Shown here: one piece after another, positions 1-62,109 of the stretch
Layout: every line of letters begins with the position of its first letter
Position numbering within the stretch: position 1 is the first letter of the stretch
Origin: Alphaproteobacteria bacterium
Lineage (GTDB): Bacteria; Pseudomonadota; Alphaproteobacteria; Rhizobiales; Rhizobiaceae
DNA length: 62,109 nucleotides
NCBI GenBank assembly: GCA_018829385.1
Contig: JAHJUC010000361.1
Span: 1 to 62,109 of the forward strand
Direction of reading: 5' to 3'
Position numbers and translations under genes: made by a program
Notes under the pieces: generated by a model
What the model was told of the DNA's origin: nothing
The model's database searches: none
What the model saw: only the letters and a program-made list of their open reading frames with translations

Positions 1-570
1 CCGCGCCTCGTTGACGCCGAAGCAGACAAGCGAGATCTGCAGACGATTGCTGAGGAAGCGCAAAGTGTTCAGAACGATGCGCTGCTCGCGATAGGATCCG
101 GCGAGGATGTTGTGCACCTCGTCGATGACCAACACCTGCACACCAATCGCTTCCATGATCCGCAATGCAGCCTGCTCCATCTGGGCAATGTCGGCGCGCG
201 GCCGCTGAGGCGCGCCGAGAAGGGTGAGCAGTTCGGCGTAGAAGCGTCGCTCGCCTGGGCGGCTCGTCATCTCCATGGCCAGGACCGGCGTCTTCAACGT
301 GCCCGTCAGAGGATTGAAGCTCGGCGGGTGCTCGTCCCGGAAGCGCTTCATGATCATGGTCTTGCCCATACCGCTGTCGCCGTATATCGCGACCGAAGGC
401 ATGCGCGTGCCTCGCGGATGCTCGAGGAGTGCGCTTAGCCGATCGAGCGCCTGCTTGGCGCGAGGGTAGAGAACCCAGCGACGTGATCGTATCGTTCGAA
501 TGCGCCGTTCGTCCGTTTCAGAAAGCAGCGCTGCGGCGCCGGTGGTCAGGTGGGAAACTTCATCGTCCAT
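1..570 (-). CDS. tniB: TniB/TnsC-like transposition NTPase, truncated by the window edge
   Basis: Manual translation from the ATG at 570 (GGAG RBS): MDDEVSHLTT...; Walker A GDSGMGKT and Walker B VLVIDEVHN; directly downstream of tniA. Absent from the ORF track because there is no stop in the window. Confidence 0.9.
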   Translation of the reverse strand, partial: MDDEVSHLTTGAAALLSETDERRIRTIRSRRWVLYPRAKQALDRLSALLEHPRGTRMPSVAIYGDSGMGKTMIMKRFRDEHPPSFNPLTGTLKTPVLAMEMTSRPGERRFYAELLTLLGAPQRPRADIAQMEQAALRIMEAIGVQVLVIDEVHNILAGSYREQRIVLNTLRFLSNRLQISLVCFGVNEAR

Positions 571-582
571 GTTCACTCCAGC

Positions 583-2196
583 TCAATCTGTATCCTCGAC
601 AAAGGGTACAGGTTTGCTGGAGTCGACACCTCGTAGCGAGCCCCATCCCCGATCATCCACTTTTGATTTCGACGAAGCGATTCCGCGTCGTGCCGCCGCC
701 GTCTTCTTCGTTGCCGCCTCAACCAACTCTCGCTGTGCGATGGCGGTGCGGACGATAGTGCGGGTGTCGACTTCACGGCGTCCTTTCGCCAGAAGGGTGC
801 GTCGGGCGGTCACCGCCTCGTGCAGGGTGATTGAAGGCAGTGTCAGATCTGCATAGCGAGCTTCCACGAAGTTTCCCGATGGCCGTTGAACGAAGACGCG
901 CGCCATATCCCGCGGATCGTATTTGACAAGCAGGCGCCGATCGCAACGCCCGACGTCGGCGCTGAGTGCTGCGGACCAATAGCGCAGGCCGAACAGGTGA
1001 ATGCCGGTGGGCCGCAACGTTCGCTCCTGCTCAGGCAGGAAAGTTAGCCAGAAGCGCATCCGATCCTGCGGCAGCCGAAGTGGGATCTCCCCCTCGTGCT
1101 CCCGCCAGACCGCAATCGGCGGGCGACCCAGGGTGCCGTGGATCGACTGATGATAGGAGCCGACGATGTCGAGTGCGATATACCGCTCGAGTTCACGTAG
1201 TGTCAGCGCCGCGTGCCGCTTTGAGTCGTACTCTCCCAGCTCCTGTTCATTGCTGAATGTTGTCCCGGGCAACAGGTGCAGCCTTCCCATTTGTGTTCCA
1301 ATAAGCCGCTCAATGTGACCGCCAAAGCGCGGCTCACCCGGCGGCCGCCACTCGATCGCGATGCCGGCATCCTGGCATCCTCTCTTGAATGCCCGGCTGC
1401 GGAAGTCGGCGCCGTTGTCGACGTGAACAGTGTCCGGTAGGCCAGCAACGGGCCACGGATCGGCGATCTCGCGTTCTCTCAACCAAGCTGACTTGTCGAA
1501 GACCGAGTGCAACAGACACAAGCTGGTGGACAGCCGGGACGGAGCCTCCATCGTGAGATAAAACCCTGTCACCATGCGGCTGCAGACGTCCATCGCCAGC
1601 GTCAGCCACGGTCGACCGAGCGGCAGCCGAGTCTCCTCGTCGACGACGAAGACGTCGGCCTTCGTATGATCCATCTGGACGACTTCCAGGGGTCGGGATG
1701 CACCGAACTCCCCGGGAACAGGCGTCGTCGCCTTCACAATTTTCTGTTCGCCGCGGCGCTTAGCACGCGTCTGGAGGTCGATGTCCTTGAGGCGGGCCGC
1801 TACCGTCCGGCGATGCGGAGGCTTGAGCCCCGCCGACATGCAGTTGGTCCGCACGTCACGGACCAGCTGCGAAACCGTCGGCCGGGTCTGCTTCAGGTAG
1901 TATGAGCTGATCGTCGCGCGGATGATCTCTTCCCGCTTCTCGTCCAGGGCCCGATGACCCTCGGGGCGCCCTCGTTTGCGATCCACCAGAGACAGCACGG
2001 TTCCACCGGCGCGGAACAGTTTGATCAGCCGGTATGCGGTCGCTCGGCTCAGGCCGAGCTCGGCCGCGAGTTTGGCAACATCGCCGGCCGTCGCGCCCTC
2101 AGGATTACGCTTCAGGAAGCCGCGAATCGCATCAGCTCGCCTGCACGCATCGTCCCAAATCACCTCGTCTATCTCGGCGGGGAAGAGATCAGTCAT
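583..2196 (-). CDS. tniA: TniA/TnsB-like DDE transposase (Mu-C-terminal type)
   Basis: N-terminal HTH; DDE motifs QMDHT, HVDNGADF and GHIER; KYDPRD C-terminal motif; likely start MTDLFP at 2196. Confidence 0.92.
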   Translation of the reverse strand: MTDLFPAEIDEVIWDDACRRADAIRGFLKRNPEGATAGDVAKLAAELGLSRATAYRLIKLFRAGGTVLSLVDRKRGRPEGHRALDEKREEIIRATISSYYLKQTRPTVSQLVRDVRTNCMSAGLKPPHRRTVAARLKDIDLQTRAKRRGEQKIVKATTPVPGEFGASRPLEVVQMDHTKADVFVVDEETRLPLGRPWLTLAMDVCSRMVTGFYLTMEAPSRLSTSLCLLHSVFDKSAWLREREIADPWPVAGLPDTVHVDNGADFRSRAFKRGCQDAGIAIEWRPPGEPRFGGHIERLIGTQMGRLHLLPGTTFSNEQELGEYDSKRHAALTLRELERYIALDIVGSYHQSIHGTLGRPPIAVWREHEGEIPLRLPQDRMRFWLTFLPEQERTLRPTGIHLFGLRYWSAALSADVGRCDRRLLVKYDPRDMARVFVQRPSGNFVEARYADLTLPSITLHEAVTARRTLLAKGRREVDTRTIVRTAIAQRELVEAATKKTAAARRGIASSKSKVDDRGWGSLRGVDSSKPVPFVEDTD

Positions 2197-2224
2197 GGCA
2201 AGCTCTCGATGAAAACATCCAAGA

Positions 2225-2355
2225 GCGTCAATCTCACATAAAGTAACAAAATCCAAGTCTGATTATCAAATTAACTGCCCGTTCTCAAATTAAGTGCCGC
2301 TCTAAACATATGAGATTGTTGGGATGACAGTCTCATCATTAAGTGTCAAGTCACA
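2225..2355 (-). mobile_element. Terminal region of a Tn7/Tn5053-like transposon with repeated transposase-binding sites
   Basis: The minus strand starts TGTGACTTGACACTTAATGATGAGA at 2355, then related repeats GGCACTTAATTTGAGA, GGCAGTTAATTTGATA and GTTACTTTATGTGAGA; AT-rich and just upstream of tniA. Confidence 0.8.
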
Positions 2356-2969
2356 ATTCCCAGGTGCTGCTTGGCCTCGGGGCTCATCATTTCCGGTTCC
2401 CACCGCGGCTCGTAGGTCAGCTCCACCTGCACTTTCTTGACGCCATCGACGGCAGAAGTGCGATCCTGAACGCCCTGCTTGAGATAGATCGTCGCCGGGC
2501 ATCCGGGCGTCGTCGTGGTCATGGCAACGGTTGTCGCTCCGTTGGCCTCAACCACCACATCATAGATGAGGCCGAGATCGACGATGTTGTAGACAAGTTC
2601 CGGATCGATGACCTCGCGGAGCGATGTCATGATCTGGTCGACAAACGCGCTGGTCTCGCCGTCTTCCCCGCTCGGCGTTTTTCGCGCCGGGCGCATCACC
2701 GGGGCATTCGCCATGAAGTGTTCCATGATCGTGCCCAGCAATACCGGCTTCAGGTGCTGCCAGTCGCCGGCGGTCTTGGTGATGATGATGCAGTCGTAAC
2801 CGAAGGCTATGGCCGCCACCCCCGGAATGCCGAACAGGCGCTGGGCCAGCGGTGATGCCGCGGCTTCGTCGCGATCGGCAAATTCGATGGTCCCGGAAAC
2901 ATACACCTCCCTGCTGGGAATGAATTTCAGCTTCGAGGCGTCGGGCATCGGTTCGGTCTGGATGAACAT
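2346..2969 (-). CDS. Nfu/NifU N-terminal domain fused to a DUF59 (SufT/PaaD-like) Fe-S assembly domain
   Basis: N-terminus MFIQTEPMP...LKF...SPLAQRLFGIPGV...W is Nfu_N-like; C-terminus has VIDPEL, NIVDLGLIY, TTTTPGCP and W-x-P-x-MMS of DUF59. Confidence 0.8.
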   Translation of the reverse strand: MFIQTEPMPDASKLKFIPSREVYVSGTIEFADRDEAAASPLAQRLFGIPGVAAIAFGYDCIIITKTAGDWQHLKPVLLGTIMEHFMANAPVMRPARKTPSGEDGETSAFVDQIMTSLREVIDPELVYNIVDLGLIYDVVVEANGATTVAMTTTTPGCPATIYLKQGVQDRTSAVDGVKKVQVELTYEPRWEPEMMSPEAKQHLGIVT

Positions 2970-3006
2970 CGCTCATAACTCCATGAAGGCAGGACCGCCG
3001 GTGCGG

Positions 3007-3425
3007 CTAAGCCACCTGTTCTCTATTGCGGGCAACGCGGACCAGGATCCTGTAGGTCGTTCCGTCGGGCTCGAAGCCGCCGCGCCATTAATGGCCGCGT
3101 TTTTCAAGTTCGGGAAACAGGAACATCGGCTCGCGGCACAGAAGCGCGGACAGGACCTGGCCGTGCTGCATGGCCTCGATTGCAGCCAGGATCCGGACCA
3201 TCGGCTCGGGCGGTTCCAGTTCCCGGTTGTCGAGATGCCGATCGGGTTCAGGCCAGTCGGTGGCATCACTCCTGGCGGCCGGGGGCACAGGCTTGGCCGG
3301 TGTTGCCGTTTGCGAGGGCGTAAACCGCACCTCCCAGTCGCCATCGGCCAACTCGGTTGCCTCGTGGGTGAAACCCTTCGAGCCCAGTACATGAAACAGC
3401 GGCACCGGTTCGAAGGTTGCCAGGA
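3007..3425 (-). pseudogene. Two-domain DUF2249 protein, 5'-deleted and carrying a nonsense codon
   Basis: Reads LATFEPVPLFHVLGSKG...KRGH*WRGGFEPDGTTYRILVR; TAA at 3088-3090 interrupts a frame that is continuous in the paralog at 29195-29704; about 38 N-terminal residues are missing. Confidence 0.8.
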
Positions 3426-4559
3426 GAGCAGCAGATGCGGTCTTGGCACTGCAGCCGGTCCGGTGGAGCGGAAAGCCACGTCCGAGAGAAGACGAATCCG
3501 GACCAGTTCACTGACAATCCCGATCGTGGCTGCGAGCATCAGTGCTGCGGCAATGCGGAAGCCGGTCGCCTGACCGGTCAGAAGGGTGGCCGTGCCGCTC
3601 CAGACGGCGAGGAAATAAAGCCTGAACCATTTTCGCGCACGGGTCTCGACCACCAGATCCTGCACCCTGGGAGCTGCCGTCTTGCCCAGCACGGGGCCGT
3701 AGCATTCAAGCCATGTCAGGAACGCCACGATCTTGTAAAGATTGGCGAGCCCGAGGCCCGAGAGCCACCCGAAGACAAGAACAAACACGACAGCGCCAAT
3801 GCCGGCCTCTTGCCAACCGAGGATGGCCAGTCCGATTGCCAGGGCGATTGCGGCTCCGAGTGAAGCCAGCGCATAGATCGCCATGCGGCTGTTGAGCTCG
3901 ATGGTGCGGCGTTTGCGCGCGTGATAGAGATGCCGGATATCAGCGCCGTAGACGGCAAGCGAAGCCAGCCCGAGAAGGCTGCCGGCAAGAAGCGGAATGA
4001 ACAGGCTTGCCCCGCTCAGGATCGCGCCAAGCCCGATCGCAACGACAACCGCCAAGGCCGCAACGGCAAGTGCAAGGACAAGCTTTGGTCGTGTGCCGTC
4101 AAGTTCCGGGGCGAGCATGAACATGGCAAGCAGCCGGTAACTCACGCCGATGGAGGTCAAGGTCAGCCATCCGCCGATACCCGCCGCGACATGCAATGGA
4201 AGCGCCGCACCCGCGATGTCGGGCATGGGGTCGGAACTTGTCTGCTGGCCCAGAACGAGGGTAAAAATCACTCCGAACGCAACCGTCAGTGCGAGCGAGA
4301 TCAGCCCGATGGCGACAAAGCGTGCGGGCAGCTGCAGCGGCCTCGCCGGCCGCAAGGTGCATCCGAGGTTCCACAGCACCAGCATGAACCCGGCGCTCAG
4401 GACGATCCCGGCTGCCGGCAACAGCGATGGCAGATCGGGAAGCCTGTCGGAAAGCTGCAGAAAGCCGGCCAGCATCAGCGCCTCGCCGGCAATCAGCGCG
4501 GAGAGGGCGGCAAAGAAATAGGACATCGTCCGGCGGGACAGGGTGACACCAGGCATCAT
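3426..4559 (-). pseudogene. Polytopic membrane protein, paralog of 29719-31077, with an internal deletion and a lost stop
   Basis: MMPGVTLSRRTMSYF... aligns with the paralog but lacks about 68 aa near 4465; the C-terminus runs into the DUF2249 remnant. Confidence 0.75.
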
Positions 4560-4609
4560 GTTTTCCTCCACAATGACGCCGGGCCAGCCCGGCGTCATTG
4601 CGTCAGCCG

Positions 4610-4855
4610 TCAGGCGGCCTGTTCGATCTTGCCGATTTCGACGCGCCAGGCCTCTGGCCCCTGTTCGCGGTAGATCCAGGAAAACTGGCCGGGATACTCG
4701 GCTTCGAGCTGGTAGTAGAGCGGCTTGGGATCGTGATCGTTGATCAACTCGAACGCCTTGCCCGGCTCGAGAGCGTGGACAAGCTGGAAGATCTTGGTGT
4801 GACGTTGTGCGGGGACGAGACTGCGCAAGTCTACGGCCTCGGTCGTGTCGGTCAT
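4610..4855 (-). CDS. DUF2249 domain protein
   Basis: DLR...RHTKIF...NDHDPKPLYYQL...W-x-Y-x-EQGPEAWRV signature; paralog at 31154-31438. Confidence 0.85.
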   Translation of the reverse strand: MTDTTEAVDLRSLVPAQRHTKIFQLVHALEPGKAFELINDHDPKPLYYQLEAEYPGQFSWIYREQGPEAWRVEIGKIEQAA

Positions 4856-4999
4856 TTCCGGTTTCCTTCTGTTCAAGATCCATCACGTCGGCACAGCAAG
4901 TCATTTCCGAGCCCTTGGAGACGAGGCGTTTGCGCCTGTGTGCGTGGGCCGGGGCCGGTTGCGCCGGTGGTCTTTTCGACCGGTGGGTTTCCTGTCGCT

Positions 5000-5013
5000 T
5001 TGACCGTGTGCAA
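5000..5013. promoter_or_regulatory. FNR/NnrR-type box TTGACCGTGTGCAA
   Basis: TTG-N8-CAA in the divergent intergenic region upstream of the DUF2249 cluster. Confidence 0.5.
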
Positions 5014-5025
5014 TTTTCCCATTTA

Positions 5026-5048
5026 AAGATACATTGTCAATATATCTT
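5026..5048. promoter_or_regulatory. NsrR-type 11-1-11 inverted repeat
   Basis: AAGATACATTG-T-CAATATATCTT resembles the NsrR consensus AAGATGYATTTNAAATRCATCTT; nsrR lies 1.4 kb away. Confidence 0.7.
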
Positions 5049-5069
5049 TTATGAGTTAGATATCGACCC

Positions 5070-5666
5070 ATGGATTTCGGGCGGCTGCTGACCTCTGATG
5101 CTCTTGGAGAAAACAGGCCCGGCAACTTGATGGAGCACGCGATGAGCATGATGCAATCCGGACCGGTTGAAGCCTTCGACGGTACTGAGTGTGGTGCCGG
5201 GTTGCATCCGGCCGTCGGCACCGGCTTCAGTTTCGATGCGGATGCAAACCCAGGTGGCGGAGACATTGTGCCGCAGCAAGCGGTGGTGGATCCCGCTGCT
5301 CTTGTCAGCGCCCTGGTTGCGGCGTTCCGGGCGCACAGCCACATCAACAATGTGATGACCCATGTTTCCGGTGCCCGCTGGGATGAGATTGAACGTGCCT
5401 TGCACATCATTCTGGATATCGCGGCCGTACCTGCCGGCCTGTCGCGGCTAGAGGCCAATATCGTTGATCTGCTGTGTGCAGAGCGCGGCGTGACCGGGCG
5501 CATCTTCAAGCCGTATTTCGAAACGCTGCTCGCCAGATTGCTGCCGGCTGTCCCGGCAGGACACCTGCAAGCCCACGTCTTGTCACTCCACCAAGCCGCT
5601 CAAATATATGAAGAGGATAATCCCGGCGTGGTCCGGATTGCCATCAAGACGGGAGAGGTCCGGTGA
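5070..5666 (+). CDS. Hypothetical protein (start uncertain)
   Basis: 198-aa ORF whose stop overlaps the next start (GTGA). Confidence 0.55.
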   Translation: MDFGRLLTSDALGENRPGNLMEHAMSMMQSGPVEAFDGTECGAGLHPAVGTGFSFDADANPGGGDIVPQQAVVDPAALVSALVAAFRAHSHINNVMTHVSGARWDEIERALHIILDIAAVPAGLSRLEANIVDLLCAERGVTGRIFKPYFETLLARLLPAVPAGHLQAHVLSLHQAAQIYEEDNPGVVRIAIKTGEVR

Positions 5667-5884
5667 GACTTATCGGGTGCGCTGCCGGAACCGGCGTCTG
5701 CCGCCCGCAGTCCGGGCCTGATGTGGATTTCGACAACGATAGCGCGCAGCCACAGCTTGATCCCTCCGAGGCTGTGTTCATGGCGCTGAACACAGGTTTT
5801 TGCCGCGATATCGGCGTCATGGCGATTATGCTGGAAGGAGTGCGGGACGCAAGCAAAGGCGAAGCGGAAGGAGAACTGCGATGA
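5663..5884 (+). CDS. Small hypothetical protein
   Basis: GGAGAGG RBS; overlaps both neighbours by 4 nt. Confidence 0.4.
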   Translation: MRLIGCAAGTGVCRPQSGPDVDFDNDSAQPQLDPSEAVFMALNTGFCRDIGVMAIMLEGVRDASKGEAEGELR

Positions 5885-6120
5885 AACACGCGAGAGATGC
5901 ACTTTACATGGCTTCCAACGGGATTGTGCAGCCCATCGGGCCCGGGACGGACGAGGAATGGGCGATCTTCGAATCGCTGGTCCGTGATGAATACAATCGG
6001 CTGCATCCGGACGACACGTTTGAAGACCTGAAGCGGCGGGCCCGGTTCTCGAAGGAGGACCAGGGTTTGCTGCGTGACTGGATGGCGATCGCCGCCCACC
6101 GCGCTGCGGCAGCGGTTTGA
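5881..6120 (+). CDS. Small hypothetical protein with an HPxDxFxDLxxRARFSKED motif
   Basis: GAAGGAG RBS and ATGA overlap; paralog at 33293-33496. Confidence 0.7.
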   Translation: MKHARDALYMASNGIVQPIGPGTDEEWAIFESLVRDEYNRLHPDDTFEDLKRRARFSKEDQGLLRDWMAIAAHRAAAAV

Positions 6121-6169
6121 TGAGATGACGCAACCCCGAAACACCGATGTTGATCAAGGAAAGCAAGTC

Positions 6170-6319
6170 ATGACAGACACGCAGGAAAAGCGAGATCCAA
6201 ACAAACCGTTGATCCATGAGACACGCGACATCGATACGGACAACACGCTGTTGCCGATGCTGGTCACCGGGCTTGTTCTGGTGGTGCTCGGCGCAATCAT
6301 CGTCATGATGTTCGTGTGA
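6170..6319 (+). CDS. Small membrane protein (49 aa, one C-terminal helix)
   Basis: AAGGA RBS; hydrophobic tail LLPMLVTGLVLVVLGAIIVMMFV. Confidence 0.6.
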   Translation: MTDTQEKRDPNKPLIHETRDIDTDNTLLPMLVTGLVLVVLGAIIVMMFV

Positions 6320-6434
6320 GTGGTGCCTTGGCACAGCCCGATCGATCCGGGTATGGGGTCGTAAATATTGCCCGTGCCATGTTCGCGGCGCCGCCGCTGC
6401 GATATGCAGTGGATCATCGATACCGGGGAATCTC

Positions 6435-6887
6435 ATGAAGCTGACCACTTTTTCCGACTATGCATTGCGCGTTCTGATGTACGCGGGAGCCGCCGGTGAC
6501 AGGCTGGTGACGATCGAGGAAACCGCCCGGGTCTACAGGATCTCGCAGGCCCACCTGATGAAAGTCGTCAACGTGCTGACCAATGCCGGTTATCTGCGCG
6601 CCGTGCGGGGGCGCTCCGGCGGGTTCACGCTGGCCCGTCGTCCTGAAGAGATCAATCTCGGTGCGGTTCTCCGGGCAACGGAGACGGATTTTGCTTTGGT
6701 GGAGTGCTTCACGCCGACCAACGAGTGCCTGATCTCAAGCCGGTGCCGGCTGCCCAAGCTGCTCAACAAGGCACTTGCCGCCTTTATCTCCGCATTCGAC
6801 GACTACATGCTGGCCGACATCATGCTTTCCGAACAGGATTTCGCGCTGTCGGCGCCCTCCGCGGCGACAGGTGATGCCCCGTCATAG
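6435..6887 (+). CDS. nsrR: Rrf2-family NO-responsive regulator NsrR
   Basis: MKLTTFSDYALRVLMY, HLMKVV and RGRSGG; three Cys in ECF...NECLIS..CRL. Confidence 0.85.
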   Translation: MKLTTFSDYALRVLMYAGAAGDRLVTIEETARVYRISQAHLMKVVNVLTNAGYLRAVRGRSGGFTLARRPEEINLGAVLRATETDFALVECFTPTNECLISSRCRLPKLLNKALAAFISAFDDYMLADIMLSEQDFALSAPSAATGDAPS

Positions 6888-6925
6888 TCACCGCGATCAG
6901 ACTAGCGCGGGATCCTGGGCCGGGG

Positions 6926-7489
6926 TCATTCTTCCGTTACGATGATGTCCATGGGGATATTGTGTGGCAGGGGGTGAATTGTTGGAATTCGGCTTTCTGC
7001 AAACCCAACCCCGATGACAATCGGCCGCGTCTTCATTGCTGCAAGAGTGTTGTCGAAAACGCTGCCAGCGTACCTTAGGCGGTAATTTTCCTCATCGAAC
7101 CCGATGATCGGTGCAACCACCACATTGGGCTGCACCGCCGGTCCGCCGGCGGGAACTATTGTGTTCCATATGCCGCGTTCGCGCCGGTCACCGGATGACC
7201 AGATGCGGAACTCCAGAGGTCAGCCTTTCTTGATGACTACGGGCAATGCGATCCGTCCGCCACGCGCGATAATGCTTGTCGCCCAAGTGCGCAGATCAGG
7301 CTCGCCGCGAATCGGCCAGTAGCAGCTGATTATCCGCCCGCTGACCTTGCCGATAGCCTGATCCAGCCGGGCAGCGATGCGGTCCGATTTGGCCTTTCGC
7401 ACTTCGGCGCTGATGGTGAGACGTGCATCGAGAAGCCGGCGGCGTTCTGCCTTGCGCCAGCGGAAAACATTCGCCCTGCATTCAGGCAT
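6926..7489 (-). pseudogene. 5-formyltetrahydrofolate cyclo-ligase pseudogene
   Basis: YWPIRGEPD...IALPVV, then an in-frame TGA at 7220-7222; the frame continues PLEFRIW...VVAPIIGFD...HNIPMDIIVTE; the RLGYGGG loop has degenerated to RLRYAGS. Confidence 0.8.
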
Positions 7490-7690
7490 CGATCGTGGTT
7501 CGCCGGTTCCGGAGGCGAACGCAGGCGTGAAACCGGTTGGAGATGAATAATCCACCAGCTGGTGAGGGCGATCTTCTTCGTTTGTTATTCCGGGCTCCGG
7601 TTCCCGCCGCAGACAAGGGACGGCGGAATTTCGCAATCCAGAATGCGATCAGAAGAAACGGGAAGGCAAACAAAAATAAATGCTCTATTG

Positions 7691-7707
7691 ATGCAATAAT
7701 ATTGCAT
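7691..7707. promoter_or_regulatory. Palindrome upstream of the LysR gene, possible autoregulatory site
   Basis: ATGCAATA-A-TATTGCAT is a perfect inverted repeat 15 nt before the start codon. Confidence 0.4.
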
Positions 7708-7722
7708 TCAAAGGAGGCCGTG

Positions 7723-8568
7723 ATGGATATCGACCGCGCCCGGACATTTCTCGAGATTGTTCATTCAGGCAGTTTTCTCAAAGCAGCCGACCGTCTTCAT
7801 GTCACACAGACAACAGTCAGCGCCCGCATACGCACACTTTAAGATGTGCTGGGGCGACAATTGTTCATCCGCAACCGCAATGGCGCACAACTGACACCGG
7901 CGGGCCGCGAATTCGAGCGTTATGCCCAGTCATTCGTGCAGATATGGGAACGGGCACGGCATCAGCTTGCCATTCCCTCGGGCAGAACCAGCGTCGTCGC
8001 GCTTGGAGGTGAGCTCAGTCTCTGGAACCCGGTGCTGCTGGACTGGCTGATCTGGATGAAGCAGCGTAAGCCTGAAATCGCCATTCATGCCAATGTTGGT
8101 GTGCCGGATCAGTTGCTGGAGCAACAGCGGACAGGCGTTCTCGATATCGCCGTGTTGTATGCACCCAAACTGCTGCCGGGTTTCCGGGTCGAGTTGCTGG
8201 TCGAGGAACAACTGGTTCTCGTCAGAACCAGATCCAGGGACGGCGAGCCGTATGGTGCGGACGATTACGTTTACGTCGACTGGGGGCCGTTGTTTGCAGC
8301 CCAGCATGATGCCAGTTCCAATTCTTTCGGCGAGCCCGGACTGTTTGTCGGTCTTGGTCCACTCGGTTTGAGCTATATATTGCGCGCAGGTGGAATGGGC
8401 TATTTCCGCCGCGGCGCTGCAGCGCCTCACATTGCATCCGGAGAGCTTGAAATCGTCGATGGCGCACCGGAATTCACCTATGCCGCCTATGCCGTTTATC
8501 CCGAATCAAGCGAGACAAGAGAGGACATTCAGGAAGCTCTGCGTGGCCTGAAAGATGTCGTCAACTGA
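7723..8568 (+). pseudogene. LysR-family regulator with an in-frame nonsense codon
   Basis: MDIDRARTFLEIV..GSF.KAA.RLHVTQTTVSARIRTL-TAA(7840-7842)-DVLGRQLF in a single frame. Confidence 0.85.
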
Positions 8569-8576
8569 ACGGCGCG

Positions 8577-8777
8577 TCAATCTTCACGCTGGTTCAGCAG
8601 CACACCGATCACGAGTTCACGCCCGGCTCGGTTGATCCCGATGCCGCGGTCTCTTCTCTCGACAAGACCATACGCAATCAGCCGCTCGGCCAAGGATGGT
8701 TCCAGCGCAGGGTAGGGACCGCGATTCAGCCGCTTGAGCGCGGTCCGTTCGTTCTCGTCCAGGTCGCTCCAGGTCAC
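8577..8777 (-). CDS. Small hypothetical protein
   Basis: 66-aa ORF convergent with the LysR gene. Confidence 0.55.
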   Translation of the reverse strand: MTWSDLDENERTALKRLNRGPYPALEPSLAERLIAYGLVERRDRGIGINRAGRELVIGVLLNQRED

Positions 8778-9084
8778 GGTCAGTGCTTTGTCTCCGCTCT
8801 CGATGATGAAGGAAAAACTGTACGATGAACGAGGATCAACGCCATTTCAAACCAAATTCCTTACACCGTACTTGCAATAAATTTCGTTTGGCTTTGAGCC
8901 GGCCAGCAGCCAGTTTCCTGAAGGCATGGGGAGCGTTGGCTGAACCCGTCCCGGCGCAGAAAAACGTGCCACTCCGCCCCGGCATTGCGATCTAGTTTGA
9001 CTCAATAGCCGGCCAAAACCGTCAGTGTACACCCTGACAAGCTGGCAGAACATTCCTCGCCACCCCGGACAAGGCGACTGACAA

Positions 9085-9319
9085 AATCAAAGGCGAGAAG
9101 CGTACGACCCAACGATGGATTGTCGAATGATCTACCCTGATGCCTCGTTCTGACATCATTTCCTTCAAGTCGCGAAGGCTCAGGCCATAAGCCAGATACC
9201 AGCGAACGCAGAGCACGATGATCGACTGGTCGTAATGGCGGTCTTTGAACATGGTCATCTCCCAAAACATCGAGAGGTGATTACCGGTTGCCGGTTAGCG
9301 AAGAGTTTGCAACAGAACC
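9085..9319 (-). mobile_element. IS6-family remnant: left IR plus the 5' part of the transposase gene
   Basis: GGTTCTGTTGCAAA end at 9319; MFKDRHY..IIVLCVRWYL.YGLSLRDL.EMM.ERGI.VDHSTIHRWV is the IS6 transposase N-terminus, truncated. Confidence 0.88.
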
Positions 9320-9407
9320 TCGACCATAGCTTTCCGGCTCATTCCGGAAAAGTGAGGCAGGTCGGCCAGAAGCGAAGCATCAAGACGGCTCAATGGTTTT
9401 CTCCAGT

Positions 9408-9421
9408 TTGCGACAATGCAA
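9408..9421. promoter_or_regulatory. NnrR-type box upstream of nnrS
   Basis: TTGCGACAATGCAA. Confidence 0.7.
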
Positions 9422-9509
9422 AGATCCGGTTGGCCAAACTGTTAGGGATTCGGGGACGCCAAGGCAACCCAGACCGGCGGCTTCCGAAAACAACCGACAG
9501 GATCCCATC

Positions 9510-10700
9510 ATGGCAATTCCTCGTACCAGACCTTATGCCGGACCGGCCATCCTGAGCTACGGCTTTCGCCCGTTCTTTCTCTTCGGCGCATTGTATTCGG
9601 GCCTGTCGATCCTGCTTTGGCTGCCGCAGTTTTACGGCGAGCTGGAGTTGGCGACGCTGTTTGCGCCGGTCGATTGGCACGTGCATGAACTCTATTTCGG
9701 CTTCCTGCCCGCGATCGTCACCGGGTTCCTGTTCACCGCCGTGCCAAACTGGACCGGCCGCATGCCGTTGCAGGGAAACGCCCTCTTGGCATTGCTCCTG
9801 CTCTGGTTCGCGGGTCGGGCGGGTGTTACCTTTTCGGCGCATGTCGGCTGGCAATCGGCGCTGGTCGTGGATTCCGCCTTCCTGATCACTGTCGCCATCG
9901 TGATCGCCCGTGAAATCATCGCCGGCGCGAACTGGAGAAACCTGAAGGTGCTGCTGCCGTTGCTGATCCTGGCAACCGCAAACATCGCCTTTCATCTGGA
10001 AGCGCATTTTGATGGCGTCTCCGATATCAGCCGCCGCTTGGCGGCGCTTGCCGCAATCAGTTTGATCATGCTGATTGGCGGTCGGGTCATTCCGAGTTTC
10101 ACCCGCAACTGGCTGGTGCGCGAGAATCCCGGTCGCCTGCCCGCAGCCTTTTCGCGCTTCGACATGGTTTCCATTGCGGTGGGCATCGCGGCCTTGGCTA
10201 TCTGGACCGGGTCTCCGGATTCAGTTGCCGCTTGCATAACAATGGCTGTCGCGGCCTTGCTGCATTTCATCCGGCTCGGGCGCTGGGCAGGTGACCGCAC
10301 CTTGCGCGATCCGCTGGTCTGGATTCTGCACGCCGGCTATCTTTTTGTGCCCATCGGATTTGCGCTGATTGCTGCGGCCATCGTCTTTCCGGAGTATGTC
10401 TCGCCGCTTGCCGGCGTGCACGCGCTCGGGGTCGGCGCTGTCGGCGGCATGACCCTCGCGATGATGGTGCGTGCGTCGCTGGGGCACACCGGCCAGGCGC
10501 TGCGGGCCGATCCCGCCGTCAGCTTGCTATTCCTGGCGGTGCTGGCAGCAGCGGTCGCGCGCATTCTCGCGGCCGTGACCGACAGCCATACAGGTCTTTC
10601 CCTTCACGTCGCTGCTTTCGCGTGGATGGTGGCATTCTGCGGCTTTGCTGTTGTCGTCGGCCCGGCGCTCGTAATGCCGCGGCGGTCCGCCAGGCCCTAG
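9510..10700 (+). CDS. nnrS: NnrS heme-copper membrane protein
   Basis: GFRPFFL, WHVHEL.FGF, GFLFTAVPNWTG, GGRVIPSFT and RASLGHTG motifs. Confidence 0.93.
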   Translation: MAIPRTRPYAGPAILSYGFRPFFLFGALYSGLSILLWLPQFYGELELATLFAPVDWHVHELYFGFLPAIVTGFLFTAVPNWTGRMPLQGNALLALLLLWFAGRAGVTFSAHVGWQSALVVDSAFLITVAIVIAREIIAGANWRNLKVLLPLLILATANIAFHLEAHFDGVSDISRRLAALAAISLIMLIGGRVIPSFTRNWLVRENPGRLPAAFSRFDMVSIAVGIAALAIWTGSPDSVAACITMAVAALLHFIRLGRWAGDRTLRDPLVWILHAGYLFVPIGFALIAAAIVFPEYVSPLAGVHALGVGAVGGMTLAMMVRASLGHTGQALRADPAVSLLFLAVLAAAVARILAAVTDSHTGLSLHVAAFAWMVAFCGFAVVVGPALVMPRRSARP

Positions 10701-11377
10701 AGAATGGCTGCCAAAGGCGACACCCCGATCACCGCCGGATGCAGCGCCAGCAGGATCGCAAACAACGCGAAGCCGGCGGACAGCCTCACCAACACGCTTT
10801 GCCCCCGGAAGCTGTCCGCAAGGGACGCCCGGCGCATGTCCGCCAGCAATTCCTGATACCGCGCCTGACCGATTTCCCGTTTCTTGCGCCGGTCGATCAG
10901 CCGCATGCCGACAAGGGTGAAGGCTGCGAAGATGCCGAACATCACCAGATGCGCGAGATTCCCGTTGGGCAGGACATGCGAGCCGGACCACAGCAGGAGC
11001 GCCACCAGCAGCGGATGCCGGTATACACGGACAATTCCGGCCCGCTTCGGATCAAAGGTGCTTTTCCCGGAGCCGCCAAAGGAAAAGGGATTGGGGCGCC
11101 CGATGGCGAGCGCGAAGACGATGCAGGCAAGCAGCATCGCCGCGAGCGTTACAATCGACTGCCACGGCGCCGGCTGCCAGATTTCGACATAGGGCGCGCG
11201 GCCGGCGCTGACGATCAGCCAGGCCAGAGCCAGGACTGACACGATCGAATAGGCAATCGAGAAGGTCCGCGCTCCGAAGCGGCCGACAATATGCGACTTG
11301 ACCGCGGGCCGAACCGGCACCGCATGCAGCACGAAAAAAGCTGCCAACGCCAACGAAAATTCAGTCCAGTTATCCAA
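10697..11377 (-). CDS. nnrU: NnrU family membrane protein
   Basis: PNPFSFGG, RHPLL.AL.LW..SH..PNGNL and LHPAVIGVSP motifs. Confidence 0.9.
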   Translation of the reverse strand: MDNWTEFSLALAAFFVLHAVPVRPAVKSHIVGRFGARTFSIAYSIVSVLALAWLIVSAGRAPYVEIWQPAPWQSIVTLAAMLLACIVFALAIGRPNPFSFGGSGKSTFDPKRAGIVRVYRHPLLVALLLWSGSHVLPNGNLAHLVMFGIFAAFTLVGMRLIDRRKKREIGQARYQELLADMRRASLADSFRGQSVLVRLSAGFALFAILLALHPAVIGVSPLAAIL

Positions 11378-11668
11378 TGTCGAACCCCGATCCTTTCGGC
11401 AAATCCTAAAGCTGCATCAGCGGTTTGCAACCGGCCTACGAATGTCGCGCAAAGGCGCGGGTACTGTCTGTCCCCCGCATGCCGACCGATCATGCGAGTG
11501 CAAGAGTGCATCTCTGCTTGGCCAACCCGTTGCCTGAGCTGAAGCAGAAAGCATTTCGTTCGGATGCAGGCAAGAGTCCCGAACAAGATGCACAACCAAT
11601 AACATTGCATATAAACAATGTAATATATTGATAGTGCTGGGTTTTCCGGCCGCGTATCATTTGCGAGT

Positions 11669-11682
11669 TTGCGCAAATGCAA
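11669..11682. promoter_or_regulatory. NnrR-type box upstream of nosR
   Basis: TTGCGCAAATGCAA, about 57 nt before the likely ATG. Confidence 0.7.
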
Positions 11683-11738
11683 AGAGATCGGCATGCTACA
11701 AGGTAGATTCGAAGCGAAATGACGGTGTGAGTTCAGAC

Positions 11739-13991
11739 ATGTTTGCCAAGTCGATCAGCGTTCGCAATTGGGGTGTTGCAGCATTTGCGATGCTGGCGAG
11801 CCTTCTCCTGGCCATCGGTGCCGCCCAGGCCGAACCCTTGGTCATGACATTCCTGGACAAGGCGAATGTCGGCGAGATCGTTCCCGGCGCCACGGAGTAC
11901 GGCCAATTGCGGTCGGACATTCCCGTGGTTGAGGCCCTGAAGGACGGCAAGGTCGTGGGCTACGTCTTCCTGACATCCGATTTCGTCACGACAACCGGCT
12001 ATTCCGGCAAGCCCATCCACACGCTCATGGGAGTCGACGGCAACGCGAAGGTGACCGGCGTCCGTCTGGTCAAGCATTCCGAACCGATCGTGCTGGTCGG
12101 CATTCCTGAATCGAAAATCACCGCGGTGACGGAGAAATACGCCGGGCTCGATCTCATCGCCGAGGCCGCCGCCGGTGGCTCGGCGCATGATCTCGACATC
12201 GTCTCGGGCGCCACCGTGACGATCATCGTCATCGACGATTCCATCGTCCGGGCCGGGCTGAAGGTGGCGAGGTCTCTCGGCCTTGGCGGCCTTGAGCCCG
12301 AACTGGCGAGCTCGGGACCCACGAAGGCGTTGTTGATGCCAAGCGGCGACGACGTCCCGATATCCGACTGGCAGACGCTTGCGGGTGATGGATCGATCCG
12401 CAGCCTGCGGCTCGATATCGGACAGGTGAACACGGCGTTCGAGGAGACCGGTGACGCCCGCGCTATCAAGCGCCCGGAAAAGGGCGCGCCTGAAGATACC
12501 TTCATCGACATGCAGATGGCGCTGGTCAGCGCGCCGGAAATCGGCCGCACGCTGCTTGGCGACGATGAATATGCCAACCTGCTCGAATGGCTCGATGAAG
12601 GCGACCAGGCGATCCTCGTTGTCGGCCGGGGCAAATACTCCTTCAAGGGATCGGGCTATGTGCGCGGCGGCATCTTCGACCGCATCCAGCTGATCCAGGG
12701 CGATACCGCCGTTCGTTTCCACGACAAGCAGCACAAACGGATTGGCAAGCTCGCGGCGGAGGATGCGCCGTCATTCACCGAACTTGATATCTTCAAGGTG
12801 AAGGCCGGCAGCGGGTTTGATCCGGCAGAGCCCTTCAGGCTGCAACTGCTGGTGCAGCGCGCCGTCGGCGCCATCGACAAGGCCTTCATCACCTTTGATC
12901 TCGGCTACCGTATTCCCGATCGCCATACCGAGAAGCTTGCGGTCGAAACCGCCGCCGGCATCAACCCGCAGATCCAGAGCGATGTGGCGGTGTCCGACAC
13001 CAGCGAACTGAGCCATTTGTGGAAGCGAGTCTGGCTTCAGAAACGGGTTGAGGTCGTGGTCCTGGTGGTCGCCCTCGTGATCCTGACAGGGGTGTTCTTT
13101 TTCCAGATGCAGGTGACGCGGCATGAGCGTTTCACCTACTGGTTCCGCATAGGCTTCCTGACCTTCACGCTGGTGGGCCTCGGCTGGTACGCCAATGGTC
13201 AATTGTCGGTTGTCAATGTGCTCGCCTTTTTCTCGGCCGTGACGACAGACTTTTCCTGGACCGCCTTCCTGATGGATCCGCTTATCTTCATCCTCTGGTT
13301 CTCGGTCGCTGCGTCGCTGCTGTTCTGGGGCCGCGGCGTGTTCTGCGGCTGGCTGTGTCCCTTCGGCGCTCTGCAGGAACTGACCAACAAGATCGCGCGC
13401 TTTCTCAAGGTCCCGCAATACACGGTGCCTTGGGGCCTGCATGAACGGCTGTGGCCGATCAAGTACATGATCTTTCTCGGCCTGTTCGGCCTGTCGCTCT
13501 ATTCGCTGGAACTGGCCGAGCAGTTCGCGGAGGTCGAACCCTTCAAGACCGCGATCATCCTGAAATTCCAGCGCGGCTGGCCGTATATCCTGTTCGTGGT
13601 CGTGCTGCTGGGAGCGGGCCTGTTCATCGAACGTTTCTACTGCCGCTATCTGTGCCCGCTGGGTGCTGCGCTGGCGATCCCGGCGCGGCTGCGCATGTTC
13701 GACTGGCTCAAGCGCTACAAGGAATGCGGCGATCCGTGCCAGCGCTGTGCCAAGGAGTGCATGGTTCAGGCCATCCATCCCGAAGGCAACATCAATCCCA
13801 ACGAATGCCTGCAGTGCCTGCATTGCCAGGTGCTCTACCAGAGCGACAGCAAATGTCCCGTGTGCATCAAGAAGGCCACGAAGCGCGAAAAATTCCGCAA
13901 GCAAAACCGCCTCGACCCGATTGCACCAGTGCCAGCCGGCGCCGGCCAGCCGCTCGTGGGCACCAGCTCAACACCACAGCCATCAACCTGA
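11739..13991 (+). CDS. nosR: NosR FMN/Fe-S membrane protein
   Basis: GYSGKPI; SGATVT FMN site; CGWLCPFG and CRYLCPLG; two 4Fe-4S motifs. Confidence 0.96.
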   Translation: MFAKSISVRNWGVAAFAMLASLLLAIGAAQAEPLVMTFLDKANVGEIVPGATEYGQLRSDIPVVEALKDGKVVGYVFLTSDFVTTTGYSGKPIHTLMGVDGNAKVTGVRLVKHSEPIVLVGIPESKITAVTEKYAGLDLIAEAAAGGSAHDLDIVSGATVTIIVIDDSIVRAGLKVARSLGLGGLEPELASSGPTKALLMPSGDDVPISDWQTLAGDGSIRSLRLDIGQVNTAFEETGDARAIKRPEKGAPEDTFIDMQMALVSAPEIGRTLLGDDEYANLLEWLDEGDQAILVVGRGKYSFKGSGYVRGGIFDRIQLIQGDTAVRFHDKQHKRIGKLAAEDAPSFTELDIFKVKAGSGFDPAEPFRLQLLVQRAVGAIDKAFITFDLGYRIPDRHTEKLAVETAAGINPQIQSDVAVSDTSELSHLWKRVWLQKRVEVVVLVVALVILTGVFFFQMQVTRHERFTYWFRIGFLTFTLVGLGWYANGQLSVVNVLAFFSAVTTDFSWTAFLMDPLIFILWFSVAASLLFWGRGVFCGWLCPFGALQELTNKIARFLKVPQYTVPWGLHERLWPIKYMIFLGLFGLSLYSLELAEQFAEVEPFKTAIILKFQRGWPYILFVVVLLGAGLFIERFYCRYLCPLGAALAIPARLRMFDWLKRYKECGDPCQRCAKECMVQAIHPEGNINPNECLQCLHCQVLYQSDSKCPVCIKKATKREKFRKQNRLDPIAPVPAGAGQPLVGTSSTPQPST

Positions 13992-14003
13992 AGGAGACTG
14001 CAA

Positions 14004-15923
14004 ATGTCAGCCGAAGAAACCAGACGAAAAGGCCTTTCACGCCGAAGCCTTATGACCGCCACGGCGGGAGGAGCCTTTCTGGCGGGATCCGGAATGGGAT
14101 CCGAACTGCTTAGCGGCGCGCTTGTCAGCAAGGCGCACGCTTCGACCCCGAAACTGAACTTCGAGCCGGGCGAGCTTGACCCCTATTACGGGTTCTGGTC
14201 GTCGGGCCAGAGCGGCGAATTGCGCATTCTCGGTTTTCCGTCGATGCGCGAGCTTATGCGGGTTCCGGTGTTCAACCGGTGCTCCGCCACCGGCTGGGGC
14301 CAGACCAATGAAAGCCTGAAGATCCTGACCGAAGGTCTGACCGAGGAGACCAAGACGTTTCTCGCGGCCAAGGGCATGAAGACCTATGACAATGGCGACC
14401 TTCACCATCCGCATATGTCGTTTACCGACGGCACCTATGACGGCCGCTACATCTTCGCCAACGACAAGGCCAACACCCGGGTTGCGCGTATTCGCTGCGA
14501 CGTCATGAAATGCGACAAGATCATCGAGATCCCGAACGCCCATGACATCCACGGCATGCGGCCGCAGAAATATCCGCGCACCGGCTATGTCTTCGCCAAT
14601 GGCGAGCACGAAGCGCCGCTGGTCAATGACGGCAAGATCCTCGACGATCCGTCGCAGTATGTGAACATCTTCACCGCCATCGATGGCGACGAGATGAAGG
14701 TGGCCTGGCAGGTCATGGTGTCGGGCAATCTTGACAACACCGACTGCGACTATCAAGGCAAGTACGCCTTCTCCTCGAGCTACAACTCGGAGATGGGCAT
14801 GAACCTTGCCGAAATGACCGAGAACGAACTCGACCATGTGGTGGTGTTCAATCTGAAGGCTATCGAGGAAGGCGTTGCCGCCGGCGATGTGCAGGTGCTC
14901 AACGGCGTTCCGGTCATCGACGGCCGCAAGGGTCAGAACAAGAAATACACCCGCTACATCCCGATCCCGAACAGCCCGCACGGCGTCAATACCGCGCCGG
15001 ACAAGAAGCACATCATGATCAACGGCAAGCTGTCGCCAACCGTTTCGGTGATCGATGTGACCAAGGTCGACGCCCTGTTCGAGGAAGATGCCGATCCGAG
15101 GTCCTGCATCGTGGCCGAGCCCGAGTTGGGCCTCGGCCCGCTTCACACGGCATTTGACGGCAAGGGATTTGCCTACACGACGCTGTTCCTCGACAGCCAG
15201 ATCGTCAAGTGGGACATCGACAAGGCCATCCGTGCCTATGCCGGCGAGGACGTCGACCCGATCGTCTCCAAGGTCGATGTCCACTACCAGCCGGGCCACA
15301 ACTCGACCTCGATGGGTGAAACCGCCGAGGCCGATGGCGCATGGCTGATCTCGATGAATAAATTCTCCAAGGACCGGTTCCTCAATGTCGGTCCGCTGAA
15401 GCCGGAGAACGAACAGCTTATCGACATCTCGACCGATGACATGAAGGTGGTTCATGACGGCCCGACCTTTGCCGAGCCGCATGACAGCATCATCGTGCGC
15501 GCGGACATCGTCAATCCGGTCAATGTGTGGTCGCGCGAAGACCCGATGTTCGCCGATGCATATGCCCAGGCGAAAGCCGATGGCGTGGATCTCGATTACG
15601 ACGACGTTGTGATCGAGGATGGCAACAAGGTGCGCGTCTACATGACGTCGGTCGCCCCGCAGTTCGGCCTTGAAAAGTTCACGGTCAAGCAGGGTCAGGA
15701 AGTCACGGTCTATGTGACCAACCTCGACGATGTCGACGACGTGACCCACGGCTTCTGCATTTCCAACTATGGCATTGCGATGGAAGTCGCACCGCAGGCG
15801 ACCGCGTCGATCACGTTCACGGCCGACCGTCCGGGCGTTCACTGGTTCTACTGCCAGTGGTTCTGCCATGCCCTGCACATGGAGATGCGCGGCCGCATGT
15901 TTGTCGAACCACGCAACGCCTGA
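14004..15923 (+). CDS. nosZ: Tat-dependent nitrous oxide reductase (clade I)
   Basis: SRRSLM Tat motif; DLHHPH, PHG, GPLH and EPHD CuZ motifs; [12 protein letters not shown] CuA motif. Confidence 0.98.
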
Positions 15924-15935
15924 GGCCATACGACC

Positions 15936-17204
15936 ATGAACCTGACCGCCCGCACATTCGCAGTGCTGCTTGGAACCACGCTTCTCACGGGATCGGCGAA
16001 CGCCGCCGATATCCGCGTGGAGCCGGGGCCTGATGCACTGGTGCGGGCGGTCGAACTGGCTCAGCCGGGCGACAGGCTCCTGTTGTCCGGCGGGGCTTAC
16101 CAAGGCGGCGTCACCTTATCGAAGCCGATCCAAATCGATGGCCAGGGCAACGCTGAGGTGACCGGTACGGGTATCGGCTCGGTCATCACCATTGATGCGC
16201 CCGATGTGGTGATCGACGGTTTGAGACTGACCGGCTCGGGCGTGGCGCACGAGACGATCGACAGCGGTGTGCAGATGACCAGGAATGCAATCCGCGCCAT
16301 CGTCCGCAACAGCCATATCGAGGGCAATCTCTACGGAGTCGACATCCACGGCGCCCGCGACGCTCGAGTTGAAAACAACACCATCATTGGCGGTAACGAC
16401 AGGCTGATGAGCCGGCGCGGCAATGGCGTCTATGTCTGGAACGCTCCCGGCGCCACGGTGTCTGGCAACACCATACGCCAGGGCAGGGATGGCATTTTCG
16501 TCAACACCAGCCGCAAGAACACTTTCACCGACAACCGCTTCGAAGGACTGCGCTTTGCCGTTCACTACATGAATGCCGATGACAGCGAGGTTTCCGGCAA
16601 CATCTCGATCGGCAACCATCTTGGCTACGCCATCATGTTTTCAAAGCGCGTTACCCTGCGCGACAACATCTCGCTGGATGACCGCGATCACGGCATCATG
16701 CTCAATTATGCCAACAACGCCGTTATCGAAGGCAACGCCGTGGTCGGCGGCGGCGAAAAATGCCTGTTCGTCTACAACGCCAACAAGAATGAAATCAAAG
16801 GCAACCGCATCGAAGGGTGCGAGATCGGTATCCATTTCACCGGCGGATCGGCGGACAACGAAATCACCGGCAATGCCTTTGTCGGCAACCGCACCCAGAT
16901 CAAGTTTGTCAGCACCAGGGATCACGTCTGGTCGGGCAATTACTGGAGCGACCACGCCGCCTATGACGTCAATGGAGACGGCATCGCCGACCAGGCCTTC
17001 CGGCCCAATGACGCGATGGACCAGGTGTTGTGGACCCAGCCATCGGCGAAGCTGTTGCTGGGCAGTCCGGCGGTGCAGCTGGTGCGCTGGGCGCAGAGCG
17101 AATTTCCGGCGCTGCTTCCCGGCGGCATCGTTGATGACCGGCCCTTGATGAAACCGCATGCGCTGCCCGAGACCGCGCGCAAATGGAAAGAATCGCTGCA
17201 ATGA
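15936..17204 (+). CDS. nosD: NosD maturation protein
   Basis: Beta-helix repeats, RGNG, GNYWSD, LLGSPAVQ. Confidence 0.96.
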   Translation: MNLTARTFAVLLGTTLLTGSANAADIRVEPGPDALVRAVELAQPGDRLLLSGGAYQGGVTLSKPIQIDGQGNAEVTGTGIGSVITIDAPDVVIDGLRLTGSGVAHETIDSGVQMTRNAIRAIVRNSHIEGNLYGVDIHGARDARVENNTIIGGNDRLMSRRGNGVYVWNAPGATVSGNTIRQGRDGIFVNTSRKNTFTDNRFEGLRFAVHYMNADDSEVSGNISIGNHLGYAIMFSKRVTLRDNISLDDRDHGIMLNYANNAVIEGNAVVGGGEKCLFVYNANKNEIKGNRIEGCEIGIHFTGGSADNEITGNAFVGNRTQIKFVSTRDHVWSGNYWSDHAAYDVNGDGIADQAFRPNDAMDQVLWTQPSAKLLLGSPAVQLVRWAQSEFPALLPGGIVDDRPLMKPHALPETARKWKESLQ

Positions 17205-18130
17205 CCGAGATCGTCAAAGCCCGGAATGTGGGCATGAAATTCAGGGCCGTCGAGGCGCTGACCGATGTCTCGCTCGACGTGGCGCCTGGTGAACAGGTTG
17301 CCTTGCTCGGTCACAATGGCGCCGGCAAGACCACATTGTTCCGCCTGATCCTCGGGTTCATCAAGCCAACCGCCGGCTCCATTTCCATTGCCGGTTTCGC
17401 TCCGGGGAGCGACGCGGCGCGGCGCGTTGTATCCTACCTGCCCGAGCAGGTGGCGTTTCCGAAAATGCTGACTGGCCGCGAAGTCGTCCGCTTCTACGCC
17501 AGGCTCAAGGGCGCAGCGCCCGAGGATGTGCAGGCGGTGCTCGACAAGGTCGAACTCGTCGAAGCGGCCGACCGCCGGGTGGACACCTATTCGAAGGGCA
17601 TGCGGCAACGGCTGGGGCTGGCGCAGGCGCTGGTGGGAAACCCCCGCCTGCTGTTGCTCGACGAGCCGACCTCGGGTCTCGACCCGCTTTCAAGGCAGCA
17701 TTTCTACGAATTGATCGCCGATGTCAGCCGGCGGGGCTGCTCGGTGCTGCTGTCCTCGCACGGGCTCAGCGAGCTCGAGGCCAGGACTGACCGCGTGGCC
17801 ATCCTGCGCAAGGGACGGCTGGTTGCCGACGGGCCCTTGGCCGAACTCCAGACTCAGGCCGATCTGCCGATCCGTATCCGAGTGCGCGCCGCTGCCGGTG
17901 CCGTTGGCTCAGTCCATGCCGAGATCGGTGGAGGCCGCATCAATTGCGCGTCGGTGGAGCTCTGCTGCGCCAGGGGAGACAAAATGCGCATCCTGTCGAA
18001 GATCAGCGGACTTGGCGCGCAGGTTGAGGACGTGGATGTCGCCTCCCCGACGCTGGATGAGGTCTACCGGTATTTCTCCAACAACGGAATTGAACAAGTC
18101 CAGAGAGGTGACATCCAATGCACGGCGTAA
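17201..18130 (+). CDS. nosF: NosF ABC ATPase
   Basis: GHNGAGKT, YSKGMRQR, LLDEPT. Confidence 0.95.
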   Translation: MTEIVKARNVGMKFRAVEALTDVSLDVAPGEQVALLGHNGAGKTTLFRLILGFIKPTAGSISIAGFAPGSDAARRVVSYLPEQVAFPKMLTGREVVRFYARLKGAAPEDVQAVLDKVELVEAADRRVDTYSKGMRQRLGLAQALVGNPRLLLLDEPTSGLDPLSRQHFYELIADVSRRGCSVLLSSHGLSELEARTDRVAILRKGRLVADGPLAELQTQADLPIRIRVRAAAGAVGSVHAEIGGGRINCASVELCCARGDKMRILSKISGLGAQVEDVDVASPTLDEVYRYFSNNGIEQVQRGDIQCTA

Positions 18131-18948
18131 TCACCATCGCTGCAACGGAAATCCGCATCGGCCTGCGCAACCGCTGGATCATCCTGTCGTCGCTTATCCT
18201 GCTGGCCTTCGCACTCATCCTCGTGCTGCTGGGCAGCGCGCCGGGCGGCGAGGTCAAGACCGATGCCGTCACTGTGGTCGTTGCCAGCCTGTCGACGCTT
18301 TCGGTCTACCTGGTGCCGCTGATTGCCCTGCTGTTGTCCTATGACGCCATTGCCGGCGAGATCGACCGCGGCACATTGCAACTCGTGCTCGCCAGTCCGG
18401 TTTCCCGCGGCAGCGTGCTCGTCGGCAAGTTCCTGGGCCATGTCGCCGTTCTCGCCATTGCGGTCAGTTCCGGATACGGCATTGCCGGCCTCGTGGCTTT
18501 CTTCGCCAATGGGGCGGGGGAGGCCGTTGCATTGATCGGCGTCGGCCGGCTGATTGCAAGCTCGACGGTCCTCGGCGCCACCTTCATCGCCATCGGCTAC
18601 ATCGCCAGCGCCAGCGTGCGCCAGACCGGGACGGCGGCGGCGCTTGCCATTGCAATCTGGCTGTTTGCCGTGGTGCTCTATGATCTGGTGCTTCTTGGCG
18701 GATTGCTGGCGAGCCAGGACGGCTTCTTCGCCCGGGCGGTGTTTCCCTGGTTGCTGGTGTTCAATCCGGCCGATGCATTCCGGCTCTACAACATGAGCGC
18801 CATCGATGCGCTCGCCGTCGGCAGCAACCTGGGTGGCGCTGGCTCGGCGCTGCCGCTCTCCGGTCTTGCAACCATGCTCAGCCCGGTTGCCTGGACCGCC
18901 ATCGCGCTGGGACTTTCCACGGTCATTCTCAAGAGGGTCAGGCCATGA
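18118..18948 (+). CDS. nosY: NosY ABC permease
   Basis: LVPLIALLLSYDAIAGE.DRGTL and NPADAFR. Confidence 0.95.
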   Translation: MHGVITIAATEIRIGLRNRWIILSSLILLAFALILVLLGSAPGGEVKTDAVTVVVASLSTLSVYLVPLIALLLSYDAIAGEIDRGTLQLVLASPVSRGSVLVGKFLGHVAVLAIAVSSGYGIAGLVAFFANGAGEAVALIGVGRLIASSTVLGATFIAIGYIASASVRQTGTAAALAIAIWLFAVVLYDLVLLGGLLASQDGFFARAVFPWLLVFNPADAFRLYNMSAIDALAVGSNLGGAGSALPLSGLATMLSPVAWTAIALGLSTVILKRVRP

Positions 18949-19496
18949 ACATCTTCGTGCGGCTGTCAGCCATTGTTGTCGTGGCGATCACGGCTGCGGC
19001 TTGCAGTGAACAGCAATCCAGCACCGAACTGCCGCAACCGGTGGCGCTTACCGAGGAAGCGGTGGGTCATTACTGCAACATGACGGTTCTGGAGCACACC
19101 GGGCCCAAGGCGCAGATCCATCTCGCCAACAATCCGCATCCGATCTGGTTCAGCCAGGTGCGGGACGGTATTGCGTTCATCCGCTCCCCGGAGGAGCAGG
19201 AGGATGCGGTCGTCGTTTATGTCAACGATATGGGCAAGGCGAAGGACTGGGATTTTCCCGGCGACGATACATGGATCGACGCCAGTCATGCCTGGTTCGT
19301 GATCGGGTCGCGCAAGACCGGTGGCATGGGAACGCCGGAAGTCATTCCGTTTGGAGCCGAACAGGACGCCACAGTCTTCGCCGCGGAAAACGGCGGTGTG
19401 GTTGTACGGCTTGACGGCATCCCCGACGCTTATGTTCTCGGCCCCGTGGAGCTAGACCAGGCACCATCCAATCAGGTCACGGGAGCGATCCGATGA
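18945..19496 (+). CDS. nosL: NosL copper lipoprotein
   Basis: Lipobox AAAC, HYCNM...H.GPKAQ, GGMG. Confidence 0.95.
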   Translation: MNIFVRLSAIVVVAITAAACSEQQSSTELPQPVALTEEAVGHYCNMTVLEHTGPKAQIHLANNPHPIWFSQVRDGIAFIRSPEEQEDAVVVYVNDMGKAKDWDFPGDDTWIDASHAWFVIGSRKTGGMGTPEVIPFGAEQDATVFAAENGGVVVRLDGIPDAYVLGPVELDQAPSNQVTGAIR

Positions 19497-20440
19497 ACCT
19501 TTCCCGCCGCCGCTTCATCGGCATCACGGCCGTCTGCATGCTTGGCGCGCAGCATGCCATTGCCTCGGAAAATCCGGGCGCGCGCTGGCAGGGGATCGCG
19601 CTTGGGGCACATGCCGATCTTCGTCTTGTCGGATTGCCGGCGCGCGAGGCCGAGAGGCTGCTGCTTGCAGCGCGCGCTGAAATCGAACGGCTGGAACGGC
19701 TGTTCAGCCTTTACCGGTCCGACAGCGCGCTGGTCCGGCTCAACGCGACTGGCAGCCTGGACGCGCCGGGACCGGATATGCTCGAACTCTGTTCGCTCGT
19801 GTCCGCCATCCATCAGGCAAGCTCCGGGCGGTTCGATCCAAGCATCCAGCCGCTGTGGATAGCCTATGCGCGCGCCGGCGGCGCTCCCGATCAGAAAGCC
19901 ATCGCCGGTGCCCGCGCGGCAACCGGTTGGAGCAAGGTGGAGATATCGGCGGATCGTATCCGGCTGCACCCCGGTGCCGCCCTGACCTTCAACGGCATCG
20001 CTCAGGGGTTCATCACCGACCGGGTTGTTGGTCTCCTGAAGGCGGAGGGCCTCGAGGCAGGATTGGTTTCCGTCGGTGAAATTGCCGCCGTCGGCGCATC
20101 GCCGGGCGGCGGGGACTGGGCGATCGGGCTTGCCGATCACGAAGACGGACCGGCCGACGCCACCATCCATCTGCGTGACATGGCAGTGGCAACCTCAAGT
20201 CCGCTCGGAACCATGTTCGGGGCGGGGCCAGCCGGGCACATCCTCAACCCGGAAACCGGCATGGTGGCCGAGGCCAACTGGCGAAGGGTCAGCGTTATTC
20301 ATCGTTCCGCTGCAATCGCGGACGGGCTGTCCACGGCAGGCATTTTGCAGAGTGCCAAGGAATTGCGCGCCATGGTGAAGCGCTTTCCGGATGCTGCAGT
20401 CCGCGCGATCGATGATCGTGGAAACATGCTGGTCGTCTGA
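19493..20440 (+). CDS. nosX: NosX/ApbE FAD:protein FMN transferase
   Basis: SRRRFI Tat motif, NGIAQG, ATS, HILNP.TG, ADGLST. Confidence 0.93.
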   Translation: MNLSRRRFIGITAVCMLGAQHAIASENPGARWQGIALGAHADLRLVGLPAREAERLLLAARAEIERLERLFSLYRSDSALVRLNATGSLDAPGPDMLELCSLVSAIHQASSGRFDPSIQPLWIAYARAGGAPDQKAIAGARAATGWSKVEISADRIRLHPGAALTFNGIAQGFITDRVVGLLKAEGLEAGLVSVGEIAAVGASPGGGDWAIGLADHEDGPADATIHLRDMAVATSSPLGTMFGAGPAGHILNPETGMVAEANWRRVSVIHRSAAIADGLSTAGILQSAKELRAMVKRFPDAAVRAIDDRGNMLVV

Positions 20441-20678
20441 TTGGTGGGTTCGGCCGGCTGGGCTCTTGTAGTGTCGAATTAAACTAAGAAGTTGGTCGAC
20501 ATGGGAGTGATCCCCTTGGGCTGGCACCAGCAGGCAACCTTACGTCGCTCATCGAGACTTAAATATGGGAATAGGTGCGTTCCACAATGTCTTCCGGGTT
20601 AGCGAGAATGTGTTGGTTTTATTTCCAAATCGTACTTCGTCCTTGAAGTCATCAAGCATACAAAACTCATTGCGGTGT

Positions 20679-20692
20679 TTGTTATATGACAA
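20679..20692. promoter_or_regulatory. FNR/NnrR-type box upstream of hemN
   Basis: TTGTTATATGACAA. Confidence 0.6.
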
Positions 20693-20720
20693 AGAAACGG
20701 TGTCATCTTGCTCTCAGTAT

Positions 20721-22082
20721 ATGTCCATGAAAAACATTGAAGACCTCCGGGCGCTTGGCCTTTTCGAAACGCGTGTCCCGCGCTACACCTCTTATCCGAC
20801 GGCGGCCGTCTTCACACCGCAAACCGGAGCCACCCTGCAGCAGGAAGCCCTGCGCAACCTCGATCCCGAGGTGCCGGTCTCAGTGTACATCCATATTCCC
20901 TTTTGTGAGCGATTGTGCTGGTTCTGCGCCTGTCATACACAGGGGACGAAAACCCTGGGCCCGGTCGAATCCTATGTCGAAACGCTGGAGGCAGAGCTTG
21001 CCTTGTTGCGGCTCACACTGCCCGAAGGGGTGCGCATGGGGCGACTGCACTGGGGCGGTGGCACGCCGACCATCCTGCCACCACCGCTGATCCATCGCCT
21101 TGCGCGCGCCATCCGCGCGGTTTTCCCTCCACACGACACTTTCGAGTTTTCGGTCGAGATCGACCCGACGATGGTCGACCGCGCCAAGATCGATGCGCTT
21201 GCTGAAGAAGGGATGACCCGCGCTTCCATCGGCATCCAGGATTTCGACACCGAGGTGCAGGCTGCCATCGGGCGCATTCAACCTTTCGACATCACACGGG
21301 CTTGCGTCGAGGATCTGCGCGCTGCCGGGATCACGTCGCTCAATACCGATCTTGTCTACGGGCTTCCCCATCAGACCACCGAGCGGATTGTCGATACCAT
21401 TGCCAAGGTGCGCAGCTTTGCGCCCGATCGCGTGGCCCTGTTTGGATATGCGCATGTGCCCTGGGTTTCCAAGCGGCAGAAGCTCATCGACGAGGAAGCA
21501 CTCCCCGATGACATGGCGCGCTACACGCTGGCGACCCTCGCATCGGCCGCGCTGCTTGACGCCGGAATGACCGCGATTGGTATCGATCACTTTGCCCGTC
21601 CGGGCGACGCTCTGGACACGGCGCTCAGGACCGGACGCCTCAGACGCAATTTCCAGGGCTATACGGCGGATACCTGCGAGACCCTGATCGGACTTGGTGC
21701 GTCGTCGATCTCGCGGTTCCCGGCAGGCTATGTTCAGAATGCCCCCGCCACGCCCGGCTATGCGAAGCGTATCCATGCGGGCACATTCGCAGGTTCACGA
21801 GGATACGAACTGACCGATGAGGACGCACTGCGCGCCCGGGCGATCGAGCTTCTGATGTGCTATTTCCGCCTCGATCTTGATGAGCTGCAGTCCCAGTGCG
21901 GACCGCGCGCCAGGTTACTGGCGCCAATCCTGTCGGGAATTGCTGCAAAATATGGTGATTTCGTCCACTTGGCCGGTCAGCGGCTGGAGATCTCGCCGAA
22001 AGGCCGGCCGCTGACACGCATGATCGCCGCCGAGTTCGATCAGCACGTTCCGGATCGCCTGACCTATTCCTGTGCATCCTGA
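20721..22082 (+). CDS. hemN: Oxygen-independent coproporphyrinogen III oxidase
   Basis: PRYTSYPTA, CERLCWFC radical-SAM motif, GGGTPT, RRNFQGY. Confidence 0.96.
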   Translation: MSMKNIEDLRALGLFETRVPRYTSYPTAAVFTPQTGATLQQEALRNLDPEVPVSVYIHIPFCERLCWFCACHTQGTKTLGPVESYVETLEAELALLRLTLPEGVRMGRLHWGGGTPTILPPPLIHRLARAIRAVFPPHDTFEFSVEIDPTMVDRAKIDALAEEGMTRASIGIQDFDTEVQAAIGRIQPFDITRACVEDLRAAGITSLNTDLVYGLPHQTTERIVDTIAKVRSFAPDRVALFGYAHVPWVSKRQKLIDEEALPDDMARYTLATLASAALLDAGMTAIGIDHFARPGDALDTALRTGRLRRNFQGYTADTCETLIGLGASSISRFPAGYVQNAPATPGYAKRIHAGTFAGSRGYELTDEDALRARAIELLMCYFRLDLDELQSQCGPRARLLAPILSGIAAKYGDFVHLAGQRLEISPKGRPLTRMIAAEFDQHVPDRLTYSCAS

Positions 22083-22293
22083 CCCCTGAGCGCTGCTGGT
22101 ATGGGCAAAGACAGCCGCAATGACTTTTCCCGTCCGTGGTCACTGCCGGGTGCACCGGATCGCCATGCTGCAAAAGGCCGAGATCTGACCGAAGCCTGAC
22201 CGGCGCAGCCTTATCGGCAATTCCGCGGACGCATAGCCCTAGCAAACGACCAGTCCCGTTGTGTCGATCACGGGCTGGCGCGCGCTCCATCAG

Positions 22294-22536
22294 TCAATGG
22301 GGCATCGGCTCTCGATCTGCCACGTCCATCAGATGCCGGATATGACGTGCGAAAAGCCAGGTGGCCGGCGCGCCTATGATGCAGCCGAGACCGATTGACC
22401 AGCCAGTCGAGGCGACCGGTCCGCCGATCCAGCTGAAAATCAGCGATGCGAAGAACACGTTGACCGCCGCAGCCCCCGCCCCGAACGGATAGAGGGCGAG
22501 CATGATTCGAGCTGTGGACCAGCCCCGGCGCCTCAT
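22294..22536 (-). CDS. NnrT-like small membrane protein
   Basis: LYPFGAGA.AVN.FFASL; last gene of the nor operon, ATGA-coupled to the gene upstream. Confidence 0.7.
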   Translation of the reverse strand: MRRRGWSTARIMLALYPFGAGAAAVNVFFASLIFSWIGGPVASTGWSIGLGCIIGAPATWLFARHIRHLMDVADREPMPH

Positions 22537-22709
22537 CTCCGCGCCACCATCCGCTGCACCATAACAAGTGCCACGATCAATGCGAGGCTGGCGAGGGCGA
22601 ACCAGAATTCAGCCGTTGCCGATTGGGCTTGCGGGATGGGCCGGTCAAAGCTGTTCGCCAGAACAGGCGATGTGATGAGGGTCGCGAGAAAGAGCGTCAG
22701 GCTGCGCAT
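22533..22709 (-). CDS. NnrT-like small protein (58 aa), absent from the ORF track
   Basis: Manual translation MRSLTLFLATLITSPVLANSFDRPIPQAQSATAEFWFALASLALIVALVMVQRMVARR; GGAG RBS; fills the norD-22536 gap. Confidence 0.75.
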   Translation of the reverse strand: MRSLTLFLATLITSPVLANSFDRPIPQAQSATAEFWFALASLALIVALVMVQRMVARR

Positions 22710-22710
22710 G

Positions 22711-24594
22711 TCAATTCTCCTGTGTGAGCGTGCGATAGATGTCGGGAAGCGCGCGGGTCAGGCGCGCAGGGTTGGGCAGCAGGCTAAAGCCGCCGCGCCC
22801 GAAGATGCGGGAGAACCAGTCCTGCCCGTCCTCATCGATGATGATGCCGTGCAGTCTCTGACCGGCATGACGGGCCTCGCGAACAGCCATGTGACTGTCC
22901 TCGATGCCATGCTGGCCTTCGTAATGATCGAGATCGTTGGGCTTGCCATCGGTAAGCACGATCAACACCTTGCGGGTGCTTGGCTCCTTGGCCAGTTGCG
23001 CGCTGACATGGCGCATGGCGGCGCCGAGGCGCGTGTAATGGCCCGGCTTGAGCGCGCCGATATTGGCGGCGATGTCGGGTGACATGCGATCCTCGAAGCT
23101 CTTGCAGAGGCTCAGGAACACCCGGTCGCGGCGCAACGAGGAAAATCCCCAGATCCCCAGTCTATCGCCCGCCGCGTCGATGCCTGCGGCCAGCGCCGCC
23201 ATCGCCTCTCGGGCGACCTCGATCACCGACGTGTCGCCGATCGCCGCCTCTGTCGAGCGCGACGTGTCGATCAGAAAGGCTACAGACAGATCGCGCTCGG
23301 TCTGGCGCGCCGATTGCCAAATCCGGTCGGAGCCGCGCCCGGTGGCGATCAGCTCGGCCCGTGCGGTCAGCAGGGCGTCGAGATCCAGTTCCGTCCCCTC
23401 GATCTGGCGCGGTTGCAGGATGCGGCGCGGGCGCAGCGCCTCGAACTGGCGACGCACCTCGCGCATCCGGCGTTCATCTGGCACGAAGACAGTGTTCGAC
23501 CGGGCCACGGGCGCGTCGAGCACGCGACAATGATCCGGCATGTAGCTGCGCGCGCGATGGTTCCATTCAGGATAGGTATGCACCCCCGCCAGCGCCTCGT
23601 GGTCGGCATCGGCAGGCGAGAGGTCGAGATGCAGGCGCAGCCGCGTCGCGGCCTTGCGATCCTGCTTCGAGAGCGTGATTTCGTCCTGGTCATCCGCCGC
23701 CTTCTGGGCGTTCTCGTCATCGTCATCATCGACGCTGCGATTGATGTTCATCGATTCAACCCACGACAGGATCGATTCGAACCTGTGCATGATGAAGCTG
23801 TCCTTGCGATTGTGCTGGTCCTGGTCCTTGCGCCGCCCCAGCTTGCGGCTGGTCGACGCGGCTGCTGGCGGCGGAGCCGCAGGATCCGCCGCCTCCTCGT
23901 TCGCTGCATTGCCCAGAGATGCGGTCCCGAACCGCAGCCAGATCGGCACCTGGGCGAAGGGCATGTAATCCGCTGGCACGGGATGGGCCGCGACATCGGG
24001 GGCCGCACAGCCGAGCTGCTTGCGAATAGCCGTCTCGATGCTGGCCTCCTGCGCGGGCCGGAGGATATCCGGCCGCGCCTTCACAGAAAGCCTCGCCATC
24101 GTCTTGTAGGCATCCCGCAGACCGGGACACGCAGCAAAGGCCGCATCCGTCGCCATCGCATTCGCATGTATCTGAGCGCGATCCTGGGTCGCTCCGTCGG
24201 CTGTCGGATCGATCACCGTCATATCGCAGACCGCCGCAAGCGCCGTCAGCCAGAAATACGCGGCCCGGTTCAGCGCCGGATCGGGAAAGGCCGCGATCAC
24301 GGGCGGCAAGGTCAGCTGCTCGCCATTGAATCCCGCAACCCACTCGCGGTCCCGCTCCGCGCCCAGCTTGCGGCGCAATTGCCGGCGATGGCGCACGAGT
24401 GTCGCCGCTGCCTCGCTCAGTTCCACGCCGGGCGCCCCGCCAAGCGAGCGAAACAGCACGGCCAGGCTGGGCCGGACCGAGGCAAGCGCGACACCGGCAT
24501 CGGGATAGGTGATATCCGCACCGATCCTGCTGGCCATGTCATGCCAGAGATTGCCGACCGTCTCTTCAGGCTCCATGAGGTCGAGAAGGTGCAT
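22711..24594 (-). CDS. norD: NorD vWA accessory protein
   Basis: EPEETVG, DTSRST MIDAS, TRLGAA, TDGKPND. Confidence 0.95.
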   Translation of the reverse strand: MHLLDLMEPEETVGNLWHDMASRIGADITYPDAGVALASVRPSLAVLFRSLGGAPGVELSEAAATLVRHRRQLRRKLGAERDREWVAGFNGEQLTLPPVIAAFPDPALNRAAYFWLTALAAVCDMTVIDPTADGATQDRAQIHANAMATDAAFAACPGLRDAYKTMARLSVKARPDILRPAQEASIETAIRKQLGCAAPDVAAHPVPADYMPFAQVPIWLRFGTASLGNAANEEAADPAAPPPAAASTSRKLGRRKDQDQHNRKDSFIMHRFESILSWVESMNINRSVDDDDDENAQKAADDQDEITLSKQDRKAATRLRLHLDLSPADADHEALAGVHTYPEWNHRARSYMPDHCRVLDAPVARSNTVFVPDERRMREVRRQFEALRPRRILQPRQIEGTELDLDALLTARAELIATGRGSDRIWQSARQTERDLSVAFLIDTSRSTEAAIGDTSVIEVAREAMAALAAGIDAAGDRLGIWGFSSLRRDRVFLSLCKSFEDRMSPDIAANIGALKPGHYTRLGAAMRHVSAQLAKEPSTRKVLIVLTDGKPNDLDHYEGQHGIEDSHMAVREARHAGQRLHGIIIDEDGQDWFSRIFGRGGFSLLPNPARLTRALPDIYRTLTQEN

Positions 24595-24599
24595 TGCGC

Positions 24600-25394
24600 T
24601 TATCCGTAGATGGTGGCTACGAGATCGCGCAGCGCCTGCTGCACATCCGGCTCGTCGCTCAGCGGTTCGATCACCGCCGCCTCAAGCGCCTGCTCGACGC
24701 TCATGCCGCCCGCCATCAAGGTGGCGGCATAGATCAGCAGCCGGGTGGACACGCCTTCCTCGAGGTCCATGCCGGAGAGCTTGCGTATATGCCCCGCCAA
24801 CCGCACCAGAGGCGCCACGCGCCCGGGCTCCAACCGGCTTTCGCTGGCCACGACCGCGATCTCGATTTCGGAAACCGGGAAGTCGAACGAGATCGACAGG
24901 AATCGCTGACGCGTCGACGGCTTCAGCCGTTTGAGAACGTTCTGGTAACCGGGGTTGTAGCTGGCCACCAGCATGAACCCGGAAGGCGCCACCAGTTCTT
25001 CGCCGGTGCGGTCGATCATTAGCGTACGGCGCGTGTCCGTCAGAGGGTGCAGCACGACGGTCACGTCCTTGCGCGCCTCAACGACTTCGTCGAGGTAACA
25101 GATCCCGCCCTCGCGCACCGCCCGCGTCAGCGGTCCATCCACCCAGACCGTCTCGCCGCCCTTGAGCAGATATCGCCCGATCAGGTCTGAGGCCGACAGG
25201 TCGTCATGGCATGCCACCGTGTGGAGCTGCTTGCCGAGGCGCGCGGCCATGTGTTCGACGAAGCGGGTCTTGCCGCAACCGGTCGGTCCCTTCAGAAGAA
25301 GGGGCAGACCGTTTTCATGTGCCATCTCGAAGAGCTCGCATTCGCGGCCCGTCTGCTGATAGAACGGCAGGCTCGGCTTGAATGTCATGTTCAT
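24600..25394 (-). CDS. norQ: NorQ AAA+ ATPase
   Basis: GPTGCGKTRFV, YLDEVVEAR, SYNPGYQ; real start MNMTFKP. Confidence 0.96.
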   Translation of the reverse strand: MNMTFKPSLPFYQQTGRECELFEMAHENGLPLLLKGPTGCGKTRFVEHMAARLGKQLHTVACHDDLSASDLIGRYLLKGGETVWVDGPLTRAVREGGICYLDEVVEARKDVTVVLHPLTDTRRTLMIDRTGEELVAPSGFMLVASYNPGYQNVLKRLKPSTRQRFLSISFDFPVSEIEIAVVASESRLEPGRVAPLVRLAGHIRKLSGMDLEEGVSTRLLIYAATLMAGGMSVEQALEAAVIEPLSDEPDVQQALRDLVATIYG

Positions 25395-25396
25395 TC

Positions 25397-26746
25397 TCAT
25401 ACCTCCCGAACCGGGTTGGCGGGACCGGGTGCGATGATCTCGAACTTGCGCGCGACCAGCATGGAATAGATGAACAACAAGGCGCCGATCACCACCGCGG
25501 CACCCGCGCCAAACCGCATCAGGTAGAAAACCGACAGGCTGTCCTGCACGGCCATATAGTAGTCGCCGATCACACGCTGCATATGCGTCTGGATGGTTCC
25601 GGCGAAGGTCAGCACGAAGGTCATGAAGGCCATGCCGCCGGTCATCAGCCAGAAGGAGGCCATGTTCAGCACCTGGTTGTAGGGCGGGCGTTCGCGCAGC
25701 AGGGGCATCGCATAGGTGAAGATCGCAAGGTTCAGCGCGACGTAGGCGCCGAAAAAGGCAAGGTGCCCATGCGCGGCGGTGATCTGCGTCCCGTGGCTGT
25801 AGAAGTTCACCCCGTGCAGCGTGTGCAGGAACCCCCAGACACCGGCCCCGAAGAAGGCGACCGTGCTCGAGCCCAGTGACCACAGCAACGCGGCCTTGTT
25901 CGGGTGGTTCCTGCGGCCCTTCCACACCATGACGAAGGCAAACGACATCATCAGGAAGAAGGGGATGACCTCGAAGGTCGAGAAGATCGAGCCGACCCAT
26001 TGCCAATAGCCTGGCAGGCCGATCCAGTAGAAGTGGTGTCCGGTCCCCAGAATGCCCGAGAAAAGCGCGGTGGCGACGATGACGTAAAGCCATTTCTCCA
26101 CCACTTCCCGGTCCACGCCGGTCAGCTTGAGCAGCAGGAAGGCGAGGATAGCGGCCATCACCAGCTCCCATGTCGCCTCGACCCAGAGGTGGACAACGAA
26201 CCACCAGTACATCTTGTCGAGACTGAGGTTGTCGGGGTTGATGAAGGCGAAGACCCACAGCAGCGACAACAGCCACAGCCCCATCAGCAGAACGTTGGTG
26301 ATCGCCGTCTTCTTGCCGGCCAGAACCGTCATCGAAATGTTGAGCAGAAAAATCAACGCGGCAACGAGGATGCCGAACTTGACCCAAAGCGGCTGTTCGA
26401 GGAACTCGCGCCCGCCATGGATACCTGCGAGGTAGGAACCCACGGCCCCCAACGTGCCCACGACGAGGATGACAAGCTGAAGATAGGCGAGCTTCGGCGA
26501 CCAGATCTCACGCTCGGATTCTTCGGGAACCAGAAAATAGGCAGCTCCGAAGAAGCCCAGCAACAGCCAGACGATGAGGGCGTTGGTGTGGATCATGCGG
26601 ATGATGTTGAACGGCAGGATCTCGGCCAGGAAGTTGGGCGAGACATAAATCCAACCCGCCAGTAGCCCGCCCAGAACCTGAATGCCGAAAAGGGCCATGG
26701 CCGCGAGAAAATAATAGAGCGCTACTTTTTGTGATTTGTATTTCAT
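25397..26746 (-). CDS. norB: c-type NO reductase large subunit
   Basis: HTN, VHLWVE, GTGHH, HGHLAF. Confidence 0.97.
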   Translation of the reverse strand: MKYKSQKVALYYFLAAMALFGIQVLGGLLAGWIYVSPNFLAEILPFNIIRMIHTNALIVWLLLGFFGAAYFLVPEESEREIWSPKLAYLQLVILVVGTLGAVGSYLAGIHGGREFLEQPLWVKFGILVAALIFLLNISMTVLAGKKTAITNVLLMGLWLLSLLWVFAFINPDNLSLDKMYWWFVVHLWVEATWELVMAAILAFLLLKLTGVDREVVEKWLYVIVATALFSGILGTGHHFYWIGLPGYWQWVGSIFSTFEVIPFFLMMSFAFVMVWKGRRNHPNKAALLWSLGSSTVAFFGAGVWGFLHTLHGVNFYSHGTQITAAHGHLAFFGAYVALNLAIFTYAMPLLRERPPYNQVLNMASFWLMTGGMAFMTFVLTFAGTIQTHMQRVIGDYYMAVQDSLSVFYLMRFGAGAAVVIGALLFIYSMLVARKFEIIAPGPANPVREV

Positions 26747-26759
26747 GGGTTTCCACTCC

Positions 26760-27212
26760 TTACCCGGCATCGTTGGGCGGCCAGCCCTGGGTGTCTGTTT
26801 GATCGGCCCACCGCAGGAACTCCGCGAGGCCGCGGATGTCTTCGTCGGTGAGATTGAAATTCGGCATCTGGCGGCGTCCATCGACGCCCGACGGCTGGCT
26901 TTCCATCCAACCCTTGAGCATCTCGAACGCATCGTCCGGGCTGTCCTGCACGCCCCATCGGGTCATCACGTTGCCGACCTCGGGCGCGAAATAGGCGCCT
27001 TCGCCATGCAGGGTGTGGCAATTGATGCAGGAATTCTTTTCCCAGACGTGCTTGCCGCGGATCACCTCGTTGCTCAGCGCCATGCCCGCGGTCGAGACCT
27101 CCACCACATATCTGTGGCTGTGGATGGTCATGGCCACGAAGATCACGACAAAGAAGATCGAGCCCCCATAGAAAATGTTGCGTGCCCGTGATTTTGTTAG
27201 AATTTCAGCCAT
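26760..27212 (-). CDS. norC: NO reductase cytochrome c subunit
   Basis: N-terminal TM helix, CINCH, GEGAYFAPE, RRQMP. Confidence 0.97.
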   Translation of the reverse strand: MAEILTKSRARNIFYGGSIFFVVIFVAMTIHSHRYVVEVSTAGMALSNEVIRGKHVWEKNSCINCHTLHGEGAYFAPEVGNVMTRWGVQDSPDDAFEMLKGWMESQPSGVDGRRQMPNFNLTDEDIRGLAEFLRWADQTDTQGWPPNDAG

Positions 27213-27269
27213 GTTCAGGCCTCCTTGAATTCGGGATGACCTGCTTTAGCGGGCTTTCGGTGGGGGAGT

Positions 27270-27283
27270 TTGTGCCAGCGCAA
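27270..27283. promoter_or_regulatory. NnrR-type box upstream of norC
   Basis: TTGCGCTGGCACAA on the minus strand. Confidence 0.7.
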
Positions 27284-27572
27284 GCTTTGAAACGAATTCG
27301 TGAACGGCAGTGTCGGCGACAGCGGACAAGAAGCCGCCCACTGAGCAAGGCCTAAAGGTAACGGGTGGCCAATCTCCGGTCTCGGGATTCAGGCGGACGA
27401 CGCGACAGGCAAGCGCTTCGGGCTTGCAGTCATAGGATCAAGCAGAGTGCCGGCCGTGAGACACGGCCCGCTCTCGGGGCGACCGGCGCGATCGGCCTGC
27501 TCCGCACTCCGATTCTATCGCCTGTGGCCATTCACCGGAACGGTGATCCGGACCCCGGCAGCGGGAAACGCT

Positions 27573-28751
27573 TCATTCGACCAGCAGCTTCTCGTAGCGG
27601 GCGTCGGTCAGGGTTTTGAGGAAATCCACCAGCGCGTCCACGCGCCTGTCGTCCAGCGCCGGGCCGTGCGTCAGTTCCTTGACCGCCAAGGTCTCAGGCA
27701 CGGGGGGAAATCCGAACGGTTTGCCCGTCTCCGGGTTAAGCTGGGCTTCGGCGGCCGTGGAATTGTAGCGGTTGTAGAAGCTTACCACCGTCCTGAGATC
27801 CTCGAACACCCCATTGTGCATGTAGGGGCTCGTCACCGCAACATTGCGCAGCGTCGGCGTACGGAATTTGCCCCGCTCTTCCAAGGAATTCACATGTGGA
27901 TTGCCCGCAAGACCGGGATCGACCGTCCCGGCGGTAACGCCATTGGCTTGGCGGAGCTGCGTGTTCTCGGGAACGCCGATGTTGTGATAGCGGTGATCGG
28001 TGAAGGTCTCCCGCGGATCCATCTGCCTGCGGGAGAGTTGGTGGCACTGGCTGCAATTGGTGAACTGCTCCGAGAAGAACAGCACCCTGCCCAGTTCCTC
28101 CTCGTTGGTCAGCTTCGCTTCGCCGCGCAGGAAGCGGTCATATCTGGAATCGAACGCCGCGAACATGTCTGTCCGCTCGAACGCCGCGATCGCCTTGGTC
28201 AACGCCTCATAGGCGGCGTCCGGAGCCTCCAGCGTGCCCGCGCCGAACAGCTTCGGGAAGACCGACTGGTAAACCGCGTTCTCACGCAGCCGTTCAGCGA
28301 CGGCAGCCTTGTCGGGCATGCCCATCTCGGACGGATTGAGTGGCGGCCCACCCGTCTGATCCTCCAGCGTCGGCGCCCGCCCGTCATGAAACAGGCCGCC
28401 GACCCATTGGCTGTCCCTCCCCCGGTGAAGCGGCGGCACCAGCGCAGCATAGGCGGCGGTCGGGGCGTTGCGGTCGCCCAGCGATTTGCCGTCGTCGCCA
28501 AGCGACGCAGCAAGCCCGCGAGAATCGGTGAAGCCCCTGCCGGGATCGTGGCAGGTCGCGCAGGACTGCGTGCGGTGGAGGGACAGATTGGAATCAAATA
28601 ACAGTATTTCGCCAAGCGTCGCCAAAGCTTCGGGATCGGCGGCCGCGACATCGGTCGCCGATTCCCGCGCGGCAAGCAGCATCGCACCGTCCGACGCAAG
28701 CGCCGTGGTTACCGTCGCGAGCAGGCTGATGGCAAGGGCATATCGCTTCAT
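27573..28751 (-). CDS. Di-heme cytochrome c peroxidase, MauG-like
   Basis: Signal peptide, CATCH and CSQCH, RNAPT, TPTLRNVAVT.PYMHNG. Confidence 0.9.
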   Translation of the reverse strand: MKRYALAISLLATVTTALASDGAMLLAARESATDVAAADPEALATLGEILLFDSNLSLHRTQSCATCHDPGRGFTDSRGLAASLGDDGKSLGDRNAPTAAYAALVPPLHRGRDSQWVGGLFHDGRAPTLEDQTGGPPLNPSEMGMPDKAAVAERLRENAVYQSVFPKLFGAGTLEAPDAAYEALTKAIAAFERTDMFAAFDSRYDRFLRGEAKLTNEEELGRVLFFSEQFTNCSQCHQLSRRQMDPRETFTDHRYHNIGVPENTQLRQANGVTAGTVDPGLAGNPHVNSLEERGKFRTPTLRNVAVTSPYMHNGVFEDLRTVVSFYNRYNSTAAEAQLNPETGKPFGFPPVPETLAVKELTHGPALDDRRVDALVDFLKTLTDARYEKLLVE

Positions 28752-28801
28752 TGGAGTCTTCCGCAACTTGGCATTTCTAGTGTCGTGACGCCCTTCCGGT
28801 C

Positions 28802-28815
28802 GTGACCCAGGTCAA
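28802..28815. promoter_or_regulatory. FNR/FixK-type box upstream of the MauG-like gene
   Basis: TTGACCTGGGTCAC on the minus strand; one mismatch from a perfect palindrome. Confidence 0.5.
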
Positions 28816-28841
28816 GCATAGCGGAGAAGACATCGAGCTGG

Positions 28842-29198
28842 TCACCAAGGTCGCCATGACCGCGGCTTCGCCTTCGGCCGCCGCGCCACCGCGGCACCGG
28901 ACATCATGTCGGGACTCCACGGAGGATCATAAGTGACCGCCACTTCGGCTGCCGTTACGCCCGGAACCGACAAGGCGGCGCGCTGCACACCATCCTTCAG
29001 GTAGCCCACGGCCGGACACCCCTGCGTCGTGGTGGTCATGACCACATGGGCAGTGGCGCGATGGTCGACCGCCACGAAGTATACAAGTCCGAGATCGATC
29101 AAGTTCTCGCCCAGTTCCGGATCGATGACGCCGCGCAGAGATTGCCTGACGGCGTCGGCCAGGGATTGCCTGTCATCCGCTTCAGGCGCGAGGTTCAT
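28842..29198 (-). CDS. DUF59 (SufT/PaaD-like) metal-sulfur cluster assembly factor
   Basis: VIDPELGENLIDLGLVY, TTTTQGCP, PPWSPDMM. Confidence 0.9.
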   Translation of the reverse strand: MNLAPEADDRQSLADAVRQSLRGVIDPELGENLIDLGLVYFVAVDHRATAHVVMTTTTQGCPAVGYLKDGVQRAALSVPGVTAAEVAVTYDPPWSPDMMSGAAVARRPKAKPRSWRPW

Positions 29199-29704
29199 GG
29201 CGCGGTCCCGATCCGCACCAGCAGGCGATAAGTGACGCCATCTGGATCAAAGCCGCCGCGCCACTCGTGCTTCCTCTCTGCAAGCTGCGGGAACAGGAAG
29301 GCGGGTTCCCGGTCGAGCAGGACTTCCATCACTTCTCCCTGTTGCATCGCCTCCGCGGCTCCGAGCACTTTCACCATCGGCTCGGGCGGCGTCAGTCCGC
29401 GGTTGTCAAGACGCATCAGCGGGCCTGGCCAGCATGCGGCGGAGACGTCTCCCGCCGCGGCTGTGGCCGCCGGTACAGGTGCCGGCGTGAACAACACTTC
29501 CCAGTCCCCGCCGCCGATCTCCCGGTCCTCGTGCGTGAAGCCTTTCGACCCGAGCGCCGCAAACAGCGGCACGGGCCGGAACGGCGCAAGCAGACGAAGG
29601 CCCTCGTCGGGGTCGAGCGACGCCACCGTCTCCATGATCCGGCCGAACGGCTCGCCTCCCGCCGCCAGGATCGGCCGGACGTCCAGTTCCACGTATTTTT
29701 TCAT
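29195..29704 (-). CDS. Two-domain DUF2249 protein (TusA/SirA-like C-terminal domain)
   Basis: LDVRPIL..GGEPF..IM, APF.PVPL, LDNRGL.PPEPM; AAGGAG RBS. Confidence 0.88.
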   Translation of the reverse strand: MKKYVELDVRPILAAGGEPFGRIMETVASLDPDEGLRLLAPFRPVPLFAALGSKGFTHEDREIGGGDWEVLFTPAPVPAATAAAGDVSAACWPGPLMRLDNRGLTPPEPMVKVLGAAEAMQQGEVMEVLLDREPAFLFPQLAERKHEWRGGFDPDGVTYRLLVRIGTAP

Positions 29705-29718
29705 GATCATGCTCCTTT

Positions 29719-31077
29719 TCAGCGCCCGCCCGGGGCAAGAGAGTGTAACAGCGATGGCCGCAGGCTTCCCACGGGAAACCGCAGGCTGCAGTCCACGTTG
29801 CAGAGCATCCGCGCACGGACCAGATGAACGACTATGGCAGCAGTCGCAGCGAATGTGCCGGCGGCGGCTACTCGGAACCCAGTGACGCTTCCGAGCGCCA
29901 TGGCGACCGTACCCGCCCAGACCGAGGCAAAATACAGCAAGAACCAAGGCCCGGCCCTCGCCTCGCGGACAAGATCCTGGACCCGCGGCGTGGGAGCCCG
30001 ACCGAGAACCGGCCCGTAGCATTCGAGCCAGGTCATGAAGGGAACGATCTTGTAGAGCTTGGCCAATCCGAGGCCGGACAGCCATCCAAAGATGGCCATG
30101 TAGACGGAGGCCGCAATCGCCGCTTCGGATCTTCCCAGGGCAGCGATAACACCAGGCATCACCACCGCGAGCGCCAGCGAGAGAAACGCGAGGGCCGCCA
30201 CCTTCATGTTCAGCTCCAGATCCCGGCGCCGTCGCGCGCGATAGAAATTGACCACGTCGCGGCCATAGAAGACTGTCGCGCCGGCCGCCGAGATCGCGGC
30301 TGCCAGTATGACGGCAGGCACCGGCCAGCCGGCGAAGAGGGCCGCCAGTCCGCCGGCGATTGCCGTCACCGCCGCGCCGGCGGCGAACAGGAAGGCGAGG
30401 CGTGTACCGGACCCTTGCGCATCGGGCGCGAGAAGGAACATCGGGAACAGGCGATAGGACACGCCGATTGCGCACATCGCCAGCCAGCCGCCGAGGCCCG
30501 CGGCCGCATGGATTGGAACGCCCCGGGCGGCGATGTCGGTCAGAACCGGCACGGAGAGCGTTCCGCCGAGCACCTGGGTGAACACGAAGCCGAGCGCGGC
30601 AGCGACAAGAAGACCCGCGAGACCCGCGACCACGAAAGCCGACGGGATCGCAAGCGGGCGGGACCGGACGAGCGTCAACCCGAGAGACGCCGCCACGGTG
30701 GCGAAGCCCGTCAAGAGCAGAAGGCCGCCGATCGGCAACAATGGCGCGTCGATATCCAGCAGGCTGTCCAGCACCAGGAACCCCGAAACCAGCAACACCA
30801 GGCCCGGAATGATGCAGAGGAGCGCCGGCAGCATCAGGCCGGGCGATGCCAACGGCCGGTTCACGAGCACCGGTATGAACTGGAACAGAGCCCCGCACAT
30901 CAGCAGGCTCAGCCAGCCGACTGCGCTCAAATGGACCACCACCAGTGTCGCCGGCGCCCGAAGCCCCTCCACCGGGTATCCGTAGCCAACGGCCATTAAG
31001 GCTTCCGCTGCGAGCAGCGACAGGAGTGCTGCGGCGAAATAGGCCATGGTCCATCTTGAAAGCGGCTCACCGTTCAT
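29719..31077 (-). CDS. Uncharacterised polytopic membrane protein with repeated (H)..GW motifs
   Basis: About 12 hydrophobic segments; VHLSAVGW..GALFQFIP, IHAAAGLGGW..GVSYRLFPMF, GWLSG..LYKIVPF. Confidence 0.85.
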   Translation of the reverse strand: MNGEPLSRWTMAYFAAALLSLLAAEALMAVGYGYPVEGLRAPATLVVVHLSAVGWLSLLMCGALFQFIPVLVNRPLASPGLMLPALLCIIPGLVLLVSGFLVLDSLLDIDAPLLPIGGLLLLTGFATVAASLGLTLVRSRPLAIPSAFVVAGLAGLLVAAALGFVFTQVLGGTLSVPVLTDIAARGVPIHAAAGLGGWLAMCAIGVSYRLFPMFLLAPDAQGSGTRLAFLFAAGAAVTAIAGGLAALFAGWPVPAVILAAAISAAGATVFYGRDVVNFYRARRRRDLELNMKVAALAFLSLALAVVMPGVIAALGRSEAAIAASVYMAIFGWLSGLGLAKLYKIVPFMTWLECYGPVLGRAPTPRVQDLVREARAGPWFLLYFASVWAGTVAMALGSVTGFRVAAAGTFAATAAIVVHLVRARMLCNVDCSLRFPVGSLRPSLLHSLAPGGR

Positions 31078-31153
31078 GATCTTTGCCTTCGCGTCTGGTG
31101 CGGATCCCGATAAGCCGGGATCCGTCGCGCGCCCGGGCTGCAAATGGACCGCA

Positions 31154-31438
31154 TCAGGAGCCGCTGCAGCATCCGCAGCAGCTGGCTGATTCCCTCGAAA
31201 TGACGGCGCGCCAGACTTCCGGCCCCTGTTCGACATAGGTCCAACCGAAGACATCCGGGAATCGCGCTTCAATCTGATACTGCAGCGGCCGCGGCTCGTG
31301 GTCGCTGACGACCGCGAAGGCGTGACCCGGTTCTAGCGCCTCAAGCATGGAGAATATCCTCACATGGCGTTCGTGGTGAGGGATGGTGCGGACGTCGATG
31401 GCGGGGATTGCGGCCAGTTCTTCAGTGGTCATGTTCAA
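31154..31438 (-). CDS. DUF2249 protein with a Cys-rich tail
   Basis: IDVRTIP..ERH.RIF, SDHEPRPL, EQGPEVWR; ends SCCGCCSGS. Confidence 0.88.
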   Translation of the reverse strand: MNMTTEELAAIPAIDVRTIPHHERHVRIFSMLEALEPGHAFAVVSDHEPRPLQYQIEARFPDVFGWTYVEQGPEVWRAVISRESASCCGCCSGS

Positions 31439-31521
31439 GGCTCCGGGTTGATGGACGCGGGCGGCGCGTATTCAGCGCCCCCCACCTTCACGAAAGCTAG
31501 CAGCTCCTGGCGCTGCACAGT

Positions 31522-31535
31522 TTGTCCGAGCGCAA
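31522..31535. promoter_or_regulatory. NnrR-type box upstream of the DUF2249 operon
   Basis: TTGCGCTCGGACAA on the minus strand. Confidence 0.65.
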
Positions 31536-31616
31536 ACTTCAGACAAGCTCGGAAGCAACTCGGGATCCCGCTTTTCGGCGGACAGGCGGCATCGCGGCCC
31601 GCTTCGGTCGAACTGT

Positions 31617-31630
31617 TTGCGCCAAGACAA
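31617..31630. promoter_or_regulatory. NnrR-type box upstream of the DUF1858 gene
   Basis: TTGCGCCAAGACAA. Confidence 0.65.
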
Positions 31631-31682
31631 CGATCCGCAGATAGGAAAAGTCTAAGTCTGAGGTTTGAGGAGAAGCCGGACA

Positions 31683-31919
31683 ATGCCCTTCAAGCTGGAC
31701 CCGAACATGCCTGTCGACGAGATCATGCGCAGATGGCCCGCGACCATTCGGGTCATGATCCGCCACCAGATGCTGTGCATTGGTTGCCCGTTCGGAATCT
31801 TTCACACTGTTGCGGACGCTGCGGTCGCCCACGAAGTGGACGAAGCCGCCTTCACGGCGGAGCTCTCGACCGTAATCAGGCTGGACTCGTCCACCAAGAG
31901 CCAATCAGCGTTCGAATAA
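31683..31919 (+). CDS. DUF1858 (CxxC) protein
   Basis: VDEIMRRWP.T..V...MLCIGCP...FHTV.DA. Confidence 0.88.
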   Translation: MPFKLDPNMPVDEIMRRWPATIRVMIRHQMLCIGCPFGIFHTVADAAVAHEVDEAAFTAELSTVIRLDSSTKSQSAFE

Positions 31920-32008
31920 GAAGCCGCGGCGCCAGTTAGAAACATGTGAAGTTAGGGCGTTTGATTGAAGCCTTTGGCAACCGCAGACGAATAATACGGG
32001 AACGAGGT

Positions 32009-32707
32009 CTATTTAGTCCTGCGGTTCTCCGCAATTAGCATGAGGGTGTGGGGATCCGTGACCGAAACCTTCTGGCGGCCGCTGCGGACGATGCCATCCT
32101 CTTCCCAAGCGCTCATCAACCTGCTGACGGTGTGCAGCGTGGTCCCCGTCATCTCGGCGATGTCCTGTCGCGAAATCGGAAAATCGATCTCGACACCCTC
32201 CTCGGTCTTGCGGCCAGACTGCTGGACGAGCCGCATCACAGCTCCGGCGATCCGCTGCTCGACCTGGCGGGTCGACATCTCCATCACCCGGGACTGGGTA
32301 TCCTGCAGCCGCGTGCCTATCGTCTGATATACGTTTGCACCAAAGCCGGGGACTCGGGACTGGAGATCATGCCAGGCCTTGTTCTGCCAGGTCAGCACGA
32401 CGCAATCGACAGCCGCGACCGCGCTGGCGGGATAGTTGGTCCGCCCCATCGCAACTGCGATACCGAACAGTTCGCCCTCGTTGATATAGCGGGCAATGAC
32501 CTGCTCACCCTCCGGCATGGTCCGCACCACCCTGATGTGGCCCGAGAGCAAAAGGAAGAAGTGATGTGCCTCTTCATCCTGCGCGAAGACCTCCGCGTTC
32601 TTGGGGAAGCGGGATGAGCGAGCCGAAGCCAGAATGGCATCCGCATCTTCGCCGCTCAGTTCGGCGAAGGCAGGCAAGCCCAGAATCAGCGAGTTGTTGA
32701 GCGACAT
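32009..32707 (-). CDS. nnrR: Crp/Fnr-family NO-responsive regulator NnrR
   Basis: VEQRIA and [21 protein letters not shown]; lacks FNR-type Cys ligands. Confidence 0.92.
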
Positions 32708-32751
32708 GCGGGAGCCTTCCGGAAGTGGATGCCGGGTTTCTACCCTCTTGT

Positions 32752-32765
32752 TTGCGCTTACGCAA
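32752..32765. promoter_or_regulatory. Perfect NnrR box between nnrR and pseudoazurin
   Basis: TTGCG-CTTA-CGCAA. Confidence 0.8.
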
Positions 32766-32838
32766 ATCTCCCCGCGGCTTGACCGCCTATGAATCGGTCA
32801 ACGGCAATCCACTGCCGCGGATACGAAAGGAAATAAAA

Positions 32839-33282
32839 ATGAGAAACATTCTCACAGCGTTCGCCCTCGGTGCAGCAATTATGGTCACTGGCGTGGGCCA
32901 TGCAGCCGAAATCGAAGTTCACATGCTCAACAAGGGTGAAAAGGGCGCTATGGTATTCGAGCCCGACCTGGTCGTCGCTGCGCCTGGTGACACGATCCGC
33001 TTCGTCCCTACCGACAAGGGTCACAACGTCGAGGCGATTGCCGGGATGCTCCCTGAAGGCGCGGAACCGTTCAAGAGCAAGTTCAACAAGGAGTTTACCA
33101 TCACGCTGGATGCCGAAGGTGTCTATGGCGTAAAGTGCACTCCACACTATGCCATGGGCATGGTCGCACTGATCCAGGTCGGCGAACCCGCCAATCTGGA
33201 CGATGCCAAGGCCGTGAAGCAGTCGGGGAAGGCCAAGGCCGTCTTCGCCGAGCTCTTCGGCCAGGCGCTGGCGGCTAACTGA
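32839..33282 (+). CDS. paz: Pseudoazurin
   Basis: VHMLNKG..GAMVFEP, GHN and CTPHYAMGM type-1 Cu ligands. Confidence 0.95.
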
Positions 33283-33292
33283 GAGGACGAAG

Positions 33293-33496
33293 GTGAACCG
33301 CAACGAAAGCAGTTCCACAACGAGAGAGGCGGTTGCACGGAACGCTGCCGCCTCTCGCTATGACAGTTGTCATCCTGCGGACAACTTTGGCGATCTCATC
33401 CACAGGGCACGCTTCTCGAAGGAGGATCGACGTCTCTTGGAGGATTGGCTGGCCGCGACAGCAAGGCTCGTGGAGGCAAATGACGATGTCGACTGA
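33293..33496 (+). CDS. Small hypothetical protein with the RARFSKED motif
   Basis: GAGGA RBS; paralog of 5881-6120. Confidence 0.7.
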   Translation: MNRNESSSTTREAVARNAAASRYDSCHPADNFGDLIHRARFSKEDRRLLEDWLAATARLVEANDDVD

Positions 33497-33764
33497 GCGC
33501 CCCCCGGTCTCGGTAAATGACGAGGGCGCGACGGTCGACGTCGCGGTTCTCGCCGACGGCCTCGGCGTGGAGGCCGCCGACATATATTCGCTTATCCGGG
33601 AGGGCAAGTTGACGTCGAAATTCGAGAAGGGCATGGGCAATGACGCGGGGCGGTGCAGGCTCACCTTCTGGTTGGGTGCCAAACGGTTCCGGATCCTGGT
33701 CGATGCGCAGGGAAATATGCTGAAGAAGTTTCGAACCGATTATGGCACATTGGGGCGGCGGTGA
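33480..33764 (+). CDS. DUF6522-like small protein
   Basis: GGAGG RBS; G..TS..EKG.G.DAGR.RLTF...VD..G pattern. Confidence 0.7.
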   Translation: MTMSTERPPVSVNDEGATVDVAVLADGLGVEAADIYSLIREGKLTSKFEKGMGNDAGRCRLTFWLGAKRFRILVDAQGNMLKKFRTDYGTLGRR

Positions 33765-33819
33765 GACCAAAAGGACGCGATCAAGGACAGTGTTGGCTTA
33801 ATAGCTACGGTGTCTGCAG

Positions 33820-33953
33820 CTAAAGGAACATCGCCACGACAGTCAGCAGCGTCACAGCCGTTGCGGCCAACGCCGGTATGATCACGGTCACACCCGAGAC
33901 CACCGCCAGCGCAGCGATCCAACCTGACTTTTTTTATCTGCAGTCGCGCCCAT
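33820..33953 (-). pseudogene. Possible small membrane protein frameshifted in an A7 run
   Basis: AAGGA RBS and an ATG just after ccoS; adding one A gives MGATADKKKSGWIAALAVVSGVTVIIPALAATAVTLLTVVAMFL. Confidence 0.4.
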
Positions 33954-33964
33954 CGTCTGTCCTT

Positions 33965-34159
33965 TCAGGCTTCTAATGTGTTTACTCGTAAAGACGTTCC
34001 TGATCGTGGAGCGGCGCATCCCGGTCCTGATAGGATCCGTTCCGCCGCCCCGTCGAGATCTTCAAGCTGGCCGCTGTTCAACGACCAGAGGAACGCAAAC
34101 AGGCCGACCAGGCCCATTCCGACAGCCACTGCCACCAGCCATACGAGAGCGGGCGTCAT
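33965..34159 (-). CDS. ccoS: cbb3 oxidase maturation protein CcoS/FixS
   Basis: GL.AFLWSL.SGQ.EDLDGAAERIL signature. Confidence 0.88.
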   Translation of the reverse strand: MTPALVWLVAVAVGMGLVGLFAFLWSLNSGQLEDLDGAAERILSGPGCAAPRSGTSLRVNTLEA

Positions 34160-34279
34160 GCTGGGCAGCAGACCCTCGGGAATTTCCCCTTCCGCTGATC
34201 CACATCGACACTGGCAGCCGCGGTGCTTGGCGCGGACAAAGGCCTTCGCGGTTGGTCAGAACATTGATCGCTCTCCAGT

Positions 34280-34293
34280 TTGCAGGAGCACAA
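34280..34293. promoter_or_regulatory. NnrR-type box upstream of nirK
   Basis: TTGCAGGAGCACAA, with the same CTCCAGT/AGA flanks as the nnrS box. Confidence 0.6.
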
Positions 34294-34357
34294 AGAGTAA
34301 CGCAGCTGACAGGTCTAAGGTCTGGCTATCAACAACCAGGTCAAAAAGGACACTGTC

Positions 34358-35428
34358 ATGAACCCCCGCAAGAAGCTCCTCGCCACCGTTGCAGCCGCCG
34401 CTCTGGCATTCGGCGCGACCGGCTATGTCGGCTCCGCGGACGCCACCGAAACTCACGTTCCCGCCGTCGAGCTGGGAACACCGGAAGTGCCCCTGAATAT
34501 CATCCGTCAGGCGACGGATATGCCAGGCGTTATCGGTGAGCGCGGCCCCCAGACAGTCAGGATCGGGCTCGAGACCGTCGAGGTCATCGGTGAGCTCGAT
34601 GATGGAACGAGTTACCAATACTGGACCTTCAACCGAAAGGTTCCCGGCCCGCTCGTTCGCGTTCGTGTCGGTGACACTGTCGAGGTGCTGCTGAAGAACC
34701 ATGAAGATAGCATGGCCATGCACAATGTCGATTTCCATGCTGTTACGGGACTGCACGGCGGCGGGCACGCCACAATGGCGGAGCCTGGCGAGGAGAAGGG
34801 TTTCACCTTCAAGGCGCTGAACCCCGGGCTTTACGTGTATCACTGTGCGGTCGGACCAGCAGCCCAACACATCTCCAACGGAATGTACGGCATGATCCTG
34901 GTGGAACCCGAAGGCGGCCTGCCCCCGGTCGACCATGAATTCTATGTCATGCAGGGCGAAGTCTACACCGAAGAGACATTCGGAACGTCAGGCCAGCTGA
35001 CCGAAAGCTACGACAAGCTGATGAACGAGCAGCCGGAATACTATGTGTTCAATGGCGCCGCCGGAGCCCTTACCGGTGACAATGCCCTCAGGGCGAAGGT
35101 CGGCGAGACGGTTCGCATCTACTTTGGCGTCGGTGGCCCGAACAAGACCTCCAGTTTCCACGTCATCGGCGAGATCTTCGACAAGGTTTACAATCTCGGC
35201 TCCTTGAGCGGGGCTCCATTGCCTGACGTGCAGACGATTTCGGTTCCCCCAGGGGGCGCTGCCGCCGTCGACATGAAGCTCGAAGTGCCTGGCGAATATC
35301 TGCTGGTTGACCATGCGCTCTCAAGAGTTGGTCGCGGACTGGTTGGCAAGCTGATCGTCGAAGGACCGGAGCAACCTGACATCTTCCGCGAAGGCATCGA
35401 CAAGAAGCTCGGACTGCTCATCAATTGA
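34358..35428 (+). CDS. nirK: Copper-containing nitrite reductase
   Basis: HNVDFH, YHC...H...GM, SSFHVIG, VDH. Confidence 0.95.
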   Translation: MNPRKKLLATVAAAALAFGATGYVGSADATETHVPAVELGTPEVPLNIIRQATDMPGVIGERGPQTVRIGLETVEVIGELDDGTSYQYWTFNRKVPGPLVRVRVGDTVEVLLKNHEDSMAMHNVDFHAVTGLHGGGHATMAEPGEEKGFTFKALNPGLYVYHCAVGPAAQHISNGMYGMILVEPEGGLPPVDHEFYVMQGEVYTEETFGTSGQLTESYDKLMNEQPEYYVFNGAAGALTGDNALRAKVGETVRIYFGVGGPNKTSSFHVIGEIFDKVYNLGSLSGAPLPDVQTISVPPGGAAAVDMKLEVPGEYLLVDHALSRVGRGLVGKLIVEGPEQPDIFREGIDKKLGLLIN

Positions 35429-35440
35429 AGCATCACCCAC

Positions 35441-35481
35441 GCCAGGGCCTTCAGACAGAAGGCCCTGGCAACTTTTGTTTT
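35441..35481 (+). terminator. Rho-independent terminator after nirK
   Basis: GCCAGGGCCTTC-AGACA-GAAGGCCCTGGC 12-bp stem followed by a T-rich tract. Confidence 0.75.
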
Positions 35482-35517
35482 AACAGCCAGGTTCAAATCG
35501 CCGGGGAGATCAATTTC

Positions 35518-35901
35518 ATGTTCTTGACAGACACCATTGCAAGGTCCGTGTTCACACCTGCCGTTCAAGGTGAGCATGATCCCATCGTACAACAGTTGCG
35601 GCGGCGGATTGCAGAGTGCGAACTCGATTGCATGGGCCAAGAAGCCGCCGACAAGATGCTGGAAGGCATCGGTGCGGAGAGCGAACGCCTATCGCAAAGC
35701 AGAGGGCTGGCAGAGGCAAAACAGATGCGCGATGCGATCGTCAGCATATTGCAACGTCTCGGTGAACTTGATGAGCTCGAACCTGACGAGCCCGACCGTT
35801 CGGCATTTTACGAAGTAGCTGACCTTTTCGAAGATATCGGAGATATCGCGCGCTTGGGAGCCCTTGCTGCGAGACGCGCCGGAGGAAAGAGACACCCCTG
35901 A
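35518..35901 (+). CDS. Hypothetical acidic helical protein
   Basis: GGGGAG RBS before the ATG at 35518; 127 aa. Confidence 0.55.
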   Translation: MFLTDTIARSVFTPAVQGEHDPIVQQLRRRIAECELDCMGQEAADKMLEGIGAESERLSQSRGLAEAKQMRDAIVSILQRLGELDELEPDEPDRSAFYEVADLFEDIGDIARLGALAARRAGGKRHP

Positions 35902-35987
35902 AGACGAAGTAACGTTGTGCCGTGTCAAACAAGGAAAGACAAACACGAAGAACGCCTCAATGGGGCGAACCATCACTCTATAGCTCG

Positions 35988-36035
35988 GGTTCTGTTGCAA
36001 ACTCTTCGCTAACCGGCGACGGATAATTAGCTGCA
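35988..36035. mobile_element. Isolated IS6-family end
   Basis: 35988-36017 GGTTCTGTTGCAAACTCTTCGCTAACCGGC is the exact reverse complement of 9290-9319. Confidence 0.85.
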
Positions 36036-36070
36036 GTTGCCGAGTTTTGCACCGCCGCTCTCAACTTGCT

Positions 36071-36991
36071 TCATGAATGAGAAAACATCCTCAATCCTGG
36101 AGTCGGCATCCGCGCCTTCAAAATCGTGCCGGATTCGGATTCGGTGATATAGAGATCGCGGTTGTCTGAACCGCCGAACGCCATATTGGTGTTGTGCAAA
36201 CCGCGGCACGAATTGATGCGGTAGGCCGGCTCGCCACGAGCGGTAAACATCCAGACTGCACCAAGCCCTATATGAGCGACGAAGATGTTACCCTCGGCGT
36301 CAACCGCCAGCCCGTCGGGGCCACCGCCACCCGACATCTGAATGAAGTTCTGGACCTTCGCCACCCGGCCATGCGGCATTAGCGGTGCGCGCCAGATTGA
36401 ATTGGCTCGGGTCGCTGCCACATAGAGCTGGGTCTCCGCAGGGTTGAGGGCAATGCCGTTGGGGCTGGGAACATTGCTAAGTAGACAGTCAACGCGCCCG
36501 TCCGCACGAAGGCAAAACACACGCCCTGTCGGATCATGAAGGCCGGTAAGCCCCTGATCAGTGAAGTAGAGATCGCCGTTTGACGAAAAGACCAAATCAT
36601 TGACGGCCTTCAGGCGTTCAAGATTGACGCGCTGGAGAACAGGGGTGACCGCGCCGCTTTCAGCATCAAGCAACATGATGCCGTTCTTATAGTCGGCGAT
36701 GAAGATCCGACCGTCCCGGTGAATCTTCAGCCCGTTGGGTTCACCGTCATATTCGGTGACAAGTGCCCATTCGCCCTGCGGCGAGATGCGAAAAATCCTC
36801 CCGAACGGAATGTCAACGACGTACAGATTGCCTGCGCGGTCAAAGGACGGCCCCTCGATCAGGGAGTGGGTCGGATTGCCGGGAGGTTGTTGCTCCAGCC
36901 ATTCCGACCGCCGAGCAGGTGATCGATAGCGATCAGGCATCGTAGTGAAGACTTCGGTTTCGACTATAGGTGGGGCAGCATACATGGACAT
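36071..36991 (-). CDS. SMP-30/gluconolactonase family protein
   Basis: EGP, PNG, VND..GDLYFTD and PDGLAVD.EG beta-propeller motifs. Confidence 0.92.
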   Translation of the reverse strand: MSMYAAPPIVETEVFTTMPDRYRSPARRSEWLEQQPPGNPTHSLIEGPSFDRAGNLYVVDIPFGRIFRISPQGEWALVTEYDGEPNGLKIHRDGRIFIADYKNGIMLLDAESGAVTPVLQRVNLERLKAVNDLVFSSNGDLYFTDQGLTGLHDPTGRVFCLRADGRVDCLLSNVPSPNGIALNPAETQLYVAATRANSIWRAPLMPHGRVAKVQNFIQMSGGGGPDGLAVDAEGNIFVAHIGLGAVWMFTARGEPAYRINSCRGLHNTNMAFGGSDNRDLYITESESGTILKARMPTPGLRMFSHS

Positions 36992-37019
36992 TCTCCTCCA
37001 ACAGACTCGTAAGCCGCTT

Positions 37020-38327
37020 TCATTGTGCTCGCATTAGGTCCGGCAAGAACAGCACGATTTCGGGAAACGCATAAAGCAGGAAGCCGAATCCAGCGATGAT
37101 CAGCGCGAAGGGTAGGGACGCCATTCCAATTTGCCCAAGGCTAGTCTCAGGGACAATGGATTTGATGGCGAACAGATTGAGCCCCATCGGGGGAGTCAAC
37201 GCGCCAAGTTCGATGAATACGACGAGAACAATACCGATCCAGATGCCGTCAAATCCTGCTGCAATCATGCTGGGAAATAGGATCGGAACGGTCAGCAACA
37301 TGATCGACAGGCCGTCGAGAAACATGCCGATAATCAGGTACAGCAGAAAAAGCAGGCAGAAGAACATCAACGGGCCGACACCTGCATGCGCCAGGACATC
37401 GGCTATCCCGCGGCCAATTCCGGATGTGGTAATCGCGAAGCTCAGAATCTGGGCGCTGATGGTTATGAACAGAACCACGCAGCTGGTCAGGACCGAATTG
37501 CGAAGCGCCGCACGGAATGAAGCAAGCGTCAGATCACGGTAAATCAGCGCGACGAGCGTAGCGAGCAGGCAGCCGAAAGCTGCTGCTTCGGTCGGGGTCA
37601 CCACGCCGAAATACATGCCTCCGACAATTGCCAGAATCAGCAACCCGACGGGGATGGTATCGCCCAGTCCACCGATAATGACTGCCATGGAAGGGCGTTC
37701 GGGCGGCCGCGGAGCCATTTCCGGGCGGAGCAGCGAGACGAACGCGACATAGATCATGAAAAGAAACGCGAGCAATAGGCCGGGAACAATGCCGGCGATG
37801 AACAGATCGACAACACTTTCCTGCACGATTGAAGCATAGACGATGATGGGAATGCTCGGTGGAATGAGAATGCCCAGGCAACCGCCACCCGTGAGGGTAC
37901 CGAGTGTGAGAGTGTCGCTGTAGCCCCGCTTGCGCATCTCGGGCACCGCCACGGTGCCCACAGTCATCGCTGTCGCCATTGAGGAACCGGCTAGTGCCGA
38001 AAACACTGCGCAGCCCATGATGTTGCTATGTGCAAGACCACCCGGAAATGGCGCCAGAAGATGCGAAATTCCTTGGTAAAACCGCTTTGACAAACCGCTC
38101 CTCAGGATGATCTCTCCCATAAGCACAAACAGCGGAATGGAGACCAGAGTGAATGTGTTGGTGGTGTTCCAGATGATGTCACCGAATGTCGGCCACAACT
38201 GCGAGCCAGAGACGAAGCTGATTCCGAGGATACCGACCAACGACATGGCTATGCCGATTTCGATGCCAGCCAGGAGACAGGAAACGACGATGACGCCGTA
38301 GATCAGAAGCGCGATTTCCCAGCTCAT
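37020..38327 (-). CDS. dctM: TRAP transporter large permease
   Basis: IPLFVLMG, GSS.AT, LGILIPPS, TPTEA, TPPMGLNLF. Confidence 0.95.
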   Translation of the reverse strand: MSWEIALLIYGVIVVSCLLAGIEIGIAMSLVGILGISFVSGSQLWPTFGDIIWNTTNTFTLVSIPLFVLMGEIILRSGLSKRFYQGISHLLAPFPGGLAHSNIMGCAVFSALAGSSMATAMTVGTVAVPEMRKRGYSDTLTLGTLTGGGCLGILIPPSIPIIVYASIVQESVVDLFIAGIVPGLLLAFLFMIYVAFVSLLRPEMAPRPPERPSMAVIIGGLGDTIPVGLLILAIVGGMYFGVVTPTEAAAFGCLLATLVALIYRDLTLASFRAALRNSVLTSCVVLFITISAQILSFAITTSGIGRGIADVLAHAGVGPLMFFCLLFLLYLIIGMFLDGLSIMLLTVPILFPSMIAAGFDGIWIGIVLVVFIELGALTPPMGLNLFAIKSIVPETSLGQIGMASLPFALIIAGFGFLLYAFPEIVLFLPDLMRAQ

Positions 38328-38875
38328 TGCGGGCGCTCTCCGTGTTGGGGCAATTGCCCTGTCAGCCGCAATATGGCGGCCACGAGCCGTTCCAGATAAC
38401 CGAGAGCGAGAAGCCCGAAGCCGAGCGGCATGATCAACTGTGGAACATAGAGAGGGGTCTGGGAGGGCTGCAGCGACACTGAGTTAAAAATCCAGTTGGT
38501 ATGCCACATGGTGAAGGTCGCCTGCGTCAGGATCAGCGAGACGGCCAGACCGATCAATGCGGCCATAACGCCCATGAAATCCCGCATCCTGCCGCGCAAG
38601 CCGGACACCAGTGCATCTACGCGCAGTAAACGTTCGGTTCTAAGTGCGTAGAAGAAGCAGGTCAGCGTCATCCACGAAAACAGATAGCCGCTGTACTCAT
38701 CGGAAATCAACGTCGAGAAATTGAAGAAATACCGCCCAAAGACTTCGACGTTGATCAACAGCCCCATGGCCAGAAGCAGGAGGGATGCGACAACGACAAG
38801 CCATTCACCAAGCTGGTCAAAGCCTTTACCTACGGCAACAAACATGCGCGCAAAACGGGTCACGACTTCATCCAT
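38324..38875 (-). CDS. dctQ: TRAP transporter small permease
   Basis: Four TM segments, EV.GRY.F, between dctP and dctM; start uncertain. Confidence 0.9.
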   Translation of the reverse strand: MDEVVTRFARMFVAVGKGFDQLGEWLVVVASLLLLAMGLLINVEVFGRYFFNFSTLISDEYSGYLFSWMTLTCFFYALRTERLLRVDALVSGLRGRMRDFMGVMAALIGLAVSLILTQATFTMWHTNWIFNSVSLQPSQTPLYVPQLIMPLGFGLLALGYLERLVAAILRLTGQLPQHGERPQ

Positions 38876-38936
38876 GTCAGGAGGAAAATGAAGATAGGCT
38901 GCCGGTCGCAATTACGCCGGCAGCACCAATTTCGGA

Positions 38937-39935
38937 TTACTCGCAGGCCTGCGCAACATCATGGAGCATCTTGCCGGCTTTTTCGCCGCTCTGCTTTGTC
39001 CAGTCGTCCCAGATAGAACGGGTGGTGGCGCGAAGCTCGGCTTCCTCCTCTGGAGTCGCGTCGTGCAGAGTCATGCCGGCTTCCTTGAGAGCGGCACGGG
39101 CCGTCTTGTCGCCTTCAATCATCGCTTCACGATATTTTGGGGCCCAATCGATGGCCTTGTCGCGAAGCAGTTTCTGGAGGTCCTCGGGCAGGGCATCGAA
39201 GGCCGCCTTGTTCACGGTTGCGACCTGGTGGGCCAGGGTGACATTCATCATGAACCCGAACTTGGTCACTTCGTTGAACTTCCAGTCCAGGGCCGGGACG
39301 GCAGCGGTGAAGGCGCCATCAACGACGCCGCGCTGCAGTGCCGGGATCACTTCAGCGGGCGTGATGGTCACACCGGTTCCGCCAAGCAACTGCATCATCT
39401 GCACCTGCTCGCGGTTCCAGGCCCGGGCTTTGACGCCTTTAAGGCCAGCAATGCTGTCAACCGGCTCACGCAGCCAGAGCTGCTGCGGCGGCATCACCCA
39501 CTGCATCAATGGAACCGCGCCGAATTTTCCCTCGAAGACGTCTTCCAGATAGGGCTGCGCCACGGCAGCCGCCTTGTCGTAGAACTTGTCGATGGAGGTG
39601 CAGGAAAACGGCATCGAAAGGGCGTTCAGTTCCGGCACATCCCCCGCAACCGAGCCGATGGCCGCATCGCCCATTTGAATCTGGTTGGTCGCTACGGCCT
39701 TCAGGACATCCGATGACTTGTAGGGGAGTTCGCCGGACGCAAATACGTCGATTTTGAGCCGGCCGTCGCTGGCCTTCAGCACGTCTTCGGCAAAGGCGCG
39801 ATGCAACTGGGTCGGTTTATCATTGGCGCCAAAATAGGTGTAGTATGTCCACTGCGTATCGGCGGCGAGTGCCGGCAGCGCCGCAAGCATGGCGGCAGCG
39901 CCCAGGGCAGCTGCGACGGTCTTTCTGTAAAACAT
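38937..39935 (-). CDS. dctP: TRAP substrate-binding protein
   Basis: Signal peptide, LKG.K.R, EVIPALQRGVVDG. Confidence 0.93.
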   Translation of the reverse strand: MFYRKTVAAALGAAAMLAALPALAADTQWTYYTYFGANDKPTQLHRAFAEDVLKASDGRLKIDVFASGELPYKSSDVLKAVATNQIQMGDAAIGSVAGDVPELNALSMPFSCTSIDKFYDKAAAVAQPYLEDVFEGKFGAVPLMQWVMPPQQLWLREPVDSIAGLKGVKARAWNREQVQMMQLLGGTGVTITPAEVIPALQRGVVDGAFTAAVPALDWKFNEVTKFGFMMNVTLAHQVATVNKAAFDALPEDLQKLLRDKAIDWAPKYREAMIEGDKTARAALKEAGMTLHDATPEEEAELRATTRSIWDDWTKQSGEKAGKMLHDVAQACE

Positions 39936-40154
39936 ATGATCTTCCTCCACTGTTGCGATGGCGCAATCGCCGCCACTCTCCAGTGACGGAATTTGAACGC
40001 ACTTACCAAATGTGTCAAGTATTTATGATGTTTTTTGACTGAGTTTGATCATTTCGTTGACAGGCCGCCCGAAAATTCCGATACTTTGCTGATGATGGAG
40101 GGGGTCACATTGTCGAACAATCAGCTCAATGCATCCGATCAGGGGCGCTCACGA

Positions 40155-40940
40155 ATGTCACGGGTGGAACGTATTCCGGCGCAGCGTCACGCTGCTATTC
40201 TGGAACATCTCCGCGCCAACGGGGCGGCGTCGATTTCCGAGCTAACAGAGGCTATGGCTGCGTCTCCGTCGACTGTTCGGCGTGATCTGGATTATCTGGC
40301 GGAGCGTGGCTATGTGGAGCGAACCCATGGCGGCGCCACTCTGAGCGCGACCATTACCGAGGTCGAAAGCTCCATCACCAGTCATATTGCACAGAGGGAA
40401 AAGACAGCCATCGGTCGCTTTGCCGTCAGCTGGGTCAAGCCCAACATGACCATCATCTTCGACAGCGGAACCACTGTGCTGGAGGCCGCCAGGGCAATCT
40501 CCGAAAGCAACCTGCCAATCACCGCCATCACCAATGACCTCGGCATCGCTCAGGTCCTGGGCGGTAGTGGCAACAATCAGGTCATCGTTCCGGGCGGCAC
40601 GCTTCGTCCTGGGTCGCAGACCTTGCTTGGCAATCCCGGCGCCGCCTTTCTGCGCGGAATTCATGTCGATCTGGCCTTTCTGGGTACTCATGCAATCACC
40701 GATAACCTGCTGACCGATTCCTCCCTTGATCTCGCTGACGTTAAGCGTGCAATGATCCAGGCAGCGCGCCATGTCGTGGTGCTCGTCGACAGCAGCAAAT
40801 TTGGACCGACATGCAATTTCGACATCTGCACATTGGCCGAAATTGACGAGGTCATTTCGGACAGCAGGCTTTCGGAGAGCAATCGGAAAGCCACCGAAGC
40901 CCACGGCGTAAAGGTATCTATCGCCCAGGTGATCGAGTGA
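40155..40940 (+). CDS. DeoR/GlpR-family regulator
   Basis: S.STVRRDL..L, RTHGGA, DSGTT, DSSKF. Confidence 0.93.
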   Translation: MSRVERIPAQRHAAILEHLRANGAASISELTEAMAASPSTVRRDLDYLAERGYVERTHGGATLSATITEVESSITSHIAQREKTAIGRFAVSWVKPNMTIIFDSGTTVLEAARAISESNLPITAITNDLGIAQVLGGSGNNQVIVPGGTLRPGSQTLLGNPGAAFLRGIHVDLAFLGTHAITDNLLTDSSLDLADVKRAMIQAARHVVVLVDSSKFGPTCNFDICTLAEIDEVISDSRLSESNRKATEAHGVKVSIAQVIE

Positions 40941-42025
40941 CAGGAAATTGCAATCAGAAGCGGATCCGTTTGCTGGCCGACGATCTGACGGGTGCTCTGG
41001 ATTCGGGAGCCAAGTTTTCGCGACGATTCGGTTCCCTTCTTATCGGCTTTCGGTACGCAAACTCTTTGCCGCGCGGAAACCTCGGGTTCGACTGCGGCAC
41101 ACGTGACGCCACGGCGGAAACAGCGCAGGCACGCAACACCGCTCTTGGCGGCTTTTTCCATGATGCCGATATCGCCATGCGGAAGGTGGACACGTTGCTG
41201 CGCGGGCATACTTTCGAGGAAGTCGCGCTTAATTATCGCCTTGGCGGGTTCAGGTCGGCCGTGTTCGCACCGGCATTTCCGGAGCAGGGCAGGGTAACCC
41301 AGGACGGTCGGCAATGGACACATCAGGGCGAAGACTTAGTCGACGTCGCCGGACCGCTGGCTGACCGCTTTCGTGAGGCAGGGATCTCGCCGATTATCGC
41401 CGCTACTCCTGACAAAATTGTTGGTTCCGGGTTTTTCATCTGCGACGCCACCACCACGACAGATCTCAAGCACATCGTAGCAGCCGGGCATGGGCTAGAG
41501 GGCCCGGTGCTGTGGTGCGGTGCAGCCGGGCTGGCGGAGGCGCTAGGAGGCGGGGCAGAACTCAAAAAGCTGCCGCAGCGGCCGTGCCTCGTAATTGTCG
41601 GCTCCTATCACCAGCGCTCCCGCACCCAACTGGCCGCGCTGGGAGAGGCATTTCCACGCTCGATGATGATCGCAACCAGCCGGGAATGTACGTGTGGCAT
41701 CGCCAGCGCCGATGGCCTGTCGGTGCTAGGCTTCGATCTCAAGCGCGTTCAGGAAGCAGACATGGCTGACGCTGTCGCGGAAGCCCTCCAGATGCGCTTG
41801 AACACCTTGTCTGCTCCGCCGGGCTATCTGGTCGCGACCGGCGGAGAAACACTTCGGACAATTGCGGAAACGATGGGCGCGACGATGTTTCGCGTCACCG
41901 GTGAAATAGAAAATGGAATTCCGTTATCGCATTTGGAGGGAGGGAAATGGGATGGCGTTGCCGTGGTCTCAAAATCTGGTGCCTTCGGCGATACCCAAAC
42001 CTTGGTACGGCTAGCTGCCGCATAG
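40937..42025 (+). CDS. Four-carbon acid sugar kinase (DUF1537, DtnK/DenK-like)
   Basis: ADDLTGA.D, KVDTLLRG, PAFP..GR.T, TGGET, KSGAFG. Confidence 0.9.
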   Translation: MTGNCNQKRIRLLADDLTGALDSGAKFSRRFGSLLIGFRYANSLPRGNLGFDCGTRDATAETAQARNTALGGFFHDADIAMRKVDTLLRGHTFEEVALNYRLGGFRSAVFAPAFPEQGRVTQDGRQWTHQGEDLVDVAGPLADRFREAGISPIIAATPDKIVGSGFFICDATTTTDLKHIVAAGHGLEGPVLWCGAAGLAEALGGGAELKKLPQRPCLVIVGSYHQRSRTQLAALGEAFPRSMMIATSRECTCGIASADGLSVLGFDLKRVQEADMADAVAEALQMRLNTLSAPPGYLVATGGETLRTIAETMGATMFRVTGEIENGIPLSHLEGGKWDGVAVVSKSGAFGDTQTLVRLAAA

Positions 42026-42059
42026 CCTCGCTTCTCATTAAAGTCTCAGGAGAATAAAC

Positions 42060-43109
42060 TTGAACATCAAACCCAGCCCCCGCCTAGCCGTAACAATGGG
42101 CGATCCAGCAGGCATCGGACCCGAGATCGTATTGAAGGCCGTTGCAAAGCTCGAACCGCGCATTACCGCCGGCGAGTTGAGCCTTTCGATCGTCGGGGCA
42201 CGTTCGTGCTTTCAACAAGCCGCTGAAGCACTGAAGATTGAGGCGGACTGGCTCGAGCGCGATGTGCCCGGCATCACGATGGTTGATCTGGACACTGCCC
42301 ATGACAAGATCGAGTTCGGCAAGACCTCCGCCGACGCAGGCAGGCTTGCATACCTAGCAATCGAGGAAGCGGTAAGACTCTGCCTGACCGGCCAGGCGGA
42401 TGCCATTGTCACCGCTCCCATCAGCAAGGAATCAGTCAATCTCGCGGGCTACGCATTCTCCGGTCACACGGAATTGCTGGCCCACCTTACTGGCGCCAGG
42501 GACTCGGTGATGCTGCTCGTGCATGGCGACATGCGCGTCTCGCACGTATCCACCCATGTAGCCCTGTCCGAGGCCGTCCGCAGGCTGACACCCGAGCGTC
42601 TATCGCGCGTGGTGCATCTGACCGATGAAGCACTCCGGGATCTCGGCATTGAGCGTCGGCGGATAGCGGTAGCTGCCCTCAATCCGCATGCGGGTGAAGG
42701 TGGCATGTTCGGCACCGAAGACCTCACCGTCACCACTCCGACCGTGGAGTCGTTGCGTCATCAGGGATACAATGTGGAAGGGCCGGTGCCCGGCGACACT
42801 GTGTTCGTTAAGCTGCGGGCCCGTCAGTATGACGCGGTCATCGCCGCCTATCATGATCAGGGCCATATCCCGGTCAAGCTGCTCGGCTTCTCGGTGGATC
42901 CGGATACGGGGCTGTGGGAGGCGTTGAGCGGCGTCAACGTGACGCTTGGGCTGCCCATTGTACGCACCTCGGTCGACCATGGTACGGCGTTCGACATCGC
43001 AGGAAAAGGCACCGCCGGCGAGGGCAGCTTGCTCGAAGCTATCGACCTTGGCATCACACTCGCCGCAGCGAGAGCCGTCACACTCAAACAGGCGTTGGTG
43101 CACGGATAA
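42060..43109 (+). CDS. pdxA2: PdxA-family dehydrogenase, PdxA2-type (4-phospho-threonate/erythronate)
   Basis: GDPAGIGPE, GHTE, LNPHAGE, YHDQG, RTSVDHGTAFDIAG; adjacent to the DUF1537 kinase. Confidence 0.88.
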   Translation: MNIKPSPRLAVTMGDPAGIGPEIVLKAVAKLEPRITAGELSLSIVGARSCFQQAAEALKIEADWLERDVPGITMVDLDTAHDKIEFGKTSADAGRLAYLAIEEAVRLCLTGQADAIVTAPISKESVNLAGYAFSGHTELLAHLTGARDSVMLLVHGDMRVSHVSTHVALSEAVRRLTPERLSRVVHLTDEALRDLGIERRRIAVAALNPHAGEGGMFGTEDLTVTTPTVESLRHQGYNVEGPVPGDTVFVKLRARQYDAVIAAYHDQGHIPVKLLGFSVDPDTGLWEALSGVNVTLGLPIVRTSVDHGTAFDIAGKGTAGEGSLLEAIDLGITLAAARAVTLKQALVHG

Positions 43110-43319
43110 GATCTCAACGTTTTGCATCTATGTGGCCAGGATCGAAAGTAGCATGATTGGTCCGACAGTTAGCTTCGCCTTAACATAAAGGGCGGTATTT
43201 TACGGCAAGAGCCCGAACCCGCCGGCCGATGTTGCGACGCCTCGACATAAGCGTCATCGTTTGGCTCTGATGCAAGCTTTTGATATGGTGAGGAAAAAAC
43301 CGTCTTGGATATGCGGTCA

Positions 43320-43458
43320 GACTGCCGCAGGATGGTGTCATGACTGACCGGCATGCCGAGCCGCAGCATCAACCGCTCGCCTGGACGGTCGCCGGCGCTG
43401 TGGCCGAGCAGGACGACGATCTCTCCGACCCTTCTCGTCCGACGCGCGTATGGATCAG
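43320..43458 (-). mobile_element. ISL3-family transposase internal fragment
   Basis: Translates PYARRTRRVGEIVVLLGHSAGDRPGERLMLRLGMPVSHDTILRQ. Confidence 0.65.
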
Positions 43459-43459
43459 C

Positions 43460-43580
43460 TGTCTGACAGCAGCCCCCTTGAGACAGATACTGGTTGATTG
43501 AGAAGGGAGTATTTCTGGTTCATCGTAGCTCGATCAAAGGAAGCGAAGATGAGACAGAAAACCGGGCCGCAGAAACCTGC
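43460..43580 (+). mobile_element. IS3-family left-end fragment
   Basis: The orfA-like start MRQKTGPQKPA is abruptly joined to an oppositely oriented IS fragment. Confidence 0.5.
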
Positions 43581-43945
43581 CGGACTGCTCCCCCTCCCGC
43601 CGAAGCAGAACGAACAGCCGTCGGTATCTGAAACGTCGGCGCTCATTGGACAGTTCGCGCAGCCTCAATCGCAGTTCGACCTCCGGCGGTCGGCAGGACC
43701 GATAGCGGACCATCTTGCGGTCGGCGGAAATGATCTGGCAGGCCCGCCGTTCCGAAAGCCCCATATCGGTCTTCAGATGCGTGACCGAGTCTCGCTTGGC
43801 GGTATGCCCTACCATTATTATTTGCGAGAAGCTCGCGGAGTGCTGCTACGTCCAGCATTTGCTCGGCCAGCAGCTTCTTCATTTGTCCGTCCTCTGATGG
43901 GCCGGACTCTAATCAATTTTGGAGGAAACTCGCAGTGACAGGTCA
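43580..43945 (-). mobile_element. IS3-family (IS407 group) remnant
   Basis: TG-starting end at 43945; internally deleted orfA (MKKLLAEQMLDVAALRELL) and orfB start (SERRAC...RRRF.YRRL..LLRREG). Confidence 0.85.
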
Positions 43946-43957
43946 GTCTGAAATGCT

Positions 43958-45478
43958 TCAGGTTGGCAGCCGTCTCTCAAAGGGAAGCGGAACGGCGTCA
44001 CACCGCCTGATCACTTCATTGAAGAGTGGAACAAGAAACGCGTTCTGTGCTTCGACCTGCCTGTGCTGACGCAAGAAGGCAGGCATCCTGTCCCGGATTT
44101 CGGCAAGAATTGCATCTTCATCCAGATCCGTGAAACAACCGTCGCGGATAACGAACCTACCGTCGATCATGACACTCTCTACGGCGCTGCCGTTCTCGCA
44201 ATATACCAACTGACTGGCAACGTCGGACAGGGGAGTGAAAGCAGTTCCACGCGATGGATCAAGAATTACCAGATCGGCTTGTTTGCCAACTTCGAGGGAT
44301 CCGGTGGTCTTTTCCAGCATTGCGGCTTTGGCTCCGCCGGTCGTTGCTGCCTTAAGGACCTCGTCAGAGGTAAGGCCGAAGTCCGGCCCCTGGCAGGTGG
44401 CCGTGGACACTAGGCCGGCCACGCGAATAACGTCAAACAGCCGCATCGTGTCGTTCGAAGAGGCCCCGTCGGTTCCCAGGGACAGGTTCACCCCGGCGTC
44501 CAGAAGTCGCCTGACCGGGGCGAGACCCGAGCCAAGCTTGAGATTGGCCAGCGCGTTCCATGAGACCGAAACGCCGGCCTCTCCCATCATTTCGATATCG
44601 TTGTCGTTGACCCAGACGGCGTGGGCCATCAGGACTTCCGGACCGAGCAGGCCGTGTTCGCTCATGAAGCGCACGATGGAACCGCCGAACAGTATCTCGG
44701 CCGTTACGGCCTGCGAACGGGTTTCCAGCACATGCGTATGGTAGGGGACCTGCCATTGCCGGGCCAGGTCCCGGCATGCCTGCATCAATTCGATGCTGCA
44801 GCGCTGCGGGCCGGAAGGGGCCAGCATGTAGCGCAACCGGCCGTCTCCGCTTCCATGCAGTGTGCGGAAAACTTCGCTGCAGTATTCCGCATATTCCGCA
44901 GCCCCGGTGAGCGGGAAATCGAGCTGTGCCTGGATCTCCACCGGGAACACCTCGCGGGCATGGGCAAGCGTGTCGAGATAGGGCAGGTTCATGAGGCCGC
45001 TGGACACGTTGGCGCGGATGCCGGCCTCGTCATAGGCCCGAAACACAGTCCCCAGCCGTTCCAGATCGTGGGTGGGCGGATCGAAGAAGTCATCGGAGAT
45101 CATCGTCACTCCGGAGCGTAGTGATTCGATGGCCACGAGGAGGCTGCGCAGACGGAGCATCTCAAGATCGGGAGGTCCTGAGCCGAGGAACGGGTATGAC
45201 CAGCAGAGCCAACTCTCCAGCGGCATTCGCTGGTAGCGTCCGCGCAGGAACATCTCGCTTGAGTGAAGGTGGGCGTTAACGAGCCCGGGCATCACCACCC
45301 GGCCGGCCGCCTCGACTGTTTGTGTCCCGTCTGGTGCCGTTAGATCTTCGCCCAGACCGGTGATACGTCCAGCCTCGATCAGAATGTCCGCCCGGCGCGG
45401 GGTGACTTTTTCTCCAGCCGTCATGGTCAGAACGTCGGCGCCGCGGATAAGGATTGCGCTTGCAGGATTGTTGCTCAT
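43958..45478 (-). CDS. Metal-dependent amidohydrolase (AtzA/MtaD/cytosine-deaminase-like)
   Basis: PGLVNAHLH, HTHVLE, AHAVW, NLKLGSG, LGTDG, GSLEVGKQAD. Confidence 0.92.
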   Translation of the reverse strand: MSNNPASAILIRGADVLTMTAGEKVTPRRADILIEAGRITGLGEDLTAPDGTQTVEAAGRVVMPGLVNAHLHSSEMFLRGRYQRMPLESWLCWSYPFLGSGPPDLEMLRLRSLLVAIESLRSGVTMISDDFFDPPTHDLERLGTVFRAYDEAGIRANVSSGLMNLPYLDTLAHAREVFPVEIQAQLDFPLTGAAEYAEYCSEVFRTLHGSGDGRLRYMLAPSGPQRCSIELMQACRDLARQWQVPYHTHVLETRSQAVTAEILFGGSIVRFMSEHGLLGPEVLMAHAVWVNDNDIEMMGEAGVSVSWNALANLKLGSGLAPVRRLLDAGVNLSLGTDGASSNDTMRLFDVIRVAGLVSTATCQGPDFGLTSDEVLKAATTGGAKAAMLEKTTGSLEVGKQADLVILDPSRGTAFTPLSDVASQLVYCENGSAVESVMIDGRFVIRDGCFTDLDEDAILAEIRDRMPAFLRQHRQVEAQNAFLVPLFNEVIRRCDAVPLPFERRLPT

Positions 45479-46362
45479 TGCTGTCCGAGTTCCCTGCTCG
45501 AAACTGCATTCCCGCCGCGAATCCGGGCTGAGATCCAGAGCCCGATAACCGTCGCGACATAAGGCAGGGCGAGCAACAGGCTGCTTGGGATCCGGTCTCC
45601 ATAGGCCAGTTGCGCCCGAATGCCGAGTGCTCCGACCAGGGCGAAGAAGAAGGCGGCGAGCGTTGCGCCGACCGGATGCCCGGCCCCGAAAATAACCGCT
45701 GCGAAACTCATGAACCCGCGTCCTGCGGTCATGTTGACGGAGAATATCTGGAGGCTTCCCGCCGCCAGCTCAGCGCCGCCAAGCGCGCAAAGAGGTCCGC
45801 CCAGAAGAAGCGCCACCAGCCGCATCTTGGCGGGGTTTACACCGGTTGCCCGGGCGGCGAACGGGTGTTCTCCGCAAGCCGCGAGCCTGAGGCCGAAACG
45901 GGTCCGGCACAACAGCAGCCAGCATGCCAGGATGACGAACGGCATGGCGGCGACCAGAACGGACAGTCCGCCGAAGGCTCCGAAGGCGGGCCCGATGCGC
46001 GGCAAGCCGAACGGCGCGCTGACGGCGGCTTCGCTGCCGAATATGGCTGTCAATGCGAGCGCGGTGCCGCCAAGTCCGAGCCCGGTCAGGCCGAGGCCGG
46101 CTATGATTTGGTTGGCTTTCAACACCTCGACGACAAACCAGAAAAGCACCGCAAGCAGGCAGCAGAACAAGGCTCCGGCGACCAGCCCCACGACAACCGA
46201 CTGCGCAAGCACGATGCCGACGATGGTGGCGCAGGCGCCGGTTATCATCATTCCTTCAAGGCCAAGGTGCCAGATGCCTGCACGCTGGGCTATCACGCCC
46301 GCGAGAGCGACATACACCAGCGGTGTGCCAGAACGCAGGAAGGCGACAATCAGGTCTTCCAT
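45475..46362 (-). CDS. Nucleoside-type ABC permease
   Basis: GLEGMM, GLRL.A.GEHP.AA, AGRGF, ALPY. Confidence 0.92.
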   Translation of the reverse strand: MEDLIVAFLRSGTPLVYVALAGVIAQRAGIWHLGLEGMMITGACATIVGIVLAQSVVVGLVAGALFCCLLAVLFWFVVEVLKANQIIAGLGLTGLGLGGTALALTAIFGSEAAVSAPFGLPRIGPAFGAFGGLSVLVAAMPFVILACWLLLCRTRFGLRLAACGEHPFAARATGVNPAKMRLVALLLGGPLCALGGAELAAGSLQIFSVNMTAGRGFMSFAAVIFGAGHPVGATLAAFFFALVGALGIRAQLAYGDRIPSSLLLALPYVATVIGLWISARIRGGNAVSSRELGQQ

Positions 46363-46366
46363 GTCT

Positions 46367-47398
46367 CTATCTCCTGAACCAGGTCAACAGGGCACGCAAG
46401 GCTCCGGCTTTCGCCGTGATGAAGAGCGCGATGGAGGCGTGAATAATGTCGATTGCCGCTGAAGGAAGCCCGGTCATGATCGGCAACCAGAGTCCCGAAG
46501 AGGTCAGTGCGCCAAAGAACAGTGCTATGAACCCAGCGGCGACGATCGACATGCCGGCCACCAGCGCGATCAGGATCGCGGTGAAACCGTGATCGGGCAG
46601 GAAGCCGCTTGCAAGCCGGCCGTTCGGACCGAGCAGTTCGACCGAGCCTGCAAGACCGGCCAGGGCGCCTGACAGTACGAATGCACTGACGGCGATCCGC
46701 TGCACCTTCGCCCCCTGCCAGGTCACCATGACGGGGTTGCGTCCGGCAAGTCCCGACAGGATTCCGAACGAGGTCCTGTTGACGAGCCACCAGCCCAGCA
46801 TCACGACAAGGCCAGCCAGTATGATGATCACCGGAGAGCTTCCGCTCGATTCCGAGATGCGCCACGCCGCGTCGACAGGACGCGAGGACGCCTGCTGGCC
46901 CGAACCCGACGGATCCTTGAGAGGCCCTGAGGTCACGTGAACCAGCAGCTGCGCGGCGATGAAGTTGCCCATCATCGTGGTGATCACCTCATCCGCACCG
47001 GCCTTCACCCGGAGCAGCGCCGGCCAGAGCGCCCAAAGGGCCCCGCCCGCCATTCCCGCGAGCAGACACGCCGGAACAGCCACGAATGCCGGGCTTCCAC
47101 GCAGCCATTCCGCAGCAAACGCCGCACAGATCGCCCCGAGGTAAAATTGTCCCTGGGCCCCAATGTTGAAGTAGCCGGCCCGGAAGCTGATGACGACGCC
47201 GACTGCGGTGATCAGCAGCGGCAGGCCCCAGCGCAGGATGTGATTGAGTGCGTTCGGCCGGAAGAATGCTCCGTCGATGATTGCAGCCAGCGTGCCGGTG
47301 GCCGACAGGCCGACCGCTGCAAAGATCAGGCTGCAAAGGACCAGTGCCAGCACGATGAAGGCGCCGGTCTGGATTACGGGAAACAGGCGTCCGGTCAT
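46367..47398 (-). CDS. Nucleoside-type ABC permease
   Basis: FRAGYFNIGAQGQ, EVITT.M.N, SGALAGLAG, GFTAI.IAL. Confidence 0.92.
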   Translation of the reverse strand: MTGRLFPVIQTGAFIVLALVLCSLIFAAVGLSATGTLAAIIDGAFFRPNALNHILRWGLPLLITAVGVVISFRAGYFNIGAQGQFYLGAICAAFAAEWLRGSPAFVAVPACLLAGMAGGALWALWPALLRVKAGADEVITTMMGNFIAAQLLVHVTSGPLKDPSGSGQQASSRPVDAAWRISESSGSSPVIIILAGLVVMLGWWLVNRTSFGILSGLAGRNPVMVTWQGAKVQRIAVSAFVLSGALAGLAGSVELLGPNGRLASGFLPDHGFTAILIALVAGMSIVAAGFIALFFGALTSSGLWLPIMTGLPSAAIDIIHASIALFITAKAGALRALLTWFRR

Positions 47399-48996
47399 GA
47401 TCTCGCTTCCTGTGCAGATTGCCTGCCAGCGGCGGTCATTGCGCGCCCGACAGCTTGGATGTCCCATGGCGCGGTGAACTCGGCCACGGCCTGACCCGAA
47501 ACCATGACCACAATGCGGTCGCAGATATCGAACAACTCGTCGAGGTCAGACGAAACCAGCAGTATTCCGGCGCCGTCGTTGCGGGCTTCCCGCAGGGCTT
47601 TCCAGACTGCCATGGTCGCGCCGATGTCCAGCCCCCGGGTCGGTTGTGCCGCGAGTATGAGCTTCGCGCCGGAATCCATCTCGCGTGAGAGGATGACTTT
47701 CTGGGCATTGCCGCCCGACAAAGATCCGGCAGGTTGGCCCGCATCGCTGAAACGCACATCCCAGGCTCTGAATGCCTTCTCTGCGGATTGCCGCAAGGCA
47801 CGCGGGCTGACCGGTGCGAGCAATGCGCCCCCGACAAGCTGGGCTGCACTCCAGTTCTCCCAAAGCGGGCTTGAGAGAGACAGCCCTTCCACATTGCGTT
47901 CGAACGGAATCACCCTGAGGCCCGCATCCCGTCGGGCCGCCAGGGGGGCCTTGTCCATGCGCTTGTCGGCCAGCGATATCTCGCCTGATGTCAACGGGTC
48001 GAGGCCTGCGATGGCGGCGACCAGTTCGCGTTGGCCATTGCCTTCGACACCAGCAATGCCGACTATTTCTCCACCGCGGATCGACAGGTTCACATCGTTC
48101 AGGCCTTTGCCGCCTGAGTGCGGCGAAGTGGAGACCGCCCGCAGGACAAGCGCGGGTGGGGTGTCCGGTCTGGAATGTTCATCATGCTGTTGCGCACCGG
48201 CACCAACCAGCGCGGCACGGTCCGCCGCATCAAGCCGTGCGGCAGTTTCGCCGATGATCAGTTCCGCGAGGCTTTCGGCGGTAAGATCCCGCGCCTCCAG
48301 CGGACCCGCGACGAGCCTTCCGCCGCGCAGAACGGTGACAGTGTCGGCGATGGCGAGAACTTCGCGGATCTTGTGCAGCACCAGCATCACCGTCACACCC
48401 TTGCCGCGGAGTTCGCGAACCCGTGTAAAAAGGCGTTCCGTCCCCTCCGGTGAGAGCACCGCGGTGGGTTCATCGAGAATCAGAAGTCGCGCATCGGAAA
48501 CCATTGCCCGGGCAATCTCGGCGGATTGCTGCATCTCAATTGGGAGGTCACGGATACGGGCACCCGCATCGAGGCCGAGTCCAAGTCCGTCCAGCCAGGC
48601 CTGCCAGTACCGCTCAATGCCCTGCCTGGTGAATAGGCCGGGCCTGGGGCCGACGAATTGCAACACTTCCGCGACCGTGAACGAGGGCGGCAGGGCAAAG
48701 CTCTGGTGGACCAGTTCCACCCCGGCCCCTCGGGCTTCTGCAACATTGCCGCCCGCCAGCGCCTGTCCGAAGACCGCGATCGATCCCTCGGCAGGCTGCA
48801 CCAAACCGGCCGCGACGCGCGCAAACGTGGTCTTGCCAGCGCCGTTCTGTCCGAGCACCGCATGTATGCGCCCCGGTTCGAAGCGGGCGGAGACCTCGCC
48901 AAGGGCTGTGACGTCCCCATAGCGGACGGTCACCGCCTCGGCGGTCAAGGCAGGCGCCGATGCGCCTGCCTCCTGGTGAAGGTGATCCCGGTTCAT
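47395..48996 (-). CDS. Two-domain ABC ATPase (CUT2/Nup-type)
   Basis: GQNGAGKT, LILDEPTAVL, GIAGVEGNGQ, LSGGNAQK, QPTRGLDIGA. Confidence 0.95.
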   Translation of the reverse strand: MNRDHLHQEAGASAPALTAEAVTVRYGDVTALGEVSARFEPGRIHAVLGQNGAGKTTFARVAAGLVQPAEGSIAVFGQALAGGNVAEARGAGVELVHQSFALPPSFTVAEVLQFVGPRPGLFTRQGIERYWQAWLDGLGLGLDAGARIRDLPIEMQQSAEIARAMVSDARLLILDEPTAVLSPEGTERLFTRVRELRGKGVTVMLVLHKIREVLAIADTVTVLRGGRLVAGPLEARDLTAESLAELIIGETAARLDAADRAALVGAGAQQHDEHSRPDTPPALVLRAVSTSPHSGGKGLNDVNLSIRGGEIVGIAGVEGNGQRELVAAIAGLDPLTSGEISLADKRMDKAPLAARRDAGLRVIPFERNVEGLSLSSPLWENWSAAQLVGGALLAPVSPRALRQSAEKAFRAWDVRFSDAGQPAGSLSGGNAQKVILSREMDSGAKLILAAQPTRGLDIGATMAVWKALREARNDGAGILLVSSDLDELFDICDRIVVMVSGQAVAEFTAPWDIQAVGRAMTAAGRQSAQEARS

Positions 48997-49004
48997 CACC
49001 GGCC

Positions 49005-50051
49005 TCAGAGATTTGTGTCGAAAGGCACACTCAATGAGCCATCAAGAATCTTGTTCCGTGCTTCGTCAACGAAGGGAAGCGCTGCTTCGGCCAGTTTGCG
49101 AAGGTCTTCAGGACCCTTTTCGGCGAACAGCGGCGATGGAATGAAATCGATGACCCCGGTTCCAAGCCCGGTTGACTGATGTCCGCCGCTCCAGCCGGAT
49201 TCCAGCGCCTTTGTCGCCTCGTTGTAGAGCGAGGTGCCGAAGTCGAGGCCGACAATCGAAATCACCGATTCCGGGTCGAGCGGAAACTGGGCCGGATCCA
49301 GTGTCGAGACCACCCGGCCGTCGTTTTCTCCGGCTGCGGCGATGATGCCGAAGTCGGTGGCCGCTGCATCGGTCTGGATGTAGTCGATCCCGTCGGAGAA
49401 CATCTGGCTGGCAATCTCCTGGCCCTTGGCCGGATCCTGGAAACTGCCGGCAAAGGCCACGGCGACCGTCAGGTCCGGATTGACCGAAAGCGCTCCTGCC
49501 TTGAACGCATTGTAGTCGGCATTGATGGGCGGGATGGAGATCCCTCCGATGAAGCCAAGCTTGCCCGATCGCGTGATCCTGGCAGCAAAGATTCCCGACA
49601 GGTAGCAGCCCAAGTAGTAGTCATAGGACACGGTGACGACATTCGGTATCACCGGTTCGAAGGGATCGGCAAACAGCTGGATGAACTTGGTGTCCGGAAA
49701 GTTCGGCGCCACTGCCTTGAATGGTTCCGCCACCTCATTGAAGGTTGAGACGACGATTGCAGCACCTGCTTCGCCGAGCGAAGTGAAGATCGTTTCGTAG
49801 GTCGAGGGATCTTCGGCGTAGATCGCCCGAGGGGTCATGTCGTGTTCCTTGGCGAATTCGTTGAGCTTCGCGATCATCGAATCCACGGGACCCGCGTCTC
49901 CCGCGGCCTGGGTGTGAACGAGGGCGATGAGCCCACCGGCCGCATTTGCCGGCAGGGCGGCGAGCAGTGTGCTTGCCATGACGGCCCCGGCAGCGCCGAG
50001 AAGCAGTTGGCGGCGGCCGATGCTGAGCCGCCCTTTCGTTGTATTTGTCAT
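49005..50051 (-). CDS. BMP/PnrA-family nucleoside-binding protein with a Tat-like signal
   Basis: GRRQLL signal; GFIGG..IP.I...F.AG...NP and GSF.DP.KG.E.A. Confidence 0.9.
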   Translation of the reverse strand: MTNTTKGRLSIGRRQLLLGAAGAVMASTLLAALPANAAGGLIALVHTQAAGDAGPVDSMIAKLNEFAKEHDMTPRAIYAEDPSTYETIFTSLGEAGAAIVVSTFNEVAEPFKAVAPNFPDTKFIQLFADPFEPVIPNVVTVSYDYYLGCYLSGIFAARITRSGKLGFIGGISIPPINADYNAFKAGALSVNPDLTVAVAFAGSFQDPAKGQEIASQMFSDGIDYIQTDAAATDFGIIAAAGENDGRVVSTLDPAQFPLDPESVISIVGLDFGTSLYNEATKALESGWSGGHQSTGLGTGVIDFIPSPLFAEKGPEDLRKLAEAALPFVDEARNKILDGSLSVPFDTNL

Positions 50052-50407
50052 TTGAGTTGTTCCTCTCTTGTGCTGGGCGGAATTATTGTTGGTGTCGGGG
50101 AGAAATCCGCAGGGGTCATGATCATGACGTCCTGCGAGGTAATCGCATCGAGTGCCCACACCGATGCGATGAAGTCTTGCCATTCCGGGTCGGCATACAT
50201 TGATTGCCGGCGTGCTTCCCGGTCCGCGAGGCTGTCATAGGCCCAGACCAGCACAGTGGTGTGCAGGCGGCCTATTTCGGACTGCCACAGGCCAACGAAG
50301 CGGTTCAGATGCCGCTTCTGCACCGGCAGGCCCTCGCTCCGGTATTTCTCCATCCAGCCGGTCACGGTTCCGGGCCGGAATGTGTAGGTACGGTGTTCGA
50401 TAATCAT
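50048..50407 (-). CDS. NIPSNAP family protein
   Basis: EHRTY..RPG, G.W.SEIG.L, WAYDSLADREARR..M..DPEW. Confidence 0.92.
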   Translation of the reverse strand: MIIEHRTYTFRPGTVTGWMEKYRSEGLPVQKRHLNRFVGLWQSEIGRLHTTVLVWAYDSLADREARRQSMYADPEWQDFIASVWALDAITSQDVMIMTPADFSPTPTIIPPSTREEQLK

Positions 50408-52038
50408 GCGCGTGCGTCCTCAAGGATGAAGTCGGAGGCTCGTTCGCCGATCATGATGGCGGGAGCGTTGGTGTTTCCGGAGGAAATGATCGGCATGATA
50501 GATGCGTCGGCGACCCGCAGGCCTTCGATGCCGTGAACCTTGAGCCGGCTGTCGACGACAGCCATCGGGTCGCCGTTCGGCCCCATCTTGCAGCTTCCAA
50601 CCGGATGGAACGTGGTCATGGCGGTCGCCTTGAGCCACGCGGTCAGTTCCGCATCGCTGTCCACGGCTTCCCCCGGGGCCAGCTCCGCTCCTTTGAACGG
50701 TCCGAACGCCGCCTGCGCCATGATAGTCCGGGTCTTGCGGATCGCATTGATCATGGTGCGGATATCGAATTCGTCCGACAGGTAGTTCGGGCGGATCTTC
50801 GGCGCGGCGAAAGGATCGCCCGACGCCAGTTGGATGGTGCCGCGGCTGGCCGGATTGACCGGGCCGACACGAATGGTAAGCCCGTGATTGGCCTCTACCC
50901 TCTGCTTGCGGAAGGGATTGGGAAAGTTGAGATTGGCGGTCTTCTCGAGTGCCGGCATGAAATGCAGCTGGACGTCTGGCGCCTCCAGGCCCTCTCGGGT
51001 GCGCAGGAATGCGCCGCCTTCATAGGGGAAGGTCGTGACCACCCCGGTTCCGAAGAGCATCGCTTGGATCATTGAGATCGTCAGACGGTCAATGCGTAGA
51101 TCGCTGTATAGCGTGACCGGCTGCCTGCACTCCCAGCTCATCACGCAATCGACGTGATCCTGGACGTTCTGCCCGACGCCCGGCAGATCCTTCCGGACCG
51201 TGATGCCGTGCTCAGCGAGGTGCGCGGCGGGGCCGATACCGGAAAGCATCAGCAGTTGCGGCGAGTTCACTGTACCGCCCGATACGATGACCTCGCGCGC
51301 TGCAGTCGCGCTTTCCGGGCGCCCGTTGCGGGACCAAGTGGCGCCCGTCACGCGGCTTCCCTCCCAGGTCAGGCCGGTCACGTGTGCGCCGGTAAGGATT
51401 GTCAGGTTCGGTCTTTTCCTGGCGGGCTTGAGAAAGGCTGATGATGTGGACCAGCGCCGGCCTTTGCGGATCGTGAAGTCGTAACGACCGACACCTTCCT
51501 GCGCTTCGCCATTGAAATCGTCGTTGAACGGAAGACCTGCCTGTTCGCCCGCTTCGATGAACGTGTCGAACAAGCCGTTCTTCGAGCGAGCCCTGCACAC
51601 AGTCAGTTCGCCCTTTGTGGAGTGATACTCGCCGTCACCGCGCTCCGGATTGGTTTCCGATCGCAGGAAGGCGGGCAGAACCTTCTCGTAACTCCACTCC
51701 GGCAGTCCCAGCTGGGCCCAGCGATCGTAGTCGTGCCGGTTGCCGCGCACGTAGATCATGCCGTTGATTGTCGAGGTGCCGCCGAGCACCTTTCCGCGCG
51801 GCCAGTAGAGCTTGCGCCCGTTCAGGTGCGGCTCGGCCTCGGTGTGATAGTGCCAGTTGTAGAGACCCGAATGAAACAGCTTGCCCATCAGCATCGGCAG
51901 CCGAACCAGCGGATTCCGGTCCTTTGCGCCGGCTTCCAGGAGCAGCACCTTGTGGCGGCCGTCGGCGCTCAGGCGGTTGGCGAGCACCGCGCCTGCGGAT
52001 CCCGCCCCAACCACTATGAAATCGTAGGTCTTTGTCAT
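50404..52038 (-). CDS. GMC-family FAD oxidoreductase (choline-dehydrogenase-like)
   Basis: GAGSAG, PRGKVLGG.S.INGM, SPQLLMLSGIG, FHPVG.CKM, SGNTNAP; real start MTKTYDF. Confidence 0.95.
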   Translation of the reverse strand: MTKTYDFIVVGAGSAGAVLANRLSADGRHKVLLLEAGAKDRNPLVRLPMLMGKLFHSGLYNWHYHTEAEPHLNGRKLYWPRGKVLGGTSTINGMIYVRGNRHDYDRWAQLGLPEWSYEKVLPAFLRSETNPERGDGEYHSTKGELTVCRARSKNGLFDTFIEAGEQAGLPFNDDFNGEAQEGVGRYDFTIRKGRRWSTSSAFLKPARKRPNLTILTGAHVTGLTWEGSRVTGATWSRNGRPESATAAREVIVSGGTVNSPQLLMLSGIGPAAHLAEHGITVRKDLPGVGQNVQDHVDCVMSWECRQPVTLYSDLRIDRLTISMIQAMLFGTGVVTTFPYEGGAFLRTREGLEAPDVQLHFMPALEKTANLNFPNPFRKQRVEANHGLTIRVGPVNPASRGTIQLASGDPFAAPKIRPNYLSDEFDIRTMINAIRKTRTIMAQAAFGPFKGAELAPGEAVDSDAELTAWLKATAMTTFHPVGSCKMGPNGDPMAVVDSRLKVHGIEGLRVADASIMPIISSGNTNAPAIMIGERASDFILEDARA

Positions 52039-52045
52039 GATGTAT

Positions 52046-52894
52046 CTACCAGTCGATCGGCTGTGCACCCATGCGCGCAAGGTGCGCATTGGCGGCAAGG
52101 AACGGATTGGGGCAGGCGAGAAATTCGTCTGCATAGGCCGGATGCGGCAGAACCAGCGACAGGTGCGGTTCTGGTGCTGGCAGCAACCCTGCCGCCGCGA
52201 GATTGTCGGCCGCGGCCTGCCCGAGCGCCACGAAGACGACCGGGCGTCCCTGGCTGGCGACATGCCGCAGCGCCGCCTGGATCACAGGTGCCCAGAATGG
52301 AACATGGCCGCGCGCCTGGTGCGGGTCGATGTCTCTTCGGAAGCGGCTAAGCGTAAGCGATGAATTCAGCAGCAGGACGCCTTCACGTTGCTGCCGGTCC
52401 GCCATCTCCGTCGGCGCCTCGATGTCCATGCTCCCAGCTTCTATCTCGTCGAGCATTTCCGACCAGGCCGCGAAATTCTTCGACAGTTCAGGACGCTTGT
52501 GACGGGCTGCCATCAGCATCTGGGTCCACGCCCGGATCGACTTCGAGAACATGCGGTCGAGGTCGCGCCAGACCACGGCGTTGCCGATCTCGAAGGCGCG
52601 CCCTGTCGCTGCGGCAGGTTCGGGGTAGGGATCCTGTCCGAGAAGCACCACCCGCACGCCGTCGGCGCGCACACCGTCGAAAGCTCGGAGCATGTGGGCG
52701 CCGTCGGGAGCTCCGGGGAATGTCCGGCCCTTGCGCGCGGGGAAGATTGGTTCCCAAACCTCCAGGTCCAGGCTTTCATCGACATCGTCGATCCCGGTCT
52801 GAACCTGGTCCATCACCGACTGCCAGTCTGGCGGAAGGTCGTCCTTCCAGCCAGCGGTCGTCTCGGACAATGCGTCGCGCAATGTCGTTGCCAT
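52046..52894 (-). CDS. Atypical uracil-DNA-glycosylase superfamily protein (family-1-like)
   Basis: VVLLGQDPYP, ATGRAF, GVLLLNSSLT, VFVALG, HPAY, NPF..AN..L....IDW. Confidence 0.88.
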   Translation of the reverse strand: MATTLRDALSETTAGWKDDLPPDWQSVMDQVQTGIDDVDESLDLEVWEPIFPARKGRTFPGAPDGAHMLRAFDGVRADGVRVVLLGQDPYPEPAAATGRAFEIGNAVVWRDLDRMFSKSIRAWTQMLMAARHKRPELSKNFAAWSEMLDEIEAGSMDIEAPTEMADRQQREGVLLLNSSLTLSRFRRDIDPHQARGHVPFWAPVIQAALRHVASQGRPVVFVALGQAAADNLAAAGLLPAPEPHLSLVLPHPAYADEFLACPNPFLAANAHLARMGAQPIDW

Positions 52895-52928
52895 GGTCGT
52901 CTCCCTGTTGCCTCAAGGGAAGACGATC

Positions 52929-52978
52929 CTGACGATTTCGTCAAGTTTTATTTTTGACAAACCTGACGCTAGCGTCAA
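52929..52978. promoter_or_regulatory. Two RutR-type operator palindromes flanking a TTGACA
   Basis: CTGACGATTTCGTCAA (52929-52944) and CTGACGCTAGCGTCAA (52963-52978); TTGACA at 52954-52959. Confidence 0.7.
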
Positions 52979-53059
52979 ATTATGCGGAGGACGTTCTTGC
53001 CCTGCGCAGCGAAGCTGCTAAGACAGTCCGAAACATGGCATCGAAAGCGGACAGGCAGC

Positions 53060-53698
53060 ATGGCACGTCAATCTGGTGGCGAACGGAAGAAGGCGGATGG
53101 AGACAATGAAGGGCGGATCCGCGCGCGCAACGAAGCGAAGATACTCGAGGTCTCCGTCCGGCTTTTTTCGGCCAAGGGCTTCGATGGGACGACGATTTCC
53201 GAGATAGCCGAGGAATCGGGTTTGCCCAAAGCGAACGTTTATTACTATTTCAAGACCAAGACGGCGATCTATGAGCGACTGATCGCGGAGGTCTTTCGCG
53301 ACTGGGATGCGGCCTTGCGCCATATCCGCCCCGAGCGCGACCCGCGAGAAGCGCTTGCGGATTACGTTCGCGAAAAGTTGGAGAGTTCGCGTCGGAACGC
53401 GGCGCAATCACGTTTCTTCGCGGGAGAACTCCTCCGCGGCGGCAAGTTCCTGTCGCGCCGGCAGCGCCAGCACATGCTGGAGGTGACCCGCGAAGCCTGT
53501 GAAGCTGTCGAGCACTGGATTTCCGAAGGCCGGTTTCCGGAGTTGGATCCGAGGCATTTCTTTATAATGATATGGGCCACGACCCAGTTCTATGCCGACT
53601 TTGCACCCGTGGTGGCTGCCACTCTGGAGGTTCCGCGGTTACGGAAATCGGACTTCGACGATGCAGCCGACCAGATCTTGAAAGCAATACGTCTTTAA
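53060..53698 (+). CDS. TetR-family regulator, RutR-like
   Basis: GLPKANVYYYF.TK, Y.R.KL..SR....SR.FA.E...G and IWATTQFYADF. Confidence 0.9.
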   Translation: MARQSGGERKKADGDNEGRIRARNEAKILEVSVRLFSAKGFDGTTISEIAEESGLPKANVYYYFKTKTAIYERLIAEVFRDWDAALRHIRPERDPREALADYVREKLESSRRNAAQSRFFAGELLRGGKFLSRRQRQHMLEVTREACEAVEHWISEGRFPELDPRHFFIMIWATTQFYADFAPVVAATLEVPRLRKSDFDDAADQILKAIRL

Positions 53699-53995
53699 GT
53701 AGGAATTGTAAACTATATGAACTACGACCTTGAATAAGGTGCAGGTCTTGTAAATTCATGTGCAAGGAAGGTGAATAGATGATACGTGTCATTTTCTTTC
53801 TTGGACACCTAATAACATTGAAATTGGCAATGCAATCGTAATTGTCAGTGCATAGCTCTCAGATTAACGACCAGAACGGAAGCGTTCTATCGCGACGTGA
53901 ACTTCGGATTGCGACAGAATAAAGCCGTCCCAGCGTTCGTGGCCCGACGATCCCATGATGGATTTGCGTCGCACCCGTCACCGCAAACGCCGGTC

Positions 53996-54622
53996 TCATT
54001 CGCGTTCCTTCGTTATTTTCCCATCCTGCAATAAACCAGCACGATAGATCGCGAACACCCGCGGTGCATTCTCCAGCATCTGCGCCTGGTCTCCGCTGAT
54101 TAGTGCCTGCACCACCAGACCCTGGATCATGCCGAGAAAAAGTGTCGCTGCGGCAGCCTCGTCAAGACTGGCAGGTAGGGCACCGCAACTTTTTCCTGCC
54201 GCCAGTATGCGGCGAAGCCGGGTTTCGTAGTTTTTAGTCAGAGACTGCGCGGCCTGTTTGGCCGGGGTTGCTCCAGTGCGTTGAAGCTGCCCCATCAGGA
54301 TTCGCGGCACGCCCGGGTATTCGGCCACAAAACCAACATGCGCCATGAACATGGCCTCCAGCGCTGCTACGGGATCAGACTCGGCGCCGGCAACTTTGTC
54401 GATGCGCTCAAACAGGCGATCGGAAACCCAGTTCATGACGTCGCGCCAGATTGCGTCCTTGCTCGGAAAATGTCGGAACAGCGCGCCCTGGCTGAATTTC
54501 ATTCTTCCGGCGATGGCCGTGGTTGTGATGTCTTCCGGGCTTTTCGCTGCGGCGAGGTCAATGACTGCCTCGACAGCCTCGTTACGACGGTCCTCGGTGG
54601 GCATGTATTTCGCGCGGCGCAT
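53996..54622 (-). CDS. TetR/AcrR-family regulator
   Basis: TT.AIA.....SQGALFRHFPSKD; divergent from the RND cluster. Confidence 0.92.
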   Translation of the reverse strand: MRRAKYMPTEDRRNEAVEAVIDLAAAKSPEDITTTAIAGRMKFSQGALFRHFPSKDAIWRDVMNWVSDRLFERIDKVAGAESDPVAALEAMFMAHVGFVAEYPGVPRILMGQLQRTGATPAKQAAQSLTKNYETRLRRILAAGKSCGALPASLDEAAAATLFLGMIQGLVVQALISGDQAQMLENAPRVFAIYRAGLLQDGKITKERE

Positions 54623-54806
54623 GGGAGCATCCTATCCAGTAAGTGGCTTATCGCGTTTTAGCTCATTCTTCTGACGAAGAAAACCATAGTTCCACTGATA
54701 ATGCCGGCTAACGGGGATTTACGTGGTGAATCTGGGACTTTACAAAGTGAGTGATCTATTACATATGTGGCGAAGTGAGCACGAAAATACAAATGGAATG
54801 CTACCC

Positions 54807-55166
54807 ATGATGAGCCACACCGCCCCCCTCCTTCGAGTTGTGCTGTTGACCGCAGCTACGCTTGCCGCCGCCCCGGCGCTTGCAGACACGCTGACCCAGG
54901 CGCAGATCGCCACTGAGATAATCGGAAAGGACCTGGTTGGGCTGCGCACCGGAATGACAGTGCGGCTGCGCTACGATCCCGGCGGCAAAGTCACAATGAA
55001 AGCGGCGTTCGTAACCGGCGCCGGTACCTGGAAATTTGCCGGCGACAGCCTCTGCATGACGATGACGAAAGGCCCCAAACGCGGCATGACCTGCCTTACC
55101 TTCGAAAAATTCGGTGACGGGTCGTTCCGCAATTCAGAGGGAATGATCTTGCGGGTCGGCAGATAA
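54807..55166 (+). CDS. Small secreted hypothetical protein
   Basis: Signal peptide ending ALA; GTW...GD.LC...C. Confidence 0.7.
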   Translation: MMSHTAPLLRVVLLTAATLAAAPALADTLTQAQIATEIIGKDLVGLRTGMTVRLRYDPGGKVTMKAAFVTGAGTWKFAGDSLCMTMTKGPKRGMTCLTFEKFGDGSFRNSEGMILRVGR

Positions 55167-55213
55167 ATCACGGAAGCAGCAAGCCGGATGGCGGCTGCGA
55201 TACCGAACAAGGA

Positions 55214-55624
55214 ATGCAGGAGACAACACTAATGCTGAGAAACAGGTTGATTGGCGCAGTTGCGATTGCTTTCGGCGTCCTGACACTCTGGTCAGGCGGA
55301 TTTGTGCTTTTTGGGCCCGACTCGGCACGAATCGCGGTTGGTCAGATCATACCCTTTGTGCTCTGGTTCAATTTCCTGTCAGGCGCGGTCTACATTGTCG
55401 CCGGATCTGGCATCTTTCAAGGGCAGCGTTACGGTAAAGTGTTGGCCAGAGCCATGGCCATGGCTCTGGTCGTTCTGTTCGCAGCTTTTCTGGCCATCAT
55501 CGCCGGGGGGCAGGAATGGGAAACGCGAACCCTGGGAGCGCTGATGCTTCGCCTCGGTTTCTGGTGCCTGGCAGCCTGGGCGAGTGTGACCACGGCCCAC
55601 CCCCGCCCGGCTCTCAATGGTTGA
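55214..55624 (+). CDS. Four-TM hypothetical membrane protein
   Basis: FG.LT..SGG, PFVLWFNF..G..Y, E.RT.GA..LR. Confidence 0.8.
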   Translation: MQETTLMLRNRLIGAVAIAFGVLTLWSGGFVLFGPDSARIAVGQIIPFVLWFNFLSGAVYIVAGSGIFQGQRYGKVLARAMAMALVVLFAAFLAIIAGGQEWETRTLGALMLRLGFWCLAAWASVTTAHPRPALNG

Positions 55625-55672
55625 GGCCTCGCCGCTTCAACTGCCGCATCCGCTGGTTAGGCGCGCCCTGAT

Positions 55673-57007
55673 GTGCGCATCCCACGATTGAGAAGGAGGT
55701 CGCTCTTGCGCCGCAGTTCCGCATTATGGTTTCTCCCACCGGTCGCGTTGGGAATTGCCATCGCCGCCATCTTTATCATCCAGGCCGAGGGGCCTGCGCG
55801 CGTAGAAGACGATGTTAAGGGCCGTGCAGTGCGCACGGTAACGCTTCAGCCGACCGGTATCGCCCCGGTGGCGATGGGTTGGGGCAATGTTCAGGCGGCG
55901 GAAACCTGGACTGCCGTATCGGAGGTCAAGGGGCAAGTCATCTGGCGTCATGCCGATCTCGACAGTGGCAAGCTGTTAGCCGGCGGCACCAAAGTGCTTG
56001 AGATTGATCCGACCGATTACCGGCTGGCCATTGTCCAGGCAGAAGCCGACTTGGCCGCTTATGCTGCCGAAGCGGCACAAATCGACGCCGAAGCGGAGAA
56101 TACAGGCCGCATCCTGGACCTGGAAGAAGCACGGCTGGCGCTGTCCGAGGCTGAACTTGTGCGAAACCGTGATCTGCTGAAACGGGGCGTGGCGGCGCAG
56201 ACCCGAGTCGATGAAGCAGAACGTGCCACGCTTCTGGCCCGGCGCAGCGTCGTCGAGTTGAAGAACACGCTCGCACTGATCGGGCCGCGACGCGATGCTC
56301 TGGCCGCCCAGACCGCCCGTACCAAAGCCGCTTTGGCCCGCAACCAGCGCGACCTCGATCACACCACGATCACCACTCCTTATGACGTCCGGGTTACCAA
56401 GGTATCCGTGGACCGGTTCGAATATGTCAATATTGGCCAAACGCTTGTGGCGACAGATGGTGTGGCGCAGGTCGAGGTGGTGGCGCAATTGCCGTTCGCT
56501 GCGTTTCGGCGCCTGCTCTATGGTACAATCCCGATCGAGGATACGCTTGCCGCGATCCGCACGGGTCCATCCAGCCGAATGACCGCTAGGGTGCGGCTGG
56601 TGTCCGATCCGACCCAGACTTGGCCGGCAATCGTAACCCGTGTCGAGGGTGCGCTTGATGCCCGGGCCCGAACGGTCCCGGTAATCGTCACGGTCGAAGA
56701 CCCCTATGGCAACTCTAATCCGCCGCTGCGGCCCCCATTGCTGCCCAACATGCAGGTCGAGCTTACGCTGACCGGCCATACGATCCCCGACTCGCTTGTC
56801 ATTCCCGAAACTGCGCTGCATGGTGATCAGGTCTATCTTGCGAATGATCAGGACCAACTCGAATTGCGTCCCGTAACCGTGGCCTTCAGGCAGGAAGGGG
56901 TTGCTGTGATCGCCGAGGGCCTCTCGATAGGTGACCGCCTGGTTCTCGATGACATTACCCCGGCCATTCCCGGCACCGAACTGCTGCCGATCGAGGAGCA
57001 GCCATGA
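55673..57007 (+). CDS. RND efflux periplasmic adaptor (MFP)
   Basis: N-terminal TM, EV.G, IDP.DY, long coiled coil, IPE.ALH. Confidence 0.9.
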   Translation: MRIPRLRRRSLLRRSSALWFLPPVALGIAIAAIFIIQAEGPARVEDDVKGRAVRTVTLQPTGIAPVAMGWGNVQAAETWTAVSEVKGQVIWRHADLDSGKLLAGGTKVLEIDPTDYRLAIVQAEADLAAYAAEAAQIDAEAENTGRILDLEEARLALSEAELVRNRDLLKRGVAAQTRVDEAERATLLARRSVVELKNTLALIGPRRDALAAQTARTKAALARNQRDLDHTTITTPYDVRVTKVSVDRFEYVNIGQTLVATDGVAQVEVVAQLPFAAFRRLLYGTIPIEDTLAAIRTGPSSRMTARVRLVSDPTQTWPAIVTRVEGALDARARTVPVIVTVEDPYGNSNPPLRPPLLPNMQVELTLTGHTIPDSLVIPETALHGDQVYLANDQDQLELRPVTVAFRQEGVAVIAEGLSIGDRLVLDDITPAIPGTELLPIEEQP

Positions 57008-60000
57008 TCCGCTGGTTTGCCGGACACCCCACAGCTTCGAACCTGTTGCTGCTGCTTTTCATCGCCGCCGGACTGTTTGCTTTTCCAACACTCAAGCGCG
57101 AAACCTTTCCCGACTTTCGCCCGGTCGAGGCGGAGATCAGAATCGTCTATCGGGGCGCCACGGCGGAAGATGTGGAAACATCGATTTGCCGCCCGCTCTG
57201 GGATGCATTGCAGTCTGTCGAGGGGCTAGATGAACTTGCCTGTGTCGCCCAGGACAACAATGCCCGCGCTGTTGCGACGCTTGCAGCCGGCGGGGATGCG
57301 CTCCGTTTTGTCAACGAAGTGCGGACCGAGGTCAGCGCCATCGACAGTTTTCCCGATCGCGCTGACCCACCGGTGGTCCGCGAGCTACACCGCACCGATC
57401 TGGTAACCTCGGTCGCCGTCTCAGGCGATCTGCCGCCGCGTGAACTCGAGTTATACGCCTCCGACCTGTCGGACCGGATCGCCGCCCTTCCTGAAGTGGC
57501 CAAGGTTCTTACGTCAGGTTTCGGGGACCGGCAGTTTCGCATCGAGATTCCGCATGCTGTTTTGTCTCAGCACGGGCTGACCGCGCAGAGTTTGGCCGCC
57601 ATTCTCGGCACACAGAGCCTTGACCGCCCGCTGGGCACTCTGGAGACACCAGGTGGCGACCTGAGCCTGCGCTTTACCGAAGAGCGGCGCAGCGCCTTGG
57701 AACTTGCCGCAATTCCGGTGCTGACACTGGCCAATGGTGCCAGTCTGACATTGGGCGAAATTGCCCGGATCAGCGAGCATTACAGCCCAAATGAAGAACG
57801 GGCGCAGCTTAACGGCACTCGAGCCGCGCTGCTCGCAGTGCACAAATCGCTCGATGCAGATGCACTGCGTGCGCTCGACAGGGTCAAGGAACTTATGGCG
57901 GAGGAAAACGCTGGCCTGCCGCCGGCAGTCCGCGTTGAGGTGGTACAGGATGTGACCTCGATCATCCGCGACAGATTGGCGATGCTGGTCAGCAACGGCA
58001 TCATCGGACTGGTACTGGTGATCCTGGTGATGAGCCTGTTCTTCCGGCCTGGATACGCAATATGGGTGGCAATGGGGCTTCCGGTGGCCTTCCTCGGTGC
58101 CTTCGTATGGATGTCGCTTACCGGTCTGTCGCTGAACATGATCACCTTGGTGGCGCTGCTAATGGCCATAGGCATCGTCATGGACGATTCCATCGTGATT
58201 TCAGATTCGATCGCCACTGCCTCTGCTCAAACGGGCAATAATCTTGATTCCGTGACCCGCGGTGTGTTGGCGGTTACGCCCGGTGTATTGTCGTCCTTCT
58301 TGACCACACTGGCCGTGTTTGCGCCGCTGTCGTTTCTTGCCGGCGATTTGGGCAAGGTGCTTGAAGTGTTGCCGGTGGTACTGCTGGCCGCCTTGGCCGC
58401 CAGCCTGATCGAAGCCTTCGTAATATTGCCCCACCATCTTAAGCACGCGCTGTCGGGCATCGCAAAGGCGCCCTCGAAGTTCCGCCGGAAGTTTGATGCA
58501 GGATTCGACGTGATTCGGGATCGATGGGTAGGACGCGCAGCTGACCGCGCTATCGACCGGCGGTATCTGGTGGTTGGAATTGCGATTGCCGCGTTAATTA
58601 TCACAGCCGGCGCCATGGCCGGTGGTCTGGTCAAACGCGAGGCGATGCCGGAAATTGACGGTGATGTACTGGAAGCGCGGATCATGCTCGCGCAGGGTGC
58701 ACCGTTAGGCCGCACCGAAGCCGTCGTGGCCCAGGTAGAGGCTGCCCTGAACCGGGTCAATGACCGGTTCGCACCAGCGCAACCTCAGGGGCAGTCGCTT
58801 GTCCAGCGCACCATCTCCCGCTTCAACTACAATGTCTCGGCGTCGCAAAGCGGCGCGCATCTGGCCACGGTATCCGCAGATCTGTTGAATGCGGAAACAC
58901 GAAACACGACACTGGATGAAATTATTTCCGCATGGCGTGAAGAGGCCGAACCTTTGCCCGGCGTAACGTCGTTGATCCTGGCGGAACCGGGAATCGGTCC
59001 GCAGGGTGTCGCAGTGGAATTGCGCCTGTCACACCCAGATCTGGATGTTCTGTTACAGGTCGCCGAAGCAACCCGGCGGGAAATGGAAAGTTACGAGGGC
59101 GTTCTCAACGCGATGGTAGACCTGCGCCCCGGTAAACCCGAACTGCGGTTCCGGCTGGCGCCGGGTGCCCATGTCCTGGGACTAACGTCGGCTGATGTGG
59201 CGGCCCAGATCAGCTCGGCCTATCTGGGGACACAGCTTGTCGATGTGCGGCAGGGCCAGATCACCCACGAGATCGAGTTGCTGCTGGCCGACGATAACCG
59301 TGACAGTCAATCGGATCTGGAGAATTTTACCCTCACTCTGCCCGATGGAGGTGAAATTCCGCTGGCCACCGTTGCCGACTGGCAGGAAGCCCGCGGCTGG
59401 GGCAGCATCACCCAGGTGGATGGCCTGCGCACGGTGACCGTGCAGGCCGATGTGGACGGCCGCTACGGCAATGCCGATGCGATCACATCACGCCTGGCCA
59501 AGGGATTTTTGCCGGACCTGGTCGTGGCAACGCCCGGTCTGGGTTTCGAGATCCTCGGTCAGGCCGCCAATTCGGCAGAAACCGTCGGCTCGATCATGAT
59601 CGGGTTTCTGATCGGCCTGATTGGCATCTATCTGATCTTGTCTTTTCAATTCCGCAGTTATGTCGAACCGGTGATCGTGATGTTGACGATCCCGCTGGCT
59701 TTCCTCGGCGTGATCTGGGGTCACGCAGCAATGGGCTACAACATCTCGATGCCCTCACTGGTCGGGGCCGCATCGCTTGCCGGGATTGTGGTCAACAACG
59801 CCATTCTCCTGATCGAAGTGATCAAGGAAAAGGCCGGCGCGGATGTAACCGTGGCGGAAGCGGCAGGCCTGGCGGTGCGTGCACGGTTCCGGCCGATCTT
59901 CGTGTCGGTGACGACAACAATACTTGGGATGGCACCATTGCTGGCGGAAACTTCGACCCAGGCGCAGACGCTCAAACCACTGGTGATCTCGGTGGTGTTT

Positions 60001-60177
60001 GGCCTGCTCACGTCAACCACCTTGGTGTTGTTGGTGCTGCCGGCACTTTATGCAATCCTCGCCGAATTGGGACTGGCCCGGGCCGGCCGGGCGTTGCCAG
60101 AAGCGGAGGCGTCGCTGCGGGCGGACTCGCAAATCAGTGATGGCTCACACACTGTCTCGAAAGGATCCAGCACCTGA
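57004..60177 (+). CDS. RND efflux permease (AcrB/AcrD/AcrF family)
   Basis: GIVMDDSIV, GIVVNNAILL, RFRPI..TTT.LG..PL; 1057 aa. Confidence 0.95.
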   Translation: MIRWFAGHPTASNLLLLLFIAAGLFAFPTLKRETFPDFRPVEAEIRIVYRGATAEDVETSICRPLWDALQSVEGLDELACVAQDNNARAVATLAAGGDALRFVNEVRTEVSAIDSFPDRADPPVVRELHRTDLVTSVAVSGDLPPRELELYASDLSDRIAALPEVAKVLTSGFGDRQFRIEIPHAVLSQHGLTAQSLAAILGTQSLDRPLGTLETPGGDLSLRFTEERRSALELAAIPVLTLANGASLTLGEIARISEHYSPNEERAQLNGTRAALLAVHKSLDADALRALDRVKELMAEENAGLPPAVRVEVVQDVTSIIRDRLAMLVSNGIIGLVLVILVMSLFFRPGYAIWVAMGLPVAFLGAFVWMSLTGLSLNMITLVALLMAIGIVMDDSIVISDSIATASAQTGNNLDSVTRGVLAVTPGVLSSFLTTLAVFAPLSFLAGDLGKVLEVLPVVLLAALAASLIEAFVILPHHLKHALSGIAKAPSKFRRKFDAGFDVIRDRWVGRAADRAIDRRYLVVGIAIAALIITAGAMAGGLVKREAMPEIDGDVLEARIMLAQGAPLGRTEAVVAQVEAALNRVNDRFAPAQPQGQSLVQRTISRFNYNVSASQSGAHLATVSADLLNAETRNTTLDEIISAWREEAEPLPGVTSLILAEPGIGPQGVAVELRLSHPDLDVLLQVAEATRREMESYEGVLNAMVDLRPGKPELRFRLAPGAHVLGLTSADVAAQISSAYLGTQLVDVRQGQITHEIELLLADDNRDSQSDLENFTLTLPDGGEIPLATVADWQEARGWGSITQVDGLRTVTVQADVDGRYGNADAITSRLAKGFLPDLVVATPGLGFEILGQAANSAETVGSIMIGFLIGLIGIYLILSFQFRSYVEPVIVMLTIPLAFLGVIWGHAAMGYNISMPSLVGAASLAGIVVNNAILLIEVIKEKAGADVTVAEAAGLAVRARFRPIFVSVTTTILGMAPLLAETSTQAQTLKPLVISVVFGLLTSTTLVLLVLPALYAILAELGLARAGRALPEAEASLRADSQISDGSHTVSKGSST

Positions 60178-60230
60178 GTACCGTCAAACACATCACTATC
60201 AAGAGGGCCCCTGTTGGCTCTGGCAATTGC

Positions 60231-61496
60231 ATGACCAGTCTCTGCCAAGGAATGTATTTGTCCCGTGTCAAGCGGCAGCATCTGTGGGCAAACTTATCGT
60301 CAGCGGGGCCTTGGAAAACGGAAGAACTGTCCGCCCGCTGGTTCTTGCGCGCCATCCTTTTGCCGATCATTTTGATGGTTTTGATGAGCGGGTGCGTGAG
60401 CCTGCCCCGTACCACGCTTTCGGAAGCGGATCAGGATGCCGCCGTGATCGAGGGCTTTTCGGGGATCAGATTTTGGGGCGACGGCCCCGCCGGCGAGCTC
60501 GGCCTGGGTGGATCAATGTCCCGGCCGCAAATGCGATCGGGTCGCATTAGCTATCTGGTGCTTTCGGGGGGCGGTTCCGGTGGCGCATATGGAGCCGGAG
60601 TTCTGGCAGGCTGGTCAGCAGTGGGAACGAGGCCGACATTTGACGTAGTGAGCGGTGTAAGCACCGGCGCGCTCATTGCGCCATTCGCGTTCCTTGGATC
60701 ATCATATGATCCCATTCTCACTGAGTTGTATACAAGCGGAGTTGCAGAAACGCTTTTCAAACCGCGACCGGCCGCTTTGTTTTTTGGGTCCGCTATCTCC
60801 GACGCAACACCACTGCGGCATCTGGTGGCGCGTTACGTCACCAACGATATGCTCCGGAACATAGCGGCTGAACATGAGAAAGGGCGCCGCTTTTTTGTCG
60901 TCACGACCAATCTGGACGCACAGCGAACTGTCATCTGGGATATGGGCGCAATCGCCGCAAGCAGCGACGATCAGGCGCTGGATCTGTTCCGCGATGTGCT
61001 CATCGCCTCGGCAAGTATCCCCGCCGTGTTCCCGCCGGTGATGATTGACGTGAAAGTGGACGGCAAACGATTCCAGGAAATGCATGCCGATGGCGGTGCC
61101 ACCACGCAATTGTTCACGGCGCCCGAATCTCTCCTGGCATCAGCCGATATCGATCCGCCGATCAAGCAGGGAAAGGTTGATCTCTATATCATTCTCAACG
61201 GTACTCTCGATCCTGAGTTCGAGTCCGTGAAATCGGCGACGCTGGCGATCGCGGGTAGAGCCTATTCAACACTCGTCAAGACGCATGCACGATCCACCGT
61301 CAACGCGACATATGCTTTGACGCAGCGGGCGGGGATCAACTTCAATCTCACATACCTTGATGAGGTCGTTGCCTACAAAATCACGGATCCATTCAATACT
61401 GACTATATGCGTCGCCTGTTTGCGATCGGGCACCAAAAAGCAGTGTCGGGGAATGCCTGGCGGAAGCGTCCGCCGGCAGCGGGCAGCAACATGTGA
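60231..61496 (+). CDS. Patatin-like phospholipase, probable lipoprotein
   Basis: LMSGC lipobox, GGGSGG, GVSTG, ASASIP, DGG; start uncertain. Confidence 0.9.
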   Translation: MTSLCQGMYLSRVKRQHLWANLSSAGPWKTEELSARWFLRAILLPIILMVLMSGCVSLPRTTLSEADQDAAVIEGFSGIRFWGDGPAGELGLGGSMSRPQMRSGRISYLVLSGGGSGGAYGAGVLAGWSAVGTRPTFDVVSGVSTGALIAPFAFLGSSYDPILTELYTSGVAETLFKPRPAALFFGSAISDATPLRHLVARYVTNDMLRNIAAEHEKGRRFFVVTTNLDAQRTVIWDMGAIAASSDDQALDLFRDVLIASASIPAVFPPVMIDVKVDGKRFQEMHADGGATTQLFTAPESLLASADIDPPIKQGKVDLYIILNGTLDPEFESVKSATLAIAGRAYSTLVKTHARSTVNATYALTQRAGINFNLTYLDEVVAYKITDPFNTDYMRRLFAIGHQKAVSGNAWRKRPPAAGSNM

Positions 61497-61768
61497 CGCG
61501 AGTCCGGAAAGAAAAGCCAATCCGCTGAAGATCGTGGGGGCTACCACGGATGCAAAGTCGGATTGCTGCCCGCCTGTCTTTCGCTCAGTCAATCCGATCT
61601 TCGAGAAAACTATGGACCATTCCGCGAGGCCAGGCGGCCGCCCTGCCTCGCTCAAGAGTCTTGTTCTGACAATGCACTGATGGAAGAATTTCAGCATAAA
61701 TTAATCCCGAAATGCCAGTCTGCCGCTGAGAAGCGTGCCAAAAATGATTATCGGGCACGAGGGGAACC

Positions 61769-61968
61769 ATGTACGCACACTCCGTCGAGAAGCGTTTTAT
61801 TCAGATCGTATGTGCCGCATTGTTGCTGCTCATAGCGCCGCTTTTTGCTTTGTTTTTCCACCTTTCTTATGAACGCGCAGCGACTGAAAACCGCAAAAAC
61901 ATCGATTTGACGATGGTGGCCAATGTTCAGGCGCTCGGCAAACCACTTTGGGATTTTGACGTTGATAG
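61769..61968 (+). pseudogene. 5' part of a membrane sensor/signalling gene interrupted by IS21
   Basis: GAGGGG RBS; MYAHSVEKRFIQIVCAALLLLIAPLFALFF...QALGKPLWDFDVD runs into the IS end. Confidence 0.6.
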
Positions 61969-62109
61969 TGTCAACGGCGGAGTAAAACCCGGCCAGGCGG
62001 CGGCGCAAAAATCGGCCACTCTTTGTGCGCGCATGAGGCTGCCGCGAGGGCGTAGCCCGAGTGGGGGTCTCATGCGCGCGCGGCGATTTCCGGAGGGTTT
62101 CAGCCGGCC
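61969..62109 (+). mobile_element. IS21-family terminal region, continuing beyond the window
   Basis: TGTCAACGGCGG end with tandem subterminal repeats GCGGAGTAAAACCCGGCCA and GCGGCGCAAAAATCGGCCA. Confidence 0.8.

Follow-up and report, generated by a model that had tools for sequence, protein, structure and literature searches.

What role might a protein with the fold of a DNA-repair enzyme play at the head of a transport and oxidation operon? The question is raised by the window, the whole 62,109-nucleotide stretch of rhizobial DNA analysed here. Gene calls and Pfam matches placed eight tightly coupled minus-strand genes opposite a divergent RutR-like regulator, and all nine genes were found with the families and junctions given in the preliminary description. 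From the uracil-DNA glycosylase (UNG)-like gene to the amidohydrolase gene, the junctions are +7, −4, −4, +8, −4, +4 and −4 nt. The features are as follows:

52046..52894, minus strand: UNG-like protein, family 1, 282 aa, first gene of the operon (PF03167)
52622..52639, minus strand: GQDPYP motif, residues 86–91, with catalytic Asp88 and C5-gate Tyr90 (80/80 copies)
52538..52540, minus strand: Ser119, the PPSL-loop Ser of UNG (human Ser169, 5'-phosphate contact; 80/80 copies)
52130..52144, minus strand: HPAYA, residues 251–255, at the site of HPSPL in UNG (retains the catalytic His; lacks the Ser that contacts the 3'-phosphate and the Leu that intercalates)
50404..52038, minus strand: GMC-family flavin oxidoreductase, choline/alcohol dehydrogenase type, 544 aa (domain and family matches)
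50048..50407, minus strand: NIPSNAP protein, 119 aa (domain match)
49005..50051, minus strand: BMP/PnrA-family binding protein with a remodelled pocket (Bmp domain, PF02608)
47395..48996, minus strand: ABC ATPase with two domains (domain matches)
46367..47398, minus strand: ABC permease 1, BPD_transp_2 (domain match)
45475..46362, minus strand: ABC permease 2, BPD_transp_2 (domain match)
43958..45478, minus strand: deaminase-type amidohydrolase, 506 aa, accessory (Amidohydro_1)
53060..53698, plus strand: RutR-like TetR regulator, 212 aa if translation starts at the likely ATG, 53060, in an ORF open from 52982 (TetR_N and TetR_C_3)
52929..52944, no strand: operon-proximal palindrome TGAC-N6-GTCA, candidate operator, recurring upstream of homologs
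52963..52978, no strand: second palindrome TGAC-N6-GTCA, overlapping two divergent promoter-like matches, recurring upstream of homologs

The UNG-like protein scored barely above the PF03167 cut-off (29.7 bits), and its best NCBIfam ung equivalog score (76.5 bits) fell below the cut-offs of 143–237. Its nearest structures among the matches listed were all family-1 UNGs, and the predicted model (pLDDT 89.7) aligned with 4uqm over 216 residues (Z 19.9, rmsd 3.3). It is specifically a family-1 UNG homolog, a point absent from the preliminary description. With the E. coli, human and M. tuberculosis enzymes it shares the fold, the GQDPY motif and the equivalents of Phe158, Asn204, His268 and Ser169; residues Q87, D88, Y90, F101, N177, H251 and S119 were each found in 80/80 copies. 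Unlike family-1 UNGs, it lacks the HPSPL leucine-intercalation loop, with HPA at this site in all 80 copies, and carries insertions between residues 104 and 165 and near 185–196. Relative to human UNG, S270 is replaced by Ala in 80/80 copies, L272 by Ala in 75/80 and S247 by Asp in 53/80. HPSPL is also missing from distant homologs whose neighbours are unrelated (43/46 of them keep the Ser169 equivalent), so the loss of the loop is not specific to the operon. The net charge of the whole protein is −12 in the window and averages −8.8 in 39 operon-clade proteins; five ordinary UNGs range from −1 to +4, and the average for 46 distant homologs is +2.5. In a tree of 13 of the 39 operon-clade proteins, 23 of the 46 distant homologs and the five ordinary UNGs, the operon clade stood apart on a long branch (100/100 support). 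The sequence thus suits an N-glycosidase for small molecules more than an enzyme that scans DNA, and the earlier suggestion of a UDG fold repurposed in this way is favoured by the intact pocket, the lost 3'-side DNA contacts and the acidic overall charge.

The same gene set had been proposed to form one catabolic operon, an idea that a neighbourhood lacking conservation would have contradicted. The neighbourhoods of the UNG-like homologs gave no such contradiction: the linkage with GMC, NIPSNAP, transporter and regulator genes holds across genera. Among 80 related loci, the GMC gene directly follows the UNG-like gene in 76 (it is not adjacent in L013, L084 and L087), and genes for NIPSNAP (77), the binding protein (75), permease 1 (73) and permease 2 (72) recur, with the RutR-like regulator as divergent neighbour in 76. 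Among 299 genomes drawn evenly from the family, 16/16 carriers of the UNG-like gene also had the binding protein, which occurred without it in one further genome. The amidohydrolase is present in 50/80 loci and, among those with a full 10 kb flank, in 49/69. The deaminase is therefore accessory, outside the conserved core, and the deamination step of the preliminary description is retained only as optional, given its absence from 20/69 of these loci.

TGAC-N6-GTCA palindromes were found upstream of 79/81 UNG-like copies, as against 5/1534 random windows; with the recurrence in related genomes, this shows that the arrangement is more than chance. Promoter-like matches did not exceed chance (3 found, 2.0 expected). 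The regulator matched RutR (3loc, E 3e-32, TetR_C_3) and was below the RutR equivalog cut-offs TIGR03613 (132.9 against 368 bits) and PRK15008 (124.6 against 230 bits). We take Trp77, Trp167 and Gln171 to be the uracil-contact residues of RutR; their equivalents are W82 (at least 95% of rows), W172 (76/76) and Q176 (75 rows). The palindromes resemble what we assume to be the RutR box consensus. The locus thus shares with the E. coli rut operon a TetR_C_3 regulator, the three uracil-contact equivalents, a divergent layout and candidate TGAC-N6-GTCA operators; however, E. coli RutR controls the ring-cleavage genes RutA–G, whereas the regulator here faces genes predicted to serve uptake and glycoside processing.

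The GMC protein is predicted to oxidise a primary alcohol. It matched 9lq0 over its full length (E 7e-133), with the catalytic His/Asn pair conserved, as in BetA and other GMC alcohol oxidoreductases. It differs from choline dehydrogenase in lying below the BetA equivalog cut-off (TIGR01810, 603.5 against 732.1) and having no bet genes nearby; it exceeds the cut-off of the broader subfamily PRK02106 (666.4 against 605). At least five paralogs (~44–47% identity) lie elsewhere in the genome of the window. The amidohydrolase has H70, H72, H249, E252 and H286 in 51/51 rows and a TDG motif in the consensus. We take HxH, H-x-x-E, His and Asp to be the metal/catalytic set of amidohydrolase-fold deaminases (MTA/SAH, 8-oxoguanine and triazine types). 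It reached no named family cut-off among the 25 matches listed, and it likely converts a cytosine form of the substrate into the uracil form. NIPSNAP may process an oxidised sugar.

The predicted binding protein is nearest to the nucleoside-bound BmpD (Z 32.4) and PnrA (Z 31.9), ahead of AtzT (28.6) and RfuA (28.5). The system shares with BMP/PnrA-Nup importers (BmpA, BmpD, TmpC/PnrA) the fold (Z 30–32), two permeases and the equivalents of Asp98 and Phe176, both kept in 76/77 rows. The conserved pocket comprises Phe27, Phe151, Phe176, Val224, Asp225, Lys242 and Asp98 in BmpA numbering (PMC13325309). The Bmp fold and PF02608 are present here, but not this residue set as a whole: the position of Lys242 is Leu/Ile in 76/77 rows and Asp225 is retained in only 38/77, while the protein of the window has Asp for Phe151 and Ala200, Leu for Lys242 and the Asp225 equivalent intact (the HMMER alignment did not cover the Phe27 region, which was aligned by eye). 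The Lys242 change names no particular sugar, because the thymidine-binding BmpA keeps this lysine.

Genes recruited into related operons, outside the window, provide further clues. A nucleoside hydrolase gene occurs in 32/80 loci. The fingerprint of Ca2+-dependent enzymes, as given in the available part of the source, is DxDxxxDD with a downstream Ca2+ Asp; two of the three Ca2+ aspartates are lost in 31 of these loci, and DPGQDQ and HGPC occur in 31/32, each in 117/120 homologs among the matches listed. A thymidine-phosphorylase variant in 2/80 loci keeps the base site but carries T123E, a change shared by 120/120 of the relatives listed. In locus L013, the UNG-like gene has genes for Zn cytidine-type deaminases on its flanks. 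Asp242 and Thr123 presumably touch the nucleoside 3'-OH. Canonical copies of both enzymes exist elsewhere in the genome of the window. The binding protein, hydrolase and phosphorylase thus each appear altered at sugar/phosphate sites, which points to the sugar. Locus L273 has the regulator, transporter, deaminase, variant hydrolase and phosphorylase without UNG-like, GMC or NIPSNAP genes, so that the two sets appear to be different means of cutting one substrate. The UNG-like protein need not be the cutter, since 31/80 operons hold a second glycoside-cleaving candidate beside it.

Our preferred reading, held with slightly less than even confidence, is that this conserved operon with RutR-type palindromes takes up a nucleoside of uracil or cytosine whose sugar is non-standard, deaminates the cytosine form, oxidises the 5'-CH2OH and frees uracil. 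The gene set, its order and conservation, the palindromes and the residue patterns are observed; the functional steps are proposals. After import by the ABC system, the optional amidohydrolase would turn C into U, because the pocket Asn of the UNG-like enzyme selects uracil. The GMC enzyme would then yield a 5'-aldehyde or 5'-carboxylate replacing the 5'-phosphate at Ser119, and Asp88/His251 would hydrolyse the N-glycosidic bond in the UNG manner. NIPSNAP, with VOC where present, would handle the freed oxidised sugar, and uracil or the substrate itself would lift repression by the RutR-like protein. The base would have no C5 substituent, the change lying on the 2',3' face of the sugar, more likely at 3' (3'-deoxy or 3',4'-didehydro). 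Uracil is likely to be cut from such an imported nucleoside and not from DNA.

The charge, the position at the head of a catabolic operon and the invariant, clade-specific loop residues D190/H192/Q193 all argue against a surviving uracil-DNA glycosylase that cleans DNA during uptake of uracil compounds or strips uracil from DNA fragments, as do the patchy spread (2/25 genus and 2/400 class genomes) and the other UDG-family genes in 19/19 carriers tested. We consider this role improbable, although the catalytic and pocket residues are all intact and 11/16 carriers lack a second family-1 UNG match; moreover, the available portions of the sources indicate that the human mutants S169A and S270A retain uracil excision from DNA and that bacterial SMUG1 functions with Ala at the Leu272 position, so activity may survive without Ser270 or Leu272. 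More improbable still is the originally proposed 5-hydroxymethyl-pyrimidine nucleoside, which after import would be deaminated, stripped of its sugar and oxidised at the CH2OH of the base. A RutR-like regulator and the oxidation of heteroaryl CH2OH by GMC enzymes such as pyridoxine 4-oxidase and HMF oxidase would suit it, but the partner proteins are changed at sugar/phosphate sites, not base sites, and Tyr90 (human Tyr147), which fills the C5 space, is present in 80/80 copies. As far as the accessible text of the sources goes, this tyrosine blocks C5-substituted bases in UNG, and SMUG1 accepts C5-substituted uracils owing to Gly at this position (PMC8587785, PMC1919486).

A house-cleaning nucleotide N-glycosidase acting on the 5'-monophosphate of an imported analogue, with GMC acting later on the freed sugar or another alcohol, is unlikely but deserves the most attention among the alternatives. 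The invariant Ser119 matches the 5'-phosphate contact of human UNG (Ser169, in the part of the source available), and the lost 3'-side contacts would suit a mononucleotide as well as a 5'-carboxylate. In L013, a gene of the dCMP-deaminase family lies directly upstream. However, kinase genes were not among the recurrent neighbours in the 80 loci, the protein has a strongly negative net charge, and GMC is the immediate neighbour in 76/80 loci. Rather doubtful is a substrate that is no sugar nucleoside, either a uracil alkylated at N1 or a hydroxymethyl heterocycle resembling vitamin B6 or thiamine, which the UNG fold would bind or cleave at a C–N bond. The pocket of the binding protein is heavily remodelled, pyridoxine 4-oxidase and HMF oxidase are among the PDB relatives of the GMC protein, and in NCBIfam the four transporter proteins each score best against a "putative B6 ABC transporter" model (NF047927–30), all below cut-off (47/400, 355.6/670, 147.2/400 and 85.6/465 bits). 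The nearness of the binding protein to nucleoside-bound proteins and the recruited nucleoside hydrolase and pyrimidine phosphorylase genes speak for a nucleoside instead.

Ordinary pyrimidine catabolism (cytidine deaminase, RihA/B/C, DeoA) follows the same deaminate-then-cleave logic releasing uracil, but the Rih and DeoA relatives of these operons lack the defining sugar/phosphate residues. The routes for 2'-O-methylnucleosides (LbNH, AgNH, RK9NH and PHYHD1-like demethylases) likewise involve deamination, N-glycosidic cleavage and freed uracil. In the accessible literature on nucleoside catabolism we found no described route with a UNG fold, a GMC enzyme or a NIPSNAP, and our search revealed no enzyme with a UNG fold that acts on a free metabolite; we know of none.

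The boldest specific version of the preferred reading, itself not probable, is that the operon consumes the viperin-type 3'-deoxy-3',4'-didehydro nucleosides ddhC and ddhU, which animals, fungi and microbes with viperin release. Both nucleosides and their 5'-carboxylates are natural excreted compounds, according to the available part of the source (PMC13247962). Deamination of ddhC would yield ddhU, the allylic 5'-alcohol would become a 5'-carboxylate, and the UNG-like enzyme would free uracil, so that an acid aldehyde of the 2-keto-3-deoxy type could enter central metabolism. Four protein families appear to have lost their 3'-side contacts independently, which is consistent with a sugar that has no 3'-OH.

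If the preferred reading is true, a textbook DNA-repair fold has been turned to catabolism in an undescribed nutrient pathway, and thousands of genes in these loci annotated as "uracil-DNA glycosylase", "choline dehydrogenase", "nucleoside hydrolase" or "thymidine phosphorylase" would carry labels that are mistaken in kind, if not in number. Bacterial NIPSNAP would gain a first concrete substrate to test. With the residue patterns, the ligand candidates come down to a small set of compounds that can be bought. Its presence on pSymA-type replicons of Sinorhizobium meliloti (31 plasmid records) and in Ensifer makes the operon directly testable. Should the substrate be ddhC or ddhU, the natural fate of viperin's antiviral products would be revealed.

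All eight ORFs on the minus strand were recovered, as was the divergent regulator, each in the family that the preliminary description named. In operon order, the gene junctions measure +7, -4, -4, +8, -4, +4 and -4 nt, and two 14-bp palindromes are located in the gap ahead of the regulator. GC content is ~62-63% across the operon versus 57-59% on either flank. The nearest named homologs of the first gene, encoding the UNG-like protein, are from Rhizobiaceae (78-83% identity). The NIPSNAP ORF (50048-50407) is ~17 residues longer than most of its relatives and runs into the start of the binding-protein gene; an intergenic gap usually separates these two genes in the relatives, and two related loci (L270 and L271) have additional operator palindromes ahead of the binding-protein gene.

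Features of the window
43958-53698, minus strand: operon encoding the UNG-like protein (52046-52894), GMC oxidoreductase, NIPSNAP protein, BMP/PnrA binding protein, ABC ATPase, two permeases and amidohydrolase, with a divergent RutR-like TetR regulator
43534-43815, minus strand: short ORF directly beyond the operon end, no Pfam or NCBIfam match
37020-43109: TRAP transporter, DeoR regulator, four-carbon-acid sugar kinase family gene, PdxA-like dehydrogenase
53996-60177: second TetR gene, two small ORFs, RND efflux pair

The short ORF resembles what we take to be a remnant of an IS3-family transposase. The 37020-43109 cluster looks like one for threonate/erythronate-type catabolism; no recurring neighbour cluster of the related loci corresponds to this PdxA/four-carbon-acid kinase cluster, which is unlinked to the operon there. 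One more operator-type palindrome lies at 55280, within a small ORF. Promoter and terminator scans gave matches not above chance.

The operon is real and conserved. A genome scan with an alignment of 39 operon-clade UNG-like proteins yielded 191 relatives, the best 80 of which were retained as loci (48-83% identity). Among these best 80 of 191, the NIPSNAP gene is present in 77, the GMC gene in 76, the binding-protein gene in 75, the permease genes in 73 and 72, and the divergent RutR-like gene in 76 (77 counting one distant copy); contig ends explain several of the missing neighbours. The amidohydrolase gene, found in 50 of the 80 loci and in 49 of the 69 with a complete downstream flank, is therefore accessory. 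The motif TGAC-N6-GTCA, which we take to resemble the E. coli RutR box, was found at most 170 nt upstream of 79 of 81 copies, versus 5 of 1534 random windows. The exceptions are L084, with only the regulator and the UNG-like gene, and L013, L054 and L087, in which the UNG-like gene is accompanied by NIPSNAP and/or GMC genes next to other transporters. Distances of the UNG-like and partner proteins correlate positively (Spearman 0.45-0.78, 69 loci), the loci being kin rather than independent, and this correlation was not counted as evidence.

Of 299 scored genomes drawn evenly from the window's family, 16 have the UNG-like clade and 17 the binding-protein clade, and all 16 carriers of the former fall within the 17 carriers of the latter. 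Distribution is patchy: the operon turned up in 2 of the 25 genomes scanned from the genus and in 2 of 400 from the class, and it was matched in 31 S. meliloti plasmid records. No operon gene was found in the 215-245 kb stretch of pSymA from S. meliloti 1021, and NC_003037 is absent from the 37 plasmid matches. On pSymA of S. meliloti ABS7 (L093:18122-24445), frameshifts break the matches to the ATPase, second permease and amidohydrolase, which suggests decay or sequencing errors. Elsewhere in the window's genome, contigs C693 and C821 carry paired operator-type palindromes, possibly the remainder of a RutR regulon, and a second RutR-like gene is located on C227.

Features of related loci (P numbers are listed homologous proteins)
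L095:11992-12855, L096:12001-12860, L097:11992-12831, L178:2402-3283, P0130-P0270: wider loop-less UNG homologs with insertions, in contexts of peptidases, amidohydrolases and exonuclease
L081:17481-18422 and 30 other loci: nucleoside hydrolase clade with motifs DPGQDQ and HGPC, two Ca2+ aspartates missing
L058:18225-19559, L060:19660-20784, L270:8515-9849, L271:8414-9748, L273:5590-6939, P0276-P0395: thymidine-phosphorylase-like genes and proteins
L013:1052-7380, L059, L066, L070, L074: module of THI5-like binding protein, FAD oxidoreductase, CoA-transferase, enoyl-CoA hydratase and ferredoxin, adjoining the operon

The UNG-like protein is a family-1 homolog, by both sequence and predicted fold. 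Residues Q87, D88, Y90, F101, N177 and H251 are each invariant in all 80 copies, and the matching residues of human UNG make the uracil pocket, in which Tyr147 occupies the C5 space and Asn204 excludes cytosine (excerpts of PMC8587785 and PMC1919486). In a profile alignment, S119, which is also invariant, aligns with the Ser of the UNG PPSL loop; that Ser touches the 5'-phosphate, and Ser270 the 3'-phosphate (PMC8730318, in part). All 80 copies have Ala at the Ser270 position; Ala also stands at the Leu272 position in 75 of them, and Asp at the Ser247 position in 53. The window protein has a net charge of -12 and 39 clade members have a mean of -8.8, versus -1 to +4 for five ordinary UNGs of the genus.

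Wider homologs (~30-42% identity), like the operon clade, lack the HPSPL leucine-intercalation loop; they retain the PPSL Ser in 43 of 46 cases and have a mean charge of +2.5; their neighbours are unrelated to the operon in the four cases seen. In a tree of 41 rows (every third operon-clade protein, every second distant homolog and all five ordinary UNGs), the operon clade was nested inside this wider set on a long branch with full support. Loop loss thus predates recruitment, since the homologs enclosing the operon clade lack the loop too; the features peculiar to the operon clade, judging from the alignments, are its acidity and an invariant R184/D190/H192/Q193 loop. Viral contigs gave weak UNG matches only among those listed (best E 3e-16), a metagenome scan for distant homologs with an over-general pattern revealed full-length relatives in 2 of 80 loci, and the ESM Atlas yielded nothing besides UDG clusters.

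The remaining proteins bear on the ligand. Relative to the BmpA pocket (PMC13325309, in part; numbering offset taken from an alignment), the binding protein retains Asp98 and Phe176, whereas Lys242 is replaced with Leu/Ile in 76 of 77 rows and Phe151 and Ala200 with Asp in 76; the Asp225 position is Asp in just 38 of the 77. L270 has a second copy of the binding-protein gene and a gene for a cytochrome P450 (15698-18256) inserted in the operon after their own palindrome, with fructoselysine kinase and deglycase-like genes downstream. The metal and catalytic residues of the amidohydrolase are present in 51 of 51 rows, and Zn deaminase genes adjoin the UNG-like gene in L013. Every solved relative of NIPSNAP is uncharacterised.

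A nucleoside hydrolase gene is found in 32 of the 80 loci, and a thymidine phosphorylase relative is the last operon gene in L058 and L060, and also in L270 and L271; the window contains neither, and both bear on it because the transporter clade is the same. Nucleoside-hydrolase Ca2+ binds the 2'- and 3'-hydroxyls and is held by three Asp (PMC8910321 and PMC10526354, in part), two of which are replaced with Gln and Gly in 31 of the 32 loci. DPGQDQ and HGPC each occur in 117 of 120 listed homologs, and 10 of the 11 nearest matches in the window's family sit in these operons. The eleventh lies in L273, where the regulator, two palindromes, a transporter, and VOC, variant hydrolase, deaminase, canonical hydrolase and phosphorylase genes are present and the UNG-like, GMC and NIPSNAP genes absent. 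A related DPGQDQ hydrolase (L274:7055-8026) lies in a different ABC operon with a second hydrolase and genes labelled by eye as SDR, enolase-like and amidohydrolase-like.

The phosphorylase relatives keep E. coli DeoA K84, H85, S86, R171, S186 and K190 in at least 119 of 120 listed sequences; all 120 have T123E and M111N, and 116 have H119Y; the L273 protein has T123E and H119Y as in the others but retains M111. Thr123 presumably contacts the 3'-OH of the sugar, a role on which our literature search found no paper. It ends the phosphate-binding loop, residues 144-153 of human thymidine phosphorylase (PMC11069602, in part). VOC genes are present in 22 of the 80 loci, and at least five VOC-phosphorylase fusions were found among the listed relatives. 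This phosphorylase family is large; its phosphate region carries an inserted EK, some members come from Herbiconiux, and the proteins could work without phosphate or on an altered sugar. The residue patterns of the binding protein, hydrolase and phosphorylase therefore indicate that base-binding residues are kept and sugar/phosphate sites altered.

From the observed gene content, order, linkage, palindromes and residues, we infer a scheme that we consider plausible, if still short of probable. The ABC system would import a pyrimidine nucleoside, which the amidohydrolase could optionally deaminate from C to U; the GMC enzyme would oxidise a primary alcohol, in the simplest case the 5'-CH2OH, and so supply S119 with an anion; D88 and H251 would hydrolyse the N-glycosidic bond; NIPSNAP would handle the oxidised sugar, and induction would occur via the RutR-like protein. 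The THI5/FAD-oxidoreductase/CoA-transferase/enoyl-CoA hydratase module (5 of 80 loci) was dropped as a source of downstream steps because it is too rare, as were an SDR pair and one P450.

S119 occupies the place of a phosphate-contacting Ser, and cleavage of a 5'-monophosphate is an unlikely alternative to an oxidised nucleoside. A 3'-phosphate is ruled out, as the residue changes take away a Lys and bring in acids. A DNA-repair role is very improbable. In its favour, loss of Ser270 or Leu272 alone need not abolish DNA excision (PMC1919486 and PMC8730318, in part); against it, other UDG-family genes are present in all 19 carrier genomes tested and in the window's genome. The predicted binding-protein model is nearest to nucleoside-bound BmpD and PnrA, and we regard a non-nucleoside heterocycle as very unlikely. 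Set beside a pocket in which Y90, the counterpart of Tyr147, occupies the C5 space, the 5-hydroxymethyl base put forward in the preliminary description is the least probable of these readings.

Among nucleosides, a 3'-amino sugar is less likely because the hydrolase lacks the Asp that would presumably pair with the 3'-amino group. Plain 2'-deoxy and 2'-O-methyl nucleosides are possible substrates; against both, the hydrolase retains Asp14/Asn39, which we take to be the 2'-OH partners, and a canonical phosphorylase and hydrolases are encoded elsewhere in the window's genome. For 2'-O-methyl nucleosides, hydrolases and demethylases are already known (PMC6278475 and PMC12709175, in part), and the available portion of PMC12709175 makes no mention of a glycosylase, GMC or RutR.

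The boldest candidates, and rather doubtful ones, are the viperin-derived 3'-deoxy-3',4'-didehydro nucleosides ddhC and ddhU, which fit each clue because C5 is unsubstituted, the 2'-OH is present, the 3'-OH is lacking and the 5'-alcohol is allylic. Both compounds and their 5'-carboxylates are natural and excreted (PMC13247962; also PMC12181374; both in part), and three of these were ~90% recovered from the urine of rats within 8 h (PMC13247962). Animals and fungi have viperins, as do some algae and prokaryotes, the fungal product being mainly ddhUTP (bioRxiv 2023.09.13.557418, in part). Against this candidate, there is no direct tie to the operon here, and the hosts of many carriers are land plants, which lack viperin (same source). 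Our search of titles and abstracts, covering few subscription journals, returned nothing on the operon or on bacterial ddh-nucleoside breakdown; transport-screen or fitness tables in supplements or subscription journals could hold an inducer. The operon apparently encodes an undescribed, putative pathway for pyrimidine nucleosides that has a repurposed UNG at its core.
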